Below are positions 1-64,000 of a stretch of 64,000 nucleotides of DNA, piece by piece. The stretch spans positions 13,566 to 77,565 of the forward strand of contig CAMKSE010000007.1 in assembly GCA_946415365.1 (NCBI GenBank), in the 5' to 3' direction. The notes under the pieces were generated by a model, which made no database searches, was not told where the DNA came from, and saw nothing but the letters and a program-made list of their open reading frames with translations. The position numbers and the translations under genes were made by a program. The DNA is from an uncultured Prevotellaceae bacterium. Its GTDB lineage: Bacteria > Bacteroidota > Bacteroidia > Bacteroidales > Bacteroidaceae. Position 1 is the first letter of the stretch. Each line of letters starts with the position of its first letter.

Positions 1-107
1 TTGGATATGATTGCAACACTCTCATAAATATTGCCTGTTTCACGACAGAGATCCATGATGTTGCGAGATACTGTGTTTACTGGTGCTTTTGATTTCTTGT
101 AGTCCAT
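1..107 (-). CDS. rpoZ: RNA polymerase omega-subunit-like protein, N-terminal fragment (continues past left edge)
   Basis: Hand translation of minus strand from ATG (complement of 105-107): MDYKKSKAPVNTVSRNIMDLCRETGNIYESVAIIS... It resembles Bacteroidota omega N-termini and lies just downstream of bamD. Not in the ORF track because no stop falls in the window. Confidence 0.5.
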   Translation of the reverse strand, partial: MDYKKSKAPVNTVSRNIMDLCRETGNIYESVAIIS

Positions 108-146
108 AATTCTTTCAATAATCAATATTTCTACTATTAATATTCT

Positions 147-974
147 TCAATCCTTTATTACTTTCTTGCATTTAGCAATGTATTTTTCCGCAATCGATAC
201 GTTCTTAGAGTCAGGAAATTCGTTGATGAATCCGTAGCATTCGTCCTCAGCATCACGATATCGCTCAATTCTTTTCTCTTCCGAACTGTTCTCAGCGAGC
301 TGGAACTTGCTCTTCATAATCAGCAGCATAAAGTCCTCACGCAGACTACAATAGGGAAAATTCTTGAGCGTATTCTGCGCCGTGATAATGCTCGCTGTAT
401 AGTTGCTCTCGTCGTTGGAATTGATATTTCCGAAATAGCCGCCAAGGTTATAATACAACTGCGCGGAGAGGAACTCCTTCATGATCAGTTTCTCAGTCAG
501 TTCATACAGACGCTCCTGAGCCTTGGCCCGCAAATGTGAATCGGGGAAAAGATCCATGAACTGCTGATATGCAGTGATAGCACCGTTCGTGGGCGACTGA
601 TCGAGACGAGGTTCAGGAGAACTCTCATACAGCGACTGTCCTACATAGAAATATGCCGGCTCTACATAATATCCACGGGGATAACTCGTGGTATATTTCT
701 TAAATGTCTCCGAGGCTGACTCATAGTCGAGGTTGCAGTACTCCGACATAGCCAGCATGTAAAGACACTCCTGGGCTTCGTCACTGCCTTTCTTCATCGT
801 CACCAATTCCTGCAGCAGCGTAGATGCCTGTTGGAACTTGCCGCGTGCAAAAGCCTCCTTGGCATACTCATACTTGGCTTCTGCGTCGCCATATTTGTAT
901 ATGCGGTTGAATTCTGATGCACAACTGCTAAATAGCAGGGCCGCGAAAAACATTATTATGACTGATTTCTTCAT
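147..974 (-). CDS. bamD: Outer membrane protein assembly factor BamD (TPR lipoprotein)
   Basis: ORF 147..986. Likely start is MKKSVIIMFFAALLFSSCAS (signal peptide plus lipobox Cys). TPR-like helical repeats and BamD/YfiO-like length. Confidence 0.85.
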   Translation of the reverse strand: MKKSVIIMFFAALLFSSCASEFNRIYKYGDAEAKYEYAKEAFARGKFQQASTLLQELVTMKKGSDEAQECLYMLAMSEYCNLDYESASETFKKYTTSYPRGYYVEPAYFYVGQSLYESSPEPRLDQSPTNGAITAYQQFMDLFPDSHLRAKAQERLYELTEKLIMKEFLSAQLYYNLGGYFGNINSNDESNYTASIITAQNTLKNFPYCSLREDFMLLIMKSKFQLAENSSEEKRIERYRDAEDECYGFINEFPDSKNVSIAEKYIAKCKKVIKD

Positions 975-1087
975 ATCGGGGTGCAAAGTTACACAAAAAA
1001 AGCCACAGAAGATACAACTATCGCTGTTTTTTTTATTTCTTTATCAATAATTTCAATAAAATCGGTATATTATGTGGTATTTTTTCG

Positions 1088-1095
1088 TATCTTTG
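1088..1095 (+). promoter_or_regulatory. Bacteroidota -7 promoter box (TAnnTTTG) for uvrB
   Basis: tatctttg lies 9 nt upstream of the ATG at 1104. Confidence 0.55.
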
Positions 1096-1103
1096 CACTC
1101 TCT

Positions 1104-3134
1104 ATGGGAAAATTCATACTTACATCAGACTATAAGCCGACAGGTGACCAGCCCGAAGCCATCCGCCAACTGACGGAGGGACTGGAGCGAGGAGACAAGT
1201 CACAAGTGCTACTGGGTGTGACGGGTTCCGGCAAGACCTTCACGATGGCCAACGTCATAGCAAACTGGAACCGCCCTACCCTTATCCTAAGTCATAACAA
1301 GACACTTGCACATCAGTTGTACACGGAGATGAAGGAGTTCTTCCCCCAGAACGCTGTGGAGTACTATGTAAGCTATTATGACTATTATCAACCAGAGGCA
1401 TATCTGCCTACTACCGACACGTATATCGAAAAGGACTTGGCCATTAATGATGATATAGACCGTCTGAGACTATCTGCCGTATCTAACTTACTATCAGGAA
1501 GAAATGACGTAATCGTTGTATCATCAGTTTCATGTATCTACGGTATGGGAAGTCCTGTGGCTCTACAGGAGAACGTCATAGAATTACAAACAGGTCAGAA
1601 GTTATCGAGGAACGCTCTGTTAAGGAAATTAGTACAACTGCTTTACGTCAGGAATGACATGGATCTTCAGCGCGGGAACTTCCGAGTGAAGGGCGACACC
1701 GTCGACATTGCCCTCGCCTACTCCGAAACCGTGCTGCGCATCACCTTCTGGGATGATGAGATCGATGCCATTGAGGAGGTCGACGGTGTGACTTTCGACC
1801 GTATGGCTAGCTTTAAAGACTATAAACTCTATCCCGCAAACCTTTTCATGACCTCGCAGGAGCAGACTGCTATAGCCATCCACGACATTCAGGACGATCT
1901 CGTGAAGCAGATCGCTTTCTTTGAGGAACAAGGCGACACGATAAAAGCACAACGTATAAAGGAACGTGTGGAGTACGACATGGAGATGATCAAGGAACTG
2001 GGTCACTGCTCGGGCATAGAGAACTACAGCCGTTACTTCGACGGTCGTAAGGCCGGTGAGAGACCTTATTGTCTGCTCGACTTCTTTCCCGACGACTATC
2101 TTCTCTTTATCGACGAAAGTCATGTCTCCGTTCCACAGATAAACGGCATGTACGGCGGTGACCGTAGTCGAAAACAGAACCTTGTAGAGTACGGTTTCCG
2201 TCTGCCTGCAGCCTTCGACAACCGTCCGCTGCGCTTTGAAGAATTCCAGAAGGAGGTGAATCAGGTCATCTATGTCAGCGCCACCCCTGCCGACTACGAG
2301 CTGGCTGAAGCCGAAGGAGTGGTGGTGGAACAGGTGATACGCCCTACGGGACTGCTCGACCCGGAGATTGAGGTACGACCCAGCGAGAACCAGATTGACG
2401 ACCTTATGGACGAGATCCATACACGTAGCAAACGAGGAGAAAGAGTACTCGTCACCACACTGACCAAGCGTATGGCCGAGGAAATGGCCGATTACCTGCT
2501 GAAACACGGTGTAAAGACCAACTACATCCATAGCGAGGTGAAGACTCTCGAGCGTGTAAAAATCCTAAACGACCTGCGGCTCGGCAACTACGACGTGCTG
2601 GTGGGCGTTAACCTCCTGCGCGAGGGGCTTGACCTGCCTGAGGTATCTCTGGTGGCCATCCTCGATGCCGACAAGGAGGGATTTCTTCGCAGTCATCGCA
2701 GTCTGACACAGACGGCAGGTCGTGCAGCACGTAATGTGAACGGTAAGGTCATCATGTATGCCGACAATATCACCGCCTCAATGCAACTTACTATCGACGA
2801 GACCCTACGTCGCCGTGAGAAACAGATACGCTATAATGAGGCCCACGGCATCACTCCCAAGCAGATAATCAAGAACATCAGCCAGCCTGTGCTGCAGAAG
2901 GAAAACCGTGCCGATGTCAAAGAACTACGCAGAGAATTCGGAATCGCAGCCGATAGCGGCGTTATGTCAGCTGCCGATCCCATCGTAGCCCGTATGACCA
3001 GACCACAGCTGGAAAAGTGCATTGCCGACACCAGACGACTGATGAAGGAGGCCGCCAAGAATTTGGACTTCCTGCAGGCAGCACAATATCGCGACGAGAT
3101 CTTCCGACTGGAGAAAGAACTGGAACTGAAATAG
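1104..3134 (+). CDS. uvrB: Excinuclease ABC subunit B
   Basis: ORF 981..3134. Internal start MGKFILTSDYKPTGDQPEAIRQL is the typical UvrB N-terminus. Walker A GVTGSGKT, helicase motifs and C-terminal UVR motif (AAQYRDEIFRLEKEL) are present. Confidence 0.97.
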   Translation: MGKFILTSDYKPTGDQPEAIRQLTEGLERGDKSQVLLGVTGSGKTFTMANVIANWNRPTLILSHNKTLAHQLYTEMKEFFPQNAVEYYVSYYDYYQPEAYLPTTDTYIEKDLAINDDIDRLRLSAVSNLLSGRNDVIVVSSVSCIYGMGSPVALQENVIELQTGQKLSRNALLRKLVQLLYVRNDMDLQRGNFRVKGDTVDIALAYSETVLRITFWDDEIDAIEEVDGVTFDRMASFKDYKLYPANLFMTSQEQTAIAIHDIQDDLVKQIAFFEEQGDTIKAQRIKERVEYDMEMIKELGHCSGIENYSRYFDGRKAGERPYCLLDFFPDDYLLFIDESHVSVPQINGMYGGDRSRKQNLVEYGFRLPAAFDNRPLRFEEFQKEVNQVIYVSATPADYELAEAEGVVVEQVIRPTGLLDPEIEVRPSENQIDDLMDEIHTRSKRGERVLVTTLTKRMAEEMADYLLKHGVKTNYIHSEVKTLERVKILNDLRLGNYDVLVGVNLLREGLDLPEVSLVAILDADKEGFLRSHRSLTQTAGRAARNVNGKVIMYADNITASMQLTIDETLRRREKQIRYNEAHGITPKQIIKNISQPVLQKENRADVKELRREFGIAADSGVMSAADPIVARMTRPQLEKCIADTRRLMKEAAKNLDFLQAAQYRDEIFRLEKELELK

Positions 3135-3231
3135 TGAAAAATAACAAAATACGTGTTAATCCGTGTAATCAGTGCCCGTATATTGTTTTTTCTTTGTACT
3201 TTTGCATCGATTTTTAATAATATTAGGTAAT

Positions 3232-3849
3232 ATGAAAAGAATTCTTATAGCCATCTTGACGCTGATGCCCATGTTTGCAACGGCTCAGGACAACACATGG
3301 GAGCGAATAGAAGTGGAAGAACAGCCGAAGGACAATCCCGATGCCAAGTATCTGTTGCCCGACGCTGTGCCTGAGGTTGACGGAAGGGTGGTCTTCCATA
3401 CTACCATCACCGCAGAGGGAAAGTCTGCAGACGAGATCTACGAGATACTGCTCAAGCAACTGACGAAAATGGTATCCGAACCCAATCAGATAGCCAACAG
3501 CCAGGTGGCCCTGCAGAATCGTGAGAATCATGAACTGGCAGCTGCTTTCCATGAGTGGCTGGTGTTTAAGAGTGGTGCCCTGTCCCTTGACCGTACACAG
3601 TTCAACTACCAGATCTATATTACCATTGCCGACGGCAAGGCCGACGTCAGCATGATGCGCATCAGCTACGATTACGACATCGAGCGCGGAGGCGGCCATT
3701 ATAAAGCTGAGGAGTGGATCACCGACAAGTATGCCGTGAACAAGAAGCACACCAAGCTCTATCCGATTTCAGCGAAGTTCCGCCGTAAGACCATCGACCG
3801 TAAAGACTTCATCTTCAACAAATTCAACAGCCTGCTGAACGAGAAATGA
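3232..3849 (+). CDS. Secreted DUF4468-like protein (function unknown)
   Basis: ORF 3172..3849. Start MKRILIAILTLMPMFATAQ is a signal peptide. The -7 box tacttttg lies upstream. The family call is from memory only. Confidence 0.6.
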   Translation: MKRILIAILTLMPMFATAQDNTWERIEVEEQPKDNPDAKYLLPDAVPEVDGRVVFHTTITAEGKSADEIYEILLKQLTKMVSEPNQIANSQVALQNRENHELAAAFHEWLVFKSGALSLDRTQFNYQIYITIADGKADVSMMRISYDYDIERGGGHYKAEEWITDKYAVNKKHTKLYPISAKFRRKTIDRKDFIFNKFNSLLNEK

Positions 3850-4013
3850 CGAATAAGGACAAAATTCGCAACGTGCTGAACATCATCTTCATGATCGGAG
3901 CCGTCATAGGGGTCATCTGGTATCTGACGAAGGACCGGATGGTGGGCACATACATTATCCTGATTGCGATGTGCTTCAAGATTGCCGAATCGTCATTACG
4001 GATGATGAAATAG
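3846..4013 (+). CDS. Small two-helix membrane protein (55 aa), hypothetical
   Basis: Hand translation: MTNKDKIRNVLNIIFMIGAVIGVIWYLTKDRMVGTYIILIAMCFKIAESSLRMMK. Its ATG overlaps the upstream TGA (ATGA). Below the ORF-track size cutoff. Confidence 0.45.
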   Translation: MTNKDKIRNVLNIIFMIGAVIGVIWYLTKDRMVGTYIILIAMCFKIAESSLRMMK

Positions 4014-4071
4014 AGTTGAAAAGAGAAAAGTGATGAGTGACTATATCTGGATCATAAGGTATAAGAGAATC

Positions 4072-6408
4072 ATGCGATGGAGGATTCTCCCACTACTTCT
4101 CACATTTCTTTTCTCATCTCTCCCTTCTCTCGCCCAAGACACTTACAACCAGATTGACGAGATGGGAAACATCTCCCAGCGTAGCGACAACAATAACTTT
4201 AATAAGCACAACAACGACACCACCCGCAACAAGGAAATTCCCAAGGGCATCCGTTCCTGGACCGTAGACCGCACCTTCGGCGACATCATTCCCACAGAGC
4301 CCGACACCGTGCACCACCTGTTCATGAACACGACTTTCAACAGCGGCATGTACGGTGAGTACAACCACACGGGCAGCAACTACACGGCCCGTCAGAGCCG
4401 TATCTTTATCAACCGTCCCGAACCAGACTACTTCACCTTCACACAACCCTACAGCTTTGTCGAGACACAGCCTGACGAGTTTCTCTTCATGAACACGCTC
4501 TCGCCATTTACCAATATCCTCTACGATAACTGCGGAGACAAGACCAGCGGTGAGGATCATATCGATGCGAAGTTCGCAGTGAATGCCGGCAAACGACTGA
4601 ATTTCGGCTTTAACCTTAAATACGCCTACTCCAGAGGCTATTTCCAAAACCAGAACCAGTCGCATTTTAACGCCTCGCTGTTCTCCTCGTACAACGGCGA
4701 CAAATACAGCATGCACTTCCTTTTCACGAACAGTCACCAGAAGGTCAACGAGAACGGTGGTATAGTCGATGATAACTACATCACTCATCCCGAGTCCTTC
4801 TCACAGAGTTTCTCCGAGAACGAGATCCCCACCGTGCTCTCCAGCAACTGGAACCGCAACGACCACCAGCACCTGTTCTTCACCCATCGGTATAACATCG
4901 GTTTCTACCATAAGGTACCGATGACCGAAGAGGAGATCAAAGCCCGCAAGTTCGCACAGGAGTCGAAGAAAGAGAAGGAACAGAAATCAGAGGAAGGGAG
5001 TCTGGATGACCGCAAACCAAGCGTCCGGCCTGAGTCTGCTCCTATGGGACGTCCCGATGGGGCGAAGATCATGGGAGCTGAGCCAAAGGCTTTTAAGGAT
5101 TCGTTGGCAATGGTCGTCGACACCACCCGTATAAAAGTAGACGGACAGGCGGCCATCGACAGTCTTAACCGCATACAGGCCATACAAGACTCCATCGATG
5201 CCACAATGAAAGACGAATTCGTGCCTGTCACCAGTTTCATTCACACCCTCGAATGGAACAACTACCGCCGGACCTACCAGTCATATTACACCCCCAGCGG
5301 CTACTATAAGAATACATACTACAAACAGGGTTTGGAGTACGGCAATGACTCCATCTACGACCAAAACAGGCACATGCAACTCAAGAACACCTTCGCTATC
5401 GGTCTGCTCGAAGGTTTCAATAAATACATGAAAGCCGGACTGAAGGCATTCATCTCATCCAACTACTGTACCTACACCCAACCTGACTCTCTCGACACAG
5501 GAACCTTATACGAGCGGAAAGAGTCGGAACATGATATCAGCGTGGGAGCCAAGATTAGTAAGACACAAGGGCGAACGCTGCACTTCGATGCAGGACTGGA
5601 GACATATATCGCTGGTCCTAACGCCGGACAGCTGTTCCTCGACTTCAGTACCGACCTCAACTTCCCGCTCTTCGGCGACACCGTGCAGTTGGCGGCAACA
5701 GCCTATTTCCACAGATTCGTCTGTGCCTATTTCCAGTCCAGCTATCACTCCAAGCACCTATGGTGGGACCTCGACACGAAGAAGGAGACGCGTACACACC
5801 TTGAGGGCGACTTTTCCTATTCCAAGACTAACACGCTGCTTCGCGTAGCCGTTGACGAAATACAGAACTATGGCTATTGGGACATGAGCTACGACTTCTC
5901 CAATAGTGGCCGCACGAACATGACGGCATCTTTCCGGCAGAACAGCAGCAACATCAGCATCCTCACTGCCCAGCTGCACCAGAACTTCCGTTTGGGTCCA
6001 CTGAACTGGGAGAACGTCGTCACCTATCAGAACAGCAGCAACCAGGAAGTGCTGCCACTACCTACGTGGAACATCTTCTCAAATCTATTCTTGAAATTCA
6101 AGATTGCCAAGGTGCTCGGTGTGGAACTCGGAGCCGATGCCATCTGGTTCAGCAAATACTATGCTCCCGATTTCTGTCCGGCCATCAACCAGTTTGCCAT
6201 ACAGCAGAATGCCGACAGTCGTATAGAACTGGGCGGCTATCCGTTCGTTGATGTCTATGCAAACATGGTGCTGAAGGGTGTGCGCTTCTTCGTGATGATG
6301 AGTCATATCAATGCCGGCTCAGGCACCCACATGCAGTTCCTCACGCCCCACTACCCCACTAACAACTCAGTCATCCACTTCGGAGTCTCCTGGAACTTCT
6401 ACAATTAA
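4072..6408 (+). CDS. Large outer-membrane beta-barrel protein (Bacteroidota putative-porin family)
   Basis: ORF 4030..6408. Start MRWRILPLLLTFLFSSLPSLAQ is a signal peptide. The sequence is long, rich in aromatic/Gly/Asn residues with alternating patterns typical of beta-barrels. Confidence 0.6.
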   Translation: MRWRILPLLLTFLFSSLPSLAQDTYNQIDEMGNISQRSDNNNFNKHNNDTTRNKEIPKGIRSWTVDRTFGDIIPTEPDTVHHLFMNTTFNSGMYGEYNHTGSNYTARQSRIFINRPEPDYFTFTQPYSFVETQPDEFLFMNTLSPFTNILYDNCGDKTSGEDHIDAKFAVNAGKRLNFGFNLKYAYSRGYFQNQNQSHFNASLFSSYNGDKYSMHFLFTNSHQKVNENGGIVDDNYITHPESFSQSFSENEIPTVLSSNWNRNDHQHLFFTHRYNIGFYHKVPMTEEEIKARKFAQESKKEKEQKSEEGSLDDRKPSVRPESAPMGRPDGAKIMGAEPKAFKDSLAMVVDTTRIKVDGQAAIDSLNRIQAIQDSIDATMKDEFVPVTSFIHTLEWNNYRRTYQSYYTPSGYYKNTYYKQGLEYGNDSIYDQNRHMQLKNTFAIGLLEGFNKYMKAGLKAFISSNYCTYTQPDSLDTGTLYERKESEHDISVGAKISKTQGRTLHFDAGLETYIAGPNAGQLFLDFSTDLNFPLFGDTVQLAATAYFHRFVCAYFQSSYHSKHLWWDLDTKKETRTHLEGDFSYSKTNTLLRVAVDEIQNYGYWDMSYDFSNSGRTNMTASFRQNSSNISILTAQLHQNFRLGPLNWENVVTYQNSSNQEVLPLPTWNIFSNLFLKFKIAKVLGVELGADAIWFSKYYAPDFCPAINQFAIQQNADSRIELGGYPFVDVYANMVLKGVRFFVMMSHINAGSGTHMQFLTPHYPTNNSVIHFGVSWNFYN

Positions 6409-7316
6409 AGTAATATCCCCAGGCTGATGCACAGCCCATAGATGAAGATATTTCTTGCTGTCTCGCCCAGACAGAGGTTCAACGCCTTTCCCTGCCAAAT
6501 ACGCTTGATGCGCAACCACGTGAACAGATGCAGCACAAAATAAAGCATCTGGAACACCGTAGCCAGCAAATGACCGTTCATCCAGAACGTGCCACCAAGG
6601 ATCACAGCTCCCACACCAACACCCAGATACAACTGCAGTCCGGCCTCTGGACCCATACGTACAATTAGTGTCTTCTTACCCGCCAGACGGTCGTTGTCGC
6701 GGTCTCGGAAGTTGTTCACGATCAGCAGCGCGTCAATCACCATTCCACAGGCCAGCGATGCGAGGAACACTTGCCACGTGACGGTATGTAACTGAACATA
6801 ATACGTGCAGCACACAGGCACAAAGCCAAAGAAAACCAGAACCAATAGGTCACCAAGGCCCTCATATGAGAAAAAGGTCGTATAGAGGAACGCGAACGTC
6901 ACGCAAAGTGCTCCGACGAGGATCATCTCCATACCGCCATACCAGGCCAGCGGCAGTCCGATGACACATGCCAGACAGGTGGTCAGCGCGATGGCTTTCT
7001 TCATGGCGTCGAGCGTCACCCAACCCTGTGCACAAGCCCTTCTCGGCCCTAATCGCGTTTCCGTATTATCGGAACCGTTCACAAAGTCAAAAAAGTCATT
7101 GATGAGGTTCGCGTCTATCTGCATGGTAAATGAGAACAGCAGGCAGAGTACTGCCGCCGTCCAACTGAACACGTCACCGTCGTAGAAGCGTGCATCGGAA
7201 TATGCCAGCGCCACACCGATCATCACTGGCACAGCAGCGCCCGACAACGTCTTCGGGCGAGCTGCCAGCAGCCACGCCTTCATAGAATTGGTCTTGATTC
7301 TAGCTTCTTCCATCAT
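6405..7316 (-). CDS. menA: 1,4-dihydroxy-2-naphthoate polyprenyltransferase (UbiA family)
   Basis: MKAWLLAARPKTL N-terminus, NDFFD Asp-rich motif, about 8-9 TM helices. Its stop overlaps the porin stop (TTAA). Confidence 0.85.
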   Translation of the reverse strand: MMEEARIKTNSMKAWLLAARPKTLSGAAVPVMIGVALAYSDARFYDGDVFSWTAAVLCLLFSFTMQIDANLINDFFDFVNGSDNTETRLGPRRACAQGWVTLDAMKKAIALTTCLACVIGLPLAWYGGMEMILVGALCVTFAFLYTTFFSYEGLGDLLVLVFFGFVPVCCTYYVQLHTVTWQVFLASLACGMVIDALLIVNNFRDRDNDRLAGKKTLIVRMGPEAGLQLYLGVGVGAVILGGTFWMNGHLLATVFQMLYFVLHLFTWLRIKRIWQGKALNLCLGETARNIFIYGLCISLGILL

Positions 7317-7339
7317 CTAATTATTTAGGTTTTCACTTG

Positions 7340-7347
7340 CAAAAGTA
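7340..7347 (-). promoter_or_regulatory. -7 box (tacttttg on minus strand) for menA
   Basis: The complement of caaaagta reads tacttttg, preceded by a T-rich tract. Confidence 0.5.
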
Positions 7348-7432
7348 CAAAAAAAATCTATAACCAATTGCAGATTTCCCAGATAATATGAAAAAAAATC
7401 AGTATAATTTGTGTAATCTGCGGTTATTTTAC

Positions 7433-7440
7433 TATCTTTG
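7433..7440 (+). promoter_or_regulatory. -7 box (tatctttg) for the HD-domain gene
   Basis: Lies 22 nt upstream of the ATG at 7462. Confidence 0.5.
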
Positions 7441-7461
7441 CATCGATAAAACCAACAACAT

Positions 7462-8100
7462 ATGATCCAAAACGCACCAAGCCTTGATTTAGTGGAGTTC
7501 ATAGAAACAAAGATTCTCCCCCAATACGCCGCCTTCGACGCAGCCCACAACATGGAACACGTCACCCGCGTCATCCGCCATTCACTGGAACTGGTGAAAG
7601 TCACTGGTGCTGACATCAACATGGCCTATGCCATCGCCGCCTATCACGACCTCGGCATGAGCGGTCCCCGTGCCATTCACCACGTTACCGGAGGTAAGAT
7701 CCTCGCTGCCGATGCCCGTCTGCGCAAGTGGTTTACGCCCGACCAGATCAAAATCATGCGAGAGGCCGTCGAAGACCACCGTGCCTCCGCCTCCCACGCT
7801 CCTCGTAGCATCTACGGTAAGATCGTTGCTGAGGCCGACCGCGACATTGAGACCGACACCGTCATCCGTCGCACCATCCAGTACGGCTTGGCCAACTACC
7901 CGCAGCTCGACCATGAAGGCCACTGGAAACGCTTCATGGAACACATGCAGAACAAGTATTCGAAAGATGGCTACATACGCCTGTGGATTCCCAACTCCCC
8001 CAATGCCAAGCGACTCAACGACCTGCGCAACCTCATTGCCCAGCCCCATGAGCTCCGCAAGGAGTTCGACCGTATCTTCGCCGAGGAATCCCCTACCTGA
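7462..8100 (+). CDS. HD-domain phosphohydrolase
   Basis: AAYHDLG His-Asp motif plus downstream conserved H/D residues. Confidence 0.8.
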   Translation: MIQNAPSLDLVEFIETKILPQYAAFDAAHNMEHVTRVIRHSLELVKVTGADINMAYAIAAYHDLGMSGPRAIHHVTGGKILAADARLRKWFTPDQIKIMREAVEDHRASASHAPRSIYGKIVAEADRDIETDTVIRRTIQYGLANYPQLDHEGHWKRFMEHMQNKYSKDGYIRLWIPNSPNAKRLNDLRNLIAQPHELRKEFDRIFAEESPT

Positions 8101-8245
8101 GATAGTAATAATATATGTACGCGAGGATAGCGATGAGTACCAGCGTCACCACCGTCCTGACCATACACGACACCACGCGCTTAATGATCAGGAAAGCAAT
8201 AATGATTGCAGCCAGCATCGCTGCATAATATCCAATATTCTCCAT
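8093..8245 (-). CDS. Small hydrophobic protein (50 aa), hypothetical
   Basis: Hand translation: MENIGYYAAMLAAIIIAFLIIKRVVSCMVRTVVTLVLIAILAYIYYYYLR. It starts 4 nt after the stop of the pseudouridine synthase gene and overlaps the convergent HD gene by 8 nt. Confidence 0.35.
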   Translation of the reverse strand: MENIGYYAAMLAAIIIAFLIIKRVVSCMVRTVVTLVLIAILAYIYYYYLR

Positions 8246-8249
8246 AACC

Positions 8250-9146
8250 TCACTTAAACATTCTCCTAAACTCTACCGGCACCGGCGTCTCAAACTCCAT
8301 CGGCTCCCCCGTCACCGGATGATGGAAACACAGCAGCCAGGCATGCAGACACAGACGGTGCAGCGGATCGTCACCATTGCCGTACTTCGGGTCGCCGCAG
8401 ACGGGATGCCCCATGTCGGCCGAGTGTACACGAATCTGGTTCTTCCGTCCCGTCTCCAACTTGAACTCCACCAGCGAGTGCTCCGTCGTGCGGTCCATCA
8501 CGTACCAGTGGGTCACAGCATACTTACCGCCATTGTCCACAGGCGACGAGTAGGTCACGTAGGCCTTATTGTCCTTCAGCCAGTTGGCAATCGTTCCCTC
8601 GTTATCCACAATCTCACCAGAGCACACGGCCACATAGCGGCGGTCGTACACAATCTGGTGCCAGTTCTTCTCCAGCGTCTGCTCTGTGTCCATATCCTTG
8701 GCATAGACCATCAGTCCGCTGGTATCGCGGTCCAGTCGGTGAACCACATGAGCACGACATTTCTGTCCCGACTTCCTGAAATAGTCATCGAGCACCGACT
8801 TCACGTTCAACGACGAATGTCCTGCCGCCATCGAGAGTATTCCTGGCATCTTCTCAATCACGATGAGCCACTTGTCCTCATACACGATCTTTACATACCG
8901 GCTCTTGAATCCCCTCTGATTGCGCTTGGTATTGCTCACGGACACCTTCATGCCCCGCTCCAACGGGAAGTCAAACTGTGATACGGTCTTTCCGTTCACC
9001 TTAATACCCCTACCCTGCAGTGTTGCTTTGATCTTCGTGCGCGTCTGCTTCACGTTCTTTAGCAACCACTCCAACAGTGGCATCGGCTCTTCAACGGTAT
9101 AATGGGCGTAATCGCCCTCCTGCTTATGATCTGCGTTAAATCTCAT
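8250..9146 (-). CDS. RluA-family 23S rRNA pseudouridine synthase with N-terminal S4 domain
   Basis: HRLDRDTSGL catalytic motif and an S4-like N-terminal region. Confidence 0.9.
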   Translation of the reverse strand: MRFNADHKQEGDYAHYTVEEPMPLLEWLLKNVKQTRTKIKATLQGRGIKVNGKTVSQFDFPLERGMKVSVSNTKRNQRGFKSRYVKIVYEDKWLIVIEKMPGILSMAAGHSSLNVKSVLDDYFRKSGQKCRAHVVHRLDRDTSGLMVYAKDMDTEQTLEKNWHQIVYDRRYVAVCSGEIVDNEGTIANWLKDNKAYVTYSSPVDNGGKYAVTHWYVMDRTTEHSLVEFKLETGRKNQIRVHSADMGHPVCGDPKYGNGDDPLHRLCLHAWLLCFHHPVTGEPMEFETPVPVEFRRMFK

Positions 9147-9302
9147 TATCTTCTTCAGTGATATACGCCTGCAAAATTACAAAAAGTTTTCCATAAACCA
9201 TCAAAATATGCACTTTTTGGGTGTAAAGATAGTGATTATTGAAGATTTTTTGCTATATTTGTGCCCGGATTTAATTAATAACTGATTAAAAACTAAGCAG
9301 AT

Positions 9303-10370
9303 ATGACAATGAAAATGACATCTTGGGTAGCCGTAATGCTCGTGGCACTGACGGCATGTAAGAACAATGTTAAGGAAACGGGGGAAATCATCGACCTGCC
9401 GCGTGCGGAAACTCCTAGTAACGTGACTGCGACGATGGACAGTTTCTTCCAGGAGGCTGCTACTGACTCGATGGACATCCACAGTGTGATGATTGTCAAG
9501 GACGGCAGCGTCATCTACAGCCGCTGGCAGAGCCAGGGTGTTGACAGCGTGCCGCATGTGCTTCACTCCGTGAGTAAGACGTTTACCGCAACCGCCGTTG
9601 GTCTGGCTATTGCTGAGGGCAAGATGGCACTGACAGACAAAGTCATCGACTACTTCCCCGACAAAGTTCCTGCTGAGGTCAGCAACAATCTGAAGGCGAT
9701 GACCGTTCGTGACCTGCTGACCATGACGTGTGGACACGACGTCGAGCCGTCCTTCCGTAACGGAAACGCTGGGCCGGATTGGGTGGCAGCTTTCTTGGCC
9801 CATCCCGTCGAGCATGAGCCTGGCACATTCTACCTCTACAACAGCCTCGGAACCTACATGCTTTCAGCCATCGTACAGCAGGTGACCGGCGAGAAGGTGG
9901 TCGACTATCTGACGCCCCGTCTCTTTGAGCCGCTCCACATCGACAAGCCCTATTGGGAGGAGAGTCCGCAGGGCATCAACTGCGGCGGCTGGGGACTGTA
10001 TCTGAAGACCGAAGATCTCGCCAAGATGGGACAACTGCTCCTTCAGAAGGGCGAGTGGAACGGCAGTCAGCTGATTCCCGAAGAATGGGTCGCCGAGATG
10101 TCGAAGAAACAAGTTGAGAGCATCAATCCCGGCACTCGCATCGAACAGGCCGAAGAGCGTGGCATGACAAAGGAGACCAGCGACTGGATGCAGGGCTACG
10201 GCTATCAGATGTGGCGTTGCCGTCCTGGCTGCTTCCGTGCCGACGGTGCTCGCGGACAGTACATCATCGTCGTCCCCGACAAGAATGCAGTCATCGCCAT
10301 CACCTCCGACGTACAGGATCTACAGGGCGAGCTCAACCTTGTCTGGAAACATATCCTGCCCGCACTTTAA
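9303..10370 (+). CDS. Serine hydrolase (beta-lactamase / PBP4*-like family), lipoprotein
   Basis: Signal/lipobox MLVALTAC and SxxK motif HSVSKTF. Confidence 0.85.
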   Translation: MTMKMTSWVAVMLVALTACKNNVKETGEIIDLPRAETPSNVTATMDSFFQEAATDSMDIHSVMIVKDGSVIYSRWQSQGVDSVPHVLHSVSKTFTATAVGLAIAEGKMALTDKVIDYFPDKVPAEVSNNLKAMTVRDLLTMTCGHDVEPSFRNGNAGPDWVAAFLAHPVEHEPGTFYLYNSLGTYMLSAIVQQVTGEKVVDYLTPRLFEPLHIDKPYWEESPQGINCGGWGLYLKTEDLAKMGQLLLQKGEWNGSQLIPEEWVAEMSKKQVESINPGTRIEQAEERGMTKETSDWMQGYGYQMWRCRPGCFRADGARGQYIIVVPDKNAVIAITSDVQDLQGELNLVWKHILPAL

Positions 10371-10399
10371 TCGATCCCATGCTCATGGTAGAGATAACA

Positions 10400-10431
10400 A
10401 ATCAGGCTAGAACGGTGGTTCTAGCCTGATT
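10400..10431. terminator. Bidirectional hairpin terminator between convergent genes
   Basis: Perfect 14-bp stem aatcaggctagaac / gttctagcctgatt with loop ggtg. Confidence 0.6.
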
Positions 10432-10460
10432 ATCTTTGAAACAGCGTTGACCGCGTTCAT

Positions 10461-11867
10461 TTAATAGAACTTGAAGTAGCGGCGGGCGTTGTTGTAGGAG
10501 ATGTCCTCGACCATACGGCTCAAGATCTCCATATCGTCAGGCAGGAGACCACGCTCCACATCGTTGCCAAGGAGATTGCAGAGGATGCGACGGAAGTACT
10601 CGTGACGCGGATAGCTCAGGAACGAACGGCTGTCAGTCAGCATGCCCACGAAGCGTGAGAGCAGGCCGAGCACCGAGAGGGCGTTCATCTGACGGATCAT
10701 GCCGTCCATCTGATCGTTGAACCACCAGCCGGAACCAAACTGAATCTTGCCGGGCTCACCACCCTGGAAGTTGCCGAGCATCGTGGCGATGACCTCATTG
10801 GCACAAGGATTAAGAGTGTAAAGGATCGTACGTGTGAGTTTACCCTTCATGTTCAGGCGGTTCAGGAAGTTGGACATAGCCTTGGCTGTGTTGAACTCAC
10901 CGATGGAGTCGAAACCGGTGTCAGGTCCCAGCTGGTTGTACATGGCGGTGTTATTGTCGCGGATAGCGCCGTAGTGGAACTGCTGTGTCCAGTCGGCATC
11001 GGCATCCATCTCAGCCATCACGCTGAGGAAGCAGTTCTTGTACTGGCGAACCTCATAGGCAGACAGCTGCTGGCCCCGTAAAGCCTTCGAGAAGATGGTC
11101 TCGATCTGCGAGTCGGTGTACTCCTCATCGTAGAACTCCTCGATGCCGTGATCGGAGAGACGGCAGCCGTTGGCGGCAAAGAAGTCATGACGCTTCTGAA
11201 GGGCGTCGACCATATCGGCGAACTTCACAATCTCTACGCCACTGACCTGAGCGAGCTGCTCGACATACTTCGGGAACTCGGGCTTCTCGATGTTCATGGC
11301 CTTGTCAGGGCGCCAGGCGGGAATCATGATGGGATCATCGGCTGCCTTATGTTTGGCATACTCGATGTGGTTGTGCAGGTCGTCGACGGGATCGTCAGTG
11401 GTGCAGACGCACTCAACATTGTAGTGCTTCATCAGTCCTCTAGCGGAGAACTCGGGCTTCTGCAGCTTCTCGTTACACTCGTCGAAGATCTCGCGTGCAG
11501 TTTTTGGAGAGAGCAGTTTCTCAATGCCGAAGGCGGTCTTCAGCTCCAGGTGGGTCCAGTGGTAGAGCGGGTTACGGAAGGTGTAAGGCACGGTCTCGGC
11601 CCACTTCTCGAACTTCTCCCAGTCGGTGGTGTCCTTGCCTGTGCAGTACTTTTCCTCTACCCCATTGGTACGCATGGCGCGCCACTTATAGTGGTCGCCG
11701 CCCAACCAAAGTTCGGTAATGGACTTGAAACGGTGGTCGTTAGCCACCATCTCAGGAATGAGGTGACAATGATAGTCAATGATGGGCATCTTAGCCGCAT
11801 GGTTGTGATAAAGTTCCTGGGCCAACGGAGTGTCCAGAACGAAGTTATCATCATTGAATTTCTTCAT
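10461..11867 (-). CDS. uxaC: Glucuronate isomerase
   Basis: ORF 10461..11900. Start MKKFNDDNFVLDT...IIDYHCHL is the typical UxaC N-terminus. Confidence 0.93.
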   Translation of the reverse strand: MKKFNDDNFVLDTPLAQELYHNHAAKMPIIDYHCHLIPEMVANDHRFKSITELWLGGDHYKWRAMRTNGVEEKYCTGKDTTDWEKFEKWAETVPYTFRNPLYHWTHLELKTAFGIEKLLSPKTAREIFDECNEKLQKPEFSARGLMKHYNVECVCTTDDPVDDLHNHIEYAKHKAADDPIMIPAWRPDKAMNIEKPEFPKYVEQLAQVSGVEIVKFADMVDALQKRHDFFAANGCRLSDHGIEEFYDEEYTDSQIETIFSKALRGQQLSAYEVRQYKNCFLSVMAEMDADADWTQQFHYGAIRDNNTAMYNQLGPDTGFDSIGEFNTAKAMSNFLNRLNMKGKLTRTILYTLNPCANEVIATMLGNFQGGEPGKIQFGSGWWFNDQMDGMIRQMNALSVLGLLSRFVGMLTDSRSFLSYPRHEYFRRILCNLLGNDVERGLLPDDMEILSRMVEDISYNNARRYFKFY

Positions 11868-11908
11868 ACGTTTGTGAGTTTTATAAGTTTTTAAGTTCAA
11901 ATTTTCTG

Positions 11909-11916
11909 CAAAGATA
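11909..11916 (-). promoter_or_regulatory. -7 box (tatctttg on minus strand) for uxaC
   Basis: The complement of caaagata reads tatctttg. Confidence 0.5.
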
Positions 11917-11939
11917 GTGATAATCTCGCAAAATTGTTC

Positions 11940-11947
11940 TATCTTTG
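11940..11947 (+). promoter_or_regulatory. -7 box (tatctttg) for ansA
   Basis: Lies upstream of the ATG at 11980. Confidence 0.5.
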
Positions 11948-11979
11948 CACAAAATAACCACGTAAACGTTTGCTTTCAC

Positions 11980-13008
11980 ATGCGTAGCAAAGTATTATTG
12001 ATATATACGGGCGGCACGATCGGCATGAACCGTAATCCGCAGACGGGTGCCCTGGAGCCATTCGACTTCGAGCAGCTGCTACAAAGTGTGCCCGAACTGA
12101 AGCAGTTTGACACCGAGATTGACACCTTTCAGTTCTCCCCGCCCATCGACTCTAGCGACATGACACCCGCCCGTTGGACGGACATCTCGCACTGCATCGC
12201 CGACCACTACGAGCGATACGACGGCTTCGTCGTACTGCACGGTACCGACACGATGGCCTACACCGCCTCTGCCATCTCCTACATGCTGGAGAACCTGACG
12301 AAGCCTGTCATCTTTACCGGCTCGCAGCTGCCCATCGGACAATTGCGGACGGATGGCAAGGAGAACCTCATCACCGCCGTCGAGATTGCTGCCGCGAAGG
12401 ATGCTGAGGGCCATGCCCTTGTTCCCGAGGTGGGCATCTATTTCGGCGGCCACCTGCTGCGCGGCAACCGCACCACGAAGCAGAGCGCCGAGGAGTTCAA
12501 CGCCTTCGAGTCGTTCAACTTCCCCCACCTCGTCGATGCCGGCGTGAACATTACCTATCACCGTGAGCGCATCCTGCAGCCCGACTGGCAGAAACCGATG
12601 ACGCCGCACTTCCGATTAGACAACAACGTGATTATTTTTTCTCTCTTCCCGGGCATCCGCGAAGACCTCATCCGGCACATCATCCACACACCGAACCTGA
12701 AGGCCATCGTCATGCGCACCTTCGGCTCCGGCAACGCGCCCCAGAGCCCATGGTTACTGAACGCCCTCCGCGAGGGCACTAAAAACGGCAAGGTCATCGT
12801 GAACATCAGCCAATGCCTGCAGGGAGCCGTCGAGATGTCCCGCTATGACTGCGGCTACCATCTCCAGGAGGCTGGTGTCATCAGTGGCCGCGACATGACG
12901 GTGGAGAGTGCTGTTACGAAGTTGATGTTCCTACAGTCGCACTACGAAGACCCGCAGACCGTGCGCCAACTGATGACGCAGAGCCTGCGGGGCGAAATAA
13001 CATTATAG
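11980..13008 (+). CDS. ansA: L-asparaginase, type I
   Basis: ORF 11917..13008. Start MRSKVLLIYTGGTIGM, with TGGTIGM and HGTDTM motifs. Confidence 0.9.
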   Translation: MRSKVLLIYTGGTIGMNRNPQTGALEPFDFEQLLQSVPELKQFDTEIDTFQFSPPIDSSDMTPARWTDISHCIADHYERYDGFVVLHGTDTMAYTASAISYMLENLTKPVIFTGSQLPIGQLRTDGKENLITAVEIAAAKDAEGHALVPEVGIYFGGHLLRGNRTTKQSAEEFNAFESFNFPHLVDAGVNITYHRERILQPDWQKPMTPHFRLDNNVIIFSLFPGIREDLIRHIIHTPNLKAIVMRTFGSGNAPQSPWLLNALREGTKNGKVIVNISQCLQGAVEMSRYDCGYHLQEAGVISGRDMTVESAVTKLMFLQSHYEDPQTVRQLMTQSLRGEITL

Positions 13009-13013
13009 TAAAG

Positions 13014-13039
13014 AAATCCCCACTATGTCTGGTGGGGAT
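13014..13039. terminator. Hairpin between convergent ansA and the OmpA-family gene
   Basis: 9-bp stem aatccccac / gtggggatt with an 8-nt loop. Confidence 0.5.
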
Positions 13040-13046
13040 TGATCAT

Positions 13047-14321
13047 TTATTTCTTAATAAACTCAACGCGGCGGTTCTTGGCGCGGCCGGCTTCGGTGGA
13101 GTTGTCGGCGACGGGTTCGTGGGAACCCTTACCGACGGGACGGAGGTTGAAGGGATCGCAGCCGAGGCCTTCGAGAGCCTTGACGACGGCCTCAGCACGC
13201 TGCTGAGAGAGCGGGTCGTTGATGGCGTCGGAGCCCTGGTTGTCGGTATGTCCCTGCACCTCGAAGCGTGCACCGGGGTTCTTCTTCATATAGTCAGCAA
13301 CCTTCTGGATCTCGGCCATCGACTCAGGCTTCAGCGTTGCCTTGCCTGTCTCGAAGAGGATGTTGTTAGTCACGAACTTACCCGTCTCGGCAATGGCTTT
13401 CTCAATGGCGGTCATCGACTGTTCATTGCGGTCGTAGAGTGCTACCCCACCCTTCGCCAAGCGGATATTGGTGATGTAATCCACATGATCTTCCCAGAAT
13501 TCTGTTTCGACAGAGAACCAGTCCATAGCCGTGGCATTGGGGATATTGATGATGCGCTTGCCGTTGACATAAACCTTCAAGGCACGCTTGTTGAACGACA
13601 GGGCGAAGTGGTTCCAGTCGTTCAGTTCCATGATGTCCTCCAAAGACGCGTTTCCATGGACATTATCATCACTATTCGGCCTTTGGATGGACCAGGTCAT
13701 TCTGTCCTGACTGAACCAAATGGTACTATTATGACGGTCGTTCTCAGAATTCAGATACAGATTGTAGGCCGTGTTGGTGTCTTCCTTGCCTGTGGCGAAG
13801 AAATCGAACTCCAAGGTATAGAACTCGGGCAAGTACTTCTTGTTACCGTCCTTAATGAGCGGCATGATTTCCGTATTAGAGCCATGCTCAAACTTGATAG
13901 CCATCTTGCCGTTCATCCTGGCAACCTCGGCATTATTCTCGATGAGATCCCACTTCGACGGGAACTCACCCAACTGCTCACCCTGAAGGTTATCCTCGAA
14001 GATGACGACAGTACCGGGAACGAAGTCGCTCTTCACTTCCTCGCCCTGGGCAGTCTTCTTCTTGGCAGCGGGAACCTCCTCCTGCTCTCCTATTTCCTCA
14101 TCTTCGTAGTCGGCATCGTTGCTCTTACTCTTTTTCGTGCCGTTGATGGCATCGTCTATGGCGTCGTCGGTCTCGCGAGTAACCTTATTAGTAACTTTAT
14201 TGGACACTGCATTCTCGGCTGCATTGACAGCTCGGTCCTTCAGACGCTTGAGGAAACCCTGAGCATCGGCCGTGACAGCGAAAGCTACTGCCATCAGCAA
14301 CATTAAAACGATTCTCTTCAT
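13047..14321 (-). CDS. OmpA-family protein (N-terminal lectin/LamG-like region plus C-terminal OmpA peptidoglycan-binding domain)
   Basis: ORF 13047..14363. Start MKRIVLMLLMAVAFAVTADA is a signal peptide. C-terminus carries HTDNQGS...NRRVEF. Confidence 0.85.
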   Translation of the reverse strand: MKRIVLMLLMAVAFAVTADAQGFLKRLKDRAVNAAENAVSNKVTNKVTRETDDAIDDAINGTKKSKSNDADYEDEEIGEQEEVPAAKKKTAQGEEVKSDFVPGTVVIFEDNLQGEQLGEFPSKWDLIENNAEVARMNGKMAIKFEHGSNTEIMPLIKDGNKKYLPEFYTLEFDFFATGKEDTNTAYNLYLNSENDRHNSTIWFSQDRMTWSIQRPNSDDNVHGNASLEDIMELNDWNHFALSFNKRALKVYVNGKRIINIPNATAMDWFSVETEFWEDHVDYITNIRLAKGGVALYDRNEQSMTAIEKAIAETGKFVTNNILFETGKATLKPESMAEIQKVADYMKKNPGARFEVQGHTDNQGSDAINDPLSQQRAEAVVKALEGLGCDPFNLRPVGKGSHEPVADNSTEAGRAKNRRVEFIKK

Positions 14322-14396
14322 TTCTGTCTTAGGTTTGGTTTTTATTTGACGTAAATGCCCCAACGCAGGAAGGCGTTAGGGCTTAATACTTTCCGA

Positions 14397-14873
14397 TTAG
14401 AGGGCAACCAGCACACCAAGGGTGGGAATGAAGCGTCCCCAGTCCTCTACGACCTGATACTTTGCATCAAAGAAGATCTTCCACTTGTCGTTAACGGGCA
14501 GCTCTGCACCGGCACCAATGTTGAAGCCGACCTTGGCCTCGCTCAGGAAACCGAAAGAGTTCTCGCTGTGACCGACAAAGGCAACACCGGCGAGGGGATA
14601 GACGTTGATGGCGTCTGTTGCCGGAATGACATACTGCAGATTGACGTTGATGTCCGACATCGAAATACCATCATGTTTGAAGAAGTGGTCTACCTGTGCA
14701 TCGGCACGTAAGTTGGTGAGGAGCTCGTACTGACCTTTCACACCAATACCGAAGTTCTTGTAGTCAGTGTGGATACCATAGCTGAAGCCTGCGCCTACAA
14801 ACATATCACCCTGCTCAGCAAACATGGCTGTAGAGAACAGCATCATGCAAGCAATCATCATTAACTTTTTCAT
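14397..14873 (-). CDS. Small outer-membrane beta-barrel protein (OmpW/OmpA-barrel-like)
   Basis: Signal peptide MKKLMMIACMMLFSTAMFA followed by alternating beta-strand pattern. The -7 box tatctttg lies upstream on the minus strand. Confidence 0.7.
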   Translation of the reverse strand: MKKLMMIACMMLFSTAMFAEQGDMFVGAGFSYGIHTDYKNFGIGVKGQYELLTNLRADAQVDHFFKHDGISMSDINVNLQYVIPATDAINVYPLAGVAFVGHSENSFGFLSEAKVGFNIGAGAELPVNDKWKIFFDAKYQVVEDWGRFIPTLGVLVAL

Positions 14874-14997
14874 ACGCTTTAATTTTTTGTTAAGTGTTTA
14901 TTATTCTGTTTCTTAGTCTTAATTCGGCTGCAAAGATAAGCAATTATTTGAAAACGGAGCATCATTTTTGTAAAAAAATGCCTATAGACCCTAAAAT

Positions 14998-16080
14998 TCA
15001 ATCATTACTCAACAGAATCTGCAAGATACGGTCTGCCGTACGTCCGTCCCAACGGTCGGGCAGCGCACAGTGTTTCCACGAGCCTCTGACCATCTTTGTC
15101 ACAGCCTCACTCAACCGCTCGGGATCCTCTCCTACGAGCACGTTAGAACCTACGGTCACCGTCTCCTGATGCTCGGTATAATCATTCAGAGTGATACAGG
15201 GAACACCGTTGAAGGTAGCCTCTTCTGCCACGTTTCCAGAGTCGGTTATCACGCCTTTGGCGTGAGCAGTCAACCAGCCAAATCCAAGGTAGCTTAAAGG
15301 GCTTATCATCAGCAGTTTACCTTCTAAGCTTTCAAGCTCTTTACGGGCATAGTCACGCAATGGGGCAACAATAGGTACAGAGCCAGCGGCCTTAGTCATT
15401 GCGAGGATCATTTTGCTGAGATTATCCTTATCAGCTAACAGAGCCTTGCGATTAAGGGTAAACACGATATACTGTCCCTCCTGAATGTCAGGCAGCGAGG
15501 CTGGCTTCTTCAAACGGTCACGGTTAAACCGCAGTGTATCCATCAGGATATTCCCCACCATGAAAGTCTGCGACTGCTCCGACTGTTCGCGAGTAGCCAC
15601 ACCCGTGCTACGCACTCCGGCAGTGAAGAGATAGTCGGAAAGAGCATCAATCACCAGACGATTTATCTCCTTTGGCATGTTTATATTAAAGGAACGCGTG
15701 CCAGCCACAAGATGAGCCAGACGGATGCCACGTTTCTTGGTGACGATAGCAGCGGCCATCGTGGAGGCAAGATCATCGACCACGATCACGACATCTACTG
15801 GATGCTCGTCGAGAAAACGGTCGAAGCGAGCCATCACCTCACTGGTAATCTCATTCAGTCGTGAGCTGCCTACACCGAGGAAATACTGTGGACGAGTGAT
15901 CTGAAGATCTTCAAAGAGCGACGGTTCCAAGGTTGGGTCATCCTCACAGCCCGTATAAACAAGATAACACTCCAGACTCCTGTCGCCGGACGTCTGTCGT
16001 CTGTTTATCTCCCTCACCAATGGTGATACCTTTATGAAATTTGGTCTTGCACCAGCGATAATACAGATAATTTTGCTCAT
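14998..16080 (-). CDS. UDP-N-acetylglucosamine 2-epimerase-like enzyme
   Basis: IAGARPNFIKVSPL N-terminus and epimerase_2-like layout. The -7 box tatctttg lies upstream on the minus strand. Confidence 0.75.
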   Translation of the reverse strand: MSKIICIIAGARPNFIKVSPLVREINRRQTSGDRSLECYLVYTGCEDDPTLEPSLFEDLQITRPQYFLGVGSSRLNEITSEVMARFDRFLDEHPVDVVIVVDDLASTMAAAIVTKKRGIRLAHLVAGTRSFNINMPKEINRLVIDALSDYLFTAGVRSTGVATREQSEQSQTFMVGNILMDTLRFNRDRLKKPASLPDIQEGQYIVFTLNRKALLADKDNLSKMILAMTKAAGSVPIVAPLRDYARKELESLEGKLLMISPLSYLGFGWLTAHAKGVITDSGNVAEEATFNGVPCITLNDYTEHQETVTVGSNVLVGEDPERLSEAVTKMVRGSWKHCALPDRWDGRTADRILQILLSND

Positions 16081-16149
16081 AATCGTTTAATTTTTGTTGC
16101 AAAGATATGTATTTTTCCCCAAATATTTGGATAATTTGAAGAAAAACTG

Positions 16150-16157
16150 TAAATTTG
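16150..16157 (+). promoter_or_regulatory. -7 box (taaatttg) ahead of the structured unit upstream of ribE
   Basis: taaatttgcag lies 13 nt before the 5' arm of the long-range helix. Confidence 0.4.
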
Positions 16158-16169
16158 CAGCGAAAATAT

Positions 16170-16359
16170 ACGGGTCGTGCCGCATAGATCGGGATACTCT
16201 ACAATAAAAAAATTCATTGGGACTGTTTCCCTTGCCAATGGCGGGCCACAGTTATCCTTCGGGAGAGCAGCAATGCCGGTGGATTACAACAGCAGGGAGC
16301 ACCCTTATCGTGTGAAACAGGAGTTTTCACCAAATCATCGGCACGTACCCGTTTTTTTT
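16170..16359 (+). ncRNA. Candidate structured RNA or leader (~190 nt) upstream of ribE; class unassigned
   Basis: The 5' arm acgggtcgtgccg (16170-16182) pairs with cggcacgtacccgt (16339-16352) and is followed by T8 (16352-16359). Internal hairpins are tcc-UUCG-gga (16255-16264) and gtgaaa/tttcac (16312-16330). Canonical FMN-riboswitch blocks were not recognisable by eye. Confidence 0.3.
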
Positions 16360-16360
16360 A

Positions 16361-16416
16361 GTTTATAGTTTACAGTTTATAGTTTATAGTTTATAGTTTA
16401 CAGTTTACAGTTTATA
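16361..16416 (+). repeat. (GTTTAYA)x8 perfect-register heptanucleotide tandem array
   Basis: gtttata gtttaca gtttata gtttata gtttata gtttaca gtttaca gtttata, followed by gaa-ATG of ribE. Confidence 0.97.
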
Positions 16417-16419
16417 GAA

Positions 16420-17019
16420 ATGTTTTCTGGAATCATTGAGGAATTTGCCACTGTTGTGGCTGTTAAAAAAGACCGTGAGAATATCGATTTTACGCTGAAG
16501 TGCTCTTTCACCAGTGAATTAAAAATTGACCAGAGCGTCGCCCACAACGGTGTATGCCTGACCGTAGTAGCCATTAACGGCGAGGAGTATGTGGTAACAG
16601 CCATGAAAGAGACTTTAGATCGCACAAACCTTGGACTACTGAAAGTTGGCGACAAGGTGAACGTAGAGCGCTCAATGCTCATGAATGGCCGTCTTGACGG
16701 TCACATTGTACAGGGTCATGTCGACGAAACCGCCACATGTATTGCGATGGAGGATGCCGACGGCAGCACATATTTCACCTTCGAGTATCCAGAGAACCGT
16801 GAGATGGCCAAGAAAGGCTACTTCACCGTCGACAAAGGTTCCGTCACCGTCAACGGTGTCTCGCTCACCGTCTGTAATCCCACCTCCAACACTTTTCAGG
16901 TGGCCATCATTCCCTATACGTTCGATCATACTAATTTCTGCGATATCCAAGTAGGGACAGTCGTTAACCTCGAGTTCGACATCCTTGGAAAATACATCGC
17001 ACGTCTACAACAACTATAA
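16420..17019 (+). CDS. ribE: Riboflavin synthase (alpha chain)
   Basis: MFSGIIEE... N-terminus, GVCLTV motif, duplicated lumazine-binding repeats. Confidence 0.93.
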   Translation: MFSGIIEEFATVVAVKKDRENIDFTLKCSFTSELKIDQSVAHNGVCLTVVAINGEEYVVTAMKETLDRTNLGLLKVGDKVNVERSMLMNGRLDGHIVQGHVDETATCIAMEDADGSTYFTFEYPENREMAKKGYFTVDKGSVTVNGVSLTVCNPTSNTFQVAIIPYTFDHTNFCDIQVGTVVNLEFDILGKYIARLQQL

Positions 17020-17025
17020 CCAACT

Positions 17026-18450
17026 ATGAGATTTCTTAGAAAGACCATCATCCTGCTGGTGTTGGTATTGGCGTCTGCCACCCACGCCCAACGCAATGTA
17101 ATCCACATTCTATCCACCAACGACATGCACTCGTCGATGGATTATTTTCCTCAGTTAGCCGCACTCGCCGACAGTTTGCGCGACATCGATCCCGGACTGC
17201 TCATCCTCTCTGCAGGCGACAACCGCACGGGTAACCCCTTGAATGACCTCTTTGAGATACCCGCCTACCCGATGGTGGCACTGATGAATCAGGTTGGCTT
17301 TGCAGCCTCCGCCCTCGGCAACCATGAGTTCGACATTGCCTCACTACCCAGACTCATACCGCTGTCGAACTTCAGTTATATCTGTGCCAACATTGTGCCA
17401 GACTACACCTCCGGCATCCGTACCGTACCCTGTAAGGTGTTTGACGTGCGAGGCACAAAAGTGGGTATTGTCGGCGTGGTGCAGGTGAATAAATGGGGCC
17501 GTCCTGACACCCACCCCGACAACGTACAGGGCCTGAAGTTCCTAGACCCCACGGAAACCGTCAGTCGTTATGAATGGCTCAGCCGTGAGTGCAACGCCAC
17601 CATCCTACTCTCACATATCGGCTATGATGCTGATGTCCAGATGGCAGAGCACTTCCCCTGGTTAGATCTCATTGTAGGCGGACACACCCATAAACAGCTC
17701 ACATCAAGCGAACCCCTCCACAACGGCGTGCTTATTACCCAGAACAAGAACAAACTGACCACTGCCACCTATATCACACTGACCTTGGACAGCGGCAAAG
17801 TTGTGAGTAAGCAAGCCGAATACTTCGACCTTAAGACCTATCCCCGTCGCAACATCATTGTCGACCAAATGGTCAAAGCATTCAAGGGTAATCCCGCCTT
17901 CAGCCGTGTGCTCGCTGTCGCTGACAAGCCCTTCGACAACATCAACGAAGTCGGAGCAATGGTCTGCGACGCCTTCCTTGAAGGCACAGGTGCTGACATC
18001 GCTATTGAGAACTACCGGGGCGTACGACTCGAGCACCTTCCCGCTGGCAACATAACTGTACTTAATGCCCTCGCTATTGACCCCTTCGGTAATCAGGCCG
18101 TAGAGATGACGATGACAGGCGACCAACTATACCAGATGCTTACTGCCTACAGCCGTATGGACATCTTCCACTTCCCACATCTGGGTGGACTGCTCGCTGA
18201 GGTGAAACTCGACAAGGCCGACTCAACCGTCATCCAGAGTTTCAAGCTCATGACACCCGATGGGAAACCCATCGAGAAGAAACGTAAGTACCGCATCGTG
18301 ACCAACACCTATGTCAGTTCAACATGCACCGTCCTCAGTCCCGACGACATAAACGTGCTCAATGCCCAGACTTCCGACCTCATCATGCACTTCCTTGAGC
18401 ATAAAGGCCACGTCGACTATAATGGTGTCAAGCGTGTCTGGTTCAAGTAA
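17026..18450 (+). CDS. Secreted bifunctional metallophosphatase / 5'-nucleotidase (UshA-like)
   Basis: Signal peptide, NDMHS, GDN..GN and GNHEFD metallophosphoesterase motifs, C-terminal 5'-nucleotidase domain. Confidence 0.85.
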   Translation: MRFLRKTIILLVLVLASATHAQRNVIHILSTNDMHSSMDYFPQLAALADSLRDIDPGLLILSAGDNRTGNPLNDLFEIPAYPMVALMNQVGFAASALGNHEFDIASLPRLIPLSNFSYICANIVPDYTSGIRTVPCKVFDVRGTKVGIVGVVQVNKWGRPDTHPDNVQGLKFLDPTETVSRYEWLSRECNATILLSHIGYDADVQMAEHFPWLDLIVGGHTHKQLTSSEPLHNGVLITQNKNKLTTATYITLTLDSGKVVSKQAEYFDLKTYPRRNIIVDQMVKAFKGNPAFSRVLAVADKPFDNINEVGAMVCDAFLEGTGADIAIENYRGVRLEHLPAGNITVLNALAIDPFGNQAVEMTMTGDQLYQMLTAYSRMDIFHFPHLGGLLAEVKLDKADSTVIQSFKLMTPDGKPIEKKRKYRIVTNTYVSSTCTVLSPDDINVLNAQTSDLIMHFLEHKGHVDYNGVKRVWFK

Positions 18451-19091
18451 AGGAGTTCTGAAGGATTGGAGATGAGGGTTGTGGCACCGTGAGAGAGGAG
18501 GAAGTCGCGGTCGCGAAAGCCCCAAAGGACGGAGACGCAAGGGATACCGGCATTAGCAGCTGTCTGAATGTCCACATCGCTGTCTCCAACGTAAACGGCC
18601 TCATCCTTCCCTACTCCAAGGGCTTTGAGAACTGCAAAGACAGTATCTGGAGCCGGTTTCTTTTGAATTCCCTGATTCTCATTCTCACCAATGGCGACTT
18701 CTACAGTGCCTTGGAAGAAGTGACGGCATAATTCCTGAGTGGCAGCCATCATCTTGTTGCTAACCACTGCAATATGGTTTCCTCTTTCACGAAGGGCTGT
18801 AAGCGTCTCTGGGATGCTGTCATAGGGACGTGTAGTATCGAGAGAGTGAGTCATGTAGTGCTGTCGGAAAGTAGAGAAAGCCTCATCAAATAAGGGATTC
18901 ATGGCTCCATCAGGCACGGCCCGCTCCATAAGCAGACGGACACCATTCCCCACGAATTGACGCACATCGTCGAGCGAGTGTTCAGGCATCCCGTGGGTAC
19001 GAAGGGCGTAGTTGACAGATGCAGCCAAATCGCCCAAAGTATCCAATAGCGTCCCGTCAAGGTCGAATATATAAGTATTATAGGTAATCAT
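18417..19091 (-). CDS. HAD-superfamily hydrolase (phosphoglycolate-phosphatase-like)
   Basis: FDLDGTLLDT and VGDSDVDIQTA motifs. Overlaps the convergent 5'-nucleotidase gene by 34 nt. Confidence 0.85.
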   Translation of the reverse strand: MITYNTYIFDLDGTLLDTLGDLAASVNYALRTHGMPEHSLDDVRQFVGNGVRLLMERAVPDGAMNPLFDEAFSTFRQHYMTHSLDTTRPYDSIPETLTALRERGNHIAVVSNKMMAATQELCRHFFQGTVEVAIGENENQGIQKKPAPDTVFAVLKALGVGKDEAVYVGDSDVDIQTAANAGIPCVSVLWGFRDRDFLLSHGATTLISNPSELLYLNQTRLTPL

Positions 19092-19092
19092 C

Positions 19093-19120
19093 TATAAACC
19101 AGAAACTATAAACTACAAAC
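19093..19120 (-). repeat. (GTTTNYR)x4 heptamer array of the GTTTAYA family forming the malQ-HAD junction
   Basis: Minus strand reads gtttgta gtttata gtttctg gtttata g-ATG. The malQ stop TAG spans units 1 and 2. Confidence 0.9.
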
Positions 19121-21731
19121 TCCTTTTGCTGCGCTGAATCATCGTGTGTACCTTATTATTATATTTATCGGCGGCGATAAGGTCTTCGATGGTGAGGTGC
19201 ATACGGTATCGCCAGCGGTTATAGGGGTCACTGGGCACATTAATACGCTCTTCTCGTGGATTCTTGCTTCGCAGTTCAGTGTCCATTGAAAGCCAGTCCT
19301 GCAAAGAGAGGACGCAGAGCATGGATGGACAGTAGAGATGGCGGGCTATGATCTCCTCTGCCATATGGGCAGGCAGTTGCTCTGGGGCTCGGCCCTGCTT
19401 CTGAAGCATTGTGACATAGTATCGCTGCGTGCGCTCTGGACTCTCACTCCACCAAAGACGCAATGGTGGCATATCATGGGTAGAGATGGTGGCTACACTG
19501 CGGTATGGGTTGCCCTCGAGGTGAGCAAATTCGTAGCTGCTGTGCTTGGGCATCGACTGAATTTCGAGCGACAGGATGCGCAACTGGTCAAGCACGGGTT
19601 GTACACAGTCAGGAAGCATACCGAGATCTTCGGCGCAACAAAGCATACGTGTATGTCCAAACACTTCAGCAAGCCTATGTAGGGCTGTGGCACCCCAAAA
19701 GAAGTTATGACGCTGATAATAATAGTTATTGTAGAGTCGCATAAAGGCATCTTTCTCATCATTAGTGAGGGCCTCGTAGACGGGTTCTTGGAAGACGCCT
19801 ATACGGGGATGGTACATCTCTGGCTGGCGCGGATCTTCGAGGAAGAGCACGTCGCTGACGAGACGGTACAGGCCGTCACGTATCCAGAGACTGTTCTCGT
19901 CTGTCCTGCCCTCAAAAGCATCGCGAACTTTGCATTGAGTGTCATATTCGGCTTTGAGATCATACAGACCGTAACTACGTGGGATGAGGAAATTCTCTCG
20001 CACATACTGCGCATGGAGTCCAAAAAGACGCTCTAGCACGCGATCATTAATAAACGGACGAGTGAAGAGATCTTTCCGGAAAGACAGACCGAAATATTCT
20101 ATCTCGGCCTGCGTCATAGGCAGTGAGGGTGAGAAATGGCCTAGGATTCCGAAGACAGCATCCTGTGGTATCTCCCAGATACGGAAGAAGCCCAATACGT
20201 GGTCAATGCGTATGGCATCAAAATATTGCTCCATCCAACGAAGGCGACGGTGGAACCAGTTGAATATGCCTGCACTCCAATTGTACGTAGGGAACCCCCA
20301 ATTCTGACCACTTTGGGAGAAGGCATCGGGAGGTGCTCCCGTGGAACAGTCGAGATGGAAAAGCTCAGGGTACATCGTGGTTTCCACACTGTTGCGATTG
20401 ACACCAATAGGCACATCGCCTTTCAGGACCACGCCATGCTCATGGGCATAGTCGGCGGCAGATTTCAACTGCAGATGCAGATGGTATTGAATCCAACACA
20501 CCAAATCACGCTGGGACTTGATGTAGCTGATGTAGGGTTCGAGCCAGTCACAATTATCATCAAACCACTGCTTGAACTCTTTTGAGTCAAGTGTCTGGCG
20601 CCCACGTTCTTCAAACACTTCATAAGCATATTCAAGTTTAACCCTTTGTACTGCCTCGTAGTCGGTATAACTCAAAGCATTGAGTTCTCTACGCCGCCTC
20701 AGAAAGGCAGTCATGCGTTTCTTATCGCGGAGAGGGCCAAGGGCATTAAGGTCGAGATACTGCGGATGGAGGGCGAACGCTGAGATAATGTTATATGGAT
20801 ATGAGTCACTCCAGGAGCCGTCAGTTGTGGTGTCGTTGACAGGCAGTATCTGTATGATCTTCATACCAGTAACCACTGCCCAGTCAACGAGCAGGCGCAA
20901 GTCACCGAAATCGCCTACTCCACAGGAATGACTACTGCGGAGAGAGAATACGGGTACAGAGACGCCAGCAGCTCGCCAAGTCTCCTCACGCACTCTCAGC
21001 AGCTCACCATACACCACCAAAACACTGCCGTCAGGTACTGACTGTTGGTCAGAGGGTAGCATACCCTCAGTAGTACGGTTGTCACCCTCTTCCCAAGCCA
21101 CGAGGGTATGCGTGGCATCATCGACAATGACATACTTGAACTCTATAGGAAGTGGTATGGCGTCAACATTCACCGAAAGCAACCACTCACACATACCCAA
21201 CTGTTCCATCTGCAGATAGCGGGCAGGATTCCAACTACCAAGTGCGGGATGTCCACCGAGAATAGCTACAGACTGTCTCTTTCGTAATTGAGGGGCAGAA
21301 ACGCGGAAGATAACAGTCTTGCGGTATAGCGGAATTCTCTGAATTGACAATTGATAATTGATAACAGACAATTGACAATTAATGCGATAAGCTCGTGTGT
21401 ACAAGTGATACTGCAGAGGGATATCTCGCCACTGATCGGGAAAGACGTAATTCTTTGTGGCGTCAAAGTAATAAGTGCGGGGCACCTCTGTCCACTCTCT
21501 GCGCGACTCCTTTCCTTCTGAGTCGGCCACATAATAATAATAGGTTATGGTAGTAACGGGGTGCTGGCGCGACTCTATAGCCGATGTCTCCAGTTCCCAA
21601 TGCCAACCGTCATCGGTGGTCATAGGCAGACGTCGCACTTTTTCCTTTCCATCGGAACTCTGATAAGTGACAGCCACATAGAGGTTCTCGCCCCATTGAG
21701 TTCCGTATTTTATGGTAAACTTAAGTTTCAT
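19113..21731 (-). CDS. malQ: 4-alpha-glucanotransferase (GH77 amylomaltase) with two N-terminal CBM20-like modules
   Basis: 872 aa. GH77 blocks (DHVLGFFR, WGFP..., CAEDLG) follow two starch-binding-like modules. Confidence 0.92.
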   Translation of the reverse strand: MKLKFTIKYGTQWGENLYVAVTYQSSDGKEKVRRLPMTTDDGWHWELETSAIESRQHPVTTITYYYYVADSEGKESRREWTEVPRTYYFDATKNYVFPDQWRDIPLQYHLYTRAYRINCQLSVINYQLSIQRIPLYRKTVIFRVSAPQLRKRQSVAILGGHPALGSWNPARYLQMEQLGMCEWLLSVNVDAIPLPIEFKYVIVDDATHTLVAWEEGDNRTTEGMLPSDQQSVPDGSVLVVYGELLRVREETWRAAGVSVPVFSLRSSHSCGVGDFGDLRLLVDWAVVTGMKIIQILPVNDTTTDGSWSDSYPYNIISAFALHPQYLDLNALGPLRDKKRMTAFLRRRRELNALSYTDYEAVQRVKLEYAYEVFEERGRQTLDSKEFKQWFDDNCDWLEPYISYIKSQRDLVCWIQYHLHLQLKSAADYAHEHGVVLKGDVPIGVNRNSVETTMYPELFHLDCSTGAPPDAFSQSGQNWGFPTYNWSAGIFNWFHRRLRWMEQYFDAIRIDHVLGFFRIWEIPQDAVFGILGHFSPSLPMTQAEIEYFGLSFRKDLFTRPFINDRVLERLFGLHAQYVRENFLIPRSYGLYDLKAEYDTQCKVRDAFEGRTDENSLWIRDGLYRLVSDVLFLEDPRQPEMYHPRIGVFQEPVYEALTNDEKDAFMRLYNNYYYQRHNFFWGATALHRLAEVFGHTRMLCCAEDLGMLPDCVQPVLDQLRILSLEIQSMPKHSSYEFAHLEGNPYRSVATISTHDMPPLRLWWSESPERTQRYYVTMLQKQGRAPEQLPAHMAEEIIARHLYCPSMLCVLSLQDWLSMDTELRSKNPREERINVPSDPYNRWRYRMHLTIEDLIAADKYNNKVHTMIQRSKRSL
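21342..21383 (-). repeat. (AATTGAY-like)x6 heptamer array inside the malQ coding sequence
   Basis: Plus strand reads aattgac aattgat aattgat aacagac aattgac aattaat. On the minus strand it encodes INCQLSV-INYQLSI, beginning exactly at codon 117. Confidence 0.9.
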
Positions 21732-21748
21732 ATATCACGATTTTACTG

Positions 21749-21756
21749 CAAAGATA
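21749..21756 (-). promoter_or_regulatory. -7 box (tatctttg on minus strand) for malQ
   Basis: The complement of caaagata reads tatctttg, 18 nt upstream of the malQ ATG. Confidence 0.5.
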
Positions 21757-21762
21757 CAAAAT

Positions 21763-21797
21763 AATTGATAATTGGCAATTGATAATTGATAATTATT
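21763..21797 (+). repeat. (AATTGRY-like)x5 heptamer array in the malQ/mltG divergent promoter region
   Basis: aattgat aattggc aattgat aattgat aattatt. Confidence 0.9.
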
Positions 21798-21800
21798 TTG

Positions 21801-21808
21801 TAATTTTG
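21801..21808 (+). promoter_or_regulatory. -7 box (taattttg) for mltG
   Basis: Immediately follows the heptamer array and lies 25 nt before the ATG at 21833. Confidence 0.5.
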
Positions 21809-21832
21809 CAGCAATTTTAAAGAATAAGGGTT

Positions 21833-22858
21833 ATGAAAGCCTACAAGAAGAAGTTCTATATCATACCCATCGTGGTCTGCCTGCTCGCAATTGCAGCAGT
21901 GGTGGCTTATTATCTGACGGGCAGTTTTTCCCGTTCGGAACAACGTGAGTATGTGTATATCGACGACAATGACAACCTTGACTCTGTAACGGCAAAGTTG
22001 GCCCCGATAGCCAGTGAACAGGCCCTGCTGAGTTTCAAGATCATTTCACACCATACTGGGTACGACAAGAATATCAGAAGCGGACGGTATGTCATAGAAC
22101 CTGGTGAAGGCACCTTCAGTGTGCTACGCAAGCTGAAGAACGGTCATCAGGAGCCTCTGAGGCTGACCATTCCTGAGAGTCGTACTACAGACCGTCTGGC
22201 GGGTGCTATCGGCAGGAAACTGATGATGGACAGTCTGTCGCTTTCAATACTTCTCAAAGATTCTGCATTCTGTGCCGCACAAGGTTTCGACACGACCACG
22301 ATAGTCTCAATGTTTGTGCCCAACACCTACGAAGTGTATTGGAACACATCGATAGAGAATCTCATGAGCCGAATGAAGAAGGAACACGACAAGTTCTGGA
22401 ACGAAAGCCGCATGGCGAAGGCCAATGCTTTGGGACTAAGTCCAGAGGAAGTGTGCACGCTTGCCAGCATTATCGATGAAGAGACATCGAATAATGCTGA
22501 GAAACCTATGATAGCACGTATGTACTTGAACCGTCTGGCAAAGGGCATGCCTCTGCAGGCAGACCCAACGGTAAAGTTTGCCTTGAAGGACTTCGCCCTG
22601 AAGCGTATCTATCACAATATGCTGAACACCGACAGCCCGTATAACACATACCGCTATGCAGGTCTGCCCCCTGGACCAATTAAGGTAGCATCGGTGGCTG
22701 GTGTCGAGGCCGTATTGAATCCTGCAAGCCACTCATATCTCTATATGTGTGCTAAGGAGGATTTCTCGGGCACCCACAATTTTGCCGCCACTTATCAAGA
22801 GCACCTTAAGAACGCATCAAAGTATTCGAAGGCCCTCAATGAGCGAGGCATCAAATAA
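21833..22858 (+). CDS. mltG: Endolytic murein transglycosylase MltG (YceG-like)
   Basis: N-terminal TM helix, YceG domain blocks (ASIIDEET, LQADPTV, NTYRYAGLPPGPI). Confidence 0.92.
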   Translation: MKAYKKKFYIIPIVVCLLAIAAVVAYYLTGSFSRSEQREYVYIDDNDNLDSVTAKLAPIASEQALLSFKIISHHTGYDKNIRSGRYVIEPGEGTFSVLRKLKNGHQEPLRLTIPESRTTDRLAGAIGRKLMMDSLSLSILLKDSAFCAAQGFDTTTIVSMFVPNTYEVYWNTSIENLMSRMKKEHDKFWNESRMAKANALGLSPEEVCTLASIIDEETSNNAEKPMIARMYLNRLAKGMPLQADPTVKFALKDFALKRIYHNMLNTDSPYNTYRYAGLPPGPIKVASVAGVEAVLNPASHSYLYMCAKEDFSGTHNFAATYQEHLKNASKYSKALNERGIK

Positions 22859-22865
22859 GTTGCCG

Positions 22866-22909
22866 GTTTACAGTATACGGTTTACAATTTGGATTTATTA
22901 TAGTTTATA
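22866..22909 (+). repeat. Degenerate GTTTAYA-family relic upstream of glnS
   Basis: gtttaca gtatacg gtttaca ... gtttata g ata-ATG. Two exact ggtttaca copies lie 14 nt apart, plus an out-of-register gtttatag next to the start codon. Confidence 0.6.
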
Positions 22910-22913
22910 GATA

Positions 22914-24698
22914 ATGGAAGAGAATATATTGAATACGAGTGAAGAAAAGAAAGCTGCCAGTTTTATTGAGCAGATGGTGAAGGAAGATCTTGCTGCCGGG
23001 AAGAACGGCGGCAGGTTGCAGACACGCTTCCCACCAGAGCCTAATGGCTACTTACACATAGGTCATGCAAAGGCCATAGCCATAGACTTCGGACTGGCTA
23101 AGAAATATGGCGGAGAGTGTAACCTCCGCTTCGATGATACCAATCCACAGAAAGAGGATACGGAATACGTCGAAAGCATTGAGAACGACATCAAATGGCT
23201 GGGGTTCAAGTGGGCAAACGTCTACTATGCCAGTGACTATTTCCAGGAACTATGGGACTTCGCCGTATGGCTCATCAAGAAAGGCAGGGCCTATGTTGAC
23301 GAGCAGAGTTCAGAGGTAATTGCCCAGCAGAAGGGTACCACCACCAGTCCGGGTACGAACAGTCCCTATCGCGACCGTCCTATAGAGGAGAACCTGCGGC
23401 TGTTTGAGTTCATGAACAGCGGCAAGTGTGAGCCCGGCACCCTCGTGCTTCGTGCGAAGATAGATATGGCCCACCCCAACATGTTGTTCCGAGACCCACT
23501 GATCTACCGCGTGCTGAACATTCCACATATCCGTACTGGCAATAAGTGGAACGCATACCCCATGTACGACTTCACCCACGGACAAAGCGATTATCTGGAG
23601 GGGGTGACCCACTCCTGGTGTACGCTGGAGTTTGTGGAGCACCGTCCCCTCTACGACCTGTTCGTAGAATGGATGCGTGAGTGGGCTGCAGACTGTGGTG
23701 CCAATGCGGAGAGCGGTAGCAGATTATTCACTCTTCACTCTTCACTCTCAACTTATCAGGGTCCCCGTCAGACGGAGTTCAATAAACTGAACCTGAACTA
23801 CATCCTCCTGTCAAAGCGCAACCTCAAAGCACTCGTTGATGACGGTATCGTGAGTGGCTGGGACGATCCCCGCATGCCGACAATCTGTGGATTCAGGCGC
23901 AGAGGCTACTCACCTGAGAGCATCGTGAAGTTTATCGACAAGATTGGTTATACGAAGATTGACGCCCTGAATGATATGGCACTGTTGGAAAGTGTGGTGC
24001 GTGACGATCTGAACAGTCGGGCCATCCGTGTGTCAGCCGTCCTCGATCCCGTGAAGGTGGTTATCACCAACTATCCAGAAGGACAGACTGAGACCCTCAC
24101 TGCCATCAACAATCCCGAGAACGAGGCCGACGGTACCCATGAAGTGGAGTTCGGACGTGAAATCTGGATTGAGCGCAACGATTTCCAGGAAGTAGCCGAG
24201 AAGAAGTTTATGCGTCTGGCTCCCGGCAAGGAGGTGCGCCTGAAAAATGCCTATATCATCAAATGCGACGAGGAGCACCCCTGTGACAAGGATGCCGAGG
24301 GTCGTGTCACAACCATTTACTGCACATACGACCCGGAGACCCGTAGCGGACAGCCCGGTGCAGACCGTAAAATTAAGGGTAAGACCCTGCACTGGGTGAG
24401 CTGTCATAACGCTAAGAAGGCTGAGGTACGTCTCTATGACCGTCTGTGGAAGGTGGAGAATCCCCGTGACGAACTGGCCCGTCTGCAGGACGAAGGTCTC
24501 ACCTATGCCCAGGCCCGGGAACAGATGATGAATCCCGACAACCTGAAAGTCCTGACAGAATGTTATATCGAGCCCTTTGCTGCCACGATGGCTCCACTGA
24601 GTCATCTGCAGTTCCAGCGTATCGGTTACTTCACGCCCGATCTGGACTCTACGGCAGAGCATCCCGTATTCAACAAGACAGTGGGCTTAAAAGTTTGA
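22914..24698 (+). CDS. glnS: Glutamine--tRNA ligase
   Basis: HIGH motif (PEPNGYLHIGHAKA), KMSKS-type LLSKR motif, GlnRS anticodon-binding C-terminal domains. Confidence 0.96.
   Translation: MEENILNTSEEKKAASFIEQMVKEDLAAGKNGGRLQTRFPPEPNGYLHIGHAKAIAIDFGLAKKYGGECNLRFDDTNPQKEDTEYVESIENDIKWLGFKWANVYYASDYFQELWDFAVWLIKKGRAYVDEQSSEVIAQQKGTTTSPGTNSPYRDRPIEENLRLFEFMNSGKCEPGTLVLRAKIDMAHPNMLFRDPLIYRVLNIPHIRTGNKWNAYPMYDFTHGQSDYLEGVTHSWCTLEFVEHRPLYDLFVEWMREWAADCGANAESGSRLFTLHSSLSTYQGPRQTEFNKLNLNYILLSKRNLKALVDDGIVSGWDDPRMPTICGFRRRGYSPESIVKFIDKIGYTKIDALNDMALLESVVRDDLNSRAIRVSAVLDPVKVVITNYPEGQTETLTAINNPENEADGTHEVEFGREIWIERNDFQEVAEKKFMRLAPGKEVRLKNAYIIKCDEEHPCDKDAEGRVTTIYCTYDPETRSGQPGADRKIKGKTLHWVSCHNAKKAEVRLYDRLWKVENPRDELARLQDEGLTYAQAREQMMNPDNLKVLTECYIEPFAATMAPLSHLQFQRIGYFTPDLDSTAEHPVFNKTVGLKV
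23727..23747 (+). repeat. (TTCACTC)x3 heptamer array inside the glnS coding sequence
   Basis: ttcactc ttcactc ttcactc (a degenerate tcaactt follows). Starts exactly at codon 272 and encodes FTLHSSL. Confidence 0.9.
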
Positions 24699-24751
24699 GC
24701 GTTCCCGTTCATCGGGAAGCGGCGTAAGCCTAAGGGAGAAAATAGAATAAA

Positions 24752-26176
24752 ATGCAGTCAGAAGATCTCGCATACTTTGAAAGTGAAGAGTTCCGAACAA
24801 TCCTGAAGAAATACGAGGAGTCGGTTGAATCGGGGCATCCGATATACATGGATGCCGACGATCTGGCCGATATTGCCGACTATTACCAGTATAACGGTTA
24901 CCCAGAGAAGGCCGGAGACGCCATAGATCTGGCGTTGGAGTATAACCCCGATGCCGTGGGACCGTTACTCTACAAGGCAAGGGAGGCGTTGGTTGCCAAC
25001 GACTTCAAGACAGCGGAAGACTACGCCGACCGGATAGAGGCAGCAGACATGATGGAGGCACTCTACTTAAGGGGTGAAATCATGATATGCAAGGGAGAGA
25101 CAGAGACGGCAGATCAATACTTCATAGAACAGATGAAGAACATCATGACTGACGAACAGATGGACTACGTGTACGACGTGGCCAACATCTTCTCTGACTA
25201 CGACATGCACGATAAGGCCTTTGAATGGATGGCTCGATCACAAGGAGACAACTCCGACAGCTTTAAGGAACTGATGGCTCGGACACTATTTGGTCTGGGG
25301 AAGTATCAAGATAGTGAGCGAATCTTTAACGAACTGATAGATCATGACCCCTACTCCATCCGTTATTGGAACGCACTGGCAAGTGCACAGTTCATGAGAG
25401 AGGACTATAGCGCAGCCATCACCAGCAGCGAATATGCGATTGCCATCGATCCCAACGATCCTGAAAGCCTGCTGTCAAAAGCCAATTGCCTGTATAACCT
25501 CGGTAACTATGAGTCGGCCCTCTCCTACTTCAAAAGATATTCCGAACAGGTAACTGACGATGAATTCGGATATCTGTATCAGGGAACCTGTCTGATAAAC
25601 CTGGGACACTATGAAGAGGCGATACAAGCACTGAACATTGCCCTTGAAAAAGCTCAAGAAGACTCACAGTACCTGCCTGAGATCTATCAGGAGATGGCTT
25701 TCGGATATAGTGAACTGAAGAATCCAGACAAGGCACTCTATTACATAGACCAGACCCTGAAGTTGGATTGTGACCACACCAACATCGAGATCATCAGAGG
25801 TCACATTCTGCTCGCCAACAAGAGGACGAGAGAGGCGGCAGATGCCTTTAGGAAAGCCTTACTGCAGTCGGACAACTCACCAAGAACCATGCTGAGGATT
25901 ATTGTATCACTCTATGACAACCAGTATACCCTCACCTCCTATTCCTTTCTCAAGCGCCTGCTTTCTGAGATGAAGGATAATTGGAACGAAGGTTATTCTT
26001 ACATGGCACTATGTTGCCGCGACCTCGGGAAGTATGAAGAGTTTCTGAAGTATCTCAAAAAAGCAGCTGAGAAGAATCCAAAAGAGGCAAAGACCGTTCT
26101 CGGAGGCATGTTCCCAGAGGGATTGGAGCCTGGTGAGTATTATAGTTATATGATGAAGAAAATAAACCAAGCATAG
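24752..26176 (+). CDS. Tetratricopeptide-repeat protein
   Basis: Multiple TPR-like 34-residue repeats (A..Y..A..L.P.). No signal peptide. Confidence 0.8.
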   Translation: MQSEDLAYFESEEFRTILKKYEESVESGHPIYMDADDLADIADYYQYNGYPEKAGDAIDLALEYNPDAVGPLLYKAREALVANDFKTAEDYADRIEAADMMEALYLRGEIMICKGETETADQYFIEQMKNIMTDEQMDYVYDVANIFSDYDMHDKAFEWMARSQGDNSDSFKELMARTLFGLGKYQDSERIFNELIDHDPYSIRYWNALASAQFMREDYSAAITSSEYAIAIDPNDPESLLSKANCLYNLGNYESALSYFKRYSEQVTDDEFGYLYQGTCLINLGHYEEAIQALNIALEKAQEDSQYLPEIYQEMAFGYSELKNPDKALYYIDQTLKLDCDHTNIEIIRGHILLANKRTREAADAFRKALLQSDNSPRTMLRIIVSLYDNQYTLTSYSFLKRLLSEMKDNWNEGYSYMALCCRDLGKYEEFLKYLKKAAEKNPKEAKTVLGGMFPEGLEPGEYYSYMMKKINQA

Positions 26177-26180
26177 ACAA

Positions 26181-26807
26181 ATGAACTTCATAACGAATAT
26201 TCTTAACAGTCTGGGATGGTATCCTACTGTGTTTATCCTGATGCTTCTGGAGAGCACGGTGATTCCCGTACCCTCAGAGTTTGTGGTGCCCCCTGCAGCC
26301 TATCATGCCGCTGGCGGATCACTAAACGTGTTTCTCATTATACTCTTTGCCACACTTGGCGCAGATGTAGGCGCCAGCATCAATTACTTCGTGGCACTAT
26401 ATGTGGGAAGACCCGTCGTCTATAAGTTCGCCAACAGCAAATGGGGGAAAATGTGCCTGTTGAATCAAGAGAAAGTGGAAAGAAGTGAGAAATATTTTGA
26501 CGATCACGGTGTGGCAGCAACCCTTACAGGACGTTTTGTGCCCGTCATCCGCCACCTTATTTCCATCCCAGCAGGTCTGGCAAGGATGAACTACTGGAAA
26601 TTCCTTCTCTTCACCACTATCGGTGCAGGTGGTTGGCACAGTGTTCTGGCTGCTATGGGATGGTACCTGCATTCCATAGTTCCCGAGGATCAGCTGAATG
26701 AAAAGATCAGCGAATATGCCGAGTACATCAAGATTGTGATTATTGCACTCCTGGTGCTGGCAATCATCTATTTTGTAGTCCGAAAAAGGCTATCGAAAAA
26801 GAAATAA
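26181..26807 (+). CDS. DedA-family inner membrane protein
   Basis: LESTVIPVPSE... and GRFVPVIRHLISIPAG motifs typical of DedA/SNARE-associated proteins. Confidence 0.9.
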   Translation: MNFITNILNSLGWYPTVFILMLLESTVIPVPSEFVVPPAAYHAAGGSLNVFLIILFATLGADVGASINYFVALYVGRPVVYKFANSKWGKMCLLNQEKVERSEKYFDDHGVAATLTGRFVPVIRHLISIPAGLARMNYWKFLLFTTIGAGGWHSVLAAMGWYLHSIVPEDQLNEKISEYAEYIKIVIIALLVLAIIYFVVRKRLSKKK

Positions 26808-26906
26808 GTAAAGAAACATGCATAAAAATATCATTTTTTCCTGAAATATTCTTTTGTTTCAGGAATTATTTGTATTTTTGCCGATTATTATCAGCTTATC
26901 AAGATT

Positions 26907-27974
26907 ATGGCAAGGACAAACAATCATCTGGTTATCATGGCAGGCGGCGTAGGAAGCCGTTTCTGGCCTATGAGTACATCCGAAAAGCCTAAGCAGTTCA
27001 TCGATGTACTTGGTGTAGGCAAAACACTGTTGCAACTGACTGTTGAGAGATTCGGCAATCTGGTTCGCCCGGAGAATATCTGGGTAGTGACAAACCAGAA
27101 ATATGCCGACATCGTCAAGGAACAGTTGCCCGATATGCCTGAAAGCAATATTCTTTGCGAACCATGCAGGAGAAATACCGCCCCATGTATCGCATACGTC
27201 AGTTGGCGCATCAAATCTACTGATCCCAAGGCCAATGTGGTAGTTACGCCAAGCGACCATATTGTTGTGGACAAAGCAGAGTTCCAGCGTGTTATCAAGG
27301 AATGCATGGTCTTTACCAGCGAGACAGATGCCATCGTGACCCTCGGCATGAAGCCAAACCGTCCGGAAACAGGATATGGATATATCCAGGCAGACCTTAG
27401 CAGCAGTTCCCTTCGGAACAAAGAGATTTTCCGTGTGGACTCCTTCCGTGAGAAGCCCGACTACCAGACAGCCCAAGAGTATATCAAGAAAAACTACTTC
27501 TTCTGGAATGCCGGAATATTCATCTGGAACGTCAACACAATAGTCAATGCCTTCCGCGTATACCAGCCGGGTATGGCCAAGATCTTCGAGTCGTTACTCC
27601 CCATCTATGGCACATCCAAAGAACAGGAAGAGATCAACCGTCTTTTCCCTGAGTGCGAAAACATCTCCGTAGACTATGCCATCATGGAGAAGGCCGAGGA
27701 GATTTTCGTGTGTCCCGCCGACTTCGGATGGAGTGACCTTGGCACCTGGGGATCGCTGCACGAGCAGAGCAAGAAAGATCTCTATGGTAACGTATGTATT
27801 GGCAATGACATCAATATCTTCGAAAGTCATAACTGCATCGTTCATACCACACAAGAGAAAAAGGTTGTCATTCAAGGACTCGATGGCTACATCGTTGCAG
27901 AAAAAGACAATACACTGCTCATCTGCAAACTCTCGGAGGAACAGCGTATCAAACAATTCTCAGGAAACGAATAA
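26907..27974 (+). CDS. manC: Mannose-1-phosphate guanylyltransferase
   Basis: VIMAGGVGSRFWPMS nucleotidyltransferase motif. Adjacent to gmd and fcl. Confidence 0.88.
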   Translation: MARTNNHLVIMAGGVGSRFWPMSTSEKPKQFIDVLGVGKTLLQLTVERFGNLVRPENIWVVTNQKYADIVKEQLPDMPESNILCEPCRRNTAPCIAYVSWRIKSTDPKANVVVTPSDHIVVDKAEFQRVIKECMVFTSETDAIVTLGMKPNRPETGYGYIQADLSSSSLRNKEIFRVDSFREKPDYQTAQEYIKKNYFFWNAGIFIWNVNTIVNAFRVYQPGMAKIFESLLPIYGTSKEQEEINRLFPECENISVDYAIMEKAEEIFVCPADFGWSDLGTWGSLHEQSKKDLYGNVCIGNDINIFESHNCIVHTTQEKKVVIQGLDGYIVAEKDNTLLICKLSEEQRIKQFSGNE

Positions 27975-27983
27975 TTTCTAAAT

Positions 27984-29078
27984 ATGAATAAAAAAGTTGC
28001 TCTTATTACAGGTATCACAGGTCAGGATGGCTCATACCTGGCAGAATTCTTAATTGAAAAAGGTTATGAAGTACACGGCACTATCCGCCGTTCGTCCGTA
28101 GACTTCCGTGAACGCATTGCACATTTGGAAGGCAAACCTAATTTTCATCTTCATTATGCTGACTTAGGTGACTCGATGAGTATTCTCGGCGTCATCGGGA
28201 AGGTAAAGCCCACAGAAATTTATAATCTGGCAGCACAGAGTCATGTACAAGTGAGTTTTGACTCGCCTGAGTTTACAGCCGATGTTGACGCTGTAGGCGT
28301 GCTTCGCATATTGGAAGCCGTACGCCAGCTTGGGCTCACAGAACATTGTCGTATCTACCAGGCCTCTACATCCGAACTCTACGGAAAAGTTGAGGAAGTG
28401 CCACAAAACGAGAACACCCCGTTCCACCCCTACTCTCCTTATGCCGTAGCCAAGCAATATGGATTCTGGATTGTGAAGGAATACCGTGAGGCCTATAATA
28501 TGTATTGCTGCTCGGGCATCTTGTTCAATCATGAGAGTGAGCGTCGCGGTGAGACTTTCGTCACACGCAAAATCACACTTGCCGCTGCACGCATCAAACA
28601 GGGCAAACAGGAAAAGCTCTATCTGGGAAATCTTGGAAGCCTGCGTGATTGGGGATATGCCAAGGACTATGTAGAGTGTATGTGGCTTATCCTACAACAG
28701 CCCCAACCTGAAGACTTTGTCATAGCCACAGGTGTGCAACACTCTGTACGAGACTTCTGCCACCATGCCTTCAAACATGTTGGAATAGACCTGGAATTTG
28801 TCGGCGAAGGTGTCGATGAGAAAGGTATTGACAAGGCCACGGGCAAAGTACTCATTGAGGTCAGTCCCGACTTCTACCGTCCCACTGACGTTGTCAACCT
28901 GTGGGGTGACCCCACTAAGGCAAAAGCCAAACTAGGCTGGGATCCCAACAAGACCTCATTCGAGGAACTTGTAAAGATTATGGTTGACAGTGATATGGCC
29001 AAGGTGGCTGCAGAAGGCGCTGCCGCCAAAGTACGCACCAATCTAGCAGAGTATTTGGAAAAAGGTATCGTGAAATAA
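27984..29078 (+). CDS. gmd: GDP-mannose 4,6-dehydratase
   Basis: [21 protein letters not shown] and [10 protein letters not shown] motifs. Confidence 0.96.
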
Positions 29079-29081
29079 ACT

Positions 29082-30251
29082 ATGTTGGACAAAAACAGTA
29101 AGATATATGTAGCGGGACACCACGGCCTTGTGGGTTCCGCTATTTGGAATAACCTCCTGCAAAGAGGTTATACCAACCTGATAGGACGCAGCCACAAAGA
29201 ACTCGACCTGACTGATCAGGTGGCCGTTAAGAAGTTCTTTGATGAAGAACGTCCTGATGCAGTGGTTTTAGCAGCAGCCTTCGTCGGTGGCATTATGGCT
29301 AACTCGCTTTATCGCGCTGACTTCATCATGATGAACATGAAGATTCAGTGCAACGTCATCTCGGAGGCGTATGCCCATGGTGTGAAAAAACTGCTTTTCC
29401 TAGGAAGCACATGCATTTATCCGAAGAACGCTCCCCAGCCCATGAAGGAGGATTGTCTGCTGACATCACCGCTGGAATACACCAACGAGGAATATGCCAT
29501 TGCGAAGATTGCTGGACTGAAGATGTGTGAGTCGTACAACCTTCAATACGGCACAAACTATATTGCCGTCATGCCAACGAACCTCTATGGTCCTAACGAC
29601 AATTTCCATCTTGAGAACAGCCACGTGATGCCGGCTATGATGCGAAAGGTTTATCTGGCAAAGCTTATTCACGATGGTGCCTGGGACAAAATCGCCATCG
29701 ACTTGGACAAACGTCCGGTAGAAGGTGTCAATGGTTCAGCTTCTCGTGATGAGGTTATAGCAATATTACGAAAATATGACATCGAAGACAATAAGGTGAC
29801 CCTTTGGGGAACAGGAACGCCTTTGAGAGAATTTCTTTGGAGCGAGGATATGGCAGACGCCAGTGTCCACGTGCTATTGAACGTAAACTTCAGCGACATC
29901 ATTGGAATAGAGAAATACTCCTCCGTACATTATGGTGCAAGCACAGATGGAGCAGTAGACCGCAATCACTCAGCAGGTCGTGGCGGAGCCATCCCCAAGT
30001 TAGGTGAGATCCGAAACTGCCACATTAATGTTGGTACAGGCAAAGAACTCACTATCCGTGAACTCTCTGAACTCGTAGTCAAGGCCGTAGGTTTTGAGGG
30101 GACTGTTGAGTTTGATACCAGCAAGCCCGATGGCACGATGCGAAAACTCATTGATGTATCGAAGCTCCACTCCCTCGGTTGGACGCACAAGGTCGAGATA
30201 GAAGACGGCGTTCAAAGACTCTTTGAATGGTATCAGAAAAGTCTTCAATAG
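29082..30251 (+). CDS. fcl: GDP-L-fucose synthase
   Basis: VAGHHGLVGSAI, YAIAK and PTNLYGPNDNF motifs. Longer than the E. coli enzyme because of internal insertions. Confidence 0.92.
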   Translation: MLDKNSKIYVAGHHGLVGSAIWNNLLQRGYTNLIGRSHKELDLTDQVAVKKFFDEERPDAVVLAAAFVGGIMANSLYRADFIMMNMKIQCNVISEAYAHGVKKLLFLGSTCIYPKNAPQPMKEDCLLTSPLEYTNEEYAIAKIAGLKMCESYNLQYGTNYIAVMPTNLYGPNDNFHLENSHVMPAMMRKVYLAKLIHDGAWDKIAIDLDKRPVEGVNGSASRDEVIAILRKYDIEDNKVTLWGTGTPLREFLWSEDMADASVHVLLNVNFSDIIGIEKYSSVHYGASTDGAVDRNHSAGRGGAIPKLGEIRNCHINVGTGKELTIRELSELVVKAVGFEGTVEFDTSKPDGTMRKLIDVSKLHSLGWTHKVEIEDGVQRLFEWYQKSLQ

Positions 30252-30255
30252 ACAT

Positions 30256-30286
30256 AAAAAAAGCCCGCCAATGAGCGGGCCTTTTT
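30256..30286. terminator. Bidirectional intrinsic terminator between fcl and xylA
   Basis: A7 - gcccgc caatga gcgggc - cT5. Confidence 0.7.
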
Positions 30287-30303
30287 ATGATGACGATTTT
30301 TAT

Positions 30304-31623
30304 TTACTTAGCATAAAGTGCGACGATTGTCTCGTACTTCTCCTGCTTGCCGGAAGTCTGCTTCGGCTCCTCAACCTTCTTTCCGTACTCGTAAACCTGC
30401 TCGAGAGTCAGTTTGCCATCCTCGAAGTCCTTACCGATGCCGCTATCGAAGCTGGCATAGCGAGCCTTCTTCATGGCGGGCAGTTCGGAGTTCTCCAGGA
30501 TATCGGCTGCGTTCATCAGAGCACGGGCCATAGCATCCATACCACTGATGTGAGCGATAAACAGATCCTCAAGGTCGGTACTGTTACGACGGATCTTAGC
30601 GTCGAAGTTGGTACCACCATTGCCAAGACCACCATTGCGGATAATCTCCATCATGGCCTGAGTCAGCTCGAAGTTGTCGATGGGGAACTGGTCGGTATCC
30701 CATCCGTTCTGAGCGTCACCACGGTTAGCGTCGATAGAGCCCAGCATACCAGCGTCAACAGCACAAGCCAGTTCATGCTCGAAGGTGTGACCAGCCAGTG
30801 TAGCGTGGTTCACTTCAATGTTCACCTTAAAGTCCTTATCCAAACCATGAGCTTTCAGGAAACCGATAACGGTCTCAGTGTCCACATCATACTGGTGCTT
30901 GGAAGGCTCCATGGGCTTCGGCTCAATCAGGAACGTGCCCTTGAACCCCTTGCTGCGGGCATAGTCACGAGCCATAGTCAGCATGGTAGCCATATGCTCC
31001 TTCTCACGCTTCTGGTCTGTGTTCAGAAGGCTCATATAACCCTCACGGCCACCCCAGAACACATAGTTGGTACCACCGAGCTTAATGGTAGCATCAATAG
31101 AGTTCTTGATCTGAACGATAGCACGAGCGACTACGTCAAAGTCAGGGTTGGTGGAAGCACCGTTGGCATAACGCTTGTTGCCGAATACATTAGCGGTACC
31201 CCAAAGCAACTTGATGTTAGGGAACTGCTTCATCTTCTCCTGAGCATAGTCTGTGATAGCCTTCATGCGCTCCTCGTACTCCGCGATTGTCGGAGCCTCC
31301 TCAACGAGGTCCACATCGTGGAAGCAAAAGTACTCAATACCCAGCTTATCCATAATCTCGAAGCCGGCATCCATCTTATCTTTTGCACGCTGTACGGGAT
31401 CAGCAGCCTTGTCCCACTCATAACTGCGAGTCTGTCCTCCGAACTGGTCAGCACTTGCGCCACCCAGTGTGTGCCACCAAGCCATTGCGAACTTCAGCCA
31501 ATCTTTCATCTTCTTTCCCATCACGACCTTCTCTGGCTCGTAGTAGTGGAAAGCCATTACATTCTTACTGTCTTTTCCTTCGAAAGGAATTTTGCCCGTA
31601 AAGGCGAAATACTCTTTTGCCAT
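30304..31623 (-). CDS. xylA: Xylose isomerase
   Basis: MAKEYF...IPFEG N-terminus, FCFHD and WGGREG motifs, 439 aa. Confidence 0.96.
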   Translation of the reverse strand: MAKEYFAFTGKIPFEGKDSKNVMAFHYYEPEKVVMGKKMKDWLKFAMAWWHTLGGASADQFGGQTRSYEWDKAADPVQRAKDKMDAGFEIMDKLGIEYFCFHDVDLVEEAPTIAEYEERMKAITDYAQEKMKQFPNIKLLWGTANVFGNKRYANGASTNPDFDVVARAIVQIKNSIDATIKLGGTNYVFWGGREGYMSLLNTDQKREKEHMATMLTMARDYARSKGFKGTFLIEPKPMEPSKHQYDVDTETVIGFLKAHGLDKDFKVNIEVNHATLAGHTFEHELACAVDAGMLGSIDANRGDAQNGWDTDQFPIDNFELTQAMMEIIRNGGLGNGGTNFDAKIRRNSTDLEDLFIAHISGMDAMARALMNAADILENSELPAMKKARYASFDSGIGKDFEDGKLTLEQVYEYGKKVEEPKQTSGKQEKYETIVALYAK

Positions 31624-31650
31624 AATTTGTTAGTTTTTATGATTATAAGT

Positions 31651-33141
31651 TTACAAATTCTTCTTCAAAGTCTCCTTCCACTGGGCGTATGCAGCTGCAT
31701 AGGCAGCACGGTCAGCCTCCTTGGGTTCTATCACCTGCAGCTTGTCAAGCGTTGCGAAGGCCTCGTCGGCATTGGCATAGATACCAGCTCCGATACCAGC
31801 ACCCTTAGCAGCACCTACAGAACCGTCGGTGTCGTAAAGCTCTATGGTAGCACCGCTCACACCAGCCAAAGTGTCGCGGAACAATGGACTCAAGAACATA
31901 TTGGCTTTACCTGCATGAATCTTCTTAATGTCCATGCCCATCTGCTGCATGATTTCCATGCCATAGCAGAACGAGAAGACGATACCTTCCTGTGCTGCAC
32001 GCACCAGATGAGCCTTGTTGTGCTTGTTGAAATTCAGACCGTTGATCGAACAGCCAATCTCTTTATTCTCCAAAACACGTTCAGCTCCATTTCCAAACGG
32101 GATGACAGTCACACCTTCACTGCCGATGGGTACTGTAGCAGCCAGGTCATTCATTTCTGCATATCCAATCTCTGGAGTGATATTACGATGCGTCCATGCA
32201 TTCAGGATACCAGTACCGTTGATGCAGAGCAGCACACCCAAACGCGTCTGGTCTGCACTATGGTTCACATGGGCAAACGTATTCACACGGCTTTGCTTGT
32301 CGTAGTTAACATCGCCAAGCACACCGTAGACGACACCAGAAGTACCTGCAGTAGCAGCTATCTCACCGGGATTCAACACATTGAGTGACAGGGCGTTATT
32401 AGGCTGGTCACCACCGCGATAGGTGATTGGAGTCCCGGCTTTTAATCCCATCTCCTCAGCAGCCTCAGCACTGACCACACTCTGCTCTGCAAATGTCGGC
32501 ACGATGTCAGCAATCAGAGAAGCGTCGAAGCCGTAATACGACATCAGGAAGTCAGCCACCTGATTGTTCTTGAAATCCCAGAACATACCCTCGCTCAAGC
32601 CGCTCACAGTAGTATTGGCCACACCAGAGAGTCGCATAGCGATATAGTCACCAGGCAACATGATCTTATAAATCTGGCTGTAGAGCTCCGGCTCATTCTC
32701 TTTCACCCATGCCAGTTTTGCGGCTGTGAAATTACCCGGAGAGTTCAGCAGATGGCTCAGGCACTGCTCAGCTCCCAAGTCCTTGAAAGCTTTCTCACCA
32801 TAAGGAACAGCACGAGAGTCACACCAGATAATCGACGGACGCAGAGCCTTCAGATCCTTATCGACACACACCAGACCATGCATCTGATACGAGATACCGA
32901 TAGCTTTAATCTCCTCTGCTGTCGCCCCGGAGTCGGCCATGATTTTCTTTAAGCTCAACTTCGCATTATTCCACCACATCTGTGGATCCTGTTCTGCCCA
33001 ACCAGCCTTCACAGCCATAATCGGTGCCTCCTTCTCAGGGAAGAATGCAGAGGCCACACACTTGCCATTATCGGCGTTCACAAGAGATGCCTTCACTGAT
33101 GAGCTACCGACATCAAAACCTAAAAGATATCTGTTTGCCAT
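31651..33141 (-). CDS. xylB: Xylulokinase (FGGY family)
   Basis: ORF 31651..33183. Start MANRYLLGFDVGSSSVKA. FGGY N- and C-terminal domains. Confidence 0.9.
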   Translation of the reverse strand: MANRYLLGFDVGSSSVKASLVNADNGKCVASAFFPEKEAPIMAVKAGWAEQDPQMWWNNAKLSLKKIMADSGATAEEIKAIGISYQMHGLVCVDKDLKALRPSIIWCDSRAVPYGEKAFKDLGAEQCLSHLLNSPGNFTAAKLAWVKENEPELYSQIYKIMLPGDYIAMRLSGVANTTVSGLSEGMFWDFKNNQVADFLMSYYGFDASLIADIVPTFAEQSVVSAEAAEEMGLKAGTPITYRGGDQPNNALSLNVLNPGEIAATAGTSGVVYGVLGDVNYDKQSRVNTFAHVNHSADQTRLGVLLCINGTGILNAWTHRNITPEIGYAEMNDLAATVPIGSEGVTVIPFGNGAERVLENKEIGCSINGLNFNKHNKAHLVRAAQEGIVFSFCYGMEIMQQMGMDIKKIHAGKANMFLSPLFRDTLAGVSGATIELYDTDGSVGAAKGAGIGAGIYANADEAFATLDKLQVIEPKEADRAAYAAAYAQWKETLKKNL

Positions 33142-33272
33142 AAAATGAATAATTATTTTATTTAAAATACGCTTTTGATGCAAATTTCCCCATTTTTTTT
33201 TATTTAAACAATTTTTTTTCGAAAAAAAGCATTTTTTTTACCATATTTTGTGTTCAATTAAAATATTTTGTT

Positions 33273-33280
33273 TACCTTTG
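33273..33280 (+). promoter_or_regulatory. -7 box (tacctttg) ahead of the receiver gene and glycan module A
   Basis: tttacctttgcac lies 42 nt upstream of the ATG at 33322. Confidence 0.45.
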
Positions 33281-33321
33281 CACGATAGAATCACATTATT
33301 ACGTAATAAAGCCATTCATAT

Positions 33322-33687
33322 ATGAAGAAAAAAATACTAATACTTGACGACAAAGAGACCATCGCTAAGGTGCTCTCCATCTATCTGATGAGCGACTATG
33401 ATGTGCAGTGGCTCCCGGATGGACTGCAGGGAGTGAAATGGCTCCAGGCAGGAAACACACCCGATCTTATCATCTCTGATATTCGTATGCCCGGCATGCG
33501 TGGTGACGATTTCTTGGAGTGGATCAAGCAAAACGAATTGTTTAAGCACATTCCCGTCATCATGTTGTCCAGTGAAGACTCCACCAGTGAGCGTATTCGC
33601 TTGTTGGAAATAGGTGCAGAGGACTATATTGTCAAGCCGTTCAACCCAATGGAGTTGAAAATCAGGGTTAAGAAGATTATACCATAA
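33322..33687 (+). CDS. Stand-alone response-regulator receiver (CheY-like) protein
   Basis: LILDD, phospho-acceptor context LIISDIRMPGM, MLSS and VKPF are all canonical REC positions. There is no output domain. Confidence 0.9.
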   Translation: MKKKILILDDKETIAKVLSIYLMSDYDVQWLPDGLQGVKWLQAGNTPDLIISDIRMPGMRGDDFLEWIKQNELFKHIPVIMLSSEDSTSERIRLLEIGAEDYIVKPFNPMELKIRVKKIIP

Positions 33688-33722
33688 TATATATAAGTAC
33701 ATATACATATTTTATTTTATAG

Positions 33723-34940
33723 ATGATAGGTATAGTTTATCTTGGTAGCAATCCAGAAACCCAGGAACGTCTGAAATACATTCCCGGAAGGTTGGTTCAG
33801 TTTACGACCAACTACAAGGATGCCGCCTCTGCCTGTGCCCCACATGTCCGTAATGAGCATGTCATCATGTTCTACGAGCAGACGGTTCAGGCAGAAGATA
33901 TCACGGCTATCACCTACATCAAAAAGAAGTGTAAGAATGTCTACATCATCCTGCTCACCAACCAGTTGACCTTGGATGACAGGAAGATGTACCAAAAGTG
34001 TGGCATCAACGACACGATTGACGCTAAGTCTTCTATCACTGAGATGAACAAGAAGATTCAGTTTATCTCTGACCGTGAGATGATGCTGTTCGACGATGCT
34101 CCCTCTAAGCACCGTATATTGCGTTTCAAGATTCCCCTTTGGAAACGTTTATTCGACATTTTCTTCTCGCTTTTGGCAATTATCATTCTTTCACCCGTCT
34201 TTATCATCACAGCTATTGCCATTCGTCTGGAGAGTAAAGGGCCTGTTATCTTTAAGTCCAAGCGTGTCGGTACCAACTACACCGTTTTCAACTTCCTGAA
34301 GTTCCGTTCCATGTATGCAGATGCAGAGCAACGCTTGAAGGAAGTGGCAAAGGAAGCTGGTAATCAGTATGCGGAGAAAGACCAACCTGAGGAAGGCAAG
34401 GACAATCAGAGTGTTATCACAGCTCCACTTGGCGATGAGGCAGAAATGCTGATGATGGATATGGGTATGGAATCCGCCATGATGATCAGCGACGATGAGG
34501 TGATGCTTGTCGGCGATGATTTTGTGGTGGCCGAATCCGACTTCAATAGGGAGAAGGAAGAGGAGAACAATAATGCCTTCGTCAAGATTGAGAACGACCC
34601 GCGTGTAACTAAAGTGGGTAAGTTTATACGTAAATACAGCATTGATGAGTTACCACAACTCTTCAACATATTAAGAGGCGACATGTCCATTGTTGGCAAT
34701 CGCCCGTTGCCTCTCTATGAGGCCGAGAAACTCACCATAGACTCTAGCATCGACCGCTTCATGGCTCCAGCCGGACTTACTGGCCTTTGGCAGGTAGAGG
34801 AGCGAGGTAAAGGAGGCCTGATGTCAGCAGAGGAGCGAAAGCAACTCGACATCACCTATGGACAGACCTACTGCTTCACACTAGATATGAAGATCATATT
34901 CCGTACCCTCACGGCATTCGTCCAAAAAGAAAACGTATAA
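33723..34940 (+). CDS. Phosphoglycosyl transferase (bacterial sugar transferase family) with N-terminal pseudo-receiver domain
   Basis: The C-terminal block NDPRVTKVGKFIRKYSIDELPQLFNILRGDMSIVGNRP is typical of PF02397. One TM helix (LFDIFFSLLAIIILSPVFIITAIAI). The N-terminal ~120 aa show a beta-alpha pattern like REC but lack the acidic pocket. Confidence 0.88.
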   Translation: MIGIVYLGSNPETQERLKYIPGRLVQFTTNYKDAASACAPHVRNEHVIMFYEQTVQAEDITAITYIKKKCKNVYIILLTNQLTLDDRKMYQKCGINDTIDAKSSITEMNKKIQFISDREMMLFDDAPSKHRILRFKIPLWKRLFDIFFSLLAIIILSPVFIITAIAIRLESKGPVIFKSKRVGTNYTVFNFLKFRSMYADAEQRLKEVAKEAGNQYAEKDQPEEGKDNQSVITAPLGDEAEMLMMDMGMESAMMISDDEVMLVGDDFVVAESDFNREKEEENNNAFVKIENDPRVTKVGKFIRKYSIDELPQLFNILRGDMSIVGNRPLPLYEAEKLTIDSSIDRFMAPAGLTGLWQVEERGKGGLMSAEERKQLDITYGQTYCFTLDMKIIFRTLTAFVQKENV

Positions 34941-34968
34941 AACAAATAACACCATAATCCATATCGCA

Positions 34969-35925
34969 ATGAACAAGTTTAAGCGACTATTTTTAATTGT
35001 AGCAGTCACCGGAATTGGCACCTCCGCCTTCGCCCAGTTCGACGAGAGCGGTATTGCGGCCGGTTTCTTCGACTCCAGTAAGGACAAGGACATTAATTTC
35101 TCTGAGTTTCATCTGCCGCCATTGGCAGTTTTGTTAGAAAATGCCAAGGCGAATCCCCAGATTCTGTCTTTAGAGAAAGCCAGACAAATAGCTGAGGCAG
35201 AAGTGGCAAAAACAAAACGAAGTATCTTCGGCCATCTTTCAGGACATGCAAGTTACAGTTATGGTAAAGGAGACATGTGGGGAAACAATTCATCTACAGT
35301 GACGAGCTATATGATGTTACAGTATCAAGGTACGGAAACAGCTTATTGGAATGTGGGAGCCAATTTTTCAATCACCCTTGAAGACATCCTGGATTATGTA
35401 CCTTCTATTAAACGCTCAAGATTAGAAGCAGATCAAGCTGTCATTGCAAAGGATATCGCATTTGACCAACTCAAATTACAGATAGCGACGCTTTTTGTTA
35501 AGATTACAAACGACTTAGTGACTCTGAAAACCATGGGTGAAGCTGCTGCTGCCTATCAAGGAGCTGGTGCTTTAAATCGGGAAGAATTTGAGAATGGAAA
35601 TATGGAGATAGAGACATTTGCTCATACCAAATTATACGAAAGTGGACAGGTGCAAGGCTACCAACAGATGCAAACATCAATTACTACAGACATTCTCACA
35701 TTGGAAATATTAACCCACACGCCAATTATCACAAATTCAACAACAGAAATAACACTGGATACTCATGTGGTGAAGTCGGACAAGGAGATTGCAAAAGAGA
35801 ACAAGGCTGTAGAAAAGCGCATTAAAAAAGCGGTTGAGGAAGAGAATAAGAGAACTAAAGCTTTAGAAAAAGCAGAAAAAAAAGCAGAAAAAGCTGCTGC
35901 TAAAGCTGCTAAAAAACAGAAGTAA
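34969..35925 (+). CDS. Single-repeat TolC/OEP-like outer membrane protein with Lys/Ala/Glu-rich tail
   Basis: Signal peptide MNKFKRLFLIVAVTGIGTSAFAQ. One OEP-type repeat (LENAKANPQILSLEKARQIAEAEV ... YSYGK ... WNVGANFSITL ... long helices). Tail is KAEKKAEKAAAKAAKKQK. Confidence 0.6.
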   Translation: MNKFKRLFLIVAVTGIGTSAFAQFDESGIAAGFFDSSKDKDINFSEFHLPPLAVLLENAKANPQILSLEKARQIAEAEVAKTKRSIFGHLSGHASYSYGKGDMWGNNSSTVTSYMMLQYQGTETAYWNVGANFSITLEDILDYVPSIKRSRLEADQAVIAKDIAFDQLKLQIATLFVKITNDLVTLKTMGEAAAAYQGAGALNREEFENGNMEIETFAHTKLYESGQVQGYQQMQTSITTDILTLEILTHTPIITNSTTEITLDTHVVKSDKEIAKENKAVEKRIKKAVEEENKRTKALEKAEKKAEKAAAKAAKKQK

Positions 35926-35945
35926 AACGAAAAAACATTACCATT

Positions 35946-38123
35946 ATGGATTTATTCAGATATATTGTCAGGTTCTTATACAAGATTCGTTGGTATTTGA
36001 TCATTTTGCCACTCATTGCATTGGTAGTAGCTTGGTTTATGACGCGCAATATGGAGCGTATTTATAACACCAATACGACCATCTACACTGGTATGATTAC
36101 AGCCTATAATATAGAAGGTGGTTCAGGAACAGCTGGTGGAAATGCACAGACCAACATGAGAAATCTCATGTTACTTATAACGACTGATGTGACCATCCAT
36201 GAGGTATCACTCCGTCTATTTGCTCGTTGCATGATGTATGGCAATACCAATAAGGACAACAACTATATTTCTGCAGAGCATTTCCGCCAGTTAAACAACA
36301 GTGTTCCAACTGATGTCAAAGCCCTGATCAACCATAATAGCGAGAATGCCACCTATGCCAACCTAAAGGCATACGAAAAGCCAACTCAGGACAACTATCT
36401 CTTTGGTATAACGAACTACCACCCATATTTTGGCATCAATAGCATTACAAGTAGATTAAAAGTATTGCAACTAAACCAAAGTGATATTATTGATATTGGC
36501 TATTCTGCAAATGATGCTGGTATTGCCTACAACACATTGGATATTCTGAACGAAGTCTTTGCTCGCCAGTATGCCCAATTACGTTATGGCGAGACCAATA
36601 ATGTCATCAAGTTTTTTGAGCGCGAAGTTGCAAGACTCTACCGCATTTTGACCCATGCAGAGGACGACCTCATTCGTTATAATGTAGAAAAACGCATTAT
36701 TAACTATAGCGAGCAAACAAGAGTTTTGTCCGGCATGGAAGGTTCACAACAGATAGCCGAAAACACACTTCTCAAAGACCAATCTACCACCCGGGCATTG
36801 ATGGATTACTTAGAACGACAATTAGGTGATCGTGCGAAAATAATAAAAGCAAATAAGGAATTTACCAACCAAGTTACCGATATCTCTCGCATCCAGTCCC
36901 GCATTTCTAACCTCCGTCTCATGAGTAGCGAAGGAGGTGGCAGTGGTGTGGAATCACAGTTGGAATTGGCCAAAGCAGAGAAGATGCTTCAAAATGCCAC
37001 AGACAATGTCCGCAGCCTAATAAAAGATATCGAAGCAGGCAATTATAGTACGGAGACAGGTGTCAGAGCCAACGACATGATTGGCCGATGGCTAGATCAA
37101 GTATTGCTTTTGGAAAAAACCAAGGCAGAAATAGCTTCTCAAGAACTTATGCGTGCCAATATTGATAAGCAATTCCTTTATTATGCACCAATTGGAGCAA
37201 CGCTGGGTCGTAAAGATCGACATATTGGCTTTATCGAAGGTAACTATATGGAGATGCTGAAGGCCCTGAATGCAGCACGTCTTCGTCAGAAGAATCTCCA
37301 GATGACAACCGCTACCCTTCGAGTACTAAACCCGCCTTTGTTCCCGATGAATGCCCAGCCCACGAACCGTATGATGATTCTGCTCGGCGCATTCATGCTG
37401 ACATTCTTGCTGACGGCCATGTACTTCTTCATCATCGAGTTACTCGATCGCACCTTGCGTGATCGTATGCGTTCGGAGCGTATCACCAAAATACCTGTTA
37501 TGGGGTGTTTCCCGAAGGAGAGCACATTACGCTATCGTCGTTTCAATAAGACCATTGCGGACATGGCACTCCGTCAGTTGAGCAAGGCTCTCCTCCCCCA
37601 TTTTAAGGAAGGCCAGCAGAATGTCCTTAATCTGCTTTCGACAGATGCTGCTAATGGTAAGAGTTACTTGGCTCAGGAACTGGAGAACTATTGGATTTCC
37701 ATAGGTCTGCAAGTCCGTCGTCTTACCTACGACGAGGATTTCCTTGCTGAGGACAGCCGTTTCATCATGGCCAAAGACATCAAGGACATCTGTCCAGACA
37801 TCCTGCCCAATGAGATTGCCATCATCGAATATCCCAACTTGGACGATAACTCCATTCCTTCAGGATTATTGAATATGGGTACCATCAACCTTTTGGTGAC
37901 TCGTGCCAATCGTACATGGAAAGATGTTGACCAGAAGGCTCTCAAGGAACTTCAGTCACAACTTGAGAATCAGGATACGCTCTTCATGTACCTCACTGAG
38001 GCTCAGCGTTATGCTGTGGAAGAGTTTGTTGGCCAGCTACCACCATACACCAAGTTCAACAACTTTGTATACCGTATATCCCAGATGGGTTTGACCGCAG
38101 TAGAAAACAGTCACGCAAAGTAA
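35946..38123 (+). CDS. Polysaccharide co-polymerase (Wzc/GumC-like PCP) with BY-kinase-like P-loop domain
   Basis: N-terminal TM, long coiled-coil periplasmic region, second TM (MMILLGAFMLTFLLTAMYFFIIELL). Cytoplasmic domain has LLSTDAANGKSY (Walker A-like), YDEDF (A'-like) and IAIIEYPN (B-like, Asp to Glu). Confidence 0.7.
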   Translation: MDLFRYIVRFLYKIRWYLIILPLIALVVAWFMTRNMERIYNTNTTIYTGMITAYNIEGGSGTAGGNAQTNMRNLMLLITTDVTIHEVSLRLFARCMMYGNTNKDNNYISAEHFRQLNNSVPTDVKALINHNSENATYANLKAYEKPTQDNYLFGITNYHPYFGINSITSRLKVLQLNQSDIIDIGYSANDAGIAYNTLDILNEVFARQYAQLRYGETNNVIKFFEREVARLYRILTHAEDDLIRYNVEKRIINYSEQTRVLSGMEGSQQIAENTLLKDQSTTRALMDYLERQLGDRAKIIKANKEFTNQVTDISRIQSRISNLRLMSSEGGGSGVESQLELAKAEKMLQNATDNVRSLIKDIEAGNYSTETGVRANDMIGRWLDQVLLLEKTKAEIASQELMRANIDKQFLYYAPIGATLGRKDRHIGFIEGNYMEMLKALNAARLRQKNLQMTTATLRVLNPPLFPMNAQPTNRMMILLGAFMLTFLLTAMYFFIIELLDRTLRDRMRSERITKIPVMGCFPKESTLRYRRFNKTIADMALRQLSKALLPHFKEGQQNVLNLLSTDAANGKSYLAQELENYWISIGLQVRRLTYDEDFLAEDSRFIMAKDIKDICPDILPNEIAIIEYPNLDDNSIPSGLLNMGTINLLVTRANRTWKDVDQKALKELQSQLENQDTLFMYLTEAQRYAVEEFVGQLPPYTKFNNFVYRISQMGLTAVENSHAK

Positions 38124-39659
38124 ATGTCAAAAGTTTATTCAAATAGATTAACAGAATATACCCATGAAAACGGAGGAAGAGTAGCTTTACTCTTTCTCCT
38201 GTTTGCACTTGCCATTTATGAGTTCATTCATGCCGGCTTCAACGCATTTGCAGTTATTTGCCTTTCACCATTAGCGATTCTATTTTGCTATGTAGCCTTT
38301 CGGTGGAAAATGACTGTATTCTGGGCTCTGATAGTAGTCAATTGGTTCATTATGAACCGTAATTTTGAAGATTATATTTCATTTCCCAAATCCTTACCTG
38401 AAGAATTACTTGAATTGACACTCATTGCGATTGCCATCATTGACATACGGAAGGAAACCTATTTTGAAAGAGCCTGGAATTTCATGCTACTAGCTGTCAT
38501 GGTATGGCTAGGATTTTGTATTATTGAAATTTTTAATGACTCTTGCGGATTAGGTATGAATGTAAACACATGGTTTACTGGTTTCAGATTGATGGCACTC
38601 CATCTTGTCTGGATTATTCTGGTATTCTCTCTGTACATTTCAAATCCACAAAGGCTTCTATTATATTTAAGGGTATGGGCTGGACTTTCTCTGTTATCAG
38701 CTTTTTGGACTTGGAAAATGAAAACTTACGGATTTACTGATACAGAACATAATTGGATTTGGAACAGTGCATACCAAACTCATATTTTAAATGGAGGTAC
38801 ATTAATTCGTTATTTTTCCACATTCAATGATGCTGCGACTTATGGTTGTAACGCGAGCGCATCCGCTGTTGCTTTTCTAATTTTTGGTATCACGTCAAAA
38901 TTAAAAATTGACAAAATTTTCTTCTTTATAACGGCAGTTGCTGTCATATGGGGTATGTTCCAATCAGGAACAAGAACAGCCATCATAACATTAATAGCAG
39001 GTTTCATTGTTTTCTTATTCTTAGCAAGATCCACTAAGATATTAATTCCAAGTGCCATTATCGGTGGTTTTTTCATTTTCATACTTATCTTTACTAATAT
39101 TGGTAATAGCAGCCAGCAAATGCGCAGAATGAGGTCTGCATTTAAGAAGAGTGATGCATCAGCAACTGTTCGTGACATCAATAAAGTTGCCATCGCGAAA
39201 TATATGAAAGAAGCCCCATGGGGTATAGGTTTGGGAATGATGTCATACGACATACCAGCGAATAATAAATTTAAAAAATTATCAGAAATACCGCCTGATT
39301 CTGAATATGTGTTTATATGGGTTAGAACAGGTCCTGTTGGAGTTACCGTATTCACATGTTGTATGGTGATGATGCTCTTAGGAGGATGTGTTATTGTTCT
39401 ATTTAGGCTCAAAAGCCCCTCTCTCGTTGGGATTGGTGGGGGATTATGTGCAGCATTTGTATCAATTCATTTAGGAGCATATGCTAATCAGATTCTTTTT
39501 CAATATCCTAACGGAATAACATTCTTTGGAGGAATGGCTATAGTTTATCTACTTCCATATATTGAGCCTGAATGGATTAAATACGAAGAAAAGCGATTAG
39601 CAAAAATAGAAGAAAGAAAACGCTTAAGATTGGAAAAGAAATTAGCTTCAAGAGTGTAA
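38124..39659 (+). CDS. Wzy / O-antigen-ligase-like polytopic membrane protein
   Basis: At least 10 TM helices, a central loop with the QSGTRTAIITL block typical of the Wzy_C family, and a charged C-terminal helix (EEKRLAKIEERKRLRLEKK). Confidence 0.7.
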   Translation: MSKVYSNRLTEYTHENGGRVALLFLLFALAIYEFIHAGFNAFAVICLSPLAILFCYVAFRWKMTVFWALIVVNWFIMNRNFEDYISFPKSLPEELLELTLIAIAIIDIRKETYFERAWNFMLLAVMVWLGFCIIEIFNDSCGLGMNVNTWFTGFRLMALHLVWIILVFSLYISNPQRLLLYLRVWAGLSLLSAFWTWKMKTYGFTDTEHNWIWNSAYQTHILNGGTLIRYFSTFNDAATYGCNASASAVAFLIFGITSKLKIDKIFFFITAVAVIWGMFQSGTRTAIITLIAGFIVFLFLARSTKILIPSAIIGGFFIFILIFTNIGNSSQQMRRMRSAFKKSDASATVRDINKVAIAKYMKEAPWGIGLGMMSYDIPANNKFKKLSEIPPDSEYVFIWVRTGPVGVTVFTCCMVMMLLGGCVIVLFRLKSPSLVGIGGGLCAAFVSIHLGAYANQILFQYPNGITFFGGMAIVYLLPYIEPEWIKYEEKRLAKIEERKRLRLEKKLASRV

Positions 39660-39661
39660 TA

Positions 39662-39697
39662 TATTGAAGATTGGTTATTGAAGATTGAATATTGCGG
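39662..39697 (+). repeat. 2.5 copies of a 14-mer (equivalent to five ATTGNNN heptamers) filling the Wzy-GT2 junction
   Basis: tattgaagattggt tattgaagattgaa tattgcgg. Contains the only in-frame start candidate (TTG at 39685) of the GT2 gene. Confidence 0.9.
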
Positions 39698-40638
39698 TTT
39701 CTATTGTCACCATCAATTACAATGGACTGGAAGACACCTGTGCATTGATTGAGTCCATCCCCTTCAATGAAAACATGGAGGTGATTGTAGTTGATAATGC
39801 CTCAAATAATCACGAAGCAGAAACCATTGCACAGCGATATCCACGAGTCAATGTCATTAAAAGCGATAAAAATCTAGGTTTTGCAGGAGGTAATAACTTA
39901 GGAATTCAAGCAGCTCAAGGCAAATATCTGTTCTTGATCAACAATGATACAATTTTTAAGGATTTCAATGTTCGAGCTCTTATTGAAAGAATGGAATCAT
40001 CTCAAAAAATAGGCATCGCTTGTCCTAAGATACGTTTTGCCTGGGGAACGAATCCAATTCAATTCGCAGGCTATACATCTCTTTCAATAATTACTGTCCG
40101 CAATCAGGCCATTGGCTTCAATGCAGAAGATCATGGACAATACGACACTGCCCACCCTACGCCATACGCTCATGGCGCAGCCATGCTGATTCGTCATGAC
40201 GCCATCAACAAGGTGGGACTTATGCCAGAATGTTATTTCCTGTATTATGAAGAACTGGATTGGTCTATGATATTCACTCGAGCTGGCTATCAGATATGGT
40301 ATGAACCTAAATGCACAATCTACCACAAAGAAAGTCAAGCAACAGGTCAGAACAGCCCTTTACGCACCTATTATATCACACGCAACAGGTTTCTATTAGT
40401 CAAGCGAAATCCGAAGGAATTCATCCAGCCACTTGCTTACTTGTATCTCTTCTGCATTGTTGTCTTACGCGACATATTGAAGTATATATTCTCTTTTCGA
40501 TTTGATCTCTTGAAAGCTACACTTCGTGCTCTAAAAGATTTCATTCTATACGCTCAGTCTAATGCCGCTTGCACGCGCTCGGCTCTGCCGCTTATTCGAG
40601 CATCAGCGAGTCTTAAGAACGTGAAGCAAAAACTGTAA
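39685..40638 (+). CDS. Glycosyltransferase family 2
   Basis: VSIVTINYNG...VVDNASNN...NLGFAGGNN...INNDT motifs. TTG start: an in-frame TGA at 39679-39681 excludes any upstream ATG. Confidence 0.82.
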   Translation: MNIAVSIVTINYNGLEDTCALIESIPFNENMEVIVVDNASNNHEAETIAQRYPRVNVIKSDKNLGFAGGNNLGIQAAQGKYLFLINNDTIFKDFNVRALIERMESSQKIGIACPKIRFAWGTNPIQFAGYTSLSIITVRNQAIGFNAEDHGQYDTAHPTPYAHGAAMLIRHDAINKVGLMPECYFLYYEELDWSMIFTRAGYQIWYEPKCTIYHKESQATGQNSPLRTYYITRNRFLLVKRNPKEFIQPLAYLYLFCIVVLRDILKYIFSFRFDLLKATLRALKDFILYAQSNAACTRSALPLIRASASLKNVKQKL

Positions 40639-40660
40639 ACTGTAAACCGTAAACTGTAAA
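40633..40660 (+). repeat. (CYGTAAA)x4 array, reverse complement of the GTTTAYA family, at the GT2-synthase junction
   Basis: ctgtaaa ctgtaaa ccgtaaa ctgtaaa cgaaataatt-ATG. The upstream stop TAA (40636-40638) lies in unit 1. Confidence 0.9.
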
Positions 40661-40670
40661 CGAAATAATT

Positions 40671-41822
40671 ATGACTATAACAACATGGGATTTATTAATA
40701 TGGGGCGACATCATCCTATTCATAATAGTAGCAGCCGCAGTCCTCTATTTAGGTGTCTTTGCCATAGCCGCCCTGATAAACCGTCATCATGAATCGATAC
40801 GGTCTAAGAAACAAAACCGCATCGTTATTCTGATACCAGCCTACAAACAAGATGCCATTATTGAGCAGACCGTCATATCAATCCTGTCACAAGCCTACCC
40901 TCAGCGTATGTTCGACGTTGTTGTTATTTCCGACCATCAGGAAGAAATGACCAACATGCGTCTGGCACAATACCCGATTACACTCTTGACGCCTAACTTT
41001 GAAGAGAGCACGAAGGCAAAATCCCTCCAATATGCCATTCTCAACCTACCCGAGTTTAAAATCTATGATATGGCCTTGATTCTTGATGCCGATAATATCG
41101 TTGAACAGGATTTTCTTGCCAAGGTCAACGATGCCTTTGAAACAGCAGCGACCAAGGCTATCCAATTGCATCGCATTTCAAGAAACAGGGATACAAGCGC
41201 AGCCAGATTAGGAGCTCTTTTCGAGGAAATCAACAATGCCATCTTCCGCCGTGGACACATCAATCTCGGATTGTCATCCGCTTTGGCGGGTTCGGGTGTT
41301 GCATACGACTTTGCCTGGTTTAAGACCAATGTCATGAAAACCCGTACTGCTGGTGAAGACAAGGAGTTGGAGGCATTACTTTTACGTCAGGAAATCTTCA
41401 TCGATTATTTCGATGACATATATGTTTATGGTGAGAAAAAACGCACCACGGCCAAGTTAAACCAACAGCATAGCCGTTGGGTCCAAGAACAATTCCACAA
41501 TTTTATCCGGAATGCTAAATTCCTGCCAGGGGCTTTATTTAGGAAACAGTACGACCTGGCAGACAAGATTATCCAATGGATGCTTATTCCCCGTGCTACA
41601 ATGATGGTCATCATCATTCTCATGAGTATCATCCTACCATTCATCTATATGACGCTGGTCATCAAATGGTGGATTTTAGGGGCTATTGCCCTCTTTATCT
41701 TTGCCCTGGCAACACCAGATTATCTCGTCAATGAAATATGGGAGAACACTTATCTTAATTCTCCTTTCACCAGACTTTGGCATTATATGAGGCCACAAAT
41801 ATTAACAAAGAAGAAGAAATGA
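40671..41822 (+). CDS. Membrane-embedded processive-type GT2 (synthase-like), paralog 1
   Basis: N-terminal TM, LDADN (DxD), TAGEDKEL (TED-like), QQHSRW (QxxRW), C-terminal TM helices. Confidence 0.78.
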   Translation: MTITTWDLLIWGDIILFIIVAAAVLYLGVFAIAALINRHHESIRSKKQNRIVILIPAYKQDAIIEQTVISILSQAYPQRMFDVVVISDHQEEMTNMRLAQYPITLLTPNFEESTKAKSLQYAILNLPEFKIYDMALILDADNIVEQDFLAKVNDAFETAATKAIQLHRISRNRDTSAARLGALFEEINNAIFRRGHINLGLSSALAGSGVAYDFAWFKTNVMKTRTAGEDKELEALLLRQEIFIDYFDDIYVYGEKKRTTAKLNQQHSRWVQEQFHNFIRNAKFLPGALFRKQYDLADKIIQWMLIPRATMMVIIILMSIILPFIYMTLVIKWWILGAIALFIFALATPDYLVNEIWENTYLNSPFTRLWHYMRPQILTKKKK

Positions 41823-42988
41823 TTTGGACTATTCTGCATAGCATAGATGTTGCCCTATGGGTTATCATCGCTGGCTCTGTAGCCTATGTGGTGTTTTTTG
41901 CCATCATATCACTATTCTATGAGAAGGAAGACCAGTTAGCTACTCATGCTGCAGCCCTAAGCAACAAACAAAGTAAGTTCCTCATTCTCTATCCCGCCTA
42001 TAAAGAAGACCGCGTCATCATCAATGCCGTAGAAACTTTCCTGTTGCAGGACTATCCATCCACTCATTATACGGTGGCTGTCGTCTCTGATCATATGCAG
42101 CAGGAGACCAATGACTATCTGAGCAAACTACCCATCACCCTGCTCACTCCTGAATTTGATAAGAGTTCTAAAGCCAAGGCGATGCAATACGCCATCAACG
42201 AAGTCAAGGGAGAATATGATCAGGTGGTGGTGCTCGATGCAGACAATGTTGTCCGACCCGATTTTTTATCCCAGTTGAATATTCTATGCACCATATATGA
42301 TGCCATCCAGTGCCACCGCTGTGCCAAGAATGCAGACAACGATGTAGCTGTACTCGATGGTGCCAGTGAAGAAATCAACAACACATTATTCCGTAAAGCT
42401 CACAACCGTCTTGGCATGTCATCAGCCCTCATCGGTTCTGGCATGTGCTTCAATTATGAACTATTCAAGAAGAACGTATTCCTGTTGTCCACAGCTGGCG
42501 AAGATCGTGAGATGGAAGCTTTACTGCTTCAACAAGAGATATTCATCAAATATGCGCCAGACATTCATGTTTTCGACGAGAAGGTCAGCAATCAAGATAA
42601 TTTCCAACGGCAACGCATGCGCTGGATGACCGCTCAAGTTCAGAGCCTGCTCAACAACTTGCCGAAAGTTCCCAACGCCATCGTTCATGGCAAGATCAAC
42701 TTCATCGACAAGACAATCCAGCAGGCACTCATTCCCCGTTCCATTCTGATTGTCCTATTGGCGGGTATCTCCATCTTCATGACCATCTTCATGCCTTCTT
42801 GGTGTGAAAAGTGGTGGATACTCTTTGCTTTGTTGGCTATCGCGCTGTTCATAGCGATACCACGCCAACTAAGGTTCCGTTCCTTTGCTAAAGTCTTTGC
42901 CATCCCAAGTCTCGTATTGCGTATGTTCAAGAACCTCCTCCACATCGACCGCAAGAATACCGATTTTATCCATACCCAACACGGTTGA
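41819..42988 (+). CDS. Membrane-embedded processive-type GT2 (synthase-like), paralog 2
   Basis: ORF 41777..42988. The ATG at 41819 overlaps the upstream TGA (ATGA). LDADN, TAGEDREM and QRQRMRW motifs. Alignable with paralog 1 over its whole length. Confidence 0.78.
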   Translation: MIWTILHSIDVALWVIIAGSVAYVVFFAIISLFYEKEDQLATHAAALSNKQSKFLILYPAYKEDRVIINAVETFLLQDYPSTHYTVAVVSDHMQQETNDYLSKLPITLLTPEFDKSSKAKAMQYAINEVKGEYDQVVVLDADNVVRPDFLSQLNILCTIYDAIQCHRCAKNADNDVAVLDGASEEINNTLFRKAHNRLGMSSALIGSGMCFNYELFKKNVFLLSTAGEDREMEALLLQQEIFIKYAPDIHVFDEKVSNQDNFQRQRMRWMTAQVQSLLNNLPKVPNAIVHGKINFIDKTIQQALIPRSILIVLLAGISIFMTIFMPSWCEKWWILFALLAIALFIAIPRQLRFRSFAKVFAIPSLVLRMFKNLLHIDRKNTDFIHTQHG

Positions 42989-43032
42989 TACAAAAAACGT
43001 CGATATAATTTGGATAATTACGTATAATTTCA

Positions 43033-43040
43033 TATCTTTG
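43033..43040 (+). promoter_or_regulatory. -7 box (tatctttg) for the AAA/PD-(D/E)XK gene
   Basis: Lies 17 nt upstream of the ATG at 43057. Confidence 0.5.
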
Positions 43041-43056
43041 CAGAAAAATAAATTCT

Positions 43057-44640
43057 ATGGAAGAGAGACATTATCCTGTTGGAATACAAACTTTTTCTGA
43101 AATCGTTCGAGGAGGTTATGTCTATATTGACAAAACCGACTTGATGTGGCGTATGCAGAATAAGAGAAAGTTTATATTCTTAAGCCGGCCGCGCAGATTT
43201 GGTAAGTCTCTCCTATCATCAACATTGCATTCGTTCTTTGCTGGTCACAAAGAGTTGTTCACTGGACTAAAAGTTATGAGTCTGGAAAACGAATGGGCGT
43301 CTTTTCCCGTTTTTCATCTAGACTTGAGTATTGCCAAGGGGAAAACATCCGCAATGGAATTAAAAGACTCGTTGATGTGGCTTATGCATCCTTTCTGCGA
43401 AGAGTATGGATTCGGCGTAAAAGAAGATACACCAGGAAAGATGGTTTCAGGACTCATTACTCGGGCCAGTCAGAAAACAGGAAAACAAGTAGTCATCATT
43501 GTCGATGAATATGATGCGCCACTATTGGATGTTTTGCACGAAGAAAATCTTGATGAATTACGTAAGGTCATGCAGGAGTTTTATACCCCTCTCAAGGCCT
43601 GCGAGAAAGACATTAAGTTCTGCTTCATTACTGGTATTACAAAATTCTCGCAACTGAGCATTTTTTCAACCATCAACAACCTGACAAACATTTCATTATG
43701 GCCTGAGTTCTCTGCCATTTGCGGCATCACAGAGAAGGAGCTATCAGAGCAAATGCAGGAAGACATTGAATTGATGGCTATCAGAAATCGTCTGAGTGTG
43801 ACGGAGATGCATGACAAGCTAAAGACTCAATATGACGGCTATCATTTCTCTGAAGATTCAGAAGAAGTGTACAACCCATTCAGTCTTTTGAAAGCCTTCG
43901 ATAGCAAAAAGATTGGAAGCTACTGGTTTGAAAGTGGTACACCTTCTTTTCTTGTCAAGGAAATGAAGCATTTTCGAACAGACATAATGTCTCTCGACCA
44001 ACTGGAAGTACCGTCTACTGCCTTTGACCAGCCTACAGAAGATATGGAAGATGCGCTACCACTTCTTTATCAAAGTGGCTATCTTACCATTAAGAGCTAT
44101 GACCCAGAACTCGACATGTACACTCTTTCTATCCCCAACCAGGAAGTGCGCATCGGCTATACAAGAGGACTTCTGCCATCCTATATAGGCTTAAAAGCTG
44201 CCGACGTACAGACTGGCTTTGCTGCCAAATTTTGGACTGCACTTAAAAAGAACGACATCGAATTAGCCATGAGAGAAATGAAATCATACATGGCTGGCAT
44301 TCCCTACGTTGAAGGATTTAAGGAAAAGCTATCTGAAGCCGCTACTGCCGAGGGCTTTTATGAATATACCATGTATCTGATATTCTCTATGCTTAACGTC
44401 TATGTAAGAACACAAGTAAAATGTGCTGGAGGACGTACTGACGTTGTCGTATGGATGCCGGAGACGATATATGTATTTGAGATAAAAGTATCAGAATCAT
44501 CAGAAAGGGCAATAAATCAAATTGAGGCTAACGGCTATGCCACCCAATTTACGACAGACGGCAGGAATATTGTGAAAGTTGGAATCAAATTTGATAAAGT
44601 AACAAGGGTACCAACCGAATGGACAGTAAAATATGAGTAA
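43057..44640 (+). CDS. AAA-ATPase-like plus PD-(D/E)XK nuclease-like protein (Bacteroidota AAA-ATPase_like / PDDEXK_9 architecture)
   Basis: N-terminus YPVGIQTFSEI...YVDKT...SRPRRFGKS. C-terminus GRTDVVVW...VFEIKV (D...ExK). Confidence 0.82.
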   Translation: MEERHYPVGIQTFSEIVRGGYVYIDKTDLMWRMQNKRKFIFLSRPRRFGKSLLSSTLHSFFAGHKELFTGLKVMSLENEWASFPVFHLDLSIAKGKTSAMELKDSLMWLMHPFCEEYGFGVKEDTPGKMVSGLITRASQKTGKQVVIIVDEYDAPLLDVLHEENLDELRKVMQEFYTPLKACEKDIKFCFITGITKFSQLSIFSTINNLTNISLWPEFSAICGITEKELSEQMQEDIELMAIRNRLSVTEMHDKLKTQYDGYHFSEDSEEVYNPFSLLKAFDSKKIGSYWFESGTPSFLVKEMKHFRTDIMSLDQLEVPSTAFDQPTEDMEDALPLLYQSGYLTIKSYDPELDMYTLSIPNQEVRIGYTRGLLPSYIGLKAADVQTGFAAKFWTALKKNDIELAMREMKSYMAGIPYVEGFKEKLSEAATAEGFYEYTMYLIFSMLNVYVRTQVKCAGGRTDVVVWMPETIYVFEIKVSESSERAINQIEANGYATQFTTDGRNIVKVGIKFDKVTRVPTEWTVKYE

Positions 44641-45457
44641 CATCAAGATTTTCATTTGTGCCCATAAAGAGGTGCCTCTGCCACAACATCCATACTTCCT
44701 GCCTGTTCAGGCAGGAGCAGCACTGCACGATCTAATCCCCAGCTACCAGCCAGATAATGAGGGAGAAAATATCTCATCTAAAAATCCACATTTCTGTGAG
44801 CTTACCTGCCATTATTGGGCATGGAAGAATTTGAAGAATGTTGATATTATCGGCCTTAATCACTATCGTCGCTATTTCGACTTCCAGAAGAAATGGCCGC
44901 AATTCTCTTCAGATAAACGTTTCATACCAACAGATGAGTTTTTGAAGCACCCCTACATATTTCCCAATCTTGAAGAGATATTACAAAAATATGACATCAT
45001 CCTGCCTGTAGCCCGTCACTGGCGTGTCAGCAATACCAAACAATACGGTGAGTATCATATTGCTAAGGATTGGGAAATGCTCCGTCAGATTATTAAGGAA
45101 CGTTCGCCTCAATATATCCACGCCTTTGAGAAGACGATGGATCACAGTAACAAATCCGTAGGCTACAACATGTTTATCACCAGTTGGAAGCATTTCGACG
45201 CCTATTCCGAGTGGCTCTTTGATATTCTTTTTGAGGTGGAACGGCGGGTCCCCCCTATTAATGACCCCATCCAAAGCCGTATCTATGGCTACATGAGCGA
45301 ACGGTTGATTAATGTTTTCTGCGAACACTATCATCTCCGCATCAAGCACATCCCCCTCATTATGCCACTGGATGATATCAGCAATAAGTTGAACATATCT
45401 AATTTTCATTCTGTCATAAGGAAAATAATTAACAACTATCATTATTACATGAAATGA
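44633..45457 (+). CDS. DUF4422-like putative glycosyltransferase
   Basis: IFICAHKEVPLP...PVQAGAAL...ENISSKNPHFCELTCHYWAWKN...HYRRYF pattern. Overlaps its neighbours by 8 and 4 nt. Confidence 0.65.
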   Translation: MSNIKIFICAHKEVPLPQHPYFLPVQAGAALHDLIPSYQPDNEGENISSKNPHFCELTCHYWAWKNLKNVDIIGLNHYRRYFDFQKKWPQFSSDKRFIPTDEFLKHPYIFPNLEEILQKYDIILPVARHWRVSNTKQYGEYHIAKDWEMLRQIIKERSPQYIHAFEKTMDHSNKSVGYNMFITSWKHFDAYSEWLFDILFEVERRVPPINDPIQSRIYGYMSERLINVFCEHYHLRIKHIPLIMPLDDISNKLNISNFHSVIRKIINNYHYYMK

Positions 45458-46464
45458 AAGAGAGAATTAAATGGGTTGATTGGACAAAAACCATATGTAT
45501 GTTTTTGGTAATTTTAGGACATTGTCATCTTCATGAAACCTACAAGTCAATCACAACAATTATTTACACCTTTCACATGCCTCTTTTCTTTTTCATTTCA
45601 GGTTTACTATGTAGATCAAATTGGAGTGTCAAATCCCTTATAAAGGATATAAAATTCATTCTAATTCCATATATGACGTATGGATTAATAAGCATCTTTA
45701 TTGACAGCTTTCTTTCACACAGATTATCATCTGATGTTATTTACACAGAACTAATCAGATATCTTATGGGTTATGACATTTCTATTGGGCCTATTTGGTT
45801 TCTTCCTGCACTATTTACTTGTAAGCAATTATTTTTCCTTTTTCGTTGTATTGATTATAGCCATTACACTAAATTATTTCTCTTTATCACTTCTTTATTT
45901 CCTATCTATTTCATATTCCATCAAAACATAAATCTTCCTTTTTTTATCGATTCAGGTATTTGTGCACTTCCTTTTTTTTATTTCGGACATTATAGTTCAG
46001 AAATGACAAAAAAGATTAAGCAATTAGCCCCAAGTTCACAGATCATATTATTCATCATCATCATATTATTATTAGTTCCTCTGGGACAGTTGAATGGTTC
46101 TGTAGTAATAGCTGATTGCATATATGGAAACAATCTGTTCTTATACTATATAAACGCATTTATTGGCATAGTTTTAATAATACAAATAAGTATTTCTTTA
46201 GAAAACAAATCGCATCGAATAATCTACACTTTTGCATATGGTTCTATTGTAACCCTAGGGATACATGGATATATTCTTCGCTTCTTTCATTACTATCTTC
46301 CTGTTGCATTAGGATATTACAAACCAACATACTCATTACTGACGGCTTTGTTATACAGCACCTTAGTTTATACGATATGCTTCGCAATAATTCTTGTTAT
46401 AGACAGAACTAAACTTTCCAATATGTTTGGATTAAAAGGTGGAGTAATATCACCTAATAAATAA
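45454..46464 (+). CDS. Acyltransferase-3 family membrane O-acyltransferase
   Basis: WVDWTKTICMFLVILGH...FHMPLFFFISG, about 10 TM helices. Confidence 0.83.
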   Translation: MKERIKWVDWTKTICMFLVILGHCHLHETYKSITTIIYTFHMPLFFFISGLLCRSNWSVKSLIKDIKFILIPYMTYGLISIFIDSFLSHRLSSDVIYTELIRYLMGYDISIGPIWFLPALFTCKQLFFLFRCIDYSHYTKLFLFITSLFPIYFIFHQNINLPFFIDSGICALPFFYFGHYSSEMTKKIKQLAPSSQIILFIIIILLLVPLGQLNGSVVIADCIYGNNLFLYYINAFIGIVLIIQISISLENKSHRIIYTFAYGSIVTLGIHGYILRFFHYYLPVALGYYKPTYSLLTALLYSTLVYTICFAIILVIDRTKLSNMFGLKGGVISPNK

Positions 46465-46498
46465 ACAAACTATATTGTCTGCAGAATTGCTATGACTA

Positions 46499-47284
46499 TT
46501 ATCTCTTTCGACTGCGAATATAAGTAATGATTTTATCTGCAATACATGTATCTAATACCAAGTACCCTTTGGCATTCAAATGCATAAGCCCGCCATCATA
46601 AAGGCCTCTGATATCCTTATAGCCATCAGGATTCCAGTCTTTATATGATATTGTTATCACCTTATTTTCCCATTTTTTTTCCTTTATTAAAGAATTATAT
46701 GCATCGCGATAATCCTGTATACAATCCATCTTTGACCATGTCAAAAGCATAGAAACCAAATATTGTATTTTTATCTGTCTGCTTCTGCGTTTATATGAGA
46801 AATGAATGTCATAAGAAGGTATTTCCAGTACGACGGGTGTTATATGTTTTTCCAATAACAGTTCTATAATGAGCCTCATATTCTCTTTATAATAACTTTT
46901 CCCCATTTTTCTGTCAGAATCATTGATTCCAGCCACTATAAAACAAAAGTCAGGCCCCCATTCTATTACATCTCTGATAGAATCTTCTCTAAAAATACAA
47001 TAATATAAATATTTAGATGTAAGGCCACTAATACCTGCCGTCCTAACGACAACAGGACGTCCTGTAGCATCGCTGACAGAGGAAACAATATCACAATTTA
47101 CATTTTTATGACGATCAGCCCAACTATCACCTATATAGGCGATTCGGATTGTATCGTCTTGATGACACATTACAGACAATCCTTTTTGTTTTTCTGCTGG
47201 AGTAAAATATGGCTTAAGATAATACCCTATACAAACAACTATTAGAGATAATACAAGCAATAACAATAATAACCACCGTCTCAT
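46499..47284 (-). CDS. SGNH/GDSL-family hydrolase with N-terminal membrane anchor
   Basis: ORF 46499..47329. Start MRRWLLLLLLVLSL lies downstream of the -7 box. Block I YIGDSW, block III AGINDS, block V DGGLMHL. Confidence 0.75.
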   Translation of the reverse strand: MRRWLLLLLLVLSLIVVCIGYYLKPYFTPAEKQKGLSVMCHQDDTIRIAYIGDSWADRHKNVNCDIVSSVSDATGRPVVVRTAGISGLTSKYLYYCIFREDSIRDVIEWGPDFCFIVAGINDSDRKMGKSYYKENMRLIIELLLEKHITPVVLEIPSYDIHFSYKRRSRQIKIQYLVSMLLTWSKMDCIQDYRDAYNSLIKEKKWENKVITISYKDWNPDGYKDIRGLYDGGLMHLNAKGYLVLDTCIADKIITYIRSRKR

Positions 47285-47299
47285 ATTCCTATTTTTCTG

Positions 47300-47307
47300 C
47301 AAAATTA
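47300..47307 (-). promoter_or_regulatory. -7 box (taattttg on minus strand) for the SGNH hydrolase gene
   Basis: The complement of caaaatta reads taattttg, 16 nt upstream of the ATG at 47284. Confidence 0.5.
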
Positions 47308-47350
47308 TCAAAAAATAATGAAAGAACATCCATTATTTACAAGAATTTAT

Positions 47351-47358
47351 TAATTTTG
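47351..47358 (+). promoter_or_regulatory. -7 box (taattttg) for the acyltransferase at 47378
   Basis: taattttgcag lies 20 nt upstream of the ATG. Confidence 0.5.
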
Positions 47359-47377
47359 CAGAGACAAGCCACGATAT

Positions 47378-48415
47378 ATGCCACATAACTCTAAAAACAA
47401 TTATATATCAATAGCAAAGGCATTGGGAATCATTCTGATGGTAGTTGGACACTCTGGATGCCCTACTACTATCTGCAGGTTTATCTATCTTTTCCATATG
47501 CCTTTATTCTTTATCTGCTCTGGTTATTTTTTTAAGGATATCTCTGACTGGCCATCACTTCATTCTTTCTATAAGAAAAGAATGAAAGGTTTATATCTGC
47601 CATATTTGAAATGGAGTCTGTTGTTCCTTCTTTTACACAATACATTTCGACATTTACATATCACAGAGAGTGTCATTTACCAGAAAGAAGATTATGTCAG
47701 ACAACTCATAAAGATGATATTTATGACAGACTACGAATTACTGATACGTCCGTTTTGGTTTATTAAAGAATTATTTTTTGCATCTCTAATTGTAGCAACC
47801 ATATCATTTCTTAACTCTCGTCTTTTTGACAAGAAGAAACCTGAGTCGTTTTTTGTGATTGCCATTATTTCTTCTGTCATTTCGAAGTTCGTTTCACCCA
47901 TACCTATAATTGGAGATTGCTCTGTATTGTGCCTTAGTGTTTTATATTATTATACAGGCATTTTAATATACAAATACAAACAGTTTATTCCATTATCATA
48001 CACGACTTTGATATTAACATTCATTATTGTACTATCGGGGAGTTTATTCTTTAAGGGGACTATTGATATGCGATTTACGAATATATATAACCAGATCCCA
48101 TATTACATTTTATCCATCACAGGTATTATTATGATTCTATGTATCTCCCAAAAACTTGAAACAACAAACAAAGTCTCACTACTATATTATATAGGGAATC
48201 ACACGATGCCTATTTTAGCACTTAACCTTTTAGCATTAAAATTTGGAAGTTGCTTAAAAATATGGATATTCGGATTACCCATTGAACAACTGGCATCGTA
48301 TACCGTAATCTACGACTACAATTCATGGTATTGGCTTATATATACAATCATAGGTGTTACTATACCTTTACTGATTCATTTTTTATATCTCAAAATCCTT
48401 CATTGTTTTATTTAA
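47378..48415 (+). CDS. Acyltransferase-3 family membrane O-acyltransferase
   Basis: ISIAKALGIILMVVGH...FHMPLFFICSG, polytopic. Confidence 0.83.
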   Translation: MPHNSKNNYISIAKALGIILMVVGHSGCPTTICRFIYLFHMPLFFICSGYFFKDISDWPSLHSFYKKRMKGLYLPYLKWSLLFLLLHNTFRHLHITESVIYQKEDYVRQLIKMIFMTDYELLIRPFWFIKELFFASLIVATISFLNSRLFDKKKPESFFVIAIISSVISKFVSPIPIIGDCSVLCLSVLYYYTGILIYKYKQFIPLSYTTLILTFIIVLSGSLFFKGTIDMRFTNIYNQIPYYILSITGIIMILCISQKLETTNKVSLLYYIGNHTMPILALNLLALKFGSCLKIWIFGLPIEQLASYTVIYDYNSWYWLIYTIIGVTIPLLIHFLYLKILHCFI

Positions 48416-48468
48416 CGTTAATATGAGAGTTTTTTTTCTTTTTCTTTTGAAATCACAAATAAAGTTAG

Positions 48469-48476
48469 TAAATTTG
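48469..48476 (+). promoter_or_regulatory. -7 box (taaatttg) for wzm/wzt
   Basis: Lies 19 nt upstream of the ATG at 48495. Confidence 0.5.
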
Positions 48477-48494
48477 CACTAAATTTGAATTCCT

Positions 48495-49346
48495 ATGACC
48501 AAAGATTGGGATATTATTATAACTAATAGAAGTAAACTACTAAGTGTAGATTTGCATGAAGTTTGGCGATATCGCGATTTACTTTCGATGTATGTAAAAC
48601 GTGATATCATCACATTTTATAAGCAAACGATTCTTGGTCCGTTATGGTTTATTATCCAACCACTCTTCACCACCATCATGTTTATGTTTGTATTTGGTGG
48701 CATTGCCGGAATCTCTACAGATGGTATTCCCCAAGCTGTTTTCTATCTGGCAGGATTAGTCTGTTGGAACTACTTCCAAGATTGCCTCAGCAAATGTTCT
48801 GATACATTCAATGCCAATCAGGCAATCTTCGGCAAAGTTTACTTCCCACGATTAGTAGTTCCCTTGTCTATCGTCATTTCAAATCTGATTAAGATGGCCA
48901 TCCAATTTGTATTGTTCTTGGTCGTTTATATATATTATTTTGCATCCGGTGTGGACTTCCATATCAATGCCACGATTCTTCTTGTTCCTTTACTCATCGT
49001 TATGCTTGGATGTTTGGGGCTTGGCTTTGGAATGATCATCTCATCTATGACAACAAAGTATCGCGACCTCAGGTTTTTAATTACATTTGGAGTCCAACTA
49101 TGGATGTATGCGACACCAGTTATTTACCCTCTTTCTGTGATGAAGGAAACCTACCCCAAATATATTTGGGTTTTAGTTGCAAACCCCTTGACTGCCATTC
49201 TGGAAACCTTTAAATACGCTTTTACTGGCGTTGGAGAATTCAACTGGCTTTATTTAGGATACAGTTTTGTTTTTACCATCATCATTCTCTTACTCGGCAT
49301 TGTGATTTTCAACCGCGTACAGCGCAACTTTATGGATGTCATTTAA
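48495..49346 (+). CDS. wzm: Polysaccharide ABC transporter permease (ABC-2 type, Wzm-like)
   Basis: Six TM helices with the ABC-2 pattern, next to the Wzt-like ATPase. Confidence 0.87.
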   Translation: MTKDWDIIITNRSKLLSVDLHEVWRYRDLLSMYVKRDIITFYKQTILGPLWFIIQPLFTTIMFMFVFGGIAGISTDGIPQAVFYLAGLVCWNYFQDCLSKCSDTFNANQAIFGKVYFPRLVVPLSIVISNLIKMAIQFVLFLVVYIYYFASGVDFHINATILLVPLLIVMLGCLGLGFGMIISSMTTKYRDLRFLITFGVQLWMYATPVIYPLSVMKETYPKYIWVLVANPLTAILETFKYAFTGVGEFNWLYLGYSFVFTIIILLLGIVIFNRVQRNFMDVI

Positions 49347-49358
49347 ACTATCTTGGCT

Positions 49359-50630
49359 ATGAGCAATACAGTTATAGAATTCAATAACGTAGGCAAACAA
49401 TATATCCTCGGTACCATTGGTACTGGCACATTAAGCCAGGACCTCAATCGCTGGTGGGCCAATATCCGTGGGAAGGAAGATCCCTATCTGAAAATCGGCG
49501 AAACGAATGACCGTACCCAGAAAGGCTACAGCCGGTTTGTATGGGCACTCCGTGATATTAATTTCAAAGTAGAGCAAGGCGATGTAGTTGGCATCGTGGG
49601 GAAAAATGGTGCGGGAAAATCGACTTTATTGAAGATTCTTTCTCGCGTCACCTCCCCTACTACTGGCGACATCAAGATTAAAGGACGTATTGCTTCACTC
49701 CTTGAGGTCGGTACAGGTTTCCATCCAGAGATGACTGGCCGTGAAAATATCTTTATGAACGGATCAATCATGGGTATGACCAAAACAGAGATCAAGAGTA
49801 AGTTCGATGAGATTGTGGACTTCGCTGGTGTAGCCAAATACGTCGACACCCCTGTCAAACGATATTCTTCTGGTATGATGGTTCGATTGGGTTTTGCCAT
49901 TGCAGCCCATTTGGAACCAGAGATACTCGTAGTTGATGAAGTCCTTGCCGTCGGTGATGCAGAATTCCAGAAGAAAGCCATCGGAAAAATGCAAGAGGTC
50001 AGTAAAGGGCAAGGCCGTACAGTCCTCTTTGTCAGTCATAATATGGCTGCTGTAAAAAGCCTCTGTACAACGGGAATTGTATTACAGAATGGTATGACTG
50101 CATTTGCTGGTGATATTGATAAAACACTTAAGTTCTATCTGAAAGAGACACCAGAAACCAACGACGGGATGATACAAGATGCCATCAAACATAAAAAAAA
50201 GGATATCGAATTTAAGCGAATTCAAATTAACGGAACAGAACAACGTAATAGTACTATCACAAGTGATCAAAAAATGCTATCTCTTCGTATAGAAGGATAC
50301 ACTCCAGAAGAAATAAAAACAGATGTTATGTTGGTGCTTAAAACAAAAGACGGCATCCCTTTGGCTACTTTGGCAGAAGGCCACTATAAAGGTCTTATCC
50401 AAACCATTCCTGCAGGTGATTTTATCATTCAGAAGGAAATATGTCTGCCTGAATTTCTCTCTAATGGTCAACTCTATTGCGATCTGATGATGCATCACCC
50501 CATGGTTGAATGGCAACTACAAGCACCTAATTGTTGTGTCTTGGACTGCGAAGGACACCAAGAAGGATATGGTAGTGCCATTAACCAGCATCAATTTGGC
50601 TTCATGGGATTAATAAGTAATAATTCATAA
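49359..50630 (+). CDS. wzt: Polysaccharide ABC transporter ATP-binding protein with extra C-terminal domain (Wzt-like)
   Basis: ORF 49353 starts at a TTG; the ATG at 49359 gives MSNTVIEF. Walker A GKNGAGKST, signature YSSGM, Walker B ILVVDE. About 175 additional C-terminal residues. Confidence 0.88.
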   Translation: MSNTVIEFNNVGKQYILGTIGTGTLSQDLNRWWANIRGKEDPYLKIGETNDRTQKGYSRFVWALRDINFKVEQGDVVGIVGKNGAGKSTLLKILSRVTSPTTGDIKIKGRIASLLEVGTGFHPEMTGRENIFMNGSIMGMTKTEIKSKFDEIVDFAGVAKYVDTPVKRYSSGMMVRLGFAIAAHLEPEILVVDEVLAVGDAEFQKKAIGKMQEVSKGQGRTVLFVSHNMAAVKSLCTTGIVLQNGMTAFAGDIDKTLKFYLKETPETNDGMIQDAIKHKKKDIEFKRIQINGTEQRNSTITSDQKMLSLRIEGYTPEEIKTDVMLVLKTKDGIPLATLAEGHYKGLIQTIPAGDFIIQKEICLPEFLSNGQLYCDLMMHHPMVEWQLQAPNCCVLDCEGHQEGYGSAINQHQFGFMGLISNNS

Positions 50631-50639
50631 GACAACAGA

Positions 50640-51758
50640 ATGAAAAAAAACATAATAACTGTTACATCTCCTCTTTTACCAAATCTTGATGAGTTTCATG
50701 ATTTGCTAAAAGACATATGGGAAAAGAGATGGATCACAAATAATGGCTCATATCATCAACAGTTGGAAAAAGCTCTTGCAGAATATCTGAAGGTACCATT
50801 TGTGAGTTTATTTACAAATGGAACACTCCCCCTGATTACAGCATTGCAAGCATTAAGGATAACCGGCGAAGTCATCACAACACCCTATAGTTTCGTTGCA
50901 ACGACTCATGCGTTATGGTGGAATGGTATTAAACCGGTATTTGTTGATATTGATCCGAATAACGGATGTCTTGACCCAAACAAGATAGAAGCCGCAATTA
51001 CGCCTAAGACGACGGCAATCATGCCTGTTCATGTTTATGGAATGCCATGTAACACAAAGGCAATTCAAGATATTGCTGACAAATATGGTCTCAAAGTCAT
51101 ATATGATGCAGCTCATGTTTTTGGTGTTGAAGTCAATGGCGAAAGCATTCTGAATGCTGGAGACATGGCTACGCTCAGTTTCCATGCCACAAAGGTTTAC
51201 AATACGATAGAAGGCGGCGCAATGATTATGCATGACGAGAAAACAAAGCAACGTATTGATTTTTTAAAGAACTTCGGATTTGCCAATGAGATTGAAGTTG
51301 TTGCCCCTGGTATCAATTCGAAAATGGATGAAATGCGTAGCGCTTATGGATTGTTAAATTTGAAGCAAGTTGACAATGCAATCAAAGCCCGGCATGAAGT
51401 AGCTGATAAATACCGTGAAGCACTTCGTGGCGTTCCCGGGATCTCATATTGGGAAGATATTACTGGGGTTAAACATAATTATTCGTATTTACCCATTTTT
51501 GTAGATTCAAAAGAATACGGAATGACTCGCGATGAACTCTATTTTAAAATGAGAGATGAAAATGTATATGGGCGACGCTATTTCTATCCTTTAATCAGCA
51601 CATTTTCTACATATCGCGGACTGCCAAGTGCAACCAAGGAGAATCTGCCAATAGCAACAAAGATGGCAGATGAAGTTATTTGCCTACCTATGCATCACGC
51701 ATTAAGTGATGATGATATTCATAGAGTTGTTAGATGTATTCAAAAGAATTACAAATGA
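50640..51758 (+). CDS. DegT/DnrJ/EryC1/StrS-family sugar aminotransferase
   Basis: PLP-lysine context SFHATKVYNTIEGG, typical length. Confidence 0.9.
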   Translation: MKKNIITVTSPLLPNLDEFHDLLKDIWEKRWITNNGSYHQQLEKALAEYLKVPFVSLFTNGTLPLITALQALRITGEVITTPYSFVATTHALWWNGIKPVFVDIDPNNGCLDPNKIEAAITPKTTAIMPVHVYGMPCNTKAIQDIADKYGLKVIYDAAHVFGVEVNGESILNAGDMATLSFHATKVYNTIEGGAMIMHDEKTKQRIDFLKNFGFANEIEVVAPGINSKMDEMRSAYGLLNLKQVDNAIKARHEVADKYREALRGVPGISYWEDITGVKHNYSYLPIFVDSKEYGMTRDELYFKMRDENVYGRRYFYPLISTFSTYRGLPSATKENLPIATKMADEVICLPMHHALSDDDIHRVVRCIQKNYK

Positions 51759-53032
51759 AATCTGACAAAGAATTAAAAGGGAAAAAACTCCTGATTTTGG
51801 CAGGTGCAGATGTCCATGTCAAAGTTGTTAATGCCGCTAAAGAACTAGGGGTATATACAATCGTTACAGATTACTTATCCCCTCAGGAATCTCCAGCGAA
51901 ACTGATTGCAGATGAGTTCTGGATGCTGGACATTAAAGACACAGATGGAATTGTTGAGAAATGTCGGAAAGAATCTGTCGATGGTGTTCTTGCTTTTTGT
52001 ATCGACCCCGCACAAATACCATATCAACAAATTTGTGAAAAATTAGATGTTCCATGTTATGGAACAAAAGAACAATTTAAGATATTAACAAACAAACGCT
52101 TTTTCAAGCAATATTGTCTAAAACATGGTGTGGATGTTATACCTGAATATTCCATTAATGATGCTTATGAAGGAAAAATAACTTTCCCTGTTTTGATAAA
52201 GCCAACAGATAGTCGTGGTTCTAGAGGTCAAACGGTTTGCTATTCTCAGGATGAGATTGAAAATGCCATTCTTGTTGCAAGAAAAGAATCTAAAGACAAT
52301 GGTGTCATTATTGAGCATTATATGTTGGGCAAGCAGGACATGTCTTTTGCCTATATCGTTATAAACAGTGAACCATATTTGTTGAAAATTGGTGACCGAA
52401 TATTGGGTAAAGTTGAAGACAATCTAGAAAGGCAACAAATTGCGACAATTCTTCCATCTCGCCATATAGTACAATACCGACGCGATATAGAACCAAAGGT
52501 AATTGAAATGATAAAATCATTAGGAATCACATTTGGTGCCGTTTTCTTACAAGGATTTTGGAATAATAATCGCGTATATATGTACGATCCCGGATTGAGA
52601 TTTCCCGGGTCAGATTTTGACGTCGTGATGAAAATGGCAACAGGATTTGACAACATGAAATCCTTTGTTCACTTCGCACTTACAGGAGATGTATGCAGTC
52701 AATATGGAATTCCCCAAAATGCATGTGAGTTAAATGGCGGCATATGTATAATCCTTTCTGTATCATGTCGTGCAGGCAGAATTATGGTATTTGACGGTAT
52801 GGATATTATAAAAGCAAGTCCAAGTGTTCTATCAGCAAGCCAACGCCATCATGTTAATGATATTATATTTCCATCAGGCGATATTCAACAAAGGGTTGCA
52901 GAATTTGTTGCATTCCTCCCTAATAGAGCTTCTATAGAAACATTTTTATCTTTTGTATACGATAATCTAACTATTCTTGACGAAGAAGGTAAGGATATGA
53001 TCATATCAAAAATCAGTAAAAATCAATTATAA
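51755..53032 (+). CDS. ATP-grasp domain protein (putative amide ligase)
   Basis: ORF 51734..53032. The ATG at 51755 overlaps the upstream TGA. KKLLILAG pre-ATP-grasp region, FPVLIKPTDSRGSRG, and YMYDPGLRFPG in the C-terminal half. Confidence 0.78.
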   Translation: MKSDKELKGKKLLILAGADVHVKVVNAAKELGVYTIVTDYLSPQESPAKLIADEFWMLDIKDTDGIVEKCRKESVDGVLAFCIDPAQIPYQQICEKLDVPCYGTKEQFKILTNKRFFKQYCLKHGVDVIPEYSINDAYEGKITFPVLIKPTDSRGSRGQTVCYSQDEIENAILVARKESKDNGVIIEHYMLGKQDMSFAYIVINSEPYLLKIGDRILGKVEDNLERQQIATILPSRHIVQYRRDIEPKVIEMIKSLGITFGAVFLQGFWNNNRVYMYDPGLRFPGSDFDVVMKMATGFDNMKSFVHFALTGDVCSQYGIPQNACELNGGICIILSVSCRAGRIMVFDGMDIIKASPSVLSASQRHHVNDIIFPSGDIQQRVAEFVAFLPNRASIETFLSFVYDNLTILDEEGKDMIISKISKNQL

Positions 53033-53040
53033 GAACAAAC

Positions 53041-54276
53041 ATGAAAAGAGACCTATCATATTTAGCATCATGCCCTATTGCTGTTTTAGGAGCAGGAGCC
53101 GTGGGTAAGACTTTAGCTGCTGATTGTAAATTAGCAGGTCGTGAAGTTCGTCTATATTCACGCAGCAAGAAATCTATTGCCCTAGTAGAAAGGACTGGTA
53201 TCCTTATGGATGGCATTCAGAGAAACCTATATGGTTTTGAGCGGTCTGGTCGAGCTTTCGTAGATATTGTCACCAATGACATGGCAGAAGCAGTAAAGGG
53301 TGCGAAACTAATTCTAATGTCTGTTCCGGCTTTGGCTCATGAGGATTACTTGAAGAAATTAGTCCCTTTGTTAGAGGATGGTATGATCATTCATACATTC
53401 CCTGACAATTACGCAAGCTTTCTCCTTCGGAAATTTATGCGAGAATTGGGTTGTACCAAAGATGTTATCATTGGAGGATGGGGAAGTGCGCCTTATGGCA
53501 CACGCATTGAAAAGGTTCAAGGTTTTTGGACAAACCATGTAGGAATTAAATACCGAGCGATTTCTTTACGTGGAGCATGCCTTCCTATGAGCGACATGGA
53601 TGACTTTATTGAAAGCGGCAGGTATCTGCCCTGTATGGATTCCGTTTATACAGGGAATGGCCCGGAAAGAGGCGACACAATGCTTGACATTGGTTTCTCA
53701 AATGTTAATCCCGTCATTCATGTTCCCGCGTCATTGCTAGGAGTTTCTAGTATGGAGAACTGGTCTCTTGTATACGGCAATGCCCCAGATAGTTATTCCA
53801 TGTATTCCCATGGGTTATGTCCATCCATTTGCCGTGTACAATATCAATTTTATCAAGAAGAGGTCAATATAGCAAAGGCTATCGGGATTGATTATCCGAA
53901 GTATGAATATGAAATGTTCTTCTCGCGTCGCTCCATTCTTACACAAGAATATATGGGTTTAGATGAAAACGGAAAAGACAACGTAGTCTTCCCGCTTGAT
54001 AAACCATGCGATGAGGGTAATACCGGCCCTAACAATATTCATCATCGGTATATTACCGAAGACATCCCTGTGGGCTGTAAGATATATCATGACTTAGGTT
54101 TAAAATTTGGCGTCCCGACACCTATCATTGATTCTATGATTGTTCTTGGTGGTGCCATGCATGAAAAAAGTTTCTTTGAAGAAACAAAATATGATCTTGA
54201 TTATATAGGAATTGGCAGTTTAACAAAAGAAGAATTAAGGAACTATTTGTATAATGGGGGCTATGTCAACAAATGA
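53041..54276 (+). CDS. NAD(P)-dependent opine (octopine/nopaline) dehydrogenase-family protein
   Basis: Rossmann motif VLGAGAVGKT, NVNPVIHVP, and C-terminal HRYITEDIPVG, the hallmark of the Octopine_DH family. Confidence 0.75.
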   Translation: MKRDLSYLASCPIAVLGAGAVGKTLAADCKLAGREVRLYSRSKKSIALVERTGILMDGIQRNLYGFERSGRAFVDIVTNDMAEAVKGAKLILMSVPALAHEDYLKKLVPLLEDGMIIHTFPDNYASFLLRKFMRELGCTKDVIIGGWGSAPYGTRIEKVQGFWTNHVGIKYRAISLRGACLPMSDMDDFIESGRYLPCMDSVYTGNGPERGDTMLDIGFSNVNPVIHVPASLLGVSSMENWSLVYGNAPDSYSMYSHGLCPSICRVQYQFYQEEVNIAKAIGIDYPKYEYEMFFSRRSILTQEYMGLDENGKDNVVFPLDKPCDEGNTGPNNIHHRYITEDIPVGCKIYHDLGLKFGVPTPIIDSMIVLGGAMHEKSFFEETKYDLDYIGIGSLTKEELRNYLYNGGYVNK

Positions 54277-55216
54277 GATAAAAGGGGCATCCCCGCTTGT
54301 CAGCATTATCTGTGATGTTTTTAACCATGAAGAATATCTCAGAGAATGCCTAAATGGACTTGTTTATCAAAAAACAGATTTTGATTATATTATTCTTATT
54401 CATGATGATGCATCCACAGACTCTTCTCCACAAATTATTAATGAATTTGTGGAGAAGTATCCCAAGTTATTTGAACCGATTATTCAAAAGGTTAATCAGT
54501 ATTCTCAAGGAATTGGCATTTGGAAGACATATCAATTTCCAAGAGTACATACGAAATATGTCGCCTTTTGCGAGGGTGATGACTATTGGATAGATCCAAT
54601 GAAACTTCAGAAGGAGGTAGATTTCCTTGAGTCACATCCAGACTATTCTGCAGTTCTTGGAAATATTATTGTAAGAGACGAGACAATACACCCAACAATT
54701 GAGACACCATCATCACAAACTGAAAGAATCTTTACGCTTAAAGACGTTTTGGGTGGAACTCTATTCCCAATAGCATCAATTTGTGTGAGACAAATAGTAA
54801 TTGATAATTGGGACAACTCGATTAATTCTAACGGCGACATGATATTAGCGTATACTGCTACATCTATTGGAGAAGTATATATGCTAAATGATTGCATGTC
54901 TGTTTATAGGCGTACGGGAAAAGGAGTCTGCACTTCTAAAGATCGCTCTCAACAACTTGTTGCTGGATTCAAAGAATATTACAGTTTTCACAAGCAACTA
55001 CATTTCCCCCAACCACATACTCTTATACATTACCAATCTCAAGCAATTGTAAGATTTATTTGTAATGAAGGATTATTTCGTCTACCATTTTTAGATATCA
55101 TAAGTTACATAAGATTCAAATATACACTATTATACATTTATTATATTATCTCTCTTTTAGCTAAGCATTTATATAATCTCTCATATCACTATTTTTCCAC
55201 TAAAGCCGAACAATAA
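54263..55216 (+). CDS. Glycosyltransferase family 2
   Basis: ORF 54254..55216. VSIICDVFNHEEYL...HDDASTD...CEGDDYW motifs. Confidence 0.85.
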   Translation: MSTNEIKGASPLVSIICDVFNHEEYLRECLNGLVYQKTDFDYIILIHDDASTDSSPQIINEFVEKYPKLFEPIIQKVNQYSQGIGIWKTYQFPRVHTKYVAFCEGDDYWIDPMKLQKEVDFLESHPDYSAVLGNIIVRDETIHPTIETPSSQTERIFTLKDVLGGTLFPIASICVRQIVIDNWDNSINSNGDMILAYTATSIGEVYMLNDCMSVYRRTGKGVCTSKDRSQQLVAGFKEYYSFHKQLHFPQPHTLIHYQSQAIVRFICNEGLFRLPFLDIISYIRFKYTLLYIYYIISLLAKHLYNLSYHYFSTKAEQ

Positions 55217-55233
55217 TAAAAAACAATTAAACA

Positions 55234-56190
55234 CTATCGCCGAACTAATGAAAAAATCCAAAAGAAAGGTGAATCTGCCAGCCAAAATAACAATTTATTC
55301 TTTATCGGAAATGCTATTTCTTTCCAGACTTTATTGCTTTCTGGGAAAAGTTTGCGCCATCGCTTAATATCATAACAATTATTGTCGAGCAACAATGGTA
55401 GCTTAGAAATAAACTTACGTTTTAATAGATCGCTTTTAACTACTTCTAATACACCTTTCTCCCGATAGAAATCCTCTGTTTTACGGATGGCAGCGGCCTG
55501 GCTTTCTACAGCGAAGACGGTAGTATGAGTATAATTATTGGGATTATACTGTATCCAGTGGTACATACAACGATCAACACCTGCAAATCTTTGAGCATAA
55601 TAGAATATTTGACAGCAAAACAAATAGTCGTCTACCATATTCCTGTCAGGAATAAAACGTACCTCATCACGATGCTCGGTGACTATAGTACTGCGCACTA
55701 ATAGTTTCCACATCACTCCTTTTATAGTAAGAAGTGTGATTGCACGCATCATTTCATTATGGTCATTTGTGTATTTCTGAGGATGTTCCACGCTGTGATT
55801 AGCATATTCTTCAACATAGCCACAACCTGAAATATCTGCATTTTCTTTTTGGGCAGCGTCTACTAATAACTCTACCATATCCTTATCAATATAGTCATCA
55901 CTATCAACAAACAAGAAATAGTCACCTGTCATATTATCCAAACAATCATTGCGAGAAGCAGAAATACCAAGATTTTTATCATGGATAATTATCTTACACT
56001 TATCGGCGACATCATATTTAGCAATATATTCATTAATGACCTCCATGCTTTTATCTGGGGTACAGTCATTAACAAAAACATATTCAATATTCGGATAGGT
56101 TTGAGTAAATAGAGACTCCACACAACGTCCAACATACTTTTCCACTTTATAAAAGGGGACTAGAATTGACACTTTAGTATTCTGTTCCAT
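55234..56190 (-). CDS. Glycosyltransferase family 2 (318 aa)
   Basis: VSILVPFYKVEKYV...VNDCTPD...FVDSDDY motifs. Confidence 0.87.
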   Translation of the reverse strand: MEQNTKVSILVPFYKVEKYVGRCVESLFTQTYPNIEYVFVNDCTPDKSMEVINEYIAKYDVADKCKIIIHDKNLGISASRNDCLDNMTGDYFLFVDSDDYIDKDMVELLVDAAQKENADISGCGYVEEYANHSVEHPQKYTNDHNEMMRAITLLTIKGVMWKLLVRSTIVTEHRDEVRFIPDRNMVDDYLFCCQIFYYAQRFAGVDRCMYHWIQYNPNNYTHTTVFAVESQAAAIRKTEDFYREKGVLEVVKSDLLKRKFISKLPLLLDNNCYDIKRWRKLFPESNKVWKEIAFPIKNKLLFWLADSPFFWIFSLVRR

Positions 56191-56191
56191 C

Positions 56192-57148
56192 TTATCTTTT
56201 TAACAACTTTAATAACAAAAACAATTTATGTTCAGCAAGCCAAAATTCAAAACGCTCTTTTTTCGAATAATTCATTTCTTTCCAAATCCCTTTTGCTTCT
56301 GGAAATATCTTTATGAACGCATTGGGATTGAATAATTTCTTATTTAATATATAATTACTCTTTATATTAAACTTTCTCAAAAGTAATTGATGTTCAACAT
56401 CACCATCATACATTTTATTATCACGAAAGAAGCACTCCACTTCATTTACACACTTAATATGATCATTAATACTACACAACAACTGAAAAGATAATCGATT
56501 CTGATTATATTGAACATAATGATAAAATGCCTTACGAAGTATAGAAAAGCTATTTGCATAATAAAATAGTTTAATAGACATAATATAGTCCTCACCAATA
56601 TTAATCGGACTGATATGGAAATTATCAAATAATCTTCTTCGGATTAATAATTTCCACAGCACCGTTGCAATATCATAGTTAATGCATTTCAACATATTCT
56701 CAATACATGTTTTGGCATAGTCTTCTTGGCAATAGAGCATTTTTCCAGATGAGAATTCTTTTATGAAATCACAACCAACAATGTCAATATCCCCACCTTC
56801 CGTAGAAGCAACCATTTGCTCAACTGTATCTCTTTCAATCCAATCATCACTATCAACAAACAGAATATAGTCTCCCTTGGCATTGGCAATACATTCTGCT
56901 CTTGAAACTGCAATACCTTCGTTATGTGCATGGGTTATAATAGTATATTTATTTGTATCAATTCTATGCTTGCTTATCGTGGACATAAGAACCTGCAAGC
57001 TTGCATCAGGAGAACAATCGTCCACAAAGACATAATTTATATTTATATACGTTTGTGAAAATATGGAGTCCAGTGCTTTTTCAAGATACTGTTCCACCTT
57101 AAATATAGGCATTAATATTGATACATTGATATTACACTCCATTATCAT
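56192..57148 (-). CDS. Glycosyltransferase family 2 (318 aa), tandem paralog of 55234..56190
   Basis: VSILMPIFKVEQYL...VDDCSPD...FVDSDDW. The C-terminal region is collinear with its neighbour. Confidence 0.87.
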   Translation of the reverse strand: MIMECNINVSILMPIFKVEQYLEKALDSIFSQTYININYVFVDDCSPDASLQVLMSTISKHRIDTNKYTIITHAHNEGIAVSRAECIANAKGDYILFVDSDDWIERDTVEQMVASTEGGDIDIVGCDFIKEFSSGKMLYCQEDYAKTCIENMLKCINYDIATVLWKLLIRRRLFDNFHISPINIGEDYIMSIKLFYYANSFSILRKAFYHYVQYNQNRLSFQLLCSINDHIKCVNEVECFFRDNKMYDGDVEHQLLLRKFNIKSNYILNKKLFNPNAFIKIFPEAKGIWKEMNYSKKERFEFWLAEHKLFLLLKLLKR

Positions 57149-57942
57149 TCCTTTACAAAATGTAGTATTATAGAACCCAATCTATACATCAACTTGTCTA
57201 TCTTGAAATGTTGACGAAATCGGGGAGTCAAGGACTGCGTCAGACACTCAGATTTTTTCATGAATTGATAATCAGCAAGAACTCTTGAAGGAAACATTTC
57301 CGACAAGACTTGGTCTTTTTCTTTCCACATCTTATCAGGATTGGAAGTACTCACCCCACTAGTATCAAATCTAGTTACATTCACATTGACATATTTAATT
57401 GAACAATTATGTATAACAATTGCCTGAACAAAAAATTTCCAATCTGATACTATCTTCAATCGTTCATCGTATGGAAATAAACGAAGTAATTCTGTTTTAA
57501 TAAAAGAACTTTGATGAGGGACGGTTCCCGAATAAAGATAATACAAAGATATTGGTCTTGATGGAGAGGCAAATAAGTATTTGTTATCTTTTTCCGACAC
57601 AATCTTTCCAACAAGGATATCTTCTTCTAAGCTTAATATGGCAACACTATCTAAGACATTATCGTCATAAAAGCAGTCTCCGGAGTTTAAAAAGATACAA
57701 TACTCACCACGAGCCTGTGCAACACCCTTATTCATGGCATGATAGATACCACGATCTTTTTCTGTAATCCAATAATCTATTTGGTTTGCATTATCTTTAA
57801 TAGTATCGACACTTCCATCTGTAGAACCTCCATCTATAATAATAAATTCAAAATCTCTATAGGATTGACTTACAACGCTCTTAATTGTATGGGACAATCC
57901 TATATTATTGTTATAATTGATTGTAATAACAGAATACTTCAT
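57145..57942 (-). CDS. Glycosyltransferase family 2
   Basis: YSVITINYNN...IIDGGSTDGS...FLNSGD. The -7 box tacttttg lies upstream on the minus strand. Confidence 0.87.
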   Translation of the reverse strand: MKYSVITINYNNNIGLSHTIKSVVSQSYRDFEFIIIDGGSTDGSVDTIKDNANQIDYWITEKDRGIYHAMNKGVAQARGEYCIFLNSGDCFYDDNVLDSVAILSLEEDILVGKIVSEKDNKYLFASPSRPISLYYLYSGTVPHQSSFIKTELLRLFPYDERLKIVSDWKFFVQAIVIHNCSIKYVNVNVTRFDTSGVSTSNPDKMWKEKDQVLSEMFPSRVLADYQFMKKSECLTQSLTPRFRQHFKIDKLMYRLGSIILHFVKE

Positions 57943-58141
57943 TGCGACAAAAGTACGAATAATTTTTGATTAATGCAAGTATTTCACATAAAAAGTGTAT
58001 CTTGTTTGTAAGATATCAAGTCCATATCGAGGATTATACAATATAAATTATTGTTGTCAGATAAAAACGGAATTGATTAAACCCTTCTGAATCATTGTAA
58101 TTGACCGAAATCATGGAAAGTTTCACCAGTTTATTCTTTTA

Positions 58142-59287
58142 TTATTTTGCAAGTTCCATTTGATCTATTATACTCATAAATCTTTTCGACCAAGCATCCC
58201 ATGAGAGTCTCTCTGAATACAATCTTAATGCACCTTGATGTAGATGGGAGATATTATTAGACTCAATATCCTTTGAGATCTGGTCTGCGAATTCCTCAGC
58301 TCCGAGATTCGGCGACAAAGCATAGCCATTTACCCCACTAACTACATAATTCTCAGTTCCACCTGTAGCATATGTGTAGGTTGGAATACCGAAACCTGCA
58401 GCCTCAGAGAACACGATTCCTGCACATTCTGCTTGAGTCGGTAACAACATGATATGACTATTCTTATATAGTTCTATATACCTGCGATATGCCTCTGGAT
58501 TATTCTTGTTCAGGAATCCATGATTCTTGACAAAACTATATTGCTGACAATACTCTGGAAGTTCCTTTATTCCCACAATATTAAGAATAGCATCATAGCC
58601 TCTCCCTCTCAATAATTGCACAGTCTGCACAGCAACATCGCCACCTTTCCTTTCCCATTCTACTCCAGAAAAAAGAATCTGCAAGACCCCTCCCTTATAG
58701 GGAATATTAGGATGGATATCCGATTCATCAATGCATGCCCCAAACTCCAGAACGACACATCTCGAAGGATTGCTTCGGCAATCTTCAATAACACTATTTA
58801 TAGCCCACTGGGAAGCTCGAATATTTAAGAAAGCTTTCTGTGATGCTTTTCTTTCTAAAAGACATGCCATCTTAACAGAAAGAGGGTGACATTTTTTCCA
58901 ATAATAATTATTCATAAGATATGCAGTAGCATCAGAATAATATAGGATTGGCTTTTTCGTCCTCAAAAACAATCCAATCTGACCTCCCCGAGGAAAGAAC
59001 AACACATCACACTTATTAAATAATTCATTCTTCCTAATCGACTTAGCATATCCATATGCAACTGGAAGGAAGTGAACACCTCCCAAAATCAGTTTTTTAC
59101 CACATATATTATAAACTTTCCATCTTAATTTTTCAAACATGCGAACAAATTTGGTATTCATGTCAAACGGAATCCAAACAACTTGAAATCCAGCCTTTTC
59201 TATAGATTCCCTAATCTTGAATAAAAGACCACTCCATGCATAACGATCCTTAAATGGATCGGTTTCACAAACATACCCAATTACCAT
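58142..59287 (-). CDS. Glycosyltransferase family 4 (GT-B, Glycos_transf_1)
   Basis: C-terminal E(x7)E-type region (LLPTQAECAGIVFSEAAGFGIPT). The -7 box tatctttg lies upstream on the minus strand. Confidence 0.87.
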   Translation of the reverse strand: MVIGYVCETDPFKDRYAWSGLLFKIRESIEKAGFQVVWIPFDMNTKFVRMFEKLRWKVYNICGKKLILGGVHFLPVAYGYAKSIRKNELFNKCDVLFFPRGGQIGLFLRTKKPILYYSDATAYLMNNYYWKKCHPLSVKMACLLERKASQKAFLNIRASQWAINSVIEDCRSNPSRCVVLEFGACIDESDIHPNIPYKGGVLQILFSGVEWERKGGDVAVQTVQLLRGRGYDAILNIVGIKELPEYCQQYSFVKNHGFLNKNNPEAYRRYIELYKNSHIMLLPTQAECAGIVFSEAAGFGIPTYTYATGGTENYVVSGVNGYALSPNLGAEEFADQISKDIESNNISHLHQGALRLYSERLSWDAWSKRFMSIIDQMELAK

Positions 59288-59465
59288 ATACGATTATCAT
59301 TTTTAAGCAGGATTAACTAAACAATAATTTTACTTGTGCAAAGATAGCTATTTATTTCTGAAAAAACAGTATTTTTGCTGAAAAAAATTTATTTGTATGT
59401 ATTATTCTAATTATCATCCTTTCATAATGCCTTTATCACACAAACGATTCCATTTTTCATTTACC

Positions 59466-61223
59466 TTATTGCCAAATATAACCAGACAACAGCCTGGCAT
59501 AGTAACGTGCACCTATAGGAGTAAGGTGTTTACCATCGTAAGTTATAAATTTATGTTCAGATGTAAAAACGAGGACTGTGCTGTCTGATTGAAGCGATAG
59601 ACTCAATAAGTCAATAAAATTACCATGCCATTCTTCATTAAGTAAGCGATTAACTGAAAAGAAATCTTTTCTAAGGGTTGTCTTCTGTGCATAATAGTCA
59701 GGACGATGACGATTCTTGTAAAAGATGCCATTGCTAGTTCCATGATTCTTTGTACCAATGCCCCAGATTTCAGATCCTGCTCTGAGATTCTTCCAAACAA
59801 CCTCAGGTACCTCATGCTTCCATCCGAAGAAATAAATACGGTCGCTCTGGCGGATACGACTTAGCGGACAATCTTCGATGCCATAATGATAAGATAACTG
59901 GATACTATCTCTTAGTGGTGACTCAAGCAGAATATTTGCAAAGTCACGTGCAAAGCTGTTACCTATGACAAGAATCTTCTTTTTCGAATTGTCTTGAGAG
60001 AACTCACGATCATATTGATAGATACGGTCTGTGTAGTATTCAAAGATCATAGGATCGGTCTCACCCTCACGGATGCCTAATTCTGGAATATCTCTTACAA
60101 TTCCACCTTTCTGGTATATCCACAATGCAAAGGCATTGACAATTAAGAAAGAAAAGACCAAGCATACCCGTGATGTTATATTTATTGTTATACGCCTCTC
60201 AATGATATAATAGGTGAAAACAGATAGCAAAAGAGCAAGTCCTATCAAACAGGCCAATATGCTTGGCGAGAGTTCATCGGCAAAGAAATAACGATAGAAG
60301 GCAAACAAAGGCTGATGCCATAAGAAGATACTTAAACTCATGCGTCCAATGGGTGCAAGGATCTTTGACTTGCGGGCAAAGGCTGTCAGCCTGTTGTCAG
60401 TATGACTCTGGAAGCAAGACATCAATGCAAAGGACACCGTCAATATCACCATCACCTCTCGAGGCAGAAAACTCTCTCGAATCGTGTTTGTGCCTCCAAC
60501 AAGATTATATGGCATTGCTCGTTCACCTATCGTAAAGGCTCCAAAGAAAATCATCAGAAACAGACCAACTACAGAGAAGTACTTCATAGATGTAGAGACT
60601 CTTGGAGCTCTGATAGCTACCAATCCACCTATAGCAATCTCAAAGAATCGATATGACAGCAGATAATATTTATTGCCAATACTGTCAACAGGCAACAGAT
60701 ATAGTAGAAGCGATAAAAATGTCAGGACAATCAATGTCATCTTCATCCGACGTTTTACCACAAGCATCAGCAACGGAAATACCACATAGAACTGGAAAAG
60801 TACACCTAAGAACCATGTATGCATCAGGACCTTCTGATAGATGGCGGCCCAGTAGTTCTGTGTGGTGATAGCTTGAAGCACATTATTCATAAAAGTTGAA
60901 GCAGCGACAGCCTCCTCACTCAGAAAACGCAAATCATTAGGTAACATTCCCCAATACCCTATCGCTAATGACAGGACGCTCACGATCAATACCAAAGGCA
61001 ACAGACGAAAGATCTTTTTCTCTATAAACGTCCAATATCTGAACCGTCCTTCATCAATCTGTCTCATTACCTGAGGCACAACCAAATAACCGTTAAGTAC
61101 AAGAAACAAATCAACCCCAAGGTATCCGCTCTTGCACCAACCTGCATGATAGAGTACAACGGCAATGATAGCCAGTCCTTTCAGCAAGTCCAGATCATAT
61201 CGATAAAAGTCTCCTCCCACCAC
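59466..61223 (-). CDS. Fused acyltransferase-3 plus C-terminal SGNH domain O-acetyltransferase (OafA/YrhL-like)
   Basis: ORF 59466..61379. AT3 N-terminus LDLLKGLAIIAVVLYH. C-terminal SGNH-like blocks VIGNSFARDF and DGKHLT. The start is uncertain: the upstream in-frame ATGs lie across the divergent promoter, so GTG at 61223 (or 61220), downstream of the -7 box tatttttg, is proposed. Confidence 0.75.
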   Translation of the reverse strand: MVGGDFYRYDLDLLKGLAIIAVVLYHAGWCKSGYLGVDLFLVLNGYLVVPQVMRQIDEGRFRYWTFIEKKIFRLLPLVLIVSVLSLAIGYWGMLPNDLRFLSEEAVAASTFMNNVLQAITTQNYWAAIYQKVLMHTWFLGVLFQFYVVFPLLMLVVKRRMKMTLIVLTFLSLLLYLLPVDSIGNKYYLLSYRFFEIAIGGLVAIRAPRVSTSMKYFSVVGLFLMIFFGAFTIGERAMPYNLVGGTNTIRESFLPREVMVILTVSFALMSCFQSHTDNRLTAFARKSKILAPIGRMSLSIFLWHQPLFAFYRYFFADELSPSILACLIGLALLLSVFTYYIIERRITINITSRVCLVFSFLIVNAFALWIYQKGGIVRDIPELGIREGETDPMIFEYYTDRIYQYDREFSQDNSKKKILVIGNSFARDFANILLESPLRDSIQLSYHYGIEDCPLSRIRQSDRIYFFGWKHEVPEVVWKNLRAGSEIWGIGTKNHGTSNGIFYKNRHRPDYYAQKTTLRKDFFSVNRLLNEEWHGNFIDLLSLSLQSDSTVLVFTSEHKFITYDGKHLTPIGARYYARLLSGYIWQ

Positions 61224-61242
61224 TCGAAGGATTATTTCATTG

Positions 61243-61250
61243 CAAAAATA
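61243..61250 (-). promoter_or_regulatory. -7 box (tatttttg on minus strand) for the OafA-like gene
   Basis: The complement of caaaaata reads tatttttg, 20 nt upstream of the GTG at 61223. Confidence 0.4.
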
Positions 61251-61260
61251 ACAATTTCTG

Positions 61261-61302
61261 TTGAAACAGCCAAAAGTTTCATCTTTTTTCTGTACTTTTG
61301 CA
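61261..61302 (+). promoter_or_regulatory. Hairpin plus T-tract plus -7 box cassette, copy 1
   Basis: ttgaaacagccaaaagtttcatcttttttctgtacttttgca. Inverted repeat tgaaac-N8-gtttca, then T6, then tacttttg (61293-61300). Matches the copy at 63549-63590 (minus strand) at 40 of 42 positions. Confidence 0.6.
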
Positions 61303-61305
61303 CAC

Positions 61306-62349
61306 ATGAATAATGGAAAAGGAGTCTCCCAATACGAGGTCATTCGGCAACTGAGGTTTCCGATGATCGTACTAGTCACCTTTGCCCATAGCTATGGTAA
61401 GGTGGAGGAGGGCTTTTCGTTGTTGGCCTCAGATTGGAATACCTATGAGTTCTTGAAACTGTTGGTGAGTCAGACGCTGGTAAAGGTGGCAGTGCCAGTA
61501 TTCTTCATCATGTCTGGCTATTTATTCTATGCCAATGTCGACAAATGGGATGTCGTCACCTACAAAAAGAAGATATTGCGGAGAATCAAGACGTTGCTAA
61601 TACCATATCTGATCTGGAACCTACTGATGGCTGCCAAACTGAAGACCTTCAGTATGAATATGTTCTGGGCCTTTTGGAATCCTGCAGGAAGTCAGATTGA
61701 TTGGTTCGGGCATGAGCAACTGATGACGGCACCCGCCAACATGCCACTCTGGTTCCTGCGTGACCTGATGGTGGTCTCACTGCTTACACCTATTATACAT
61801 ATATTAGTAAGAAGGTTGGGCTATTGGCTGATGGCTGGGCTAACCGTGCTATATCTCTCAGGAGTCTGTGCCTTCATTCCAGGTCTCTCGGCCTATGCTG
61901 TCTTTTTCTTTACCCTTGGAGCTTTTTTGAGTATCCGAAAAATGGATTTGGTTGAAAACCTCAAGCGATTCGAATGTCCTGCCTATGGGCTCTCCGTCAT
62001 AATAGGTGTAGCTATGATGATAACATATAGCACTCCCGTCTTTTCCTCCTTGATGCTCTGCTTCCGTCTTACTGGAGCCATTGCAGTGTTCTGTCTTGCA
62101 TCAAGAATCCTCTCTGCCACCAATAAAAGGCTTCCGTTGGTTGTCTGCAATTCAGCCTATTTCATCTACCTTGCCCATTATGTATTCTTTTTCTATTTTA
62201 TAGATACGGCTTTTTTTGCTCTTTTCGGCACTTCTGTCATAGCCTTGTCCCTCCATTACCTTTTGGTACCGTTGTTAAAGGCATTCCTGATGATCATTGT
62301 CTATCTAATTTATTCAAAGATGATGGCCAAGGGAACCTCAGCTAATTAA
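61306..62349 (+). CDS. Acyltransferase-3 family membrane O-acyltransferase
   Basis: ORF 61261..62349. The ATG at 61306 lies downstream of the -7 box. QLRFPMIVLVTFAHS...VPVFFIMSGY, polytopic. Confidence 0.8.
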   Translation: MNNGKGVSQYEVIRQLRFPMIVLVTFAHSYGKVEEGFSLLASDWNTYEFLKLLVSQTLVKVAVPVFFIMSGYLFYANVDKWDVVTYKKKILRRIKTLLIPYLIWNLLMAAKLKTFSMNMFWAFWNPAGSQIDWFGHEQLMTAPANMPLWFLRDLMVVSLLTPIIHILVRRLGYWLMAGLTVLYLSGVCAFIPGLSAYAVFFFTLGAFLSIRKMDLVENLKRFECPAYGLSVIIGVAMMITYSTPVFSSLMLCFRLTGAIAVFCLASRILSATNKRLPLVVCNSAYFIYLAHYVFFFYFIDTAFFALFGTSVIALSLHYLLVPLLKAFLMIIVYLIYSKMMAKGTSAN

Positions 62350-62403
62350 GAAGGGATTACAAGCTAATAAACTCGGGATTTTTAATTAGGTTCATCGGGA
62401 TAT

Positions 62404-62481
62404 TGCCTTAAGGCACACTATGGCGTGCCTTAAGGCGCATCATTGCGTGCCTTAAGGCAAATGGCCATTTGCCTTAAGGCA
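62404..62481. repeat. Four GCCTTAAGGC palindromes at exact 22-bp spacing
   Basis: Cores at 62405-62414, 62427-62436, 62449-62458 and 62471-62480. Copies 3 and 4 form a 32-bp perfect palindrome (gccttaaggcaaatgg|ccatttgccttaaggc). Confidence 0.97.
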
Positions 62482-62520
62482 CAGGAATACTTATAAGTTG
62501 ATACTCTCTATCTGAGATTT

Positions 62521-63150
62521 TTATATCTCAGTGTAGATGTGGGCATGGCTGACCCGAGACATTTGCAATTTCGGGTTCTCGCCAGTGCACCAGAGATTCA
62601 GTTGCTTACGGGCAGAATGTTCTGTCAGGTGGCTATAATGTGCAAAACTTGCAACGGTTGTGTAGCCGTTGTTAGCCCTAATACTTTTCTGCAATGCCTC
62701 TTCTAAATGCTGGATGTTGTTCATAACACGACTGGACAACGGTTTACGGATGTAGCGGAAACCGTCACTGCCAATCTCTATATCCAACTCTTTTTCAAAC
62801 TGTTTTGTTGGTCTGTAGTCAATCCCTTTTAACACCACATCATCATGTTTGATATCATCAGGGTTTGTAATGTCGCGTTTCAGTTCTAACTTGGCAGAAA
62901 ATGTGCCGATAGGTGTTTCTATGCGATAACCTTCCGCCATCCATTTGGGGGCAGCTTCCATAAAGGCTTCAAACATACGTGTCATTTCTCCCTTGCGGAT
63001 TGAATACTTATCGCCATAATAGGTTTCTAACTCGTCGAGCGTCCTCTTCAATCCGCTCTGCGGCATCACGTAGAGTAGAGACTCGCCGTTCGCATTCTTC
63101 TGTGGTGTAGGGTGTGCCTCAAAAGGCATACCATATTTCTTCCTAGGCAT
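62521..63150 (-). CDS. Bacteroidota HU-like DNA-binding protein with C-terminal extension (HU-HIG / DUF4469-like)
   Basis: N-terminal pattern LLYVMPQSGLKRTLDELE...GEMTRMFEAFMEAAPKWMAEGYRIETPIGTF resembles an HU-fold. The family call is from memory. Confidence 0.5.
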   Translation of the reverse strand: MPRKKYGMPFEAHPTPQKNANGESLLYVMPQSGLKRTLDELETYYGDKYSIRKGEMTRMFEAFMEAAPKWMAEGYRIETPIGTFSAKLELKRDITNPDDIKHDDVVLKGIDYRPTKQFEKELDIEIGSDGFRYIRKPLSSRVMNNIQHLEEALQKSIRANNGYTTVASFAHYSHLTEHSARKQLNLWCTGENPKLQMSRVSHAHIYTEI

Positions 63151-63151
63151 A

Positions 63152-63542
63152 TTACAACAGGTATATTATGATGAAAAATGAAATAATCCAGCCAGCAATG
63201 CAGAACTGGATAAAATGATCCTTGACAAATGATTTAGTAGGACTGCCACTGTGATTGTAAACAATCATATTCTGCAGATAACGAAGTAATCCTGCTAACG
63301 CCCAGTGCTCCAGAAGCAATCGGACGCTTACGCTTTTTGGGATGCTGACGATCTGCCTCAATATCCTTCAGGTCATTAAAGCAATAGATGGAACTTGAAA
63401 TCAGACAAAAAGCGATGAAGATAATCAGTGTCGGCCAAAAATATTCGGCCTTCAGCAGATTGTTACTGAAGAAGATGGGTGCAAAAACAAACACGTTCTT
63501 TAGCCATTGCAGCGGGCGTAGTAGTTGGATGTATTTGATCAT
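63152..63542 (-). pseudogene. Frameshifted, 3'-truncated UbiA-family prenyltransferase (decaprenyl-phosphate phosphoribosyltransferase-like) remnant
   Basis: MIKYIQLLRPLQWLKNVFVFAPIFF...NDLKDIEADRQHPKKRKRPIASG in one frame, continuing after a frameshift as ...YNHSGSPTKSFVKDHFIQFCIAGWII in another. Total is about 130-145 aa versus about 290 expected. Confidence 0.55.
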
Positions 63543-63548
63543 ATCATC

Positions 63549-63590
63549 TGCAAAAGTACAGAAAAAAGTTGAAACTCTTGGCTGTTTCAA
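63549..63590 (-). promoter_or_regulatory. Hairpin plus T-tract plus -7 box cassette, copy 2
   Basis: Minus strand reads ttgaaacagccaagagtttcaacttttttctgtacttttgca, 6 nt upstream of the ATG at 63542. Confidence 0.6.
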
Positions 63591-63600
63591 TGAAAAATGC

Positions 63601-63608
63601 TATTTTTG
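63601..63608 (+). promoter_or_regulatory. -7 box (tatttttg) for the nucleotidyltransferase gene
   Basis: Lies 26 nt upstream of the ATG at 63634. Confidence 0.45.
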
Positions 63609-63633
63609 CACAAAAATAAAACTGTATCAAGAT

Positions 63634-64000
63634 ATGCAAGCAATCATTCTGGCAGCAGGTATGGGACGTCGGCTGGGCGAATACACAAAGGATAACACAA
63701 AGTGTATGCTGCCTGTTAATGGTGTCCGCCTGATAGATCGTTTGTTGTCACAATTATCCAAATTGGAACTCAACAGAGTTGTTATAGTGGTAGGATATCA
63801 GGGACAGAATCTCATCGACTATATCGGTAACAGATACGACGGACAACTGAAGATCGAGTTCGTTGAGAACCCCATCTACGACAAGACTAACAATATCTAT
63901 TCGTTAGCACTTGCCAAAGACAAGTTGCAGGAAGATGACACCCTTCTCATAGAGAGCGACCTGATATTCGACGACGGGATGTTCTCGCTGCTGACGGAGA
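63634..64000 (+). CDS. Sugar-phosphate / phosphocholine nucleotidyltransferase (LicC-like), 5' part, continues past right edge
   Basis: Hand translation: MQAIILAAGMGRRLGEYTKDNTKCMLPVNGVRLIDRLL...YDKTNNIYSLALAKD..., with the GxGxR nucleotidyltransferase motif. No stop in the window. Confidence 0.72.
   Translation, partial: MQAIILAAGMGRRLGEYTKDNTKCMLPVNGVRLIDRLLSQLSKLELNRVVIVVGYQGQNLIDYIGNRYDGQLKIEFVENPIYDKTNNIYSLALAKDKLQEDDTLLIESDLIFDDGMFSLLTE

Follow-up and report, generated by a model that had tools for sequence, protein, structure and literature searches.

The intercistronic space between a 6S RNA gene and the riboflavin synthase gene ribE of an uncultured Prevotellaceae bacterium is occupied by eight tandem heptamers, (GTTTAYA)x8, at positions 16361–16416 (+) of the window, i.e. 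the whole stretch of 64,000 nucleotides that was analysed. This array is probably a slippage-driven heptanucleotide microsatellite (a long SSR, or LSSR, with a 7-nt unit) that is tolerated between cistrons as a spacer which is A/U-rich and unstructured.

The array comprises one GTTTATA, one GTTTACA, three GTTTATA, two GTTTACA and a final GTTTATA unit, after which only GAA precedes the ribE start codon at 16420. All seven overlapping double units (7/7) matched GTTTAYAGTTTAYA with 0 mismatches, so that variation is confined to position 6. The period-7 self-match was 0.92, with values of at most 0.38 for other periods, and Tandem Repeats Finder (TRF) reported 9.0 copies with a score of 98, making this the top tandem repeat of the window. 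The description given in the initial annotation, eight in-register heptamers before ribE with C/T at position 6, is borne out by the sequence and this self-match. Allowing for up to one mismatch, GTTTAYAGTTTAYA was matched 11 times in the window, compared to 0.07 matches expected; the chance level was derived from dinucleotide shuffles of the window, and a count of 11 was reached in 0 of 100 shuffles. The excess agrees with the earlier claim that the window harbours a non-random set of arrays of one family, all four of them at cistron junctions, and the three sites of recurrence were recovered with slightly revised bounds. The first (19092–19121, minus strand; TRF, self-match 0.78) contains the units GTTTGTA, GTTTATA, GTTTCTG and GTTTATA followed by a single G and fills the junction between the genes for GH77 and a HAD hydrolase, including the GH77 stop codon TAG (19113–19115) and ending 1 nt before the HAD hydrolase ATG. 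The second, a degenerate member of the GTTTAYA family in the YceG-to-GlnS spacer (22866–22909, plus strand), ends 4 nt before the GlnS ATG, and its period-7 self-match of 0.62 was reached by 2 of 10,000 shuffles. The third, a GTTTACA/GTTTACG array in inverted orientation (40630–40661, minus strand; AAACTGT x4.6, self-match 0.92), is located between two glycosyltransferase genes and appears in the mRNA as its A-rich complement, AAACUGU; the upstream TAA falls within the array, and the ATG at 40671 lies 10 nt downstream. Three of the four arrays are thus in forward orientation. Two positional remarks of the annotation also hold for the window: the arrays end 0–10 nt from a start codon (gaps of 3, 1, 4 and 10 nt), and twice the upstream stop codon lies within the array (the GH77 TAG at 19113–19115 and the TAA in 40630–40661). 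The sequence ttttatag-ATG, which had been put forward as a relative of the family, is instead part of a TATTT run of period 5 that contains a single partial unit (33708–33722; gene at 33723).

Other heptamers form arrays in the same window. An AATTGAC/T (AATTGAY) array inside the GH77 ORF (21342–21380, plus strand; TRF) encodes the inter-domain linker of GH77, residues 118–130 (NCQLSVINYQLSI). A second array of the AATTGAT (AATTGAY) family, with 4.9 copies (21761–21794, plus strand; TRF and −7 box scan), is situated between divergent −7 boxes at 21749–21756 (minus) and 21801–21808 (plus), and an ATTGAAG-family array (39661–39694, plus strand; TRF) begins 1 nt past the stop codon of a Wzy-like gene, with the next start codon 80 nt away. 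The AATTGAY and ATTGAAG arrays were absent from the initial annotation. All arrays with more than 4 copies that were detected by TRF in the window have a period of 7. The arrays at 39661–39694 and 40630–40661 are located within a polysaccharide gene cluster (Wzy, GT2). Exact-protein look-ups with the GT2 protein (gene at 39775–40635) and YceG (gene at 21833–22855) retrieved no sister-strain match.

The 6S RNA gene upstream of the main array (Rfam Bacteroidales-1, RF01693; 16173–16354, plus strand) was detected by cmscan with 98.6 bits (E = 5.2e-15), exceeding the gathering score of 60, and the match is full-length (model positions 1–179 of 179). Members of the RF01693 family have been identified as the 6S RNA of Bacteroides; in Segatella copri, this RNA is expressed (bioRxiv 10.1101/2024.04.05.588293). 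In the predicted fold, the 6S closing stem is followed by a T8 tract (16352–16359, plus strand), which represents a terminator-like 3' end; the U-tract that had been noted before the array is thereby newly identified as the 3' end of the 6S RNA gene. The ribE gene (16420–17019, plus strand; Pfam PF00677, E = 5e-46), whose start codon lies 3 nt 3' of the array, encodes a riboflavin synthase of 199 aa with two lumazine-binding domains. Its closest named homologue is from a Prevotella sp. (91% identity), and the N-terminus MFSGIIEE is common to 80 RibE orthologues.

Promoters were searched for with the Bacteroidota −7 box TAnnTTTG (TANNTTTG), since Bacteroidota promoters differ from the sigma-70 type. 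Boxes were found at the expected places, upstream of the epimerase gene, the 6S gene, GH77 and YceG. The −7 box of the 6S gene, TAAATTTG (16150–16157, plus strand; TANNTTTG scan), is the last plus-strand box upstream of ribE: the scan found none on this strand between 16158 and the ribE ATG at 16420, array included. None was found in the other three GTTTAYA-family spacers either, and all four GTTTAYA arrays are therefore considered intra-operonic. Most likely, ribE is read through from the 6S promoter, a reading supported by the 6S-ribE spacers of relatives, which can be as short as 14 nt and, at 14–17 nt, have no space for a separate promoter. An FMN riboswitch is absent upstream of ribE; the 6S RNA is the sole Rfam match in the window. 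In E. coli, 6S RNA is co-transcribed with a downstream ORF (ssrS-ygfA), and the arrangement here is alike in that a 6S gene lies directly upstream of a promoterless protein gene, in this case ribE, with which it is probably co-transcribed; the downstream gene is not the same as in E. coli, and a heptamer array makes up the spacer here.

Close strains differ in unit number through gain and loss of units. The array contains 8 units in the window, 5 units in contigs L001–L004 and L123 and 9 units in contig L203. The 5-unit contigs encode a RibE protein identical to that of the window, and the RibE of the 9-unit contig is 98% identical. When the window was aligned with L123 (96.96% identity over 8.6 kb), the array accounted for 21 of the 22 gapped bases and constituted the sole sizeable indel. 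Eight further contigs sharing one RibE sequence (P0008) carry a different unit family at this junction and display at least four distinct unit counts. A single sequencing read is long enough to span such an array, and the allele with 5 units emerged from several independent assemblies, which makes assembly error unlikely. The unit-number polymorphism that the annotation had envisaged at the orthologous junction is thus present among assemblies of strains of ~97% identity, and these unit-step alleles, together with the homogeneity within the array, suggest replication slippage as its probable source.

Variation of this kind could alternatively mark a contingency (phase-variation) locus, in which slipped-strand changes in unit number switch or grade the downstream gene as a form of adaptive bet-hedging. 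The 5, 8 and 9 units among near-identical strains and the differing unit counts next to identical RibE proteins would fit such a locus, as would the two arrays within the polysaccharide cluster (39661–39694 and 40630–40661; Wzy, GT2); a precedent is given by the AGAT repeats in the 5'-UTR of Moraxella UspA2, which tune expression according to the account in PMC4679880. We nevertheless consider an adaptive switch very unlikely. The arrays in question are located outside reading frames and not between −33 and −7 boxes, so that they cannot switch a gene off; the main array lies neither in an ORF nor between promoter elements but downstream of the only −7 box. Moreover, the genes served have housekeeping functions (ribE, HAD phosphatase, glutaminyl-tRNA synthetase) rather than roles at the surface or in host interaction, with only the array at 40630 preceding a glycosyltransferase gene. 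From 3 to 8 units, the predicted accessibility stays level, and heptamer arrays occur at every junction type and across phyla. Of the slipped-strand contingency element proposed earlier, the gain and loss of units between strains therefore stands, whereas the adaptive switch is disfavoured by the housekeeping genes and the position of the array outside frame and promoter.

To follow the junction over larger distances, metagenome contigs were scanned for RibE, which yielded 80 Prevotella loci with RibE identities of 82–100%, nearly all with a 6S gene directly upstream of ribE. Spacer periodicity was counted on the 66 6S-ribE spacers of at least 18 nt. In 29 of these, period 7 was best with a self-match of at least 0.70, a value reached by no other period. 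The units vary from lineage to lineage and include, besides GTTTAYA, the heptamers AGTTAAG, AATTGAT/G, AGTGAAT, ATTAAAC, GGTTAAA, ACTTTGA, AGTTCAT, AAGTGAT and GGAGTAA. The majority of the arrays end in ...ARTT directly at the ATG, and mixed arrays (L179, L180, L183) contain intermediate units. Many other lineages have a spacer of 14–20 nt without an array. Written in the register of the ATG, the units can be arranged in the single-step chain GATAATT – GAGAATT – GAGAGTT – AAGAGTT/TAGAGTT – TATAGTT, the last being the unit of the window, although only part of the ribE-junction units fit one such chain and non-repeat tails blur a strict register comparison. Such a pattern is characteristic of an old array at the 6S-ribE junction in which concerted evolution gradually changes the unit. 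Between GH77 and the HAD hydrolase gene, many lineages have overlapping stop and start codons (ATGA), and others carry arrays of various units, one with ~14 copies. RibE homologues of 205–290 aa were considered as candidates for N-terminal extensions read from the array; they instead result from internal duplications, insertions or ORFs running across the 6S gene.

The turnover of the unit bears on the suggestion that the array binds a protein or RNA. In this scenario, a sequence-specific DNA- or RNA-binding factor would recognise GTTTAYA and co-evolve with the preferred unit of each lineage. One unit family does recur at four junctions of the window, and arrays of the same family cluster: among the matches listed (see below), GTTTAYA-like units made up 50 of 143 other arrays in GTTTAYA-array loci vs 4 of 44 in unselected loci (p = 6e-4). 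In Cand. Maribeggiatoa, similarly, TAACTGA forms 169 repeat sets and related heptamers are rarely repeated (PMC4679880). Against such a factor, at least three unit families are present in the 64-kb window and many per locus elsewhere, arrays occur in both orientations relative to transcription, the unit drifts by single bases at one junction with intermediates tolerated in the same array, and no candidate factor was found. Weakened by the turnover between lineages and the several families per genome, a binding array has become a very doubtful reading.

The folding of the leader was assessed for the window, for its orthologues and for a modelled co-transcript. The array plus ribE start region has a predicted MFE of −6.1 kcal/mol for 96 nt (z = +1.70), with a wholly unpaired centroid. 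Among 59 distinct orthologous spacers, array leaders (z = +0.38) and non-array leaders (z = +0.42) were both slightly less structured than shuffles. A comparison of the two groups, made to see whether an array leaves the spacer at this junction more open, showed no difference (p = 0.78). When the 6S-ribE co-transcript was modelled, positions −20 to −1 had an unpaired probability of 0.21 with 0 units, 0.42–0.48 with 2–8 units and 0.26 with 12 units. Since modelled accessibility rises to 2–3 units and then stays flat to 8 units, the alleles with 5, 8 and 9 units are probably near-neutral. The unstructured A/U-rich spacer role offered in the initial annotation is thus upheld with respect to the open predicted leader and the absence of a promoter box, but not as a distinction of the array, which is no better in this respect than non-array spacers.

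These results also bear on the possibility that the array is a selected translation leader, serving as an open A/U-rich standby platform for S1 or a cold-shock-type OB-fold protein. With each OB-fold domain covering ~7 nt, the efficiency of (re)initiation at the downstream cistron would depend on this platform, and output would vary with the number of units. We consider such a leader unlikely. It is consistent with the location of all four window arrays 1–10 nt from a start codon at junctions without a promoter, with a ribE leader less structured than its shuffles, with the climb in modelled accessibility of the ribE start over the first 2–3 units and with the persistence of the 6S-ribE array, mostly as ...ARTT|ATG, at RibE identities of 82–100%. 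An equivalent role has been proposed for TAACTGA repeats (MacGregor 2015, PMC4679880), and start-proximal arrays prefer the A-rich orientation (16 vs 5, among the matches listed). The same comparison, however, places the U-rich orientation of the ribE array in the minority near start codons. Non-array spacers at the 6S-ribE junction are equally unstructured and equally long, many lineages manage with 14–20 nt and no array, and modelled accessibility shows no gain from 3 to 8 units. In addition, arrays are found in convergent spacers, in promoter regions, in ORFs and right after stop codons far from any start, and in relatives the leader is locked into hairpins by paired arrays (−22 to −40 kcal/mol), the opposite of an open platform.

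The distribution of the unit was determined by an exact (GTTTAYA)x3 scan of one genome per species, which returned at least 118 stretches, compared to ~2 expected under uniform base composition by our own estimate. Among the 118 matches listed, judged by record title, 80 stem from Bacteroidota (58 of the Bacteroidales type) and 29 from other phyla. The array-bearing loci of the matches listed, 834 kb from many phyla, contained 240 non-seed arrays, of which 143 had a period of 7; a period of 14 or 21 was found for 18 more. Similarly, 49 of the 78 tandem repeats in 550 kb of Prevotella DNA were of period 7.

Position and orientation across genomes were counted on crude ORF calls for the matches listed. 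Of the 92 GTTTAYA arrays scored for their flanks, 29 were of type '++', 36 '--', 15 convergent and 12 divergent, mirroring all intergenic regions of the same loci. Among the matches listed, 5 of 41 forward arrays were located within 12 nt of a start codon (median 107 nt), as were 16 of 48 arrays in A-rich orientation. GTTTAYA arrays elsewhere are found in both orientations, in convergent spacers without a start codon (15/92) and inside ORFs; within GH77, heptamer arrays are in-frame. An attraction to start codons, implied by the initial annotation, consequently does not hold as a general rule: forward arrays within 12 nt of a start are few (5/41), flanks follow the background, and convergent and in-ORF arrays exist. 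In the window, the arrays are close to start codons because they fill very short spacers (21–65 nt).

The arrays are polar with respect to gene ends. On the same ORF calls, the 5' end of the G-strand is close to the end of a gene (median distance to the stop codon 7.5 nt), and on the other side of the array the next stop codon is at a median of 138 nt (p = 2e-6). This polarity is partly due to an inverted-pair architecture: among the matches listed, 20 of 106 arrays (~19%) are followed on their 3' side, at a distance of up to 220 nt, by at least two inverted TRTAAAC units, compared to 2 arrays with such units on the 5' side. Four such pairs from Segatella copri and Prevotella fold to −22 to −40 kcal/mol (z = −3.2 to −7.3). 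The main array could accordingly be imagined as one arm of an intercistronic hairpin whose other arm is an array of inverted TRTAAAC units beyond a central module and which acts in REP-like mRNA processing or stabilisation, in termination or in coupling by hairpin melting. The predominance of inverted units on the 3' side and the stability of the four examples favour such a structure in other genomes, and at the locus itself, on the far side of the 6S gene, AAACTGTAAA (16144–16153) provides a complement to the array; in L163 and L135, complementary arrays flank the 6S gene on both sides. For the window, this reading is highly improbable. No inverted array that could serve as a pairing partner was found near any of the four window arrays, the ribE array and start region are predicted to be unpaired, and the 10-nt match at 16144–16153 overlaps the 6S −7 box and is thus probably not part of the same transcript. 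A processing stalk formed by array sequences flanking the 6S gene was set aside for the same reason, as the upstream match is probably not contained in the 6S RNA.

Taken together, the strict polarity of the inverted pairs, the same-family clustering, the A-rich bias near starts and the persistence at the junction suggest that selection acts somehow on the arrays. In a far-reaching form of this idea, which we put forward as speculation and think improbable, heptamer arrays would be a selected genome-wide cis-code in Bacteroidota: each lineage would retain a favoured heptamer, and an OB-fold RNA-binding protein acting in trans would read it. An S1- or Csp-like reader would then bind with one domain per 7 nt, solitary arrays would be loading platforms, and inverted pairs would place a U-rich arm at the upstream stop and an A-rich arm at the downstream start, forming hairpins that couple neighbouring cistrons without Shine-Dalgarno pairing, with unit number setting the strength. 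If true, this code would account for the period of 7, the recurrence of one family, the polarity of the arms and the persistence of the 6S-ribE array despite unit turnover.

We favour the slippage-driven spacer over a selected code. In the proposed mechanism, replication slippage with a preference for 7-nt units would generate the array. Over longer divergence mutated units have spread along it, such that period 7 is kept and the unit drifts. Selection would merely filter tolerated sequence. Translation initiation in Bacteroidota presumably proceeds without Shine-Dalgarno pairing and requires an open A/U-rich leader; the Segatella copri lineage has no ribosome-binding-site consensus (bioRxiv 10.1101/2024.04.05.588293). 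As a solitary direct-repeat array is unable to pair with itself, it would be harmless filler at a cistron junction, and its sole likely effect, judging from the modelled co-transcript, may be to distance the ribE initiation region from the stable 6S closing stem. The mutational model does not account for the presence of one unit family at four unrelated junctions of the window genome, for the A-rich bias near starts (16/48 vs 5/41, among the matches listed) or for the strict polarity of the inverted pairs. The preference for 7 nt is itself unexplained, a role of the polymerase footprint being a proposal.

In Prevotella and Segatella, which are dominant in gut and rumen, arrays of this type are widespread and hypervariable, and they can make up about one third of the mid-sized operon spacers (15–120 nt) in the window. 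They are thus relevant to strain typing, assembly and the annotation of gene starts. The 6S-ribE junction provides a natural series, in which period 7 is kept and unit and number drift, so that the questions of why the unit has 7 nt and whether the arrays are neutral or selected become testable. The polar inverted-pair form, for its part, builds strong intercistronic hairpins in other genomes.

In the searchable literature, no description was found of heptamer arrays in Prevotella or of the polar inverted-pair hairpin form, and the sole match to the literal repeat sequence was an unrelated mosquito paper. The closest parallels are heptamer repeats of other bacteria, foremost the TAACTGA direct repeats described in marine Beggiatoaceae, some Cyanobacteria and five Bacteroidetes, with S1, Csp and CsrA named as candidate binders (MacGregor 2015, PMC4679880). 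Like the arrays of the window, they are tandem intergenic 7-nt units, mostly a few nt upstream of starts without a Shine-Dalgarno motif; the downstream functions follow no pattern and include housekeeping, indels between strains occur in 7-nt steps, reverse and in-ORF copies are occasionally found, and other heptamers are present in the same Bacteroidetes spacers. The present arrays differ in their unit (GTTTAYA) and host (gut/rumen Prevotella). The TAACTGA unit itself is not matched, as the rotated complement ACTGTAA shares only ACTG with ACTGATA. A forward location a few nt upstream of a start, typical of TAACTGA repeats, applies to three of the four arrays in the window, but across genomes GTTTAYA forward arrays are not start-proximal (5/41 within 12 nt, among the matches listed). 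In contrast to the one dominant heptamer of Cand. Maribeggiatoa, moreover, several unit families are present per genome here, drifting at one junction.

The cyanobacterial STRR heptamers and the GGGAATC/GGGGAYT repeats of Xanthomonas and Nostoc (Rehm et al. 2015, PMC4692102) resemble the present arrays in occupying the same gene pair in related strains, with variable length and sequence, and in forming some inverted pairs. They are, however, G-rich and quadruplex-capable, whereas the A/T-rich units studied here contain only one G each and lack G4 potential. The (AGAT)n repeat of Moraxella catarrhalis uspA2, as presented in PMC4679880, likewise is a tandem repeat between promoter and start with strain-variable copy number; there, an experimental effect on expression and a surface virulence protein are involved, whereas the window array precedes the housekeeping gene ribE.

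The broader class is that of the LSSRs of Mrazek, Guo and Shah (2007), who, as summarised in PMC4679880 and PMC4692102, identified heptanucleotides as the commonest long SSRs and suggested polymerase slippage with a preference for 7 nt as their cause; the dominance of period 7 observed here agrees with that abundance. According to the same summaries, those repeats are likewise intergenic 7-nt units, and units that are not a multiple of three are kept out of ORFs. The top ten genomes for 5–11 nt units named in PMC4679880 belong to Burkholderia spp., Cyanobacteria, Actinobacteria and Xanthomonas, and Prevotella and a placement at cistron junctions are absent from that summary. The main array displays the defining features of heptanucleotide LSSRs: eight units arranged head-to-tail in perfect register, an excess over the expectation from composition (11 vs 0.07) and whole-unit steps between related strains (5, 8 and 9 units, with an indel of exactly 21 nt). 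It neither shares the TAACTGA unit nor has the structure of a contingency locus, and it belongs with the heptanucleotide LSSRs, a class already described in bacteria.

The order 6S RNA gene followed by ribE (window 16150-17019) was retained in nearly all of the 80 Prevotella loci retrieved with RibE (L123-L202), and the spacer separating the two genes was as short as 14 nt in this set. In the window (16150-17019), ribE was preceded neither by a Bacteroidota -7 promoter box (TAnnTTTG) of its own nor by an FMN riboswitch. Taken together, the conserved order, the lack of these two elements and the short spacers suggest that expression of ribE relies on transcripts that start at the 6S promoter and read through into the gene.

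The ribE-side array had complementary counterparts a short distance 5' of the 6S gene. The counterpart in the window was AAACTGTAAA (16144-16153), which overlaps the -7 box, and in the Prevotella loci L163 (3727-3756 and 3968-3999) and L135 (3725-3758 and 3968-4000) the upstream copy was a full inverted array. In several lineages, inverted heptamer arrays thus flank the 6S gene on both sides. The arrays of the 6S-ribE spacer were in places (L126, L143, L168, L196) broken by G+C-rich inserts of 30-100 nt, some of them hairpin-like; the landing of small mobile or REP-like elements in arrays may account for these inserts.

Period-7 repeats were also found within a coding region. The minus-strand GH77 (4-alpha-glucanotransferase) reading frame contains an AATTGAC/T array (21342-21380) that codes for residues 118-130, the variable linker between two domains (NCQLSVINYQLSI); in GH77 orthologues, this linker was of the same length and unrelated in sequence. 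The GH77 proteins of some lineages additionally carried in-frame insertions of ~7 to 25 residues in the loop following the motif NWGFPTYxW (L124, 6401-6487; L167, 4478-4507; L125). Their building blocks were G/A-rich heptamer arrays, to which the insertions of L124 and L167 added the inverted complement of these arrays. The GH77 gene of the window is without an insertion at this position. An AATTGAT array (21761-21794) spans the 44-nt gap (21757-21800) between the divergent -7 boxes of the GH77 and YceG promoters, so that the -33 regions of both promoters are taken up by the array. Elsewhere in the window, a 22-nt intergenic tandem repeat (TGCCTTAAGGCACACCATGGCG; 62404-62459, 2.5 copies, TRF score 84) showed no relation to the heptamers, and a stretch of ~950 nt between convergent genes (32389-33336) was devoid of ATG-initiated reading frames of at least 90 codons.

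In other genomes, spacers of Segatella copri, Prevotella and Lepagella (L012, L019, L062, L079, L109, L112, L055, L013) consisted of a central segment flanked by two arrays, one of GTTTAYA type immediately 3' of the stop codon and one of inverted TRTAAAC units immediately 5' of the next start codon. The central segment was conserved as a module in S. copri (CGGCTACGCCGTTTAGCAAG). Over its full length, the spacer was predicted to fold into a hairpin (-22 to -40 kcal/mol), and the order of its arms was fixed, with the U-rich arm located 5' (20 vs 2 among the matches listed).

Unit families clustered within loci. Among the matches listed for loci of other genomes holding GTTTAYA arrays (L005-L122), 35% of the other period-7 arrays nearby were GTTTAYA-like, compared with 9% in loci not selected for this unit (L124-L202; p = 6e-4), a pattern hinting that arrays exchange sequence with one another, have a mutational bias in common or are subject to a factor acting in trans.

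What the first reader, a model, noticed from the sequence alone, without database searches (positions are those of the whole stretch)
33322..42988. Hybrid polysaccharide module mixing Wzy-type and synthase-type parts, with no Wza/OPX exporter and no Wzx flippase
Eight co-directional, tightly packed genes make up this module. They are a stand-alone receiver, a PGT with a pseudo-receiver, a single-repeat TolC-like outer-membrane protein, a PCP with a kinase-like domain, a Wzy/ligase-like protein, a soluble GT2, and two membrane-embedded GT2s carrying DxD, (T)AGED and QxxRW motifs. By established knowledge, PGT plus Wzy plus PCP belongs to Wzx/Wzy-dependent assembly, whereas QxxRW GT2s with flanking TM helices are synthase-dependent polymerase-translocases. 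No MOP/Wzx-like flippase and no Poly_export (Wza/OPX) protein is visible anywhere in the 64 kb. The only outer-membrane candidate is the half-size TolC-like protein. My inference is that this is an envelope-spanning secretion route that does not fit the three textbook pathways.
Basis: partly seen in the sequence, partly recalled or inferred. Interest (0 to 1): 0.75.

Follow-up and report, generated by a model that had tools for sequence, protein, structure and literature searches.

The report
Polysaccharide export cassette with half-TolC channel
A rumen Prevotella carries a polysaccharide-making gene cassette, conserved across Bacteroidales gut bacteria, in which the usual outer-membrane exporter (Wza/OPX) is absent and a previously undescribed half-length TolC-like protein sits in its place; the missing-flippase part of the original puzzle is largely explained by neighbouring genes.

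Summary
The eight genes and nearly all their domain assignments are real, and no ORF in the 64 kb hits a Wzx or Poly_export (OPX) model. The same-strand gene string runs on into a variable glycan block holding a Wzm/Wzt ABC-2 exporter (48495-50630). In sister Prevotella species either Wzm/Wzt or a probable divergent Wzx-like protein starts 0-150 bp after gene 8. So "no inner-membrane translocase" does not hold for this window.

The OPX anomaly does hold. Gene 3 is a single TolC/OMF repeat (AF2 pLDDT 88; Foldseek to OprM/TolC). It belongs to a small family (224 clusters at 50% identity). In all 27 loci examined it lies directly upstream of a PslE-like co-polymerase. Except where a contig ends early, a Wzy_C protein and a membrane GT2 with a hyaluronan/cellulose-synthase-like fold follow. 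No OPX is present in any locus.

Several non-Prevotella clusters end with no flippase of any kind. In a Bacteroides-like lineage the membrane GT2 has lost its catalytic motifs but is retained.

Best reading: a Psl-like, Und-P-primed, response-regulator-controlled pathway with a new TolC-type outer-membrane component. Processive synthase function is unproven. I found no description in the searchable literature.

Verdict: new variant of a known kind, interest about 0.6.

The parts
33322..33687 (+). g1: stand-alone phospho-receiver (orphan single-domain response regulator)
   Evidence: PF00072 E 1e-26. D9/D10/D53/S83/K105 are conserved. It is 99-100% identical across 14 Prevotella species and 55-66% identical to the Parabacteroides-, Bacteroides- and Muribaculaceae-type copies. 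No histidine kinase is found in the window.
33723..34940 (+). g2: polyprenyl-phosphate glycosyl-phosphotransferase (small monotopic type) with an extra ~125-aa N-terminal cytoplasmic domain and a ~75-aa acidic insertion
   Evidence: PF02397 E 1e-59 in two stretches; TIGR03025 E 3e-72. One hydrophobic helix at 149-167. Receiver likeness of the N-terminal domain is inconclusive (hhalign probability 9%).
34969..35925 (+). g3: single-repeat TolC/OMF-like outer-membrane protein (signal peptide, one helix / beta-hairpin / long-helix repeat) plus a Prevotella-specific Lys/Ala/Glu-rich C-terminal helix (about residues 259-318)
   Evidence: PF02321 E 7e-9, one stretch. AF2 pLDDT 88. Foldseek top hits are OprM, TolC, CmeC and CusC, E 4e-6 to 1e-3, with ~210 residues aligned to half of 430-470-aa targets. 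The family has 224 clusters at 50% identity and a typical length of ~255 aa.
35946..38123 (+). g4: PslE-like polysaccharide co-polymerase (TM1 at 14-32, ~445-aa periplasmic domain, TM2 at 478-496) with a cytoplasmic P-loop pseudokinase-like domain
   Evidence: No Pfam hit. TIGR03007 6.6e-14, below cutoff. The profile is collinear with PslE 9v6l at E 5e-4. Topology. GK[ST] and IIEYP are invariant and there is no Tyr cluster.
38124..39659 (+). g5: Wzy/WaaL-superfamily polytopic membrane protein (polymerase or ligase). It is the hypervariable gene of the block.
   Evidence: PF04932 E 5e-12. About 10-12 hydrophobic helices. Only 42-78% identical between species whose g4 is 84-95% identical, and its relationships are decoupled from the species tree. 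GC dips to 0.365 at 38-40 kb. It starts at the base after the g4 stop codon.
39685..40638 (+). g6: GT2 glycosyltransferase without N-terminal TM helix
   Evidence: PF00535 E 1e-18; TIGR01556 rhamnosyltransferase 2e-19, below cutoff.
40671..41822 (+). g7: membrane-embedded GT2, a paralogue of g8 (39-40% identity). It lacks the family's C-terminal FIHTxH tail.
   Evidence: PF13641 5e-20 and PF13632 1e-16. LDADN, TAGED and QHSRW motifs. TM helices at 14-32, 313-331 and 335-353.
41819..42988 (+). g8: membrane-embedded GT2 with a HAS/BcsA-like fold. It is the orthologue of the single core GT2 of the other Bacteroidales cassettes.
   Evidence: PF13641 and PF13632. 40-48% identical to the core GT2 of L015-L023, with shared QxHR, EEINN..FRKxH, KWW and FIHTxH motifs. 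AF2 pLDDT 72.8. Foldseek top hits are hyaluronan synthases and BcsA, E ~1e-11, TMq 0.53-0.58. The 389-aa start matches orthologues and independent gene calls.
43057..44640 (+). AAA-ATPase_like / PD-(D/E)XK gene inserted between g8 and the variable block (window lineage only)
   Evidence: PF09820 6e-59 and PF08011 5e-16. No tblastn counterpart in L001-L014 or in L024-L027.
44633..48415 (.). Start of the variable glycan block: DUF4422 glycosyltransferase-like gene, two AT3 acyltransferases, and one GDSL esterase on the - strand
   Evidence: DUF4422 follows g8 by 4-7 bp in L001, L009, L012 and L024-27.
48495..50630 (+). Wzm (ABC-2 permease, 48495-49346) and Wzt (ATPase with C-terminal extension, 49353-50630): candidate inner-membrane exporter
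   Evidence: PF01061 8e-19 and PF00005 2e-22. Wzm/Wzt start 15-150 bp after g8 in L003, L011 and L013. They come after DUF4422 (plus an AT3 gene in some loci) in L001, L004, L008, L009 and L024-27.
50640..62349 (.). Rest of the variable block: DegT aminotransferase, ATP-grasp, octopine-DH-like, five GT2/GT4 genes, AT3-SGNH and AT3
   Evidence: GC is 0.32-0.39 here against 0.43-0.50 upstream. No PGT, Wzy_C, co-polymerase or OPX occurs in this block.
26907..30251 (+). ManC-Gmd-Fcl (GDP-mannose/GDP-fucose supply), syntenic upstream in all 14 species; link to the cassette is inferred only
   Evidence: synteny.

Best explanation
The eight genes are the conserved 5' assembly-and-export block of a larger surface-polysaccharide locus found across Bacteroidales. 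It works most like a Psl-type, undecaprenyl-phosphate-primed pathway, with two differences: the OPX protein is replaced, and the translocase is supplied by a neighbouring block.

Proposed steps:
1. Control (inferred). The phosphorylatable orphan receiver g1 regulates output, perhaps through the extra N-terminal domain of g2.
2. Priming (domain shown, activity inferred). g2 primes Und-P with a sugar-phosphate.
3. Building the lipid-linked glycan (inferred). g6, g7 and g8, together with the glycosyltransferases of the variable 3' block, build it at the membrane.
4. Crossing the inner membrane (genes shown, role inferred). This uses the translocase carried by the variable block: Wzm/Wzt in this window, a Wzx-like protein in other species.
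5. Periplasmic handling (inferred from family, position and hypervariability). The Wzy_C protein g5 polymerises or transfers the glycan. It is encoded directly after the co-polymerase, as PslJ works inside the PslE ring.
6. Crossing the periplasm and outer membrane. The PslE-like co-polymerase g4 passes the chain to an oligomer of the single-repeat TolC-like g3, which forms the duct in place of Wza/OPX. The fold and the strict synteny are shown. The channel role and the stoichiometry (6-mer or 8-mer) are inferred.

The membrane GT2 g8 (duplicated as g7 in Prevotella) is a conserved core part with a hyaluronan/cellulose-synthase-like fold. I treat it as a membrane-interface glycosyltransferase. 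It may have an additional, non-catalytic role in handling the lipid-linked glycan. I do not treat it as a proven processive synthase.
For: - Domains and topology.
- g3 is a single OMF repeat.
- The g3 family is small and Bacteroidales-wide, and sources annotate it only as 'TolC family protein'.
- The order [RR-PGT]-halfTolC-PCP-Wzy_C-GT2 is invariant in 14 GTDB Prevotella species, 4 further Prevotella contigs and 9 non-Prevotella loci. Two Prevotella contigs end early. No OPX occurs in any locus.
- g4 is collinear with PslE. PslD-PslE forms the trans-envelope conduit, and the PslJ polymerase sits in the PslE lumen (PMC13434223 abstract).
- Wzm/Wzt lies on the same strand in the window. Wzm/Wzt or a Wzx-like gene starts 0-150 bp after g8 in sister species.
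- The variable block has no PGT, co-polymerase or Wzy_C of its own. It plausibly depends on g2, g4 and g5.
- g5 is hypervariable. Its alleles group loosely with the downstream type rather than with the species tree, and GC dips locally.
- Myxococcus EPS is a precedent for an EpsU-type GT2 and an orphan receiver (EpsW) inside a classical Wzx/Wzy pathway (PMC7484181).
Against: - No experiment exists, and no multimer model could be run.
- A TolC-type duct has never been shown to carry a high-molecular-weight polysaccharide.
- If Wzm/Wzt exports a finished polymer, a Wzy polymerase is not expected, so the role of g5 (polymerase or ligase) is unresolved.
- The Parabacteroides- and Bacteroides-like clusters L020-L023 end with no Wzx or ABC exporter at all. 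The 'translocase in the variable block' idea therefore does not generalise, and a built-in translocation device remains possible.
- The Prevotella downstream block could be an independent O-antigen locus that merely abuts the cassette.
- The Wzx-like call rests on weak NCBIfam hits (28-30 bits, 2 of 5 proteins). Pfam, PDB and hhalign gave no support.
- The similarity of g4 to PslE is weak (E 5e-4).
Confidence: 0.5

Rival explanations
1. True hybrid. The membrane GT2(s) g7/g8 are processive synthase-translocases. They elongate a Und-PP-linked primer made by g2 (with adaptor glycosyltransferases) and push it through the inner membrane, so no Wzx or ABC exporter is needed. g5 acts as a WaaL-like ligase or release enzyme. 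g4 and g3 carry the chain out. The Prevotella Wzm/Wzt or Wzx-like block is a separate, adjacent O-antigen-type locus.
For: - g7 and g8 carry the full motif set: KAKA, DxD, QxHR, GSG, GED and QxxRW.
- The g8 model's best structural matches are hyaluronan synthases and BcsA over the whole length.
- The GT2 is part of the invariant core in every locus.
- Clusters L020, L021, L022 and L023 end with no Wzx or ABC exporter, and L020 and L023 even lack a PGT.
- Pfam's name for the g5 domain is O-antigen ligase.
- From memory: the Salmonella O:54 O-antigen combines Und-PP priming, a GT2 synthase (WbbF) and WaaL.
Against: - Only 1 + 2-3 hydrophobic helices are predicted, fewer than in solved synthases.
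- The TM part of the model has only moderate confidence (pLDDT 57-87).
- The non-processive PcManGT scores nearly the same.
- From memory: QxxRW and D,D,D motifs also occur in non-processive lipid glycosyltransferases, for example ceramide glucosyltransferase.
- The Bacteroides-like orthologues (L016, L022) have lost DxD, ED and QxxRW, yet the cluster stays intact.
- The hypervariability of g5 is more typical of a substrate-specific Wzy than of a ligase.
- The downstream genes have operon-like spacing after g8.
- The best HMM match is EpsU, from a Wzx/Wzy pathway.
Confidence: 0.25
2. ABC-transporter-dependent capsule analogue in Prevotella. Cytoplasmic glycosyltransferases complete the polymer on the lipid primed by g2. 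Wzm/Wzt exports it. g4 and g3 play the parts of KpsE and KpsD, forming a tripartite, efflux-pump-like ABC / adaptor / TolC-type assembly. g5 attaches or trims the glycan.
For: - Wzm/Wzt are on the same strand and directly follow g8 or DUF4422 in 8 of the 13 informative Prevotella species-level loci, counting the window, and also in L024-27.
- The KpsMT-KpsE-KpsD architecture is known (PMC11041684 abstract).
- A TolC-like protein normally partners an inner-membrane transporter plus a periplasmic adaptor (PMC8277102).
Against: - The same g3-g4-g5-g8 core occurs with a Wzx-like gene in 5 Prevotella species, and with no ABC exporter in all 9 non-Prevotella loci.
- g4 resembles PCP-2a/PslE, not KpsE or HlyD-type adaptors.
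- The conserved Wzy_C protein is unexplained in this model.
Confidence: 0.15
3. Ordinary Wzx/Wzy pathway with unlinked parts. The flippase and an OPX are supplied in trans from one of the many capsule loci that Bacteroidales genomes carry. g3 is an accessory outer-membrane or periplasmic protein, not the export pore.
For: - Only 64 kb of the genome is visible.
- From memory: Bacteroidales typically encode several capsule loci, each with Wza-like and Wzx genes.
- Muribaculaceae loci carry a Wzx at the edge of the cluster.
Against: - g3 keeps a fixed position between the PGT and the co-polymerase, or directly before the co-polymerase, in 27 of 27 loci across three families. No locus carries an OPX.
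- g3 has the complete beta-hairpin and long-helix elements of a channel-forming OMF repeat.
Confidence: 0.1

Closest known systems
Pseudomonas aeruginosa Psl system (PslA PGT, PslC GT2, PslD OPX, PslE co-polymerase, PslF/H/I GT4, PslJ Wzy, PslK Wzx-like, PslL AT3)
   Same: - Und-P priming by a Bac_transf enzyme.
- A co-polymerase with a degenerate cytoplasmic P-loop domain; g4 is collinear with PslE.
- A Wzy_C-type protein partnered with the co-polymerase.
- GT2 plus GT4 glycosyltransferases, and an AT3 acyltransferase in the non-Prevotella cassettes.
- PslD-PslE forms a continuous conduit (PMC13434223).
   Different: - There is no PslD/OPX. A single-repeat TolC-like protein occupies the outer-membrane slot.
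- Most clusters have no PslK-type flippase.
- The core GT2 is membrane-embedded and synthase-like.
- A stand-alone receiver heads the operon.
- Sequence similarity is marginal (E 5e-4).
Myxococcus xanthus EPS pathway (EpsZ, EpsU, EpsV, EpsY/EpsX, Wzx, Wzy, orphan regulator EpsW)
   Same: - The best NCBIfam matches of g7/g8 (EpsU), and matches of g1 (EpsW) and g2 (EpsZ), point to this system.
- It has an orphan single-domain receiver controlling EPS.
- It has a GT2 encoded next to the co-polymerase (PMC7484181).
   Different: - All scores are far below the equivalog cutoffs (72 against 700 bits, 60 against 200, 162 against 800), so these genes are not members.
- Myxococcus has Wzx, an OPX (EpsY) and a beta-barrel partner. 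This cassette has none of these in its conserved block.
TolC/OprM outer-membrane factors of tripartite efflux and type I secretion
   Same: g3 has the fold of one OMF structural repeat: a beta-hairpin plus long periplasmic helices. It hits Pfam OEP.
   Different: - Canonical OMFs have two tandem repeats per ~430-500-aa protomer, from an internal duplication (PMC8277102 section 6.2), and form trimers.
- g3 has one repeat (family length ~255 aa).
- g3 has no HlyD/MFP adaptor and no RND, MFS or ABC pump next to it. Its fixed neighbour is a polysaccharide co-polymerase.
Synthase-dependent systems (BcsA, hyaluronan synthase, PgaC, NodC; Salmonella O:54 WbbE/WbbF, the last from memory)
   Same: g7 and g8 share the motif set and the overall predicted fold.
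   Different: - There is no BcsB-, PilZ-, Alg44- or PgaD-type partner.
- There is no TPR/beta-barrel porin.
- A PGT, a co-polymerase and a Wzy_C protein are present.
- Fewer TM helices are predicted.
- The catalytic motifs are lost in one lineage.
E. coli group 2 capsule KpsMT-KpsE-KpsD
   Same: An ABC exporter, a periplasm-spanning co-polymerase and an outer-membrane channel are encoded in one locus in this window (PMC11041684).
   Different: - KpsD is an OPX, and KpsE is a PCP-3.
- That system has no Wzy_C and no PGT priming.
- The ABC exporter is absent from most members of the cassette family.

Membership tests
Wzx/Wzy-dependent pathway | Initiating polyprenyl-phosphate glycosyl-phosphotransferase | tested here: met
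   g2: PF02397 E 1e-59; TIGR03025 E 3e-72.
Wzx/Wzy-dependent pathway | MOP-family Wzx flippase in the locus | tested here: not met
   No PF01943/PF13440 hit in any window ORF. A probable Wzx-like gene follows g8 in 5 sister species (weak). A Pfam Wzx is present in Muribaculaceae loci. None is present in L020-L023.
Wzx/Wzy-dependent pathway | Wzy polymerase | tested here: inconclusive
   g5: PF04932 E 5e-12; TIGR04370 repeat-unit polymerase only 0.0026. The family also contains WaaL ligases. No solved relative was found by sequence.
Wzx/Wzy-dependent pathway | PCP-2a co-polymerase (Wzz/GNVR domains, 2 TM helices, BY-kinase domain) | tested here: inconclusive
   Topology is met. No PF02706/PF13807 hit. 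TIGR03007 is below cutoff. PslE match at E 5e-4.
Wzx/Wzy- and ABC-dependent pathways | OPX protein (Poly_export, PF02563) | tested here: not met
   No hit in the window. None in the precomputed Pfam of 13 annotated related loci.
BY-kinase (Wzc C-terminal domain) | Walker A, A' (DxD) and B motifs plus a C-terminal tyrosine cluster | tested here: not met
   GK[ST] and IIEYP are conserved. No conserved DxD and no Tyr cluster; the C-terminus is LPPxT...R...GLT. It is best called pseudokinase-like.
Synthase-dependent pathway | Membrane-embedded GT2 with D, DxD, ED and QxxRW motifs and a synthase fold | tested here: met
   Motifs. Foldseek top hits are HAS/BcsA, E ~1e-11.
Synthase-dependent pathway | Processive polymerisation coupled to translocation through its own TM channel | not testable with these tools
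   Only 3-4 TM helices are predicted. A non-processive PcManGT scores similarly. The motifs are lost in L016 and L022.
Synthase-dependent pathway | Dedicated co-polymerase or receptor (BcsB, PilZ, Alg44, PgaD) and a TPR/beta-barrel porin | tested here: not met
   No such domains in the locus.
ABC-transporter-dependent pathway | Wzm/Wzt (or KpsMT) ABC-2 exporter | tested here: met
48495-50630: PF01061 8e-19 and PF00005 2e-22.
TolC/OMF family | Two tandem OEP repeats per protomer (~430-500 aa) | tested here: not met
   One Pfam stretch. One repeat in the model. It aligns to about half of each OMF target. Family length is ~255 aa.
TolC/OMF family | OMF repeat fold (beta-hairpin plus long antiparallel helices) | tested here: met
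TolC/OMF family | Partner periplasmic adaptor (HlyD/MFP) and RND, MFS or ABC pump | tested here: not met
   No HlyD-type gene in the window or in related loci. The fixed neighbour is the co-polymerase.
Myxococcus EpsU/EpsW/EpsZ equivalogs (NCBIfam) | Score above the curated equivalog cutoff | tested here: not met
   72 against 700, 60 against 200, and 162 against 800 bits.

The most novel reading that the evidence does not exclude
The single-repeat TolC-like protein oligomerises into a TolC-type duct. A 6-mer would mimic a TolC trimer; an 8-mer would match an octameric co-polymerase. The duct docks tip-to-tip on the PslE-like co-polymerase. This would be a fourth, OPX-independent class of outer-membrane polysaccharide translocon, specific to Bacteroidales. 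In the clusters with no Wzx or ABC exporter, the conserved HAS-like membrane GT2, including its catalytically dead Bacteroides form, would move the lipid-linked glycan across the inner membrane in place of a flippase.
Probability: 0.25. Interest if true: 0.85.

Novelty: new variant of a known kind. Interest (0 to 1): 0.6.

Why it matters
Polysaccharide export across the Gram-negative outer membrane is currently attributed to three kinds of device: OPX proteins (alone or with a beta-barrel partner), TPR-linked beta-barrel porins of synthase systems, and, recently, secretins.

A TolC-type duct built from half-length subunits and paired with a co-polymerase would add a new kind. It would also link polysaccharide secretion to the architecture of efflux pumps.

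The cassette is abundant in rumen Prevotella. More than 6,400 proteins in the 90%-identity-clustered database matched at E <= 0.001, and the 120 best are at least 85% identical to g3. It is also present in human and mouse gut Parabacteroides-, Bacteroides- and Muribaculaceae-type genomes. Its product is therefore likely a major, regulated surface glycan of dominant gut bacteria.

Some clusters have no flippase, and one lineage retains a catalytically dead synthase-like GT2. These offer a tractable handle on how lipid-linked glycans can cross the inner membrane without Wzx.

Tried and rejected
- Exact-protein look-ups of g4, of the 100%-identical g3 cluster representative, and of P0287 found nothing on record.
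- The plasmid collection had no match to the module.
- Sequence search of g3 against the PDB gave only chance hits. The fold search was needed.
- Sequence search of g5 against the PDB gave nothing.
- The pseudo-receiver on g2 remains unproven (hhalign against the receiver profile, probability 9%).
The model therefore rests on a shallow alignment (A5) and has only moderate confidence.
- Testing the ~510-aa post-g8 proteins as Wzx:
  - Pfam gave nothing, even at E <= 10.
  - hhalign against the Muribaculaceae Wzx, and a PDB profile search, were negative.
  - Only NCBIfam WZX_like gave weak hits.
- The sigma-70 promoter and terminator scan was no better than shuffles and is not suited to Bacteroidota.
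- Seven literature searches found no description of this cassette or of half-length TolC proteins in polysaccharide export.
  - The P. bryantii EPS paper does not mention these genes.
  - The OPX-classes paper does not mention Bacteroidota or TolC.
  - The L. johnsonii 'novel mechanism' paper concerns GtrA/GtrB-like genes and is not a parallel.
- I rejected the idea that the window's cassette is a PEP-CTERM/XrtA system. Only a sub-threshold TIGR03007 hit supports it, and there is no exosortase.

Full report
**1. What is in the sequence**

The window carries eight + strand ORFs at 33322-42988, with gaps of 0-35 bp and one 4-nt overlap. HMM scans give the following.
- g1 is a receiver domain (1e-26).
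- g2 is a Bac_transf glycosyl-phosphotransferase (1e-59; TIGR03025 3e-72).
- g3 has one stretch of the OEP/TolC repeat (7e-9).
- g4 has no Pfam hit.
- g5 is Wzy_C (5e-12).
- g6 is a plain GT2.
- g7 and g8 are GT2s of the Glyco_tranf_2_3 / Glyco_trans_2_3 type.

LDADN, TAGED and QxxRW can be read directly in g7 and g8. Hydropathy gives g4 two TM helices flanking a ~445-aa periplasmic domain. It gives g7 and g8 one N-terminal and two or three C-terminal helices.

g8 almost certainly starts at ATG 41819. This gives 389 aa and overlaps the g7 stop by 4 nt. All orthologues, and an independent gene caller, agree.

I scanned about 60 ORFs covering the whole window. None hits a Wzx/MOP or Poly_export model.

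The 'pseudo-receiver' on g2 stays unproven (hhalign probability 9%). g1 itself has all the canonical phospho-acceptor residues.

**2. Where it comes from and how conserved it is**

A scan of one genome per GTDB species found 14 Prevotella/Prevotellaceae species, mostly rumen MAGs plus Prevotella sp. MA2016, that carry the g3 gene. In every one the order is identical: ManC-Gmd-Fcl / FGGY / g1-g8. Two contigs end early.

Identity to the window differs sharply by gene.

| Gene | Identity across species |
|---|---|
| g1 | 99-100% |
| g4 | 84-95% |
| g8 | 79-89% |
| g5 | 42-77% |

The g5 identity matrix is decoupled from that of g4 and g8. The window's GC content dips to 0.365 over g5. g5 therefore behaves like the substrate-specific, exchangeable gene of a glycan locus.

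**3. The outer-membrane component**

A search of all 1.84 billion cluster representatives found only 224 relatives of g3 at E <= 0.001. They are typically 245-280 aa long. The family alignment is clean.

The AF2 model has pLDDT 88. It shows a signal peptide, a helix (52-89), a long beta-hairpin (90-133), a 72-residue helix (137-208) and a return helix (214-249). That is exactly one OMF structural repeat. Prevotella adds a Lys/Ala/Glu-rich tail.

Foldseek against the PDB returns only OMFs at the top: OprM, TolC, CmeC, CusC, VceC and MtrE. About 210 residues align to roughly half of each 430-470-aa target. Canonical OMF protomers contain two such repeats, from an internal duplication (PMC8277102). 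So g3 has the fold of the family but fails its defining two-repeat architecture.

A profile of the distant members retrieved proteins that sources name only 'TolC family protein'. They come from Bacteroides ihuae, B. heparinolyticus, Parabacteroides timonensis and P. goldsteinii, Muribaculaceae and Barnesiella.

**4. The cassette across Bacteroidales**

I examined nine non-Prevotella contexts (L015-L023). All show the same core:

[receiver - PGT] - half-TolC - ~720-aa protein with no Pfam hit - Wzy_C - ~400-aa membrane GT2 (Glyco_trans_2_3) - GT4 ...

This is followed by variable glycosyltransferases, acetyl- or acyl-transferases, or a methyltransferase. L020 and L023 lack the receiver and the PGT. 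No locus has an OPX.

Only the Muribaculaceae loci have a Pfam-recognised Wzx, convergent at the cluster edge. L021, L022, L023 and L020 run into unrelated genes without any Wzx or ABC exporter.

The g4 family profile is collinear with P. aeruginosa PslE over residues 169-587 (E 5e-4). It keeps an invariant ELLDRTLRD juxtamembrane motif, a GK[ST] P-loop and an IIEYP Walker-B-like motif. It has no tyrosine cluster. It is a PslE-like co-polymerase with a pseudokinase-like tail.

In Psl, PslD (OPX) and PslE form the trans-envelope conduit, and the PslJ polymerase sits inside the PslE ring (PMC13434223). Here g5 starts at the base after the g4 stop codon.

**5.

The same-strand gene string does not stop at 42988. 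It continues as follows:
- an AAA/PD-(D/E)XK gene, found only in this lineage;
- DUF4422, AT3 genes and a GDSL esterase;
- Wzm (48495-49346) and Wzt (49353-50630);
- sugar-modification genes and five more glycosyltransferases.

This block has low GC (0.32-0.39).

Of the 13 informative Prevotella species-level loci (counting the window), 8 are of the ABC type. Wzm/Wzt follow g8 directly, or come after DUF4422 and in some loci an AT3 gene. The further contigs L024-27 show the same arrangement with 4-150-bp spacing.

In the other 5 species a ~510-aa polytopic membrane protein starts 0-20 bp after g8 or DUF4422. Pfam does not recognise it, even at E <= 10. Two of the five hit NCBIfam 'WZX_like O-unit flippase-like' at 1e-6 and 2e-7. 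hhalign and PDB searches gave no further support. I call it a probable divergent Wzx, with moderate confidence.

The variable blocks seen (the window, and L024-27) contain no PGT, co-polymerase or Wzy_C of their own. This is consistent with dependence on g2, g4 and g5.

So in Prevotella a translocase is at hand, and the 'no flippase' anomaly largely dissolves. In the compact Parabacteroides- and Bacteroides-like clusters it does not.

**6. The membrane GT2s**

g8 is the orthologue of the single core GT2 elsewhere (40-48% identity). They share QxHR, EEINN..FRKxH, KWW and a C-terminal FIHTxH. g7 is a Prevotella paralogue.

It matches Chlorella-virus and Xenopus hyaluronan synthases and BcsA best (E ~1e-11, TMq 0.53-0.58). 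The non-processive archaeal membrane mannosyltransferase PcManGT scores 5e-11.

The best NCBIfam match is EpsU. EpsU is one of the glycosyltransferases of the classical Wzx/Wzy EPS pathway of Myxococcus, which also has an orphan receiver, EpsW (PMC7484181).

In two independent Bacteroides-like loci (L016, L022) the core GT2 has changed three motifs:
- DxD has become NSD;
- ED has become LT or LS;
- QxxRW has become RRQEW or QRVSW.

The ORF and the family-specific motifs are kept. Polymerisation in that lineage cannot depend on this enzyme, yet the protein is retained. That argues for an additional, non-catalytic role. It argues against a simple 'synthase' reading for the family.

**7. Most likely mechanism**

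The cassette works like a Psl-type pathway: Und-P-primed, receiver-controlled, with a co-polymerase and a Wzy_C enzyme in the periplasm. Two things differ.
- The outer-membrane conduit is a TolC-type duct assembled from single-repeat subunits instead of an OPX. The fold and synteny are shown. The function is inferred.
- The conserved block is combined with interchangeable translocases: Wzm/Wzt, a Wzx-like protein, or none visible.

I put about 0.5 on this. The other readings are:

| Rival | Confidence |
|---|---|
| Kps-like ABC/adaptor/TolC assembly, specific to Prevotella | 0.15 |
| Ordinary pathway with OPX and Wzx supplied in trans | 0.10 |

**8. Novelty**

Seven full-text searches found no description of the cassette, or of half-length TolC proteins in polysaccharide export. 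Databases call g3 'TolC family protein' or 'hypothetical protein'.

I file it as a new variant of a known kind: a co-polymerase-containing, Und-P-primed pathway with a new outer-membrane component.

The most novel reading that the evidence does not exclude has two parts. One is an OPX-independent TolC-type translocon. The other is a synthase-like GT2 acting in place of a flippase. I give this about 0.25.

The absence of a description carries the usual limit: only open-access text was searchable.

Noticed in passing
L016:14496-15713 and L022:14522-15769 (Bacteroides-like loci): The core membrane GT2 has lost all three catalytic motifs (LDADN to FNSDN, GED to DLT/DLS, QRxRW to RRQEW/QRVSW) and the C-terminal FIHTxH. 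It keeps an intact ORF and the family-specific QxHR / EEINN..FRKxH / KW motifs. This looks like a retained pseudo-glycosyltransferase.
   Followed up: partly
L005:17874-19487, L007:17904-19454, L010:17887-19419, L012:18742-20277, L014:17860-19401: A family of ~510-aa polytopic membrane proteins sits directly after g8 in 5 Prevotella species. It is invisible to Pfam even at E <= 10 and hits NCBIfam WZX_like only weakly. It is probably a highly divergent flippase family.
   Followed up: partly
window 43057-44640: An AAA-ATPase_like + PD-(D/E)XK (PDDEXK_9) gene is inserted between g8 and DUF4422. It is absent at this position in all 18 related Prevotella loci. Its end overlaps the DUF4422 start by 8 nt.
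   Followed up: partly
window 38001-40000 and 44001-60000: GC falls to 0.365 over g5 and to 0.32-0.39 over the downstream glycan block, against 0.43-0.55 elsewhere. This is consistent with horizontally exchanged, serotype-like DNA.
   Followed up: partly
window 34969-35925 (g3 residues ~259-318): A Prevotella-specific Lys/Ala/Glu-rich C-terminal helix (…KALEKAEKKAEKAAAKAAKKQK) is appended to the TolC-like repeat. It is absent from the ~255-aa relatives in other Bacteroidales. Function unknown.
   Followed up: no
window 33723-34940 (g2 residues ~205-280): An acidic, low-complexity insertion of ~75 aa splits the Bac_transf domain into two HMM stretches. There is also an N-terminal ~125-aa flavodoxin-like domain of unproven identity.
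   Followed up: partly
L021:20637-20963: A hybrid histidine kinase (GAF-HisKA-HATPase_c-Response_reg) begins ~300 bp after the end of the cassette in a Parabacteroides-like contig. It is a candidate partner for the orphan receiver. No kinase is visible in the window.
   Followed up: no
window 30223-32388 (+): A 721-aa ORF with no family hit overlaps two well-supported - strand genes (a xylose-isomerase-like TIM barrel at 30304-31623 and an FGGY kinase at 31651-33183). It is almost certainly spurious.
   Followed up: yes
window 4030-6408: A large Bacteroidota 'Putative porin' (PF14121 Porin_10, E 4e-196) lies 27 kb upstream of the cassette. No link to it was seen, since it falls outside the conserved synteny that could be inspected.
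   Followed up: no
window 26907-30251: ManC-Gmd-Fcl (the GDP-mannose to GDP-fucose route) lies upstream of the cassette in all 14 species. This hints that the product, or the neighbouring glycan, contains mannose or fucose.
   Followed up: no
window 49353-50630: Wzt has a ~170-aa C-terminal extension beyond the ABC ATPase domain that hits no Pfam family. Such extensions in O-antigen Wzt proteins bind the polymer's terminal cap (from memory).
   Followed up: no
L024:17080-18495 and L025-L027 equivalents: A BcGHD (PF10022) glycoside-hydrolase-like gene and a polysaccharide deacetylase lie inside the variable block of another Prevotella population. Neither is present in the window's block.
   Followed up: no

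Follow-up and report, generated by a model that had tools for sequence, protein, structure and literature searches.

What is made by a sugar aminotransferase, an ATP-grasp ligase and an opine dehydrogenase whose genes lie side by side behind a glycan exporter? This arrangement is found in a 64,000-nucleotide stretch of DNA from an uncultured Prevotellaceae bacterium, referred to below as the window. According to the original prediction, an amino sugar or a uronate is acylated with an amino acid by the ATP-grasp enzyme, and the opine dehydrogenase (ODH) then converts the attached amino acid into an N-(1-carboxyalkyl) opine residue. The analysis described here points to a related scheme with a different order of steps. 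In this scheme, four genes form a sugar-tailoring cassette in an ABC-transporter-dependent surface-glycan locus; a free opine would be made first and then ligated to an NDP-4-amino-6-deoxyhexose. The reading is tentative, with a chance of being correct that is put slightly below even.

The gene run and its glycan-export setting

The run is co-directional, with all of its genes on the + strand. It opens with wzm (48495-49346), which encodes an ABC-2 type glycan-export permease (PF01061 ABC2_membrane, 7.9e-19), and wzt (49353-50630), which encodes the glycan-export ATPase (PF00005, 1.9e-22). Directly after them, positions 50640-54276 of the 64-kb window hold three intact, translationally coupled genes. 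These encode a DegT-family PLP sugar aminotransferase of 372 aa (50640-51758), an ATP-grasp carboxylate-amine ligase of the lineage labelled A (51755-53032) and the ODH, of 411 aa (53041-54276). A GT2 glycosyltransferase gene (54254-55216; PF00535, 3.8e-15) ends the run, and convergent genes follow downstream of it.

The three genes had been described as overlapping or abutting, and their junctions agree with this. The sequence ATGA at 51755-51758 overlaps the DegT stop with the ATP-grasp start, 8 nt lie between the end of the ATP-grasp gene and the first codon of ODH, and ODH and GT2 overlap by 23 nt. The longest open reading frame of the ligase begins at 51734 and would give 432 aa, but translation probably begins at 51755, inside the overlap with the end of the DegT gene. 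The resulting length, 425 aa, is also that of database gene calls. When the cassette was sought in other glycan loci, the order DegT/ATP-grasp/ODH, with or without GT2, was met again in dozens of independent contigs, which come from several phyla. The arrangement is therefore not due to chance.

The glycan-locus setting is likewise as predicted. An adjacent permease and ATPase of the Wzm/Wzt/TagGH type, standing in a glycosyltransferase-rich locus, identify an ABC-transporter-dependent glycan pathway. The wzm product matches Wzm/KpsM-type NCBIfam models and the wzt product matches TagH/Wzt-type models at 170-215 bits, both under the equivalog cut-offs. Between 33.7 and 62.3 kb, the 64-kb window also contains seven GT2 genes, one GT4 and one DUF4422 gene, four AT3 acyltransferase genes, a Wzy_C/WaaL-like gene and a Bac_transf gene. 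The wzt product carries a C-terminal extension of about 160 aa; its residues 265-425 have no Pfam match and are not conserved in the Wzt of other cassette-bearing loci.

Predicted reactions of the three enzymes

The family calls for all three genes held up. In the aminotransferase, PF01041 (DegT_DnrJ_EryC1) is a whole-protein domain (residues 18-367, 4.4e-97, 326 bits), and the translation has the SFHATK PLP-lysine motif. Its top NCBIfam model is TIGR04427 (DesI), and its top PDB match is again DesI (2po3, 224 bits); all other PDB matches reach 158 bits or less, with perosamine synthase at 149. These matches suggest DesI-like action, yet the NCBIfam score of 300.7 bits lies under the equivalog cut-off of 650, so that the protein is placed near DesI and not within its equivalog family. 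Most likely, this protein is an NDP-4-keto-6-deoxyhexose 4-aminotransferase of the DesI type, the amine-maker of the cassette. Orthologues with 63-85% identity occupy the same position in other loci.

Enzymes of the DesI/VioA type use dTDP-4-keto-6-deoxy-D-glucose. The window protein resembles them in its DegT fold, its PLP-lysine motif and its top matches, and differs from them in its score and in a second possible substrate, GDP-4-keto-6-deoxymannose. A GDP-mannose 4,6-dehydratase gene (gmd) lies in the same 64-kb window at 27984-29078. Because of this gene and the score under the DesI cut-off, a GDP-perosamine-type sugar is possible as well. Genes rmlA and rmlB are absent from the 64-kb window, and the 4-keto-6-deoxy precursor would come from elsewhere in the genome.

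The product of 53041-54276 is, judged by family and active-site residues, a true opine dehydrogenase. PF02317 (Octopine_DH), the helical C-terminal domain of the family, is matched over its whole profile at residues 212-374, with an E-value of 1e-30 and a score of 107.2 bits (cut-off 30). The motifs that had been quoted as hallmarks of the family are found in the translation: LGAGAVG at 16-22, NVNPVIHVP at 221-229 and HHRYITEDIPVG at 334-345. The match to CENDH of Arthrobacter sp. 1C (1bg6) is full length (residues 11-401, E 1.5e-20). In HMMER alignments, H202, R292 and D297 of CENDH correspond to H227, R336 and D341, and R324 and D329 of octopine DH from Pecten (3c7a) fall on the last two of these. 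H227, R336, D341 and the GxGxxG glycines (G17, G19, G22) are invariant in 26 members of the ODH clade.

This acid-maker is predicted to condense an amine reductively with a 2-oxo acid at the expense of NAD(P)H. Its NAD(P)-binding GxGxxG lies in a Rossmann domain. The sequence suggests NADPH rather than NADH as the cofactor, because strand beta-2 is followed by YSRSKK, as against the acidic WDID of CENDH in the 1bg6 alignment.

Ketopantoate and D-mandelate dehydrogenases are related enzymes that reduce a 2-oxo acid to a 2-hydroxy acid. An ODH-family enzyme might do the same, leaving the ATP-grasp enzyme to N-acylate the amino sugar with a lactate- or glycerate-like hydroxy acid. O-antigens commonly contain N-(hydroxyacyl) amino sugars, the N-terminal domain of the ODH matches ApbA/PanE and G3P-dehydrogenase models, and D-mandelate DH and ketopantoate reductases are among the fold matches. 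The reductase models (PF01210, PF03807, PF02558), however, match residues 13-117 only, within the Rossmann domain, against 107 bits for PF02317. Moreover, the top full-length match is a true opine DH, with its catalytic His, Arg and Asp aligned and invariant. In the fold search, made with a weak model (pLDDT 61), CENDH and the octopine, yersinopine, staphylopine and pseudopaline DHs rank at the top, and every opine DH stands above the reductases. A hydroxy acid is therefore improbable. The original prediction had named a grouping with glycerol-3-phosphate or ketopantoate-reductase-like dehydrogenases as the result that would speak against it; the protein groups instead with the opine DHs (1bg6).

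With CENDH and octopine DH, the ODH has a two-domain architecture in common and, it is expected, the chemistry, in which NAD(P)H drives the reductive joining of pyruvate to an amino acid. It is only about 24-30% identical to them, is about 50 residues longer than CENDH, and belongs to a separate tight clade that occurs only in glycan loci of host-associated anaerobes. Their products are soluble opines, whereas a glycan substituent is predicted here.

The third enzyme matches PF02786 at 28.3 bits (cut-off 19.8), PF07478 at 24.4 bits (cut-off 24) and also PylC-like_N. With its AlphaFold model (pLDDT 91), Foldseek retrieves ATP-grasp ligases at E-values of 1e-25 to 1e-27 and TM scores of 0.7-0.8, which places it in this superfamily. 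By TM score the L-amino-acid ligase 3vot is the best match (0.76-0.81), followed by 4dim, BacD and RizA; by E-value 4dim comes first and 3vot second. Identity to 3vot is about 17%, and phmmer gives an E-value of 0.0056. Residues K149, E187, D278 and R282 are invariant among 21 relatives and are assigned here as putative ATP-grasp motif residues.

In ATP-grasp ligases, a carboxylate is activated and then attacked by an amine. A coupling enzyme of this kind is predicted here, a carboxylate-amine ligase whose fold is nearest to the L-amino-acid ligases BL00235 (3vot), BacD/YwfE (3vmm) and RizA (4wd3; TM 0.63-0.81). With these it is expected to share an acyl-phosphate intermediate followed by an amide, at only about 15-17% identity. 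It would differ from them in its nucleophile, predicted to be a sugar amine and not an amino acid, and in its acyl donor, predicted to be an imino-diacid. Window-type ligases also stand apart in their setting, glycan loci in which the neighbour is an ODH or a PrpD-like gene; three loci of lineage A (L054, L070, L074) have neither. In some relatives a PglD-like acetyltransferase domain is fused to the ligase, which the simple scheme leaves unexplained.

A proposed pathway to opine-bearing sugars

The family identities, the conserved catalytic residues, the operon structure and the pairing of ODH with ATP-grasp genes in glycan loci are direct findings. What each enzyme acts on, in which order the steps run, which sugar and opine are involved and what the GT2 protein does are inferred. 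The aminotransferase would form a nucleotide-activated 4-amino-4,6-dideoxyhexose, most likely dTDP-4-amino-4,6-dideoxy-D-glucose (Qui4N). The ODH would use NAD(P)H to join a free amino acid to a 2-oxo acid, with pyruvate as the default guess. The product would be a free opine, alanopine for example, which belongs to the N-(1-carboxyalkyl) amino acids. The ATP-grasp enzyme would then turn one opine carboxylate into an acyl phosphate and link it as an amide to the 4-amino group of the sugar. Finally, the GT2 protein would place the opine-acylated sugar on the glycan, which Wzm/Wzt would export. Since a secondary amine and a free carboxylate would be retained, the substituent would be zwitterionic.

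Chemical precedents for such a product are given in PMC10609480, and with them the statement that O-antigens can bear N-(1-carboxyethyl) amino acids proves well founded. In Providencia alcalifaciens O35, Qui4N is N-acylated with (2S,4S)-alanopine, N-[(S)-1-carboxyethyl]-L-alanine; in P. rustigianii O14, N-epsilon-(1-carboxyethyl)-lysine is carried on GalA. The predicted product is of the same class as in O35, an opine amide-linked to a 4-amino-4,6-dideoxyhexose, and a DesI-like DegT protein fits Qui4N. The O35 opine and the GalA-lysine opines of Providencia and Proteus are known only as chemical structures, from Enterobacterales, whereas the organism here belongs to the rumen Bacteroidota. A published gene assignment for opine-glycan chemistry was not found in the literature open to searching, in agreement with the statement that no genetically defined route is known for Bacteroidota glycans.

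The lysine opines bring up the uronate that had been offered as a second acceptor. The ATP-grasp enzyme would in that case activate a uronic acid at its C6 carboxylate and attach lysine or ornithine there, and the ODH would carboxyethylate the distal amine of that residue, while DegT served another sugar. Amides of GalA with N-epsilon-(1-carboxyethyl)-lysine are known from Providencia and Proteus, and two loci of the Treponema type (L006, L017) have a gene of the UDP-sugar dehydrogenase family 6 kb upstream. No UDP-sugar 6-dehydrogenase homologue, however, was found anywhere in the 64-kb window, where DegT is translationally coupled to the ligase and co-conserved. The ODH would also have to act on a side-chain amine bound to a polymer or sugar, and the uronate route is considered very improbable.

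Alternatively, the ATP-grasp/ODH pair may produce a small soluble compound (an opine-type metallophore, for example, or an osmolyte or signal) and lie in a glycan locus by chance or co-transfer. Opine DHs are best known from soluble opines and metallophores, the DHs for staphylopine, pseudopaline and yersinopine are among the fold matches, and the nearest outgroup ODHs (40-43% identity) are found outside glycan loci. The CntKLM systems for these three metallophores, too, include an Octopine_DH-family tailoring step in a dedicated bacterial operon. Unlike them, the cassette has no nicotianamine-synthase-like CntL, histidine racemase or metallophore transporter nearby; its ODH is paired with an ATP-grasp ligase in a context of glycan assembly. 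A soluble product is hardly credible for an ODH that is operonic with DegT and GT2 and whose clade is embedded in polysaccharide loci of six phyla.

Conservation across phyla and the order of steps

The focus on Bacteroidota that the original prediction implied was too narrow. In at least six phyla, the cassette is widespread among anaerobes of the gut and rumen. The ODH clade, with identities of 66-93% and a single cluster at 50% identity, is embedded in the polysaccharide loci of Bacteroidota, Fibrobacterota, Spirochaetota, Bacillota, Actinomycetota and Chloroflexota, among genes for sugar aminotransferases, glycosyltransferases and either flippases or Wzm/Wzt. Of 30 non-redundant ODH-anchored loci, 28 have an ATP-grasp gene no more than 3 kb from the ODH; one exception (L012) ends at a contig edge, and in the other (L032) the nearest ATP-grasp gene is 4.1 kb away. 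The partner ligases belong to at least six lineages (window type, ATP-grasp_3, Treponema type, ATP-grasp_4 types and PylC-like types).

Median identity to the window proteins is 86% for ODH, 61% for ATP-grasp, 66% for DegT and 39% for GT2, and the ODH is more conserved than the ATP-grasp enzyme in 35 of 36 loci. Next to an aminotransferase of a different type (26-28% identity) the ODH is still 79-87% identical, and it is 76-87% identical where a PIG-L deacetylase and a phosphoglycosyl transferase replace the aminotransferase. Within Bacteroidota, values are alike whether the ATP-grasp class matches that of the window (84.9%) or not (86.1%). ODH identity tracks phylum, not the class of the partner ligase or the type of sugar. 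Because the ODH is conserved despite such varied ligases and aminotransferases, the reaction that it catalyses appears to be the same whatever the sugar, with a ligase that changes with the acceptor.

A broader and still more tentative reading is that of a horizontally mobile "opine-tagging" module in at least six phyla, in which a near-invariant opine synthase and swappable ATP-grasp ligases place a zwitterionic substituent on lineage-specific amino sugars. If this holds, opine substituents known chemically from O-antigens would gain their first genetic route. As part of the same reading, this module would be one branch of an "amine-maker + acid-maker + ATP-grasp" logic, with a different acid supplied by an MmgE/PrpD-family enzyme in a sister branch. 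Independent support for this logic is provided by the sister clade of the window ATP-grasp enzyme (50-55% identity), which in 18 metagenome loci is followed by an MmgE/PrpD-family enzyme, without an ODH. Several of these loci retain the same DesI-like aminotransferase (660-716 bits).

The order first proposed, in which the ATP-grasp enzyme aminoacylates the NDP-amino sugar and the ODH then reductively alkylates the free alpha-amine of the attached amino acid with pyruvate or another 2-oxo acid, would lead to the same product. It fits the gene order DegT, ATP-grasp, ODH, and the nearest folds to the ligase, the L-amino-acid ligases, activate ordinary amino acids. Amine-capped aminoacyl-Qui4N (N-acetyl-glycyl, 3-hydroxybutanoyl-D-alanyl) is common in O-antigens, according to PMC7685785 and PMC10609480. 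The three loci without ODH and PrpD would be expected if the ligase takes a standard amino acid.

On the other hand, this order demands an ODH that takes sugar-linked substrates built on different sugars by six or more unrelated lineages of ligase, and yet the ODH stays 79-87% identical without co-varying with ligase class. Characterised opine DHs (CENDH, octopine DH, CntM) use amine substrates with a free alpha-carboxylate, which the amide would consume. It is also hard to see what the PrpD-family enzyme that replaces the ODH in the sister cassette would do to an aminoacyl sugar. High ODH conservation could also stem from recent horizontal spread, or the ODH may recognise nothing but the aminoacyl end of a sugar-linked substrate; in that case the aminoacylation-first order would hold. 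This order is rather unlikely and not the best fit. Synthesis of the free opine first is favoured because the ODH is near-invariant across loci whose ATP-grasp enzymes are of different lineages and whose amino sugars are made by different pathways.

The GT2 gene that closes the run is syntenic and part of the cassette, and its product is the candidate transferase for the decorated sugar. In many loci, homologues scoring 160-220 bits lie directly downstream of the ODH gene (among them L009, L010, L011, L013, L018, L050, L059, L061, L065, L067, L069 and L094), with blastp identities of 27-44% where alignable and a median of 39%.

The cassette and its enzymes

Six tightly packed genes run in the same direction from 48.5 to 55.2 kb, with successive spacers of 6, 9, -4, 8 and -23 nt. 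In order, they encode Wzm (48495-49346, PF01061), Wzt (49353-50630, PF00005), a DegT aminotransferase (50640-51758; PF01041, 4.4e-97), an ATP-grasp protein (open reading frame from 51734, likely start at 51755; PF02786 and PF07478, each exceeding its cut-off), an Octopine_DH-family protein (53041-54276; PF02317, 1e-30, 107 bits against a cut-off of 30) and a GT2 glycosyltransferase (54254-55216). The end of the DegT gene overlaps the beginning of the ATP-grasp gene in an ATGA, and convergent glycosyltransferase genes lie 3' of the GT2 gene. The DegT, ATP-grasp and Octopine_DH reading frames are intact, with lengths that agree with those of their homologues. The original prediction had described three overlapping or abutting genes right after wzm and wzt; they are present as described, Pfam bears out each of the family assignments made then, and all the quoted dehydrogenase motifs are found in the translation.

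A scan for promoters and terminators between 46 and 60 kb returned 82 promoter-like sites against 65.4 ± 8.4 in shuffled sequence, using a sigma-70 consensus that is unsuited to Bacteroidota, and 5 terminator-like sites against an expected 7.6 ± 2.6, counts near chance.

The best solved relative of the Octopine_DH-family protein is N-(1-D-carboxyethyl)-L-norvaline dehydrogenase (CENDH, PDB 1bg6; E 1.5e-20), which aligns over residues 11-401. A grouping with glycerol-3-phosphate or ketopantoate-reductase-like dehydrogenases had been raised as the alternative, but models of those enzymes cover only residues 13-117, the Rossmann domain, and the best full-length relative is an opine dehydrogenase. 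H202, R292 and D297 of CENDH align to H227 (in NVNPVIH), R336 and D341 (both in HHRYITED), and R324 and D329 of octopine dehydrogenase align to the same RY(I/L)TED motif. These three residues and the GxGxxG motif do not vary in 26 members of the clade to which the protein belongs. Its AlphaFold model is weak (pLDDT 61, active-site regions below 50) and was therefore used for coarse fold ranking alone, with nothing drawn from it about the pocket or substrate. In that ranking CENDH and the octopine, yersinopine, staphylopine and pseudopaline dehydrogenases come before D-mandelate dehydrogenase, ketopantoate reductases and glycerol-3-phosphate dehydrogenase. A 2-hydroxy acid as the product in place of an opine is given small weight. 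Where CENDH has the acidic WDID beyond strand beta-2, this protein has YSRSKK, a difference that hints at the use of NADPH.

The aminotransferase finds its best match among solved DegT enzymes in DesI (2po3, 224 bits), the dTDP-4-keto-6-deoxy-D-glucose 4-aminotransferase; all others score 158 bits or less, perosamine synthase scoring 149. The DesI model TIGR04427 is also its top NCBIfam match, at 300.7 bits under an equivalog cut-off of 650, which leaves the protein outside the equivalog. Its likeness to DesI predicts a 4-aminotransferase-like activity on an NDP-4-keto-6-deoxyhexose, and the best guess for the amino sugar is 4-amino-4,6-dideoxy-D-glucose (Qui4N).

No rmlA, rmlB or UDP-sugar dehydrogenase gene was found in the 64-kb window. 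Only manC (NTP_transferase plus ManC beta-helix), gmd (GDP-mannose 4,6-dehydratase) and a gene for a 389-aa epimerase/reductase turned up, at 26.9-30.3 kb (26907-30251). With rmlA and rmlB missing from the window and manC and gmd at 26.9-29.1 kb, a GDP-perosamine-type sugar is also possible. The manC/gmd block, a source of GDP-4-keto-6-deoxymannose about 20 kb upstream, could supply a branch towards fucose, rhamnose or perosamine. A uronate had been offered as a second candidate for the decorated sugar; the lack of a UDP-sugar dehydrogenase in the window speaks against it, and it keeps a small weight.

The ATP-grasp protein gives a good AlphaFold model (pLDDT 91). Structurally it comes nearest to 4dim, which is uncharacterised, and to the L-amino-acid ligases BL00235 (TM 0.76-0.81), BacD and RizA, and the model fits a carboxylate-amine ligase that would act via an acyl phosphate.

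Distribution of the dehydrogenase and its partners

Clustering of the library at 50% identity reduces the opine dehydrogenase clade to a single full-length representative, which shares 73% identity with the query, plus fragments; the next relatives are at 40-43%. A glycan link was considered for three of these outgroup enzymes and rejected: their settings are non-glycan, with proline racemase and MFS transporter genes, regulators or methylmalonyl-CoA mutase genes as neighbours. Homologous clusters at E <= 1e-5 number 1,285, and the 90%-identity cluster holds 721 member sequences. Two 145-aa members of the 90% cluster (P0392 and P0393; query 53041-54273) are named 'transposase' by a source, probably a mis-annotation of fragments.

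Clade members are 66-93% identical to the window enzyme, the closest being that of Xylanibacter ruminicola Ga6B6 (93%), a probable near relation of the organism that carries the window. They occur in Paludibacteraceae, Porphyromonadaceae, Alistipes, Butyricimonas and Parabacteroides; in Fibrobacter, Treponema and Sphaerochaeta; in Dialister, Oscillospiraceae, Sporofaciens, Eubacterium and Ruminococcus; in Coriobacteriia and Eggerthellaceae; and in Flexilinea. All come from host-associated anaerobes of the rumen or of human, mouse or horse gut. Wherever the flanks of a clade member are long enough, its surroundings are those of a polysaccharide locus: Wzx or Wzm/Wzt, Wzy and Wzz, together with glycosyltransferases and phosphoglycosyl transferases. 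A soluble product is accorded little weight. At five loci the dehydrogenase is split into two reading frames (L033:8350-9601, L034:9980-11238, L046, L053 and L092), whether through a frameshift, as a pseudogene or by an error of assembly.

A search for the cassette elsewhere, as the original prediction had proposed, shows that the partnership of DegT, ATP-grasp and opine dehydrogenase recurs in other polysaccharide loci across several phyla. Of 30 non-redundant loci anchored on the dehydrogenase, 28 have an ATP-grasp gene no more than 3 kb away from it, mostly directly upstream. The two exceptions are L032, where the nearest one is 4.1 kb away, and L012, where the contig ends. At least six ligase lineages occur as partners. 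Besides the window type and a Treponema type there are ATP-grasp_4 and PylC-like types, a 390-aa ATP-grasp_3 type whose loci also carry a PIG-L deacetylase and a Bac_transf gene, and a type with an MmgE/PrpD-family gene between ligase and dehydrogenase. The amine-making gene also differs among loci: it is a DegT in some, either DesI-like or of another type at 26-28% identity, and a PIG-L deacetylase in others.

The dehydrogenase is the most constant part of the cassette. Median identities to the window are 86% for the dehydrogenase, 61% for ATP-grasp, 66% for DegT and 39% for GT2, and the dehydrogenase is more conserved than its ATP-grasp in 35 of 36 loci. Within Bacteroidota its identity is 84.9% beside the same partner class and 86.1% beside a different one; across the whole set, identity follows phylum and not partner class.

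The reverse question can be asked of the ligase. An alignment of window-type ATP-grasp proteins served as query against metagenome contigs, leaving out those too short to judge. In 28 loci a ligase at least 57% identical is followed directly by the opine dehydrogenase. In 18 others (L075, L077-L079, L081-L091, L093, L096 and L098) a sister ligase clade (50-55% identity), at about 6001-7250, has an MmgE/PrpD-family gene directly downstream (e.g. L078:7285-8649) and no opine dehydrogenase; several of these retain the same DesI-like aminotransferase, at 660-716 bits. In three loci neither gene accompanies the ligase. The ligase family would thus link an amine-maker and an acid-maker, both of them variable. 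Among solved structures, the PrpD-like protein of the sister cassette is closest to B. subtilis IRG1, which is cis-aconitate-decarboxylase-like, and to iminodisuccinate epimerase.

A PrpD-like gene can also be found together with the dehydrogenase. At L008:8620-9966, L012:930-2270, L016:8633-9982, L020:8634-9971, L034 and L049 an MmgE/PrpD-family gene is interposed between ligase and dehydrogenase, and the top PDB match of its product is iminodisuccinate epimerase (2hp3, E 1.5e-23), whose substrate is an opine-like imino-diacid. The interposed enzyme may act on the opine as an epimerase or modify it in some other way.

Some ligases of about 650 aa carry an N-terminal PglD_N/hexapeptide-repeat acetyltransferase domain before the ATP-grasp domain (L041:8001-9953 and L043:8001-9962; also P0278, P0279, P0287-P0292, P0296, P0298 and P0303), and their loci keep DegT upstream and the dehydrogenase and GT2 downstream. 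A separate hexapeptide-repeat gene stands beside the cassette in L019, between DegT and ligase, and in L028, 3' of the dehydrogenase.

Order of the reactions and chemical precedent

In the proposed pathway, DegT, or a deacetylase in other loci, would expose a sugar amine. The opine dehydrogenase would condense an amino acid with a 2-oxo acid to give a free opine, an unusual carboxylic acid; in the sister loci the PrpD-like enzyme would supply a different acid. The ATP-grasp ligase would couple the acid to the sugar amine, the syntenic GT2 would place the decorated sugar on the glycan, and Wzm/Wzt would export it.

The order of these steps can be argued from the distribution of the genes. The original prediction had the sugar aminoacylated first and the opine formed on it afterwards. 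The reverse order is favoured here, with a probability approaching even, because the dehydrogenase does not respond to differences in sugar pathway or ligase lineage, because characterised opine dehydrogenases use amines with a free alpha-carboxylate, and because a swap of dehydrogenase for PrpD-like enzyme is sensible only if both supply the acyl donor. Recent horizontal spread, or recognition of the aminoacyl end alone, could also explain the conservation of the dehydrogenase, and to that extent the evidence accommodates opine formation on the sugar, which is considered the less likely order. A pan-phylum opine-tagging module, within a broader tailoring system of amine, acid and ATP-grasp ligase, is a tentative reading, put somewhat below an even chance.

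Opine-type substituents are known by NMR from a few O-antigens. According to PMC10609480, Qui4N in the Providencia alcalifaciens O35 O-antigen is N-acylated by (2S,4S)-alanopine, and in Providencia and Proteus GalA carries N-epsilon-(1-carboxyethyl)-lysine as an amide. These structures agree with the carboxyethyl amino acids that the original prediction named for enterobacterial O-antigens, and the Qui4N-alanopine of O35 is an exact chemical precedent for the predicted product class.

In searchable full text, with subscription journals mostly outside it, nothing ties opine dehydrogenase genes to glycan loci or assigns genes to the alanopine or carboxyethyl-lysine substituents, and the earlier remark that no genetically defined route was known stands within that scope; earlier work is possible, and absence is not proof. 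Singly, the enzymes belong to known families; what is new is their combination and its breadth. The cassette offers a concrete three-enzyme hypothesis for opine substituents. It is abundant in gut and rumen metagenomes, and its cultivable carriers, among them X. ruminicola Ga6B6, Fibrobacter sp. UWEL, Sporofaciens musculi WCA-9-b2 and Butyricimonas, open the hypothesis to direct testing by standard assays.

An amide-linked opine would keep its secondary amine and a free carboxylate, and the predicted decoration, positively as well as negatively charged, would therefore be zwitterionic. In gut Bacteroidales, zwitterionic surface polysaccharides are known immunomodulators. An unrecognised and widespread route to such glycans, if true, would therefore matter for host-microbe biology, as well as for that of phage receptors. 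An ATP-grasp ligase that joins imino-diacids to sugar amines and an opine synthase from anaerobes would, if confirmed, be useful biocatalysts.

Export and surrounding genes

Wzt has a C-terminal extension of about 160 aa (residues 265-425) with no Pfam match. No similarity was detected between this extension and the Wzt proteins of other cassette-bearing loci, though the nucleotide-binding domains are about 75% identical. The idea that the opine sugar is a chain-terminating cap read by this domain was dropped for that reason; the extension may be a strain-specific glycan-binding domain.

A different export arrangement is possible at L021:11225-11919 and L072:8511-9184, where two hydrophobic proteins of 111-120 aa directly follow the dehydrogenase and precede a different DegT type. 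Judging from size and hydrophobicity, the pair may be small flippase subunits, in which case the decorated sugar there may travel on polyprenyl phosphate.

Across the glycan-assembly part of the window (44000-60000), G+C is 32-39%, against 45-55% in the first 32 kb. This low G+C fits the pattern typical of horizontally exchanged polysaccharide loci and agrees with the cross-phylum spread of the cassette. Amid the glycosyltransferase genes, 43057-44640 encodes a predicted AAA-ATPase with a PD-(D/E)XK nuclease domain (PF09820 and PF08011), with no obvious function in glycan synthesis. Further upstream, a 725-aa reading frame without a Pfam match (35946-38123) is flanked by an OEP-like gene and by one of Wzy_C (O-antigen-ligase-like) type.
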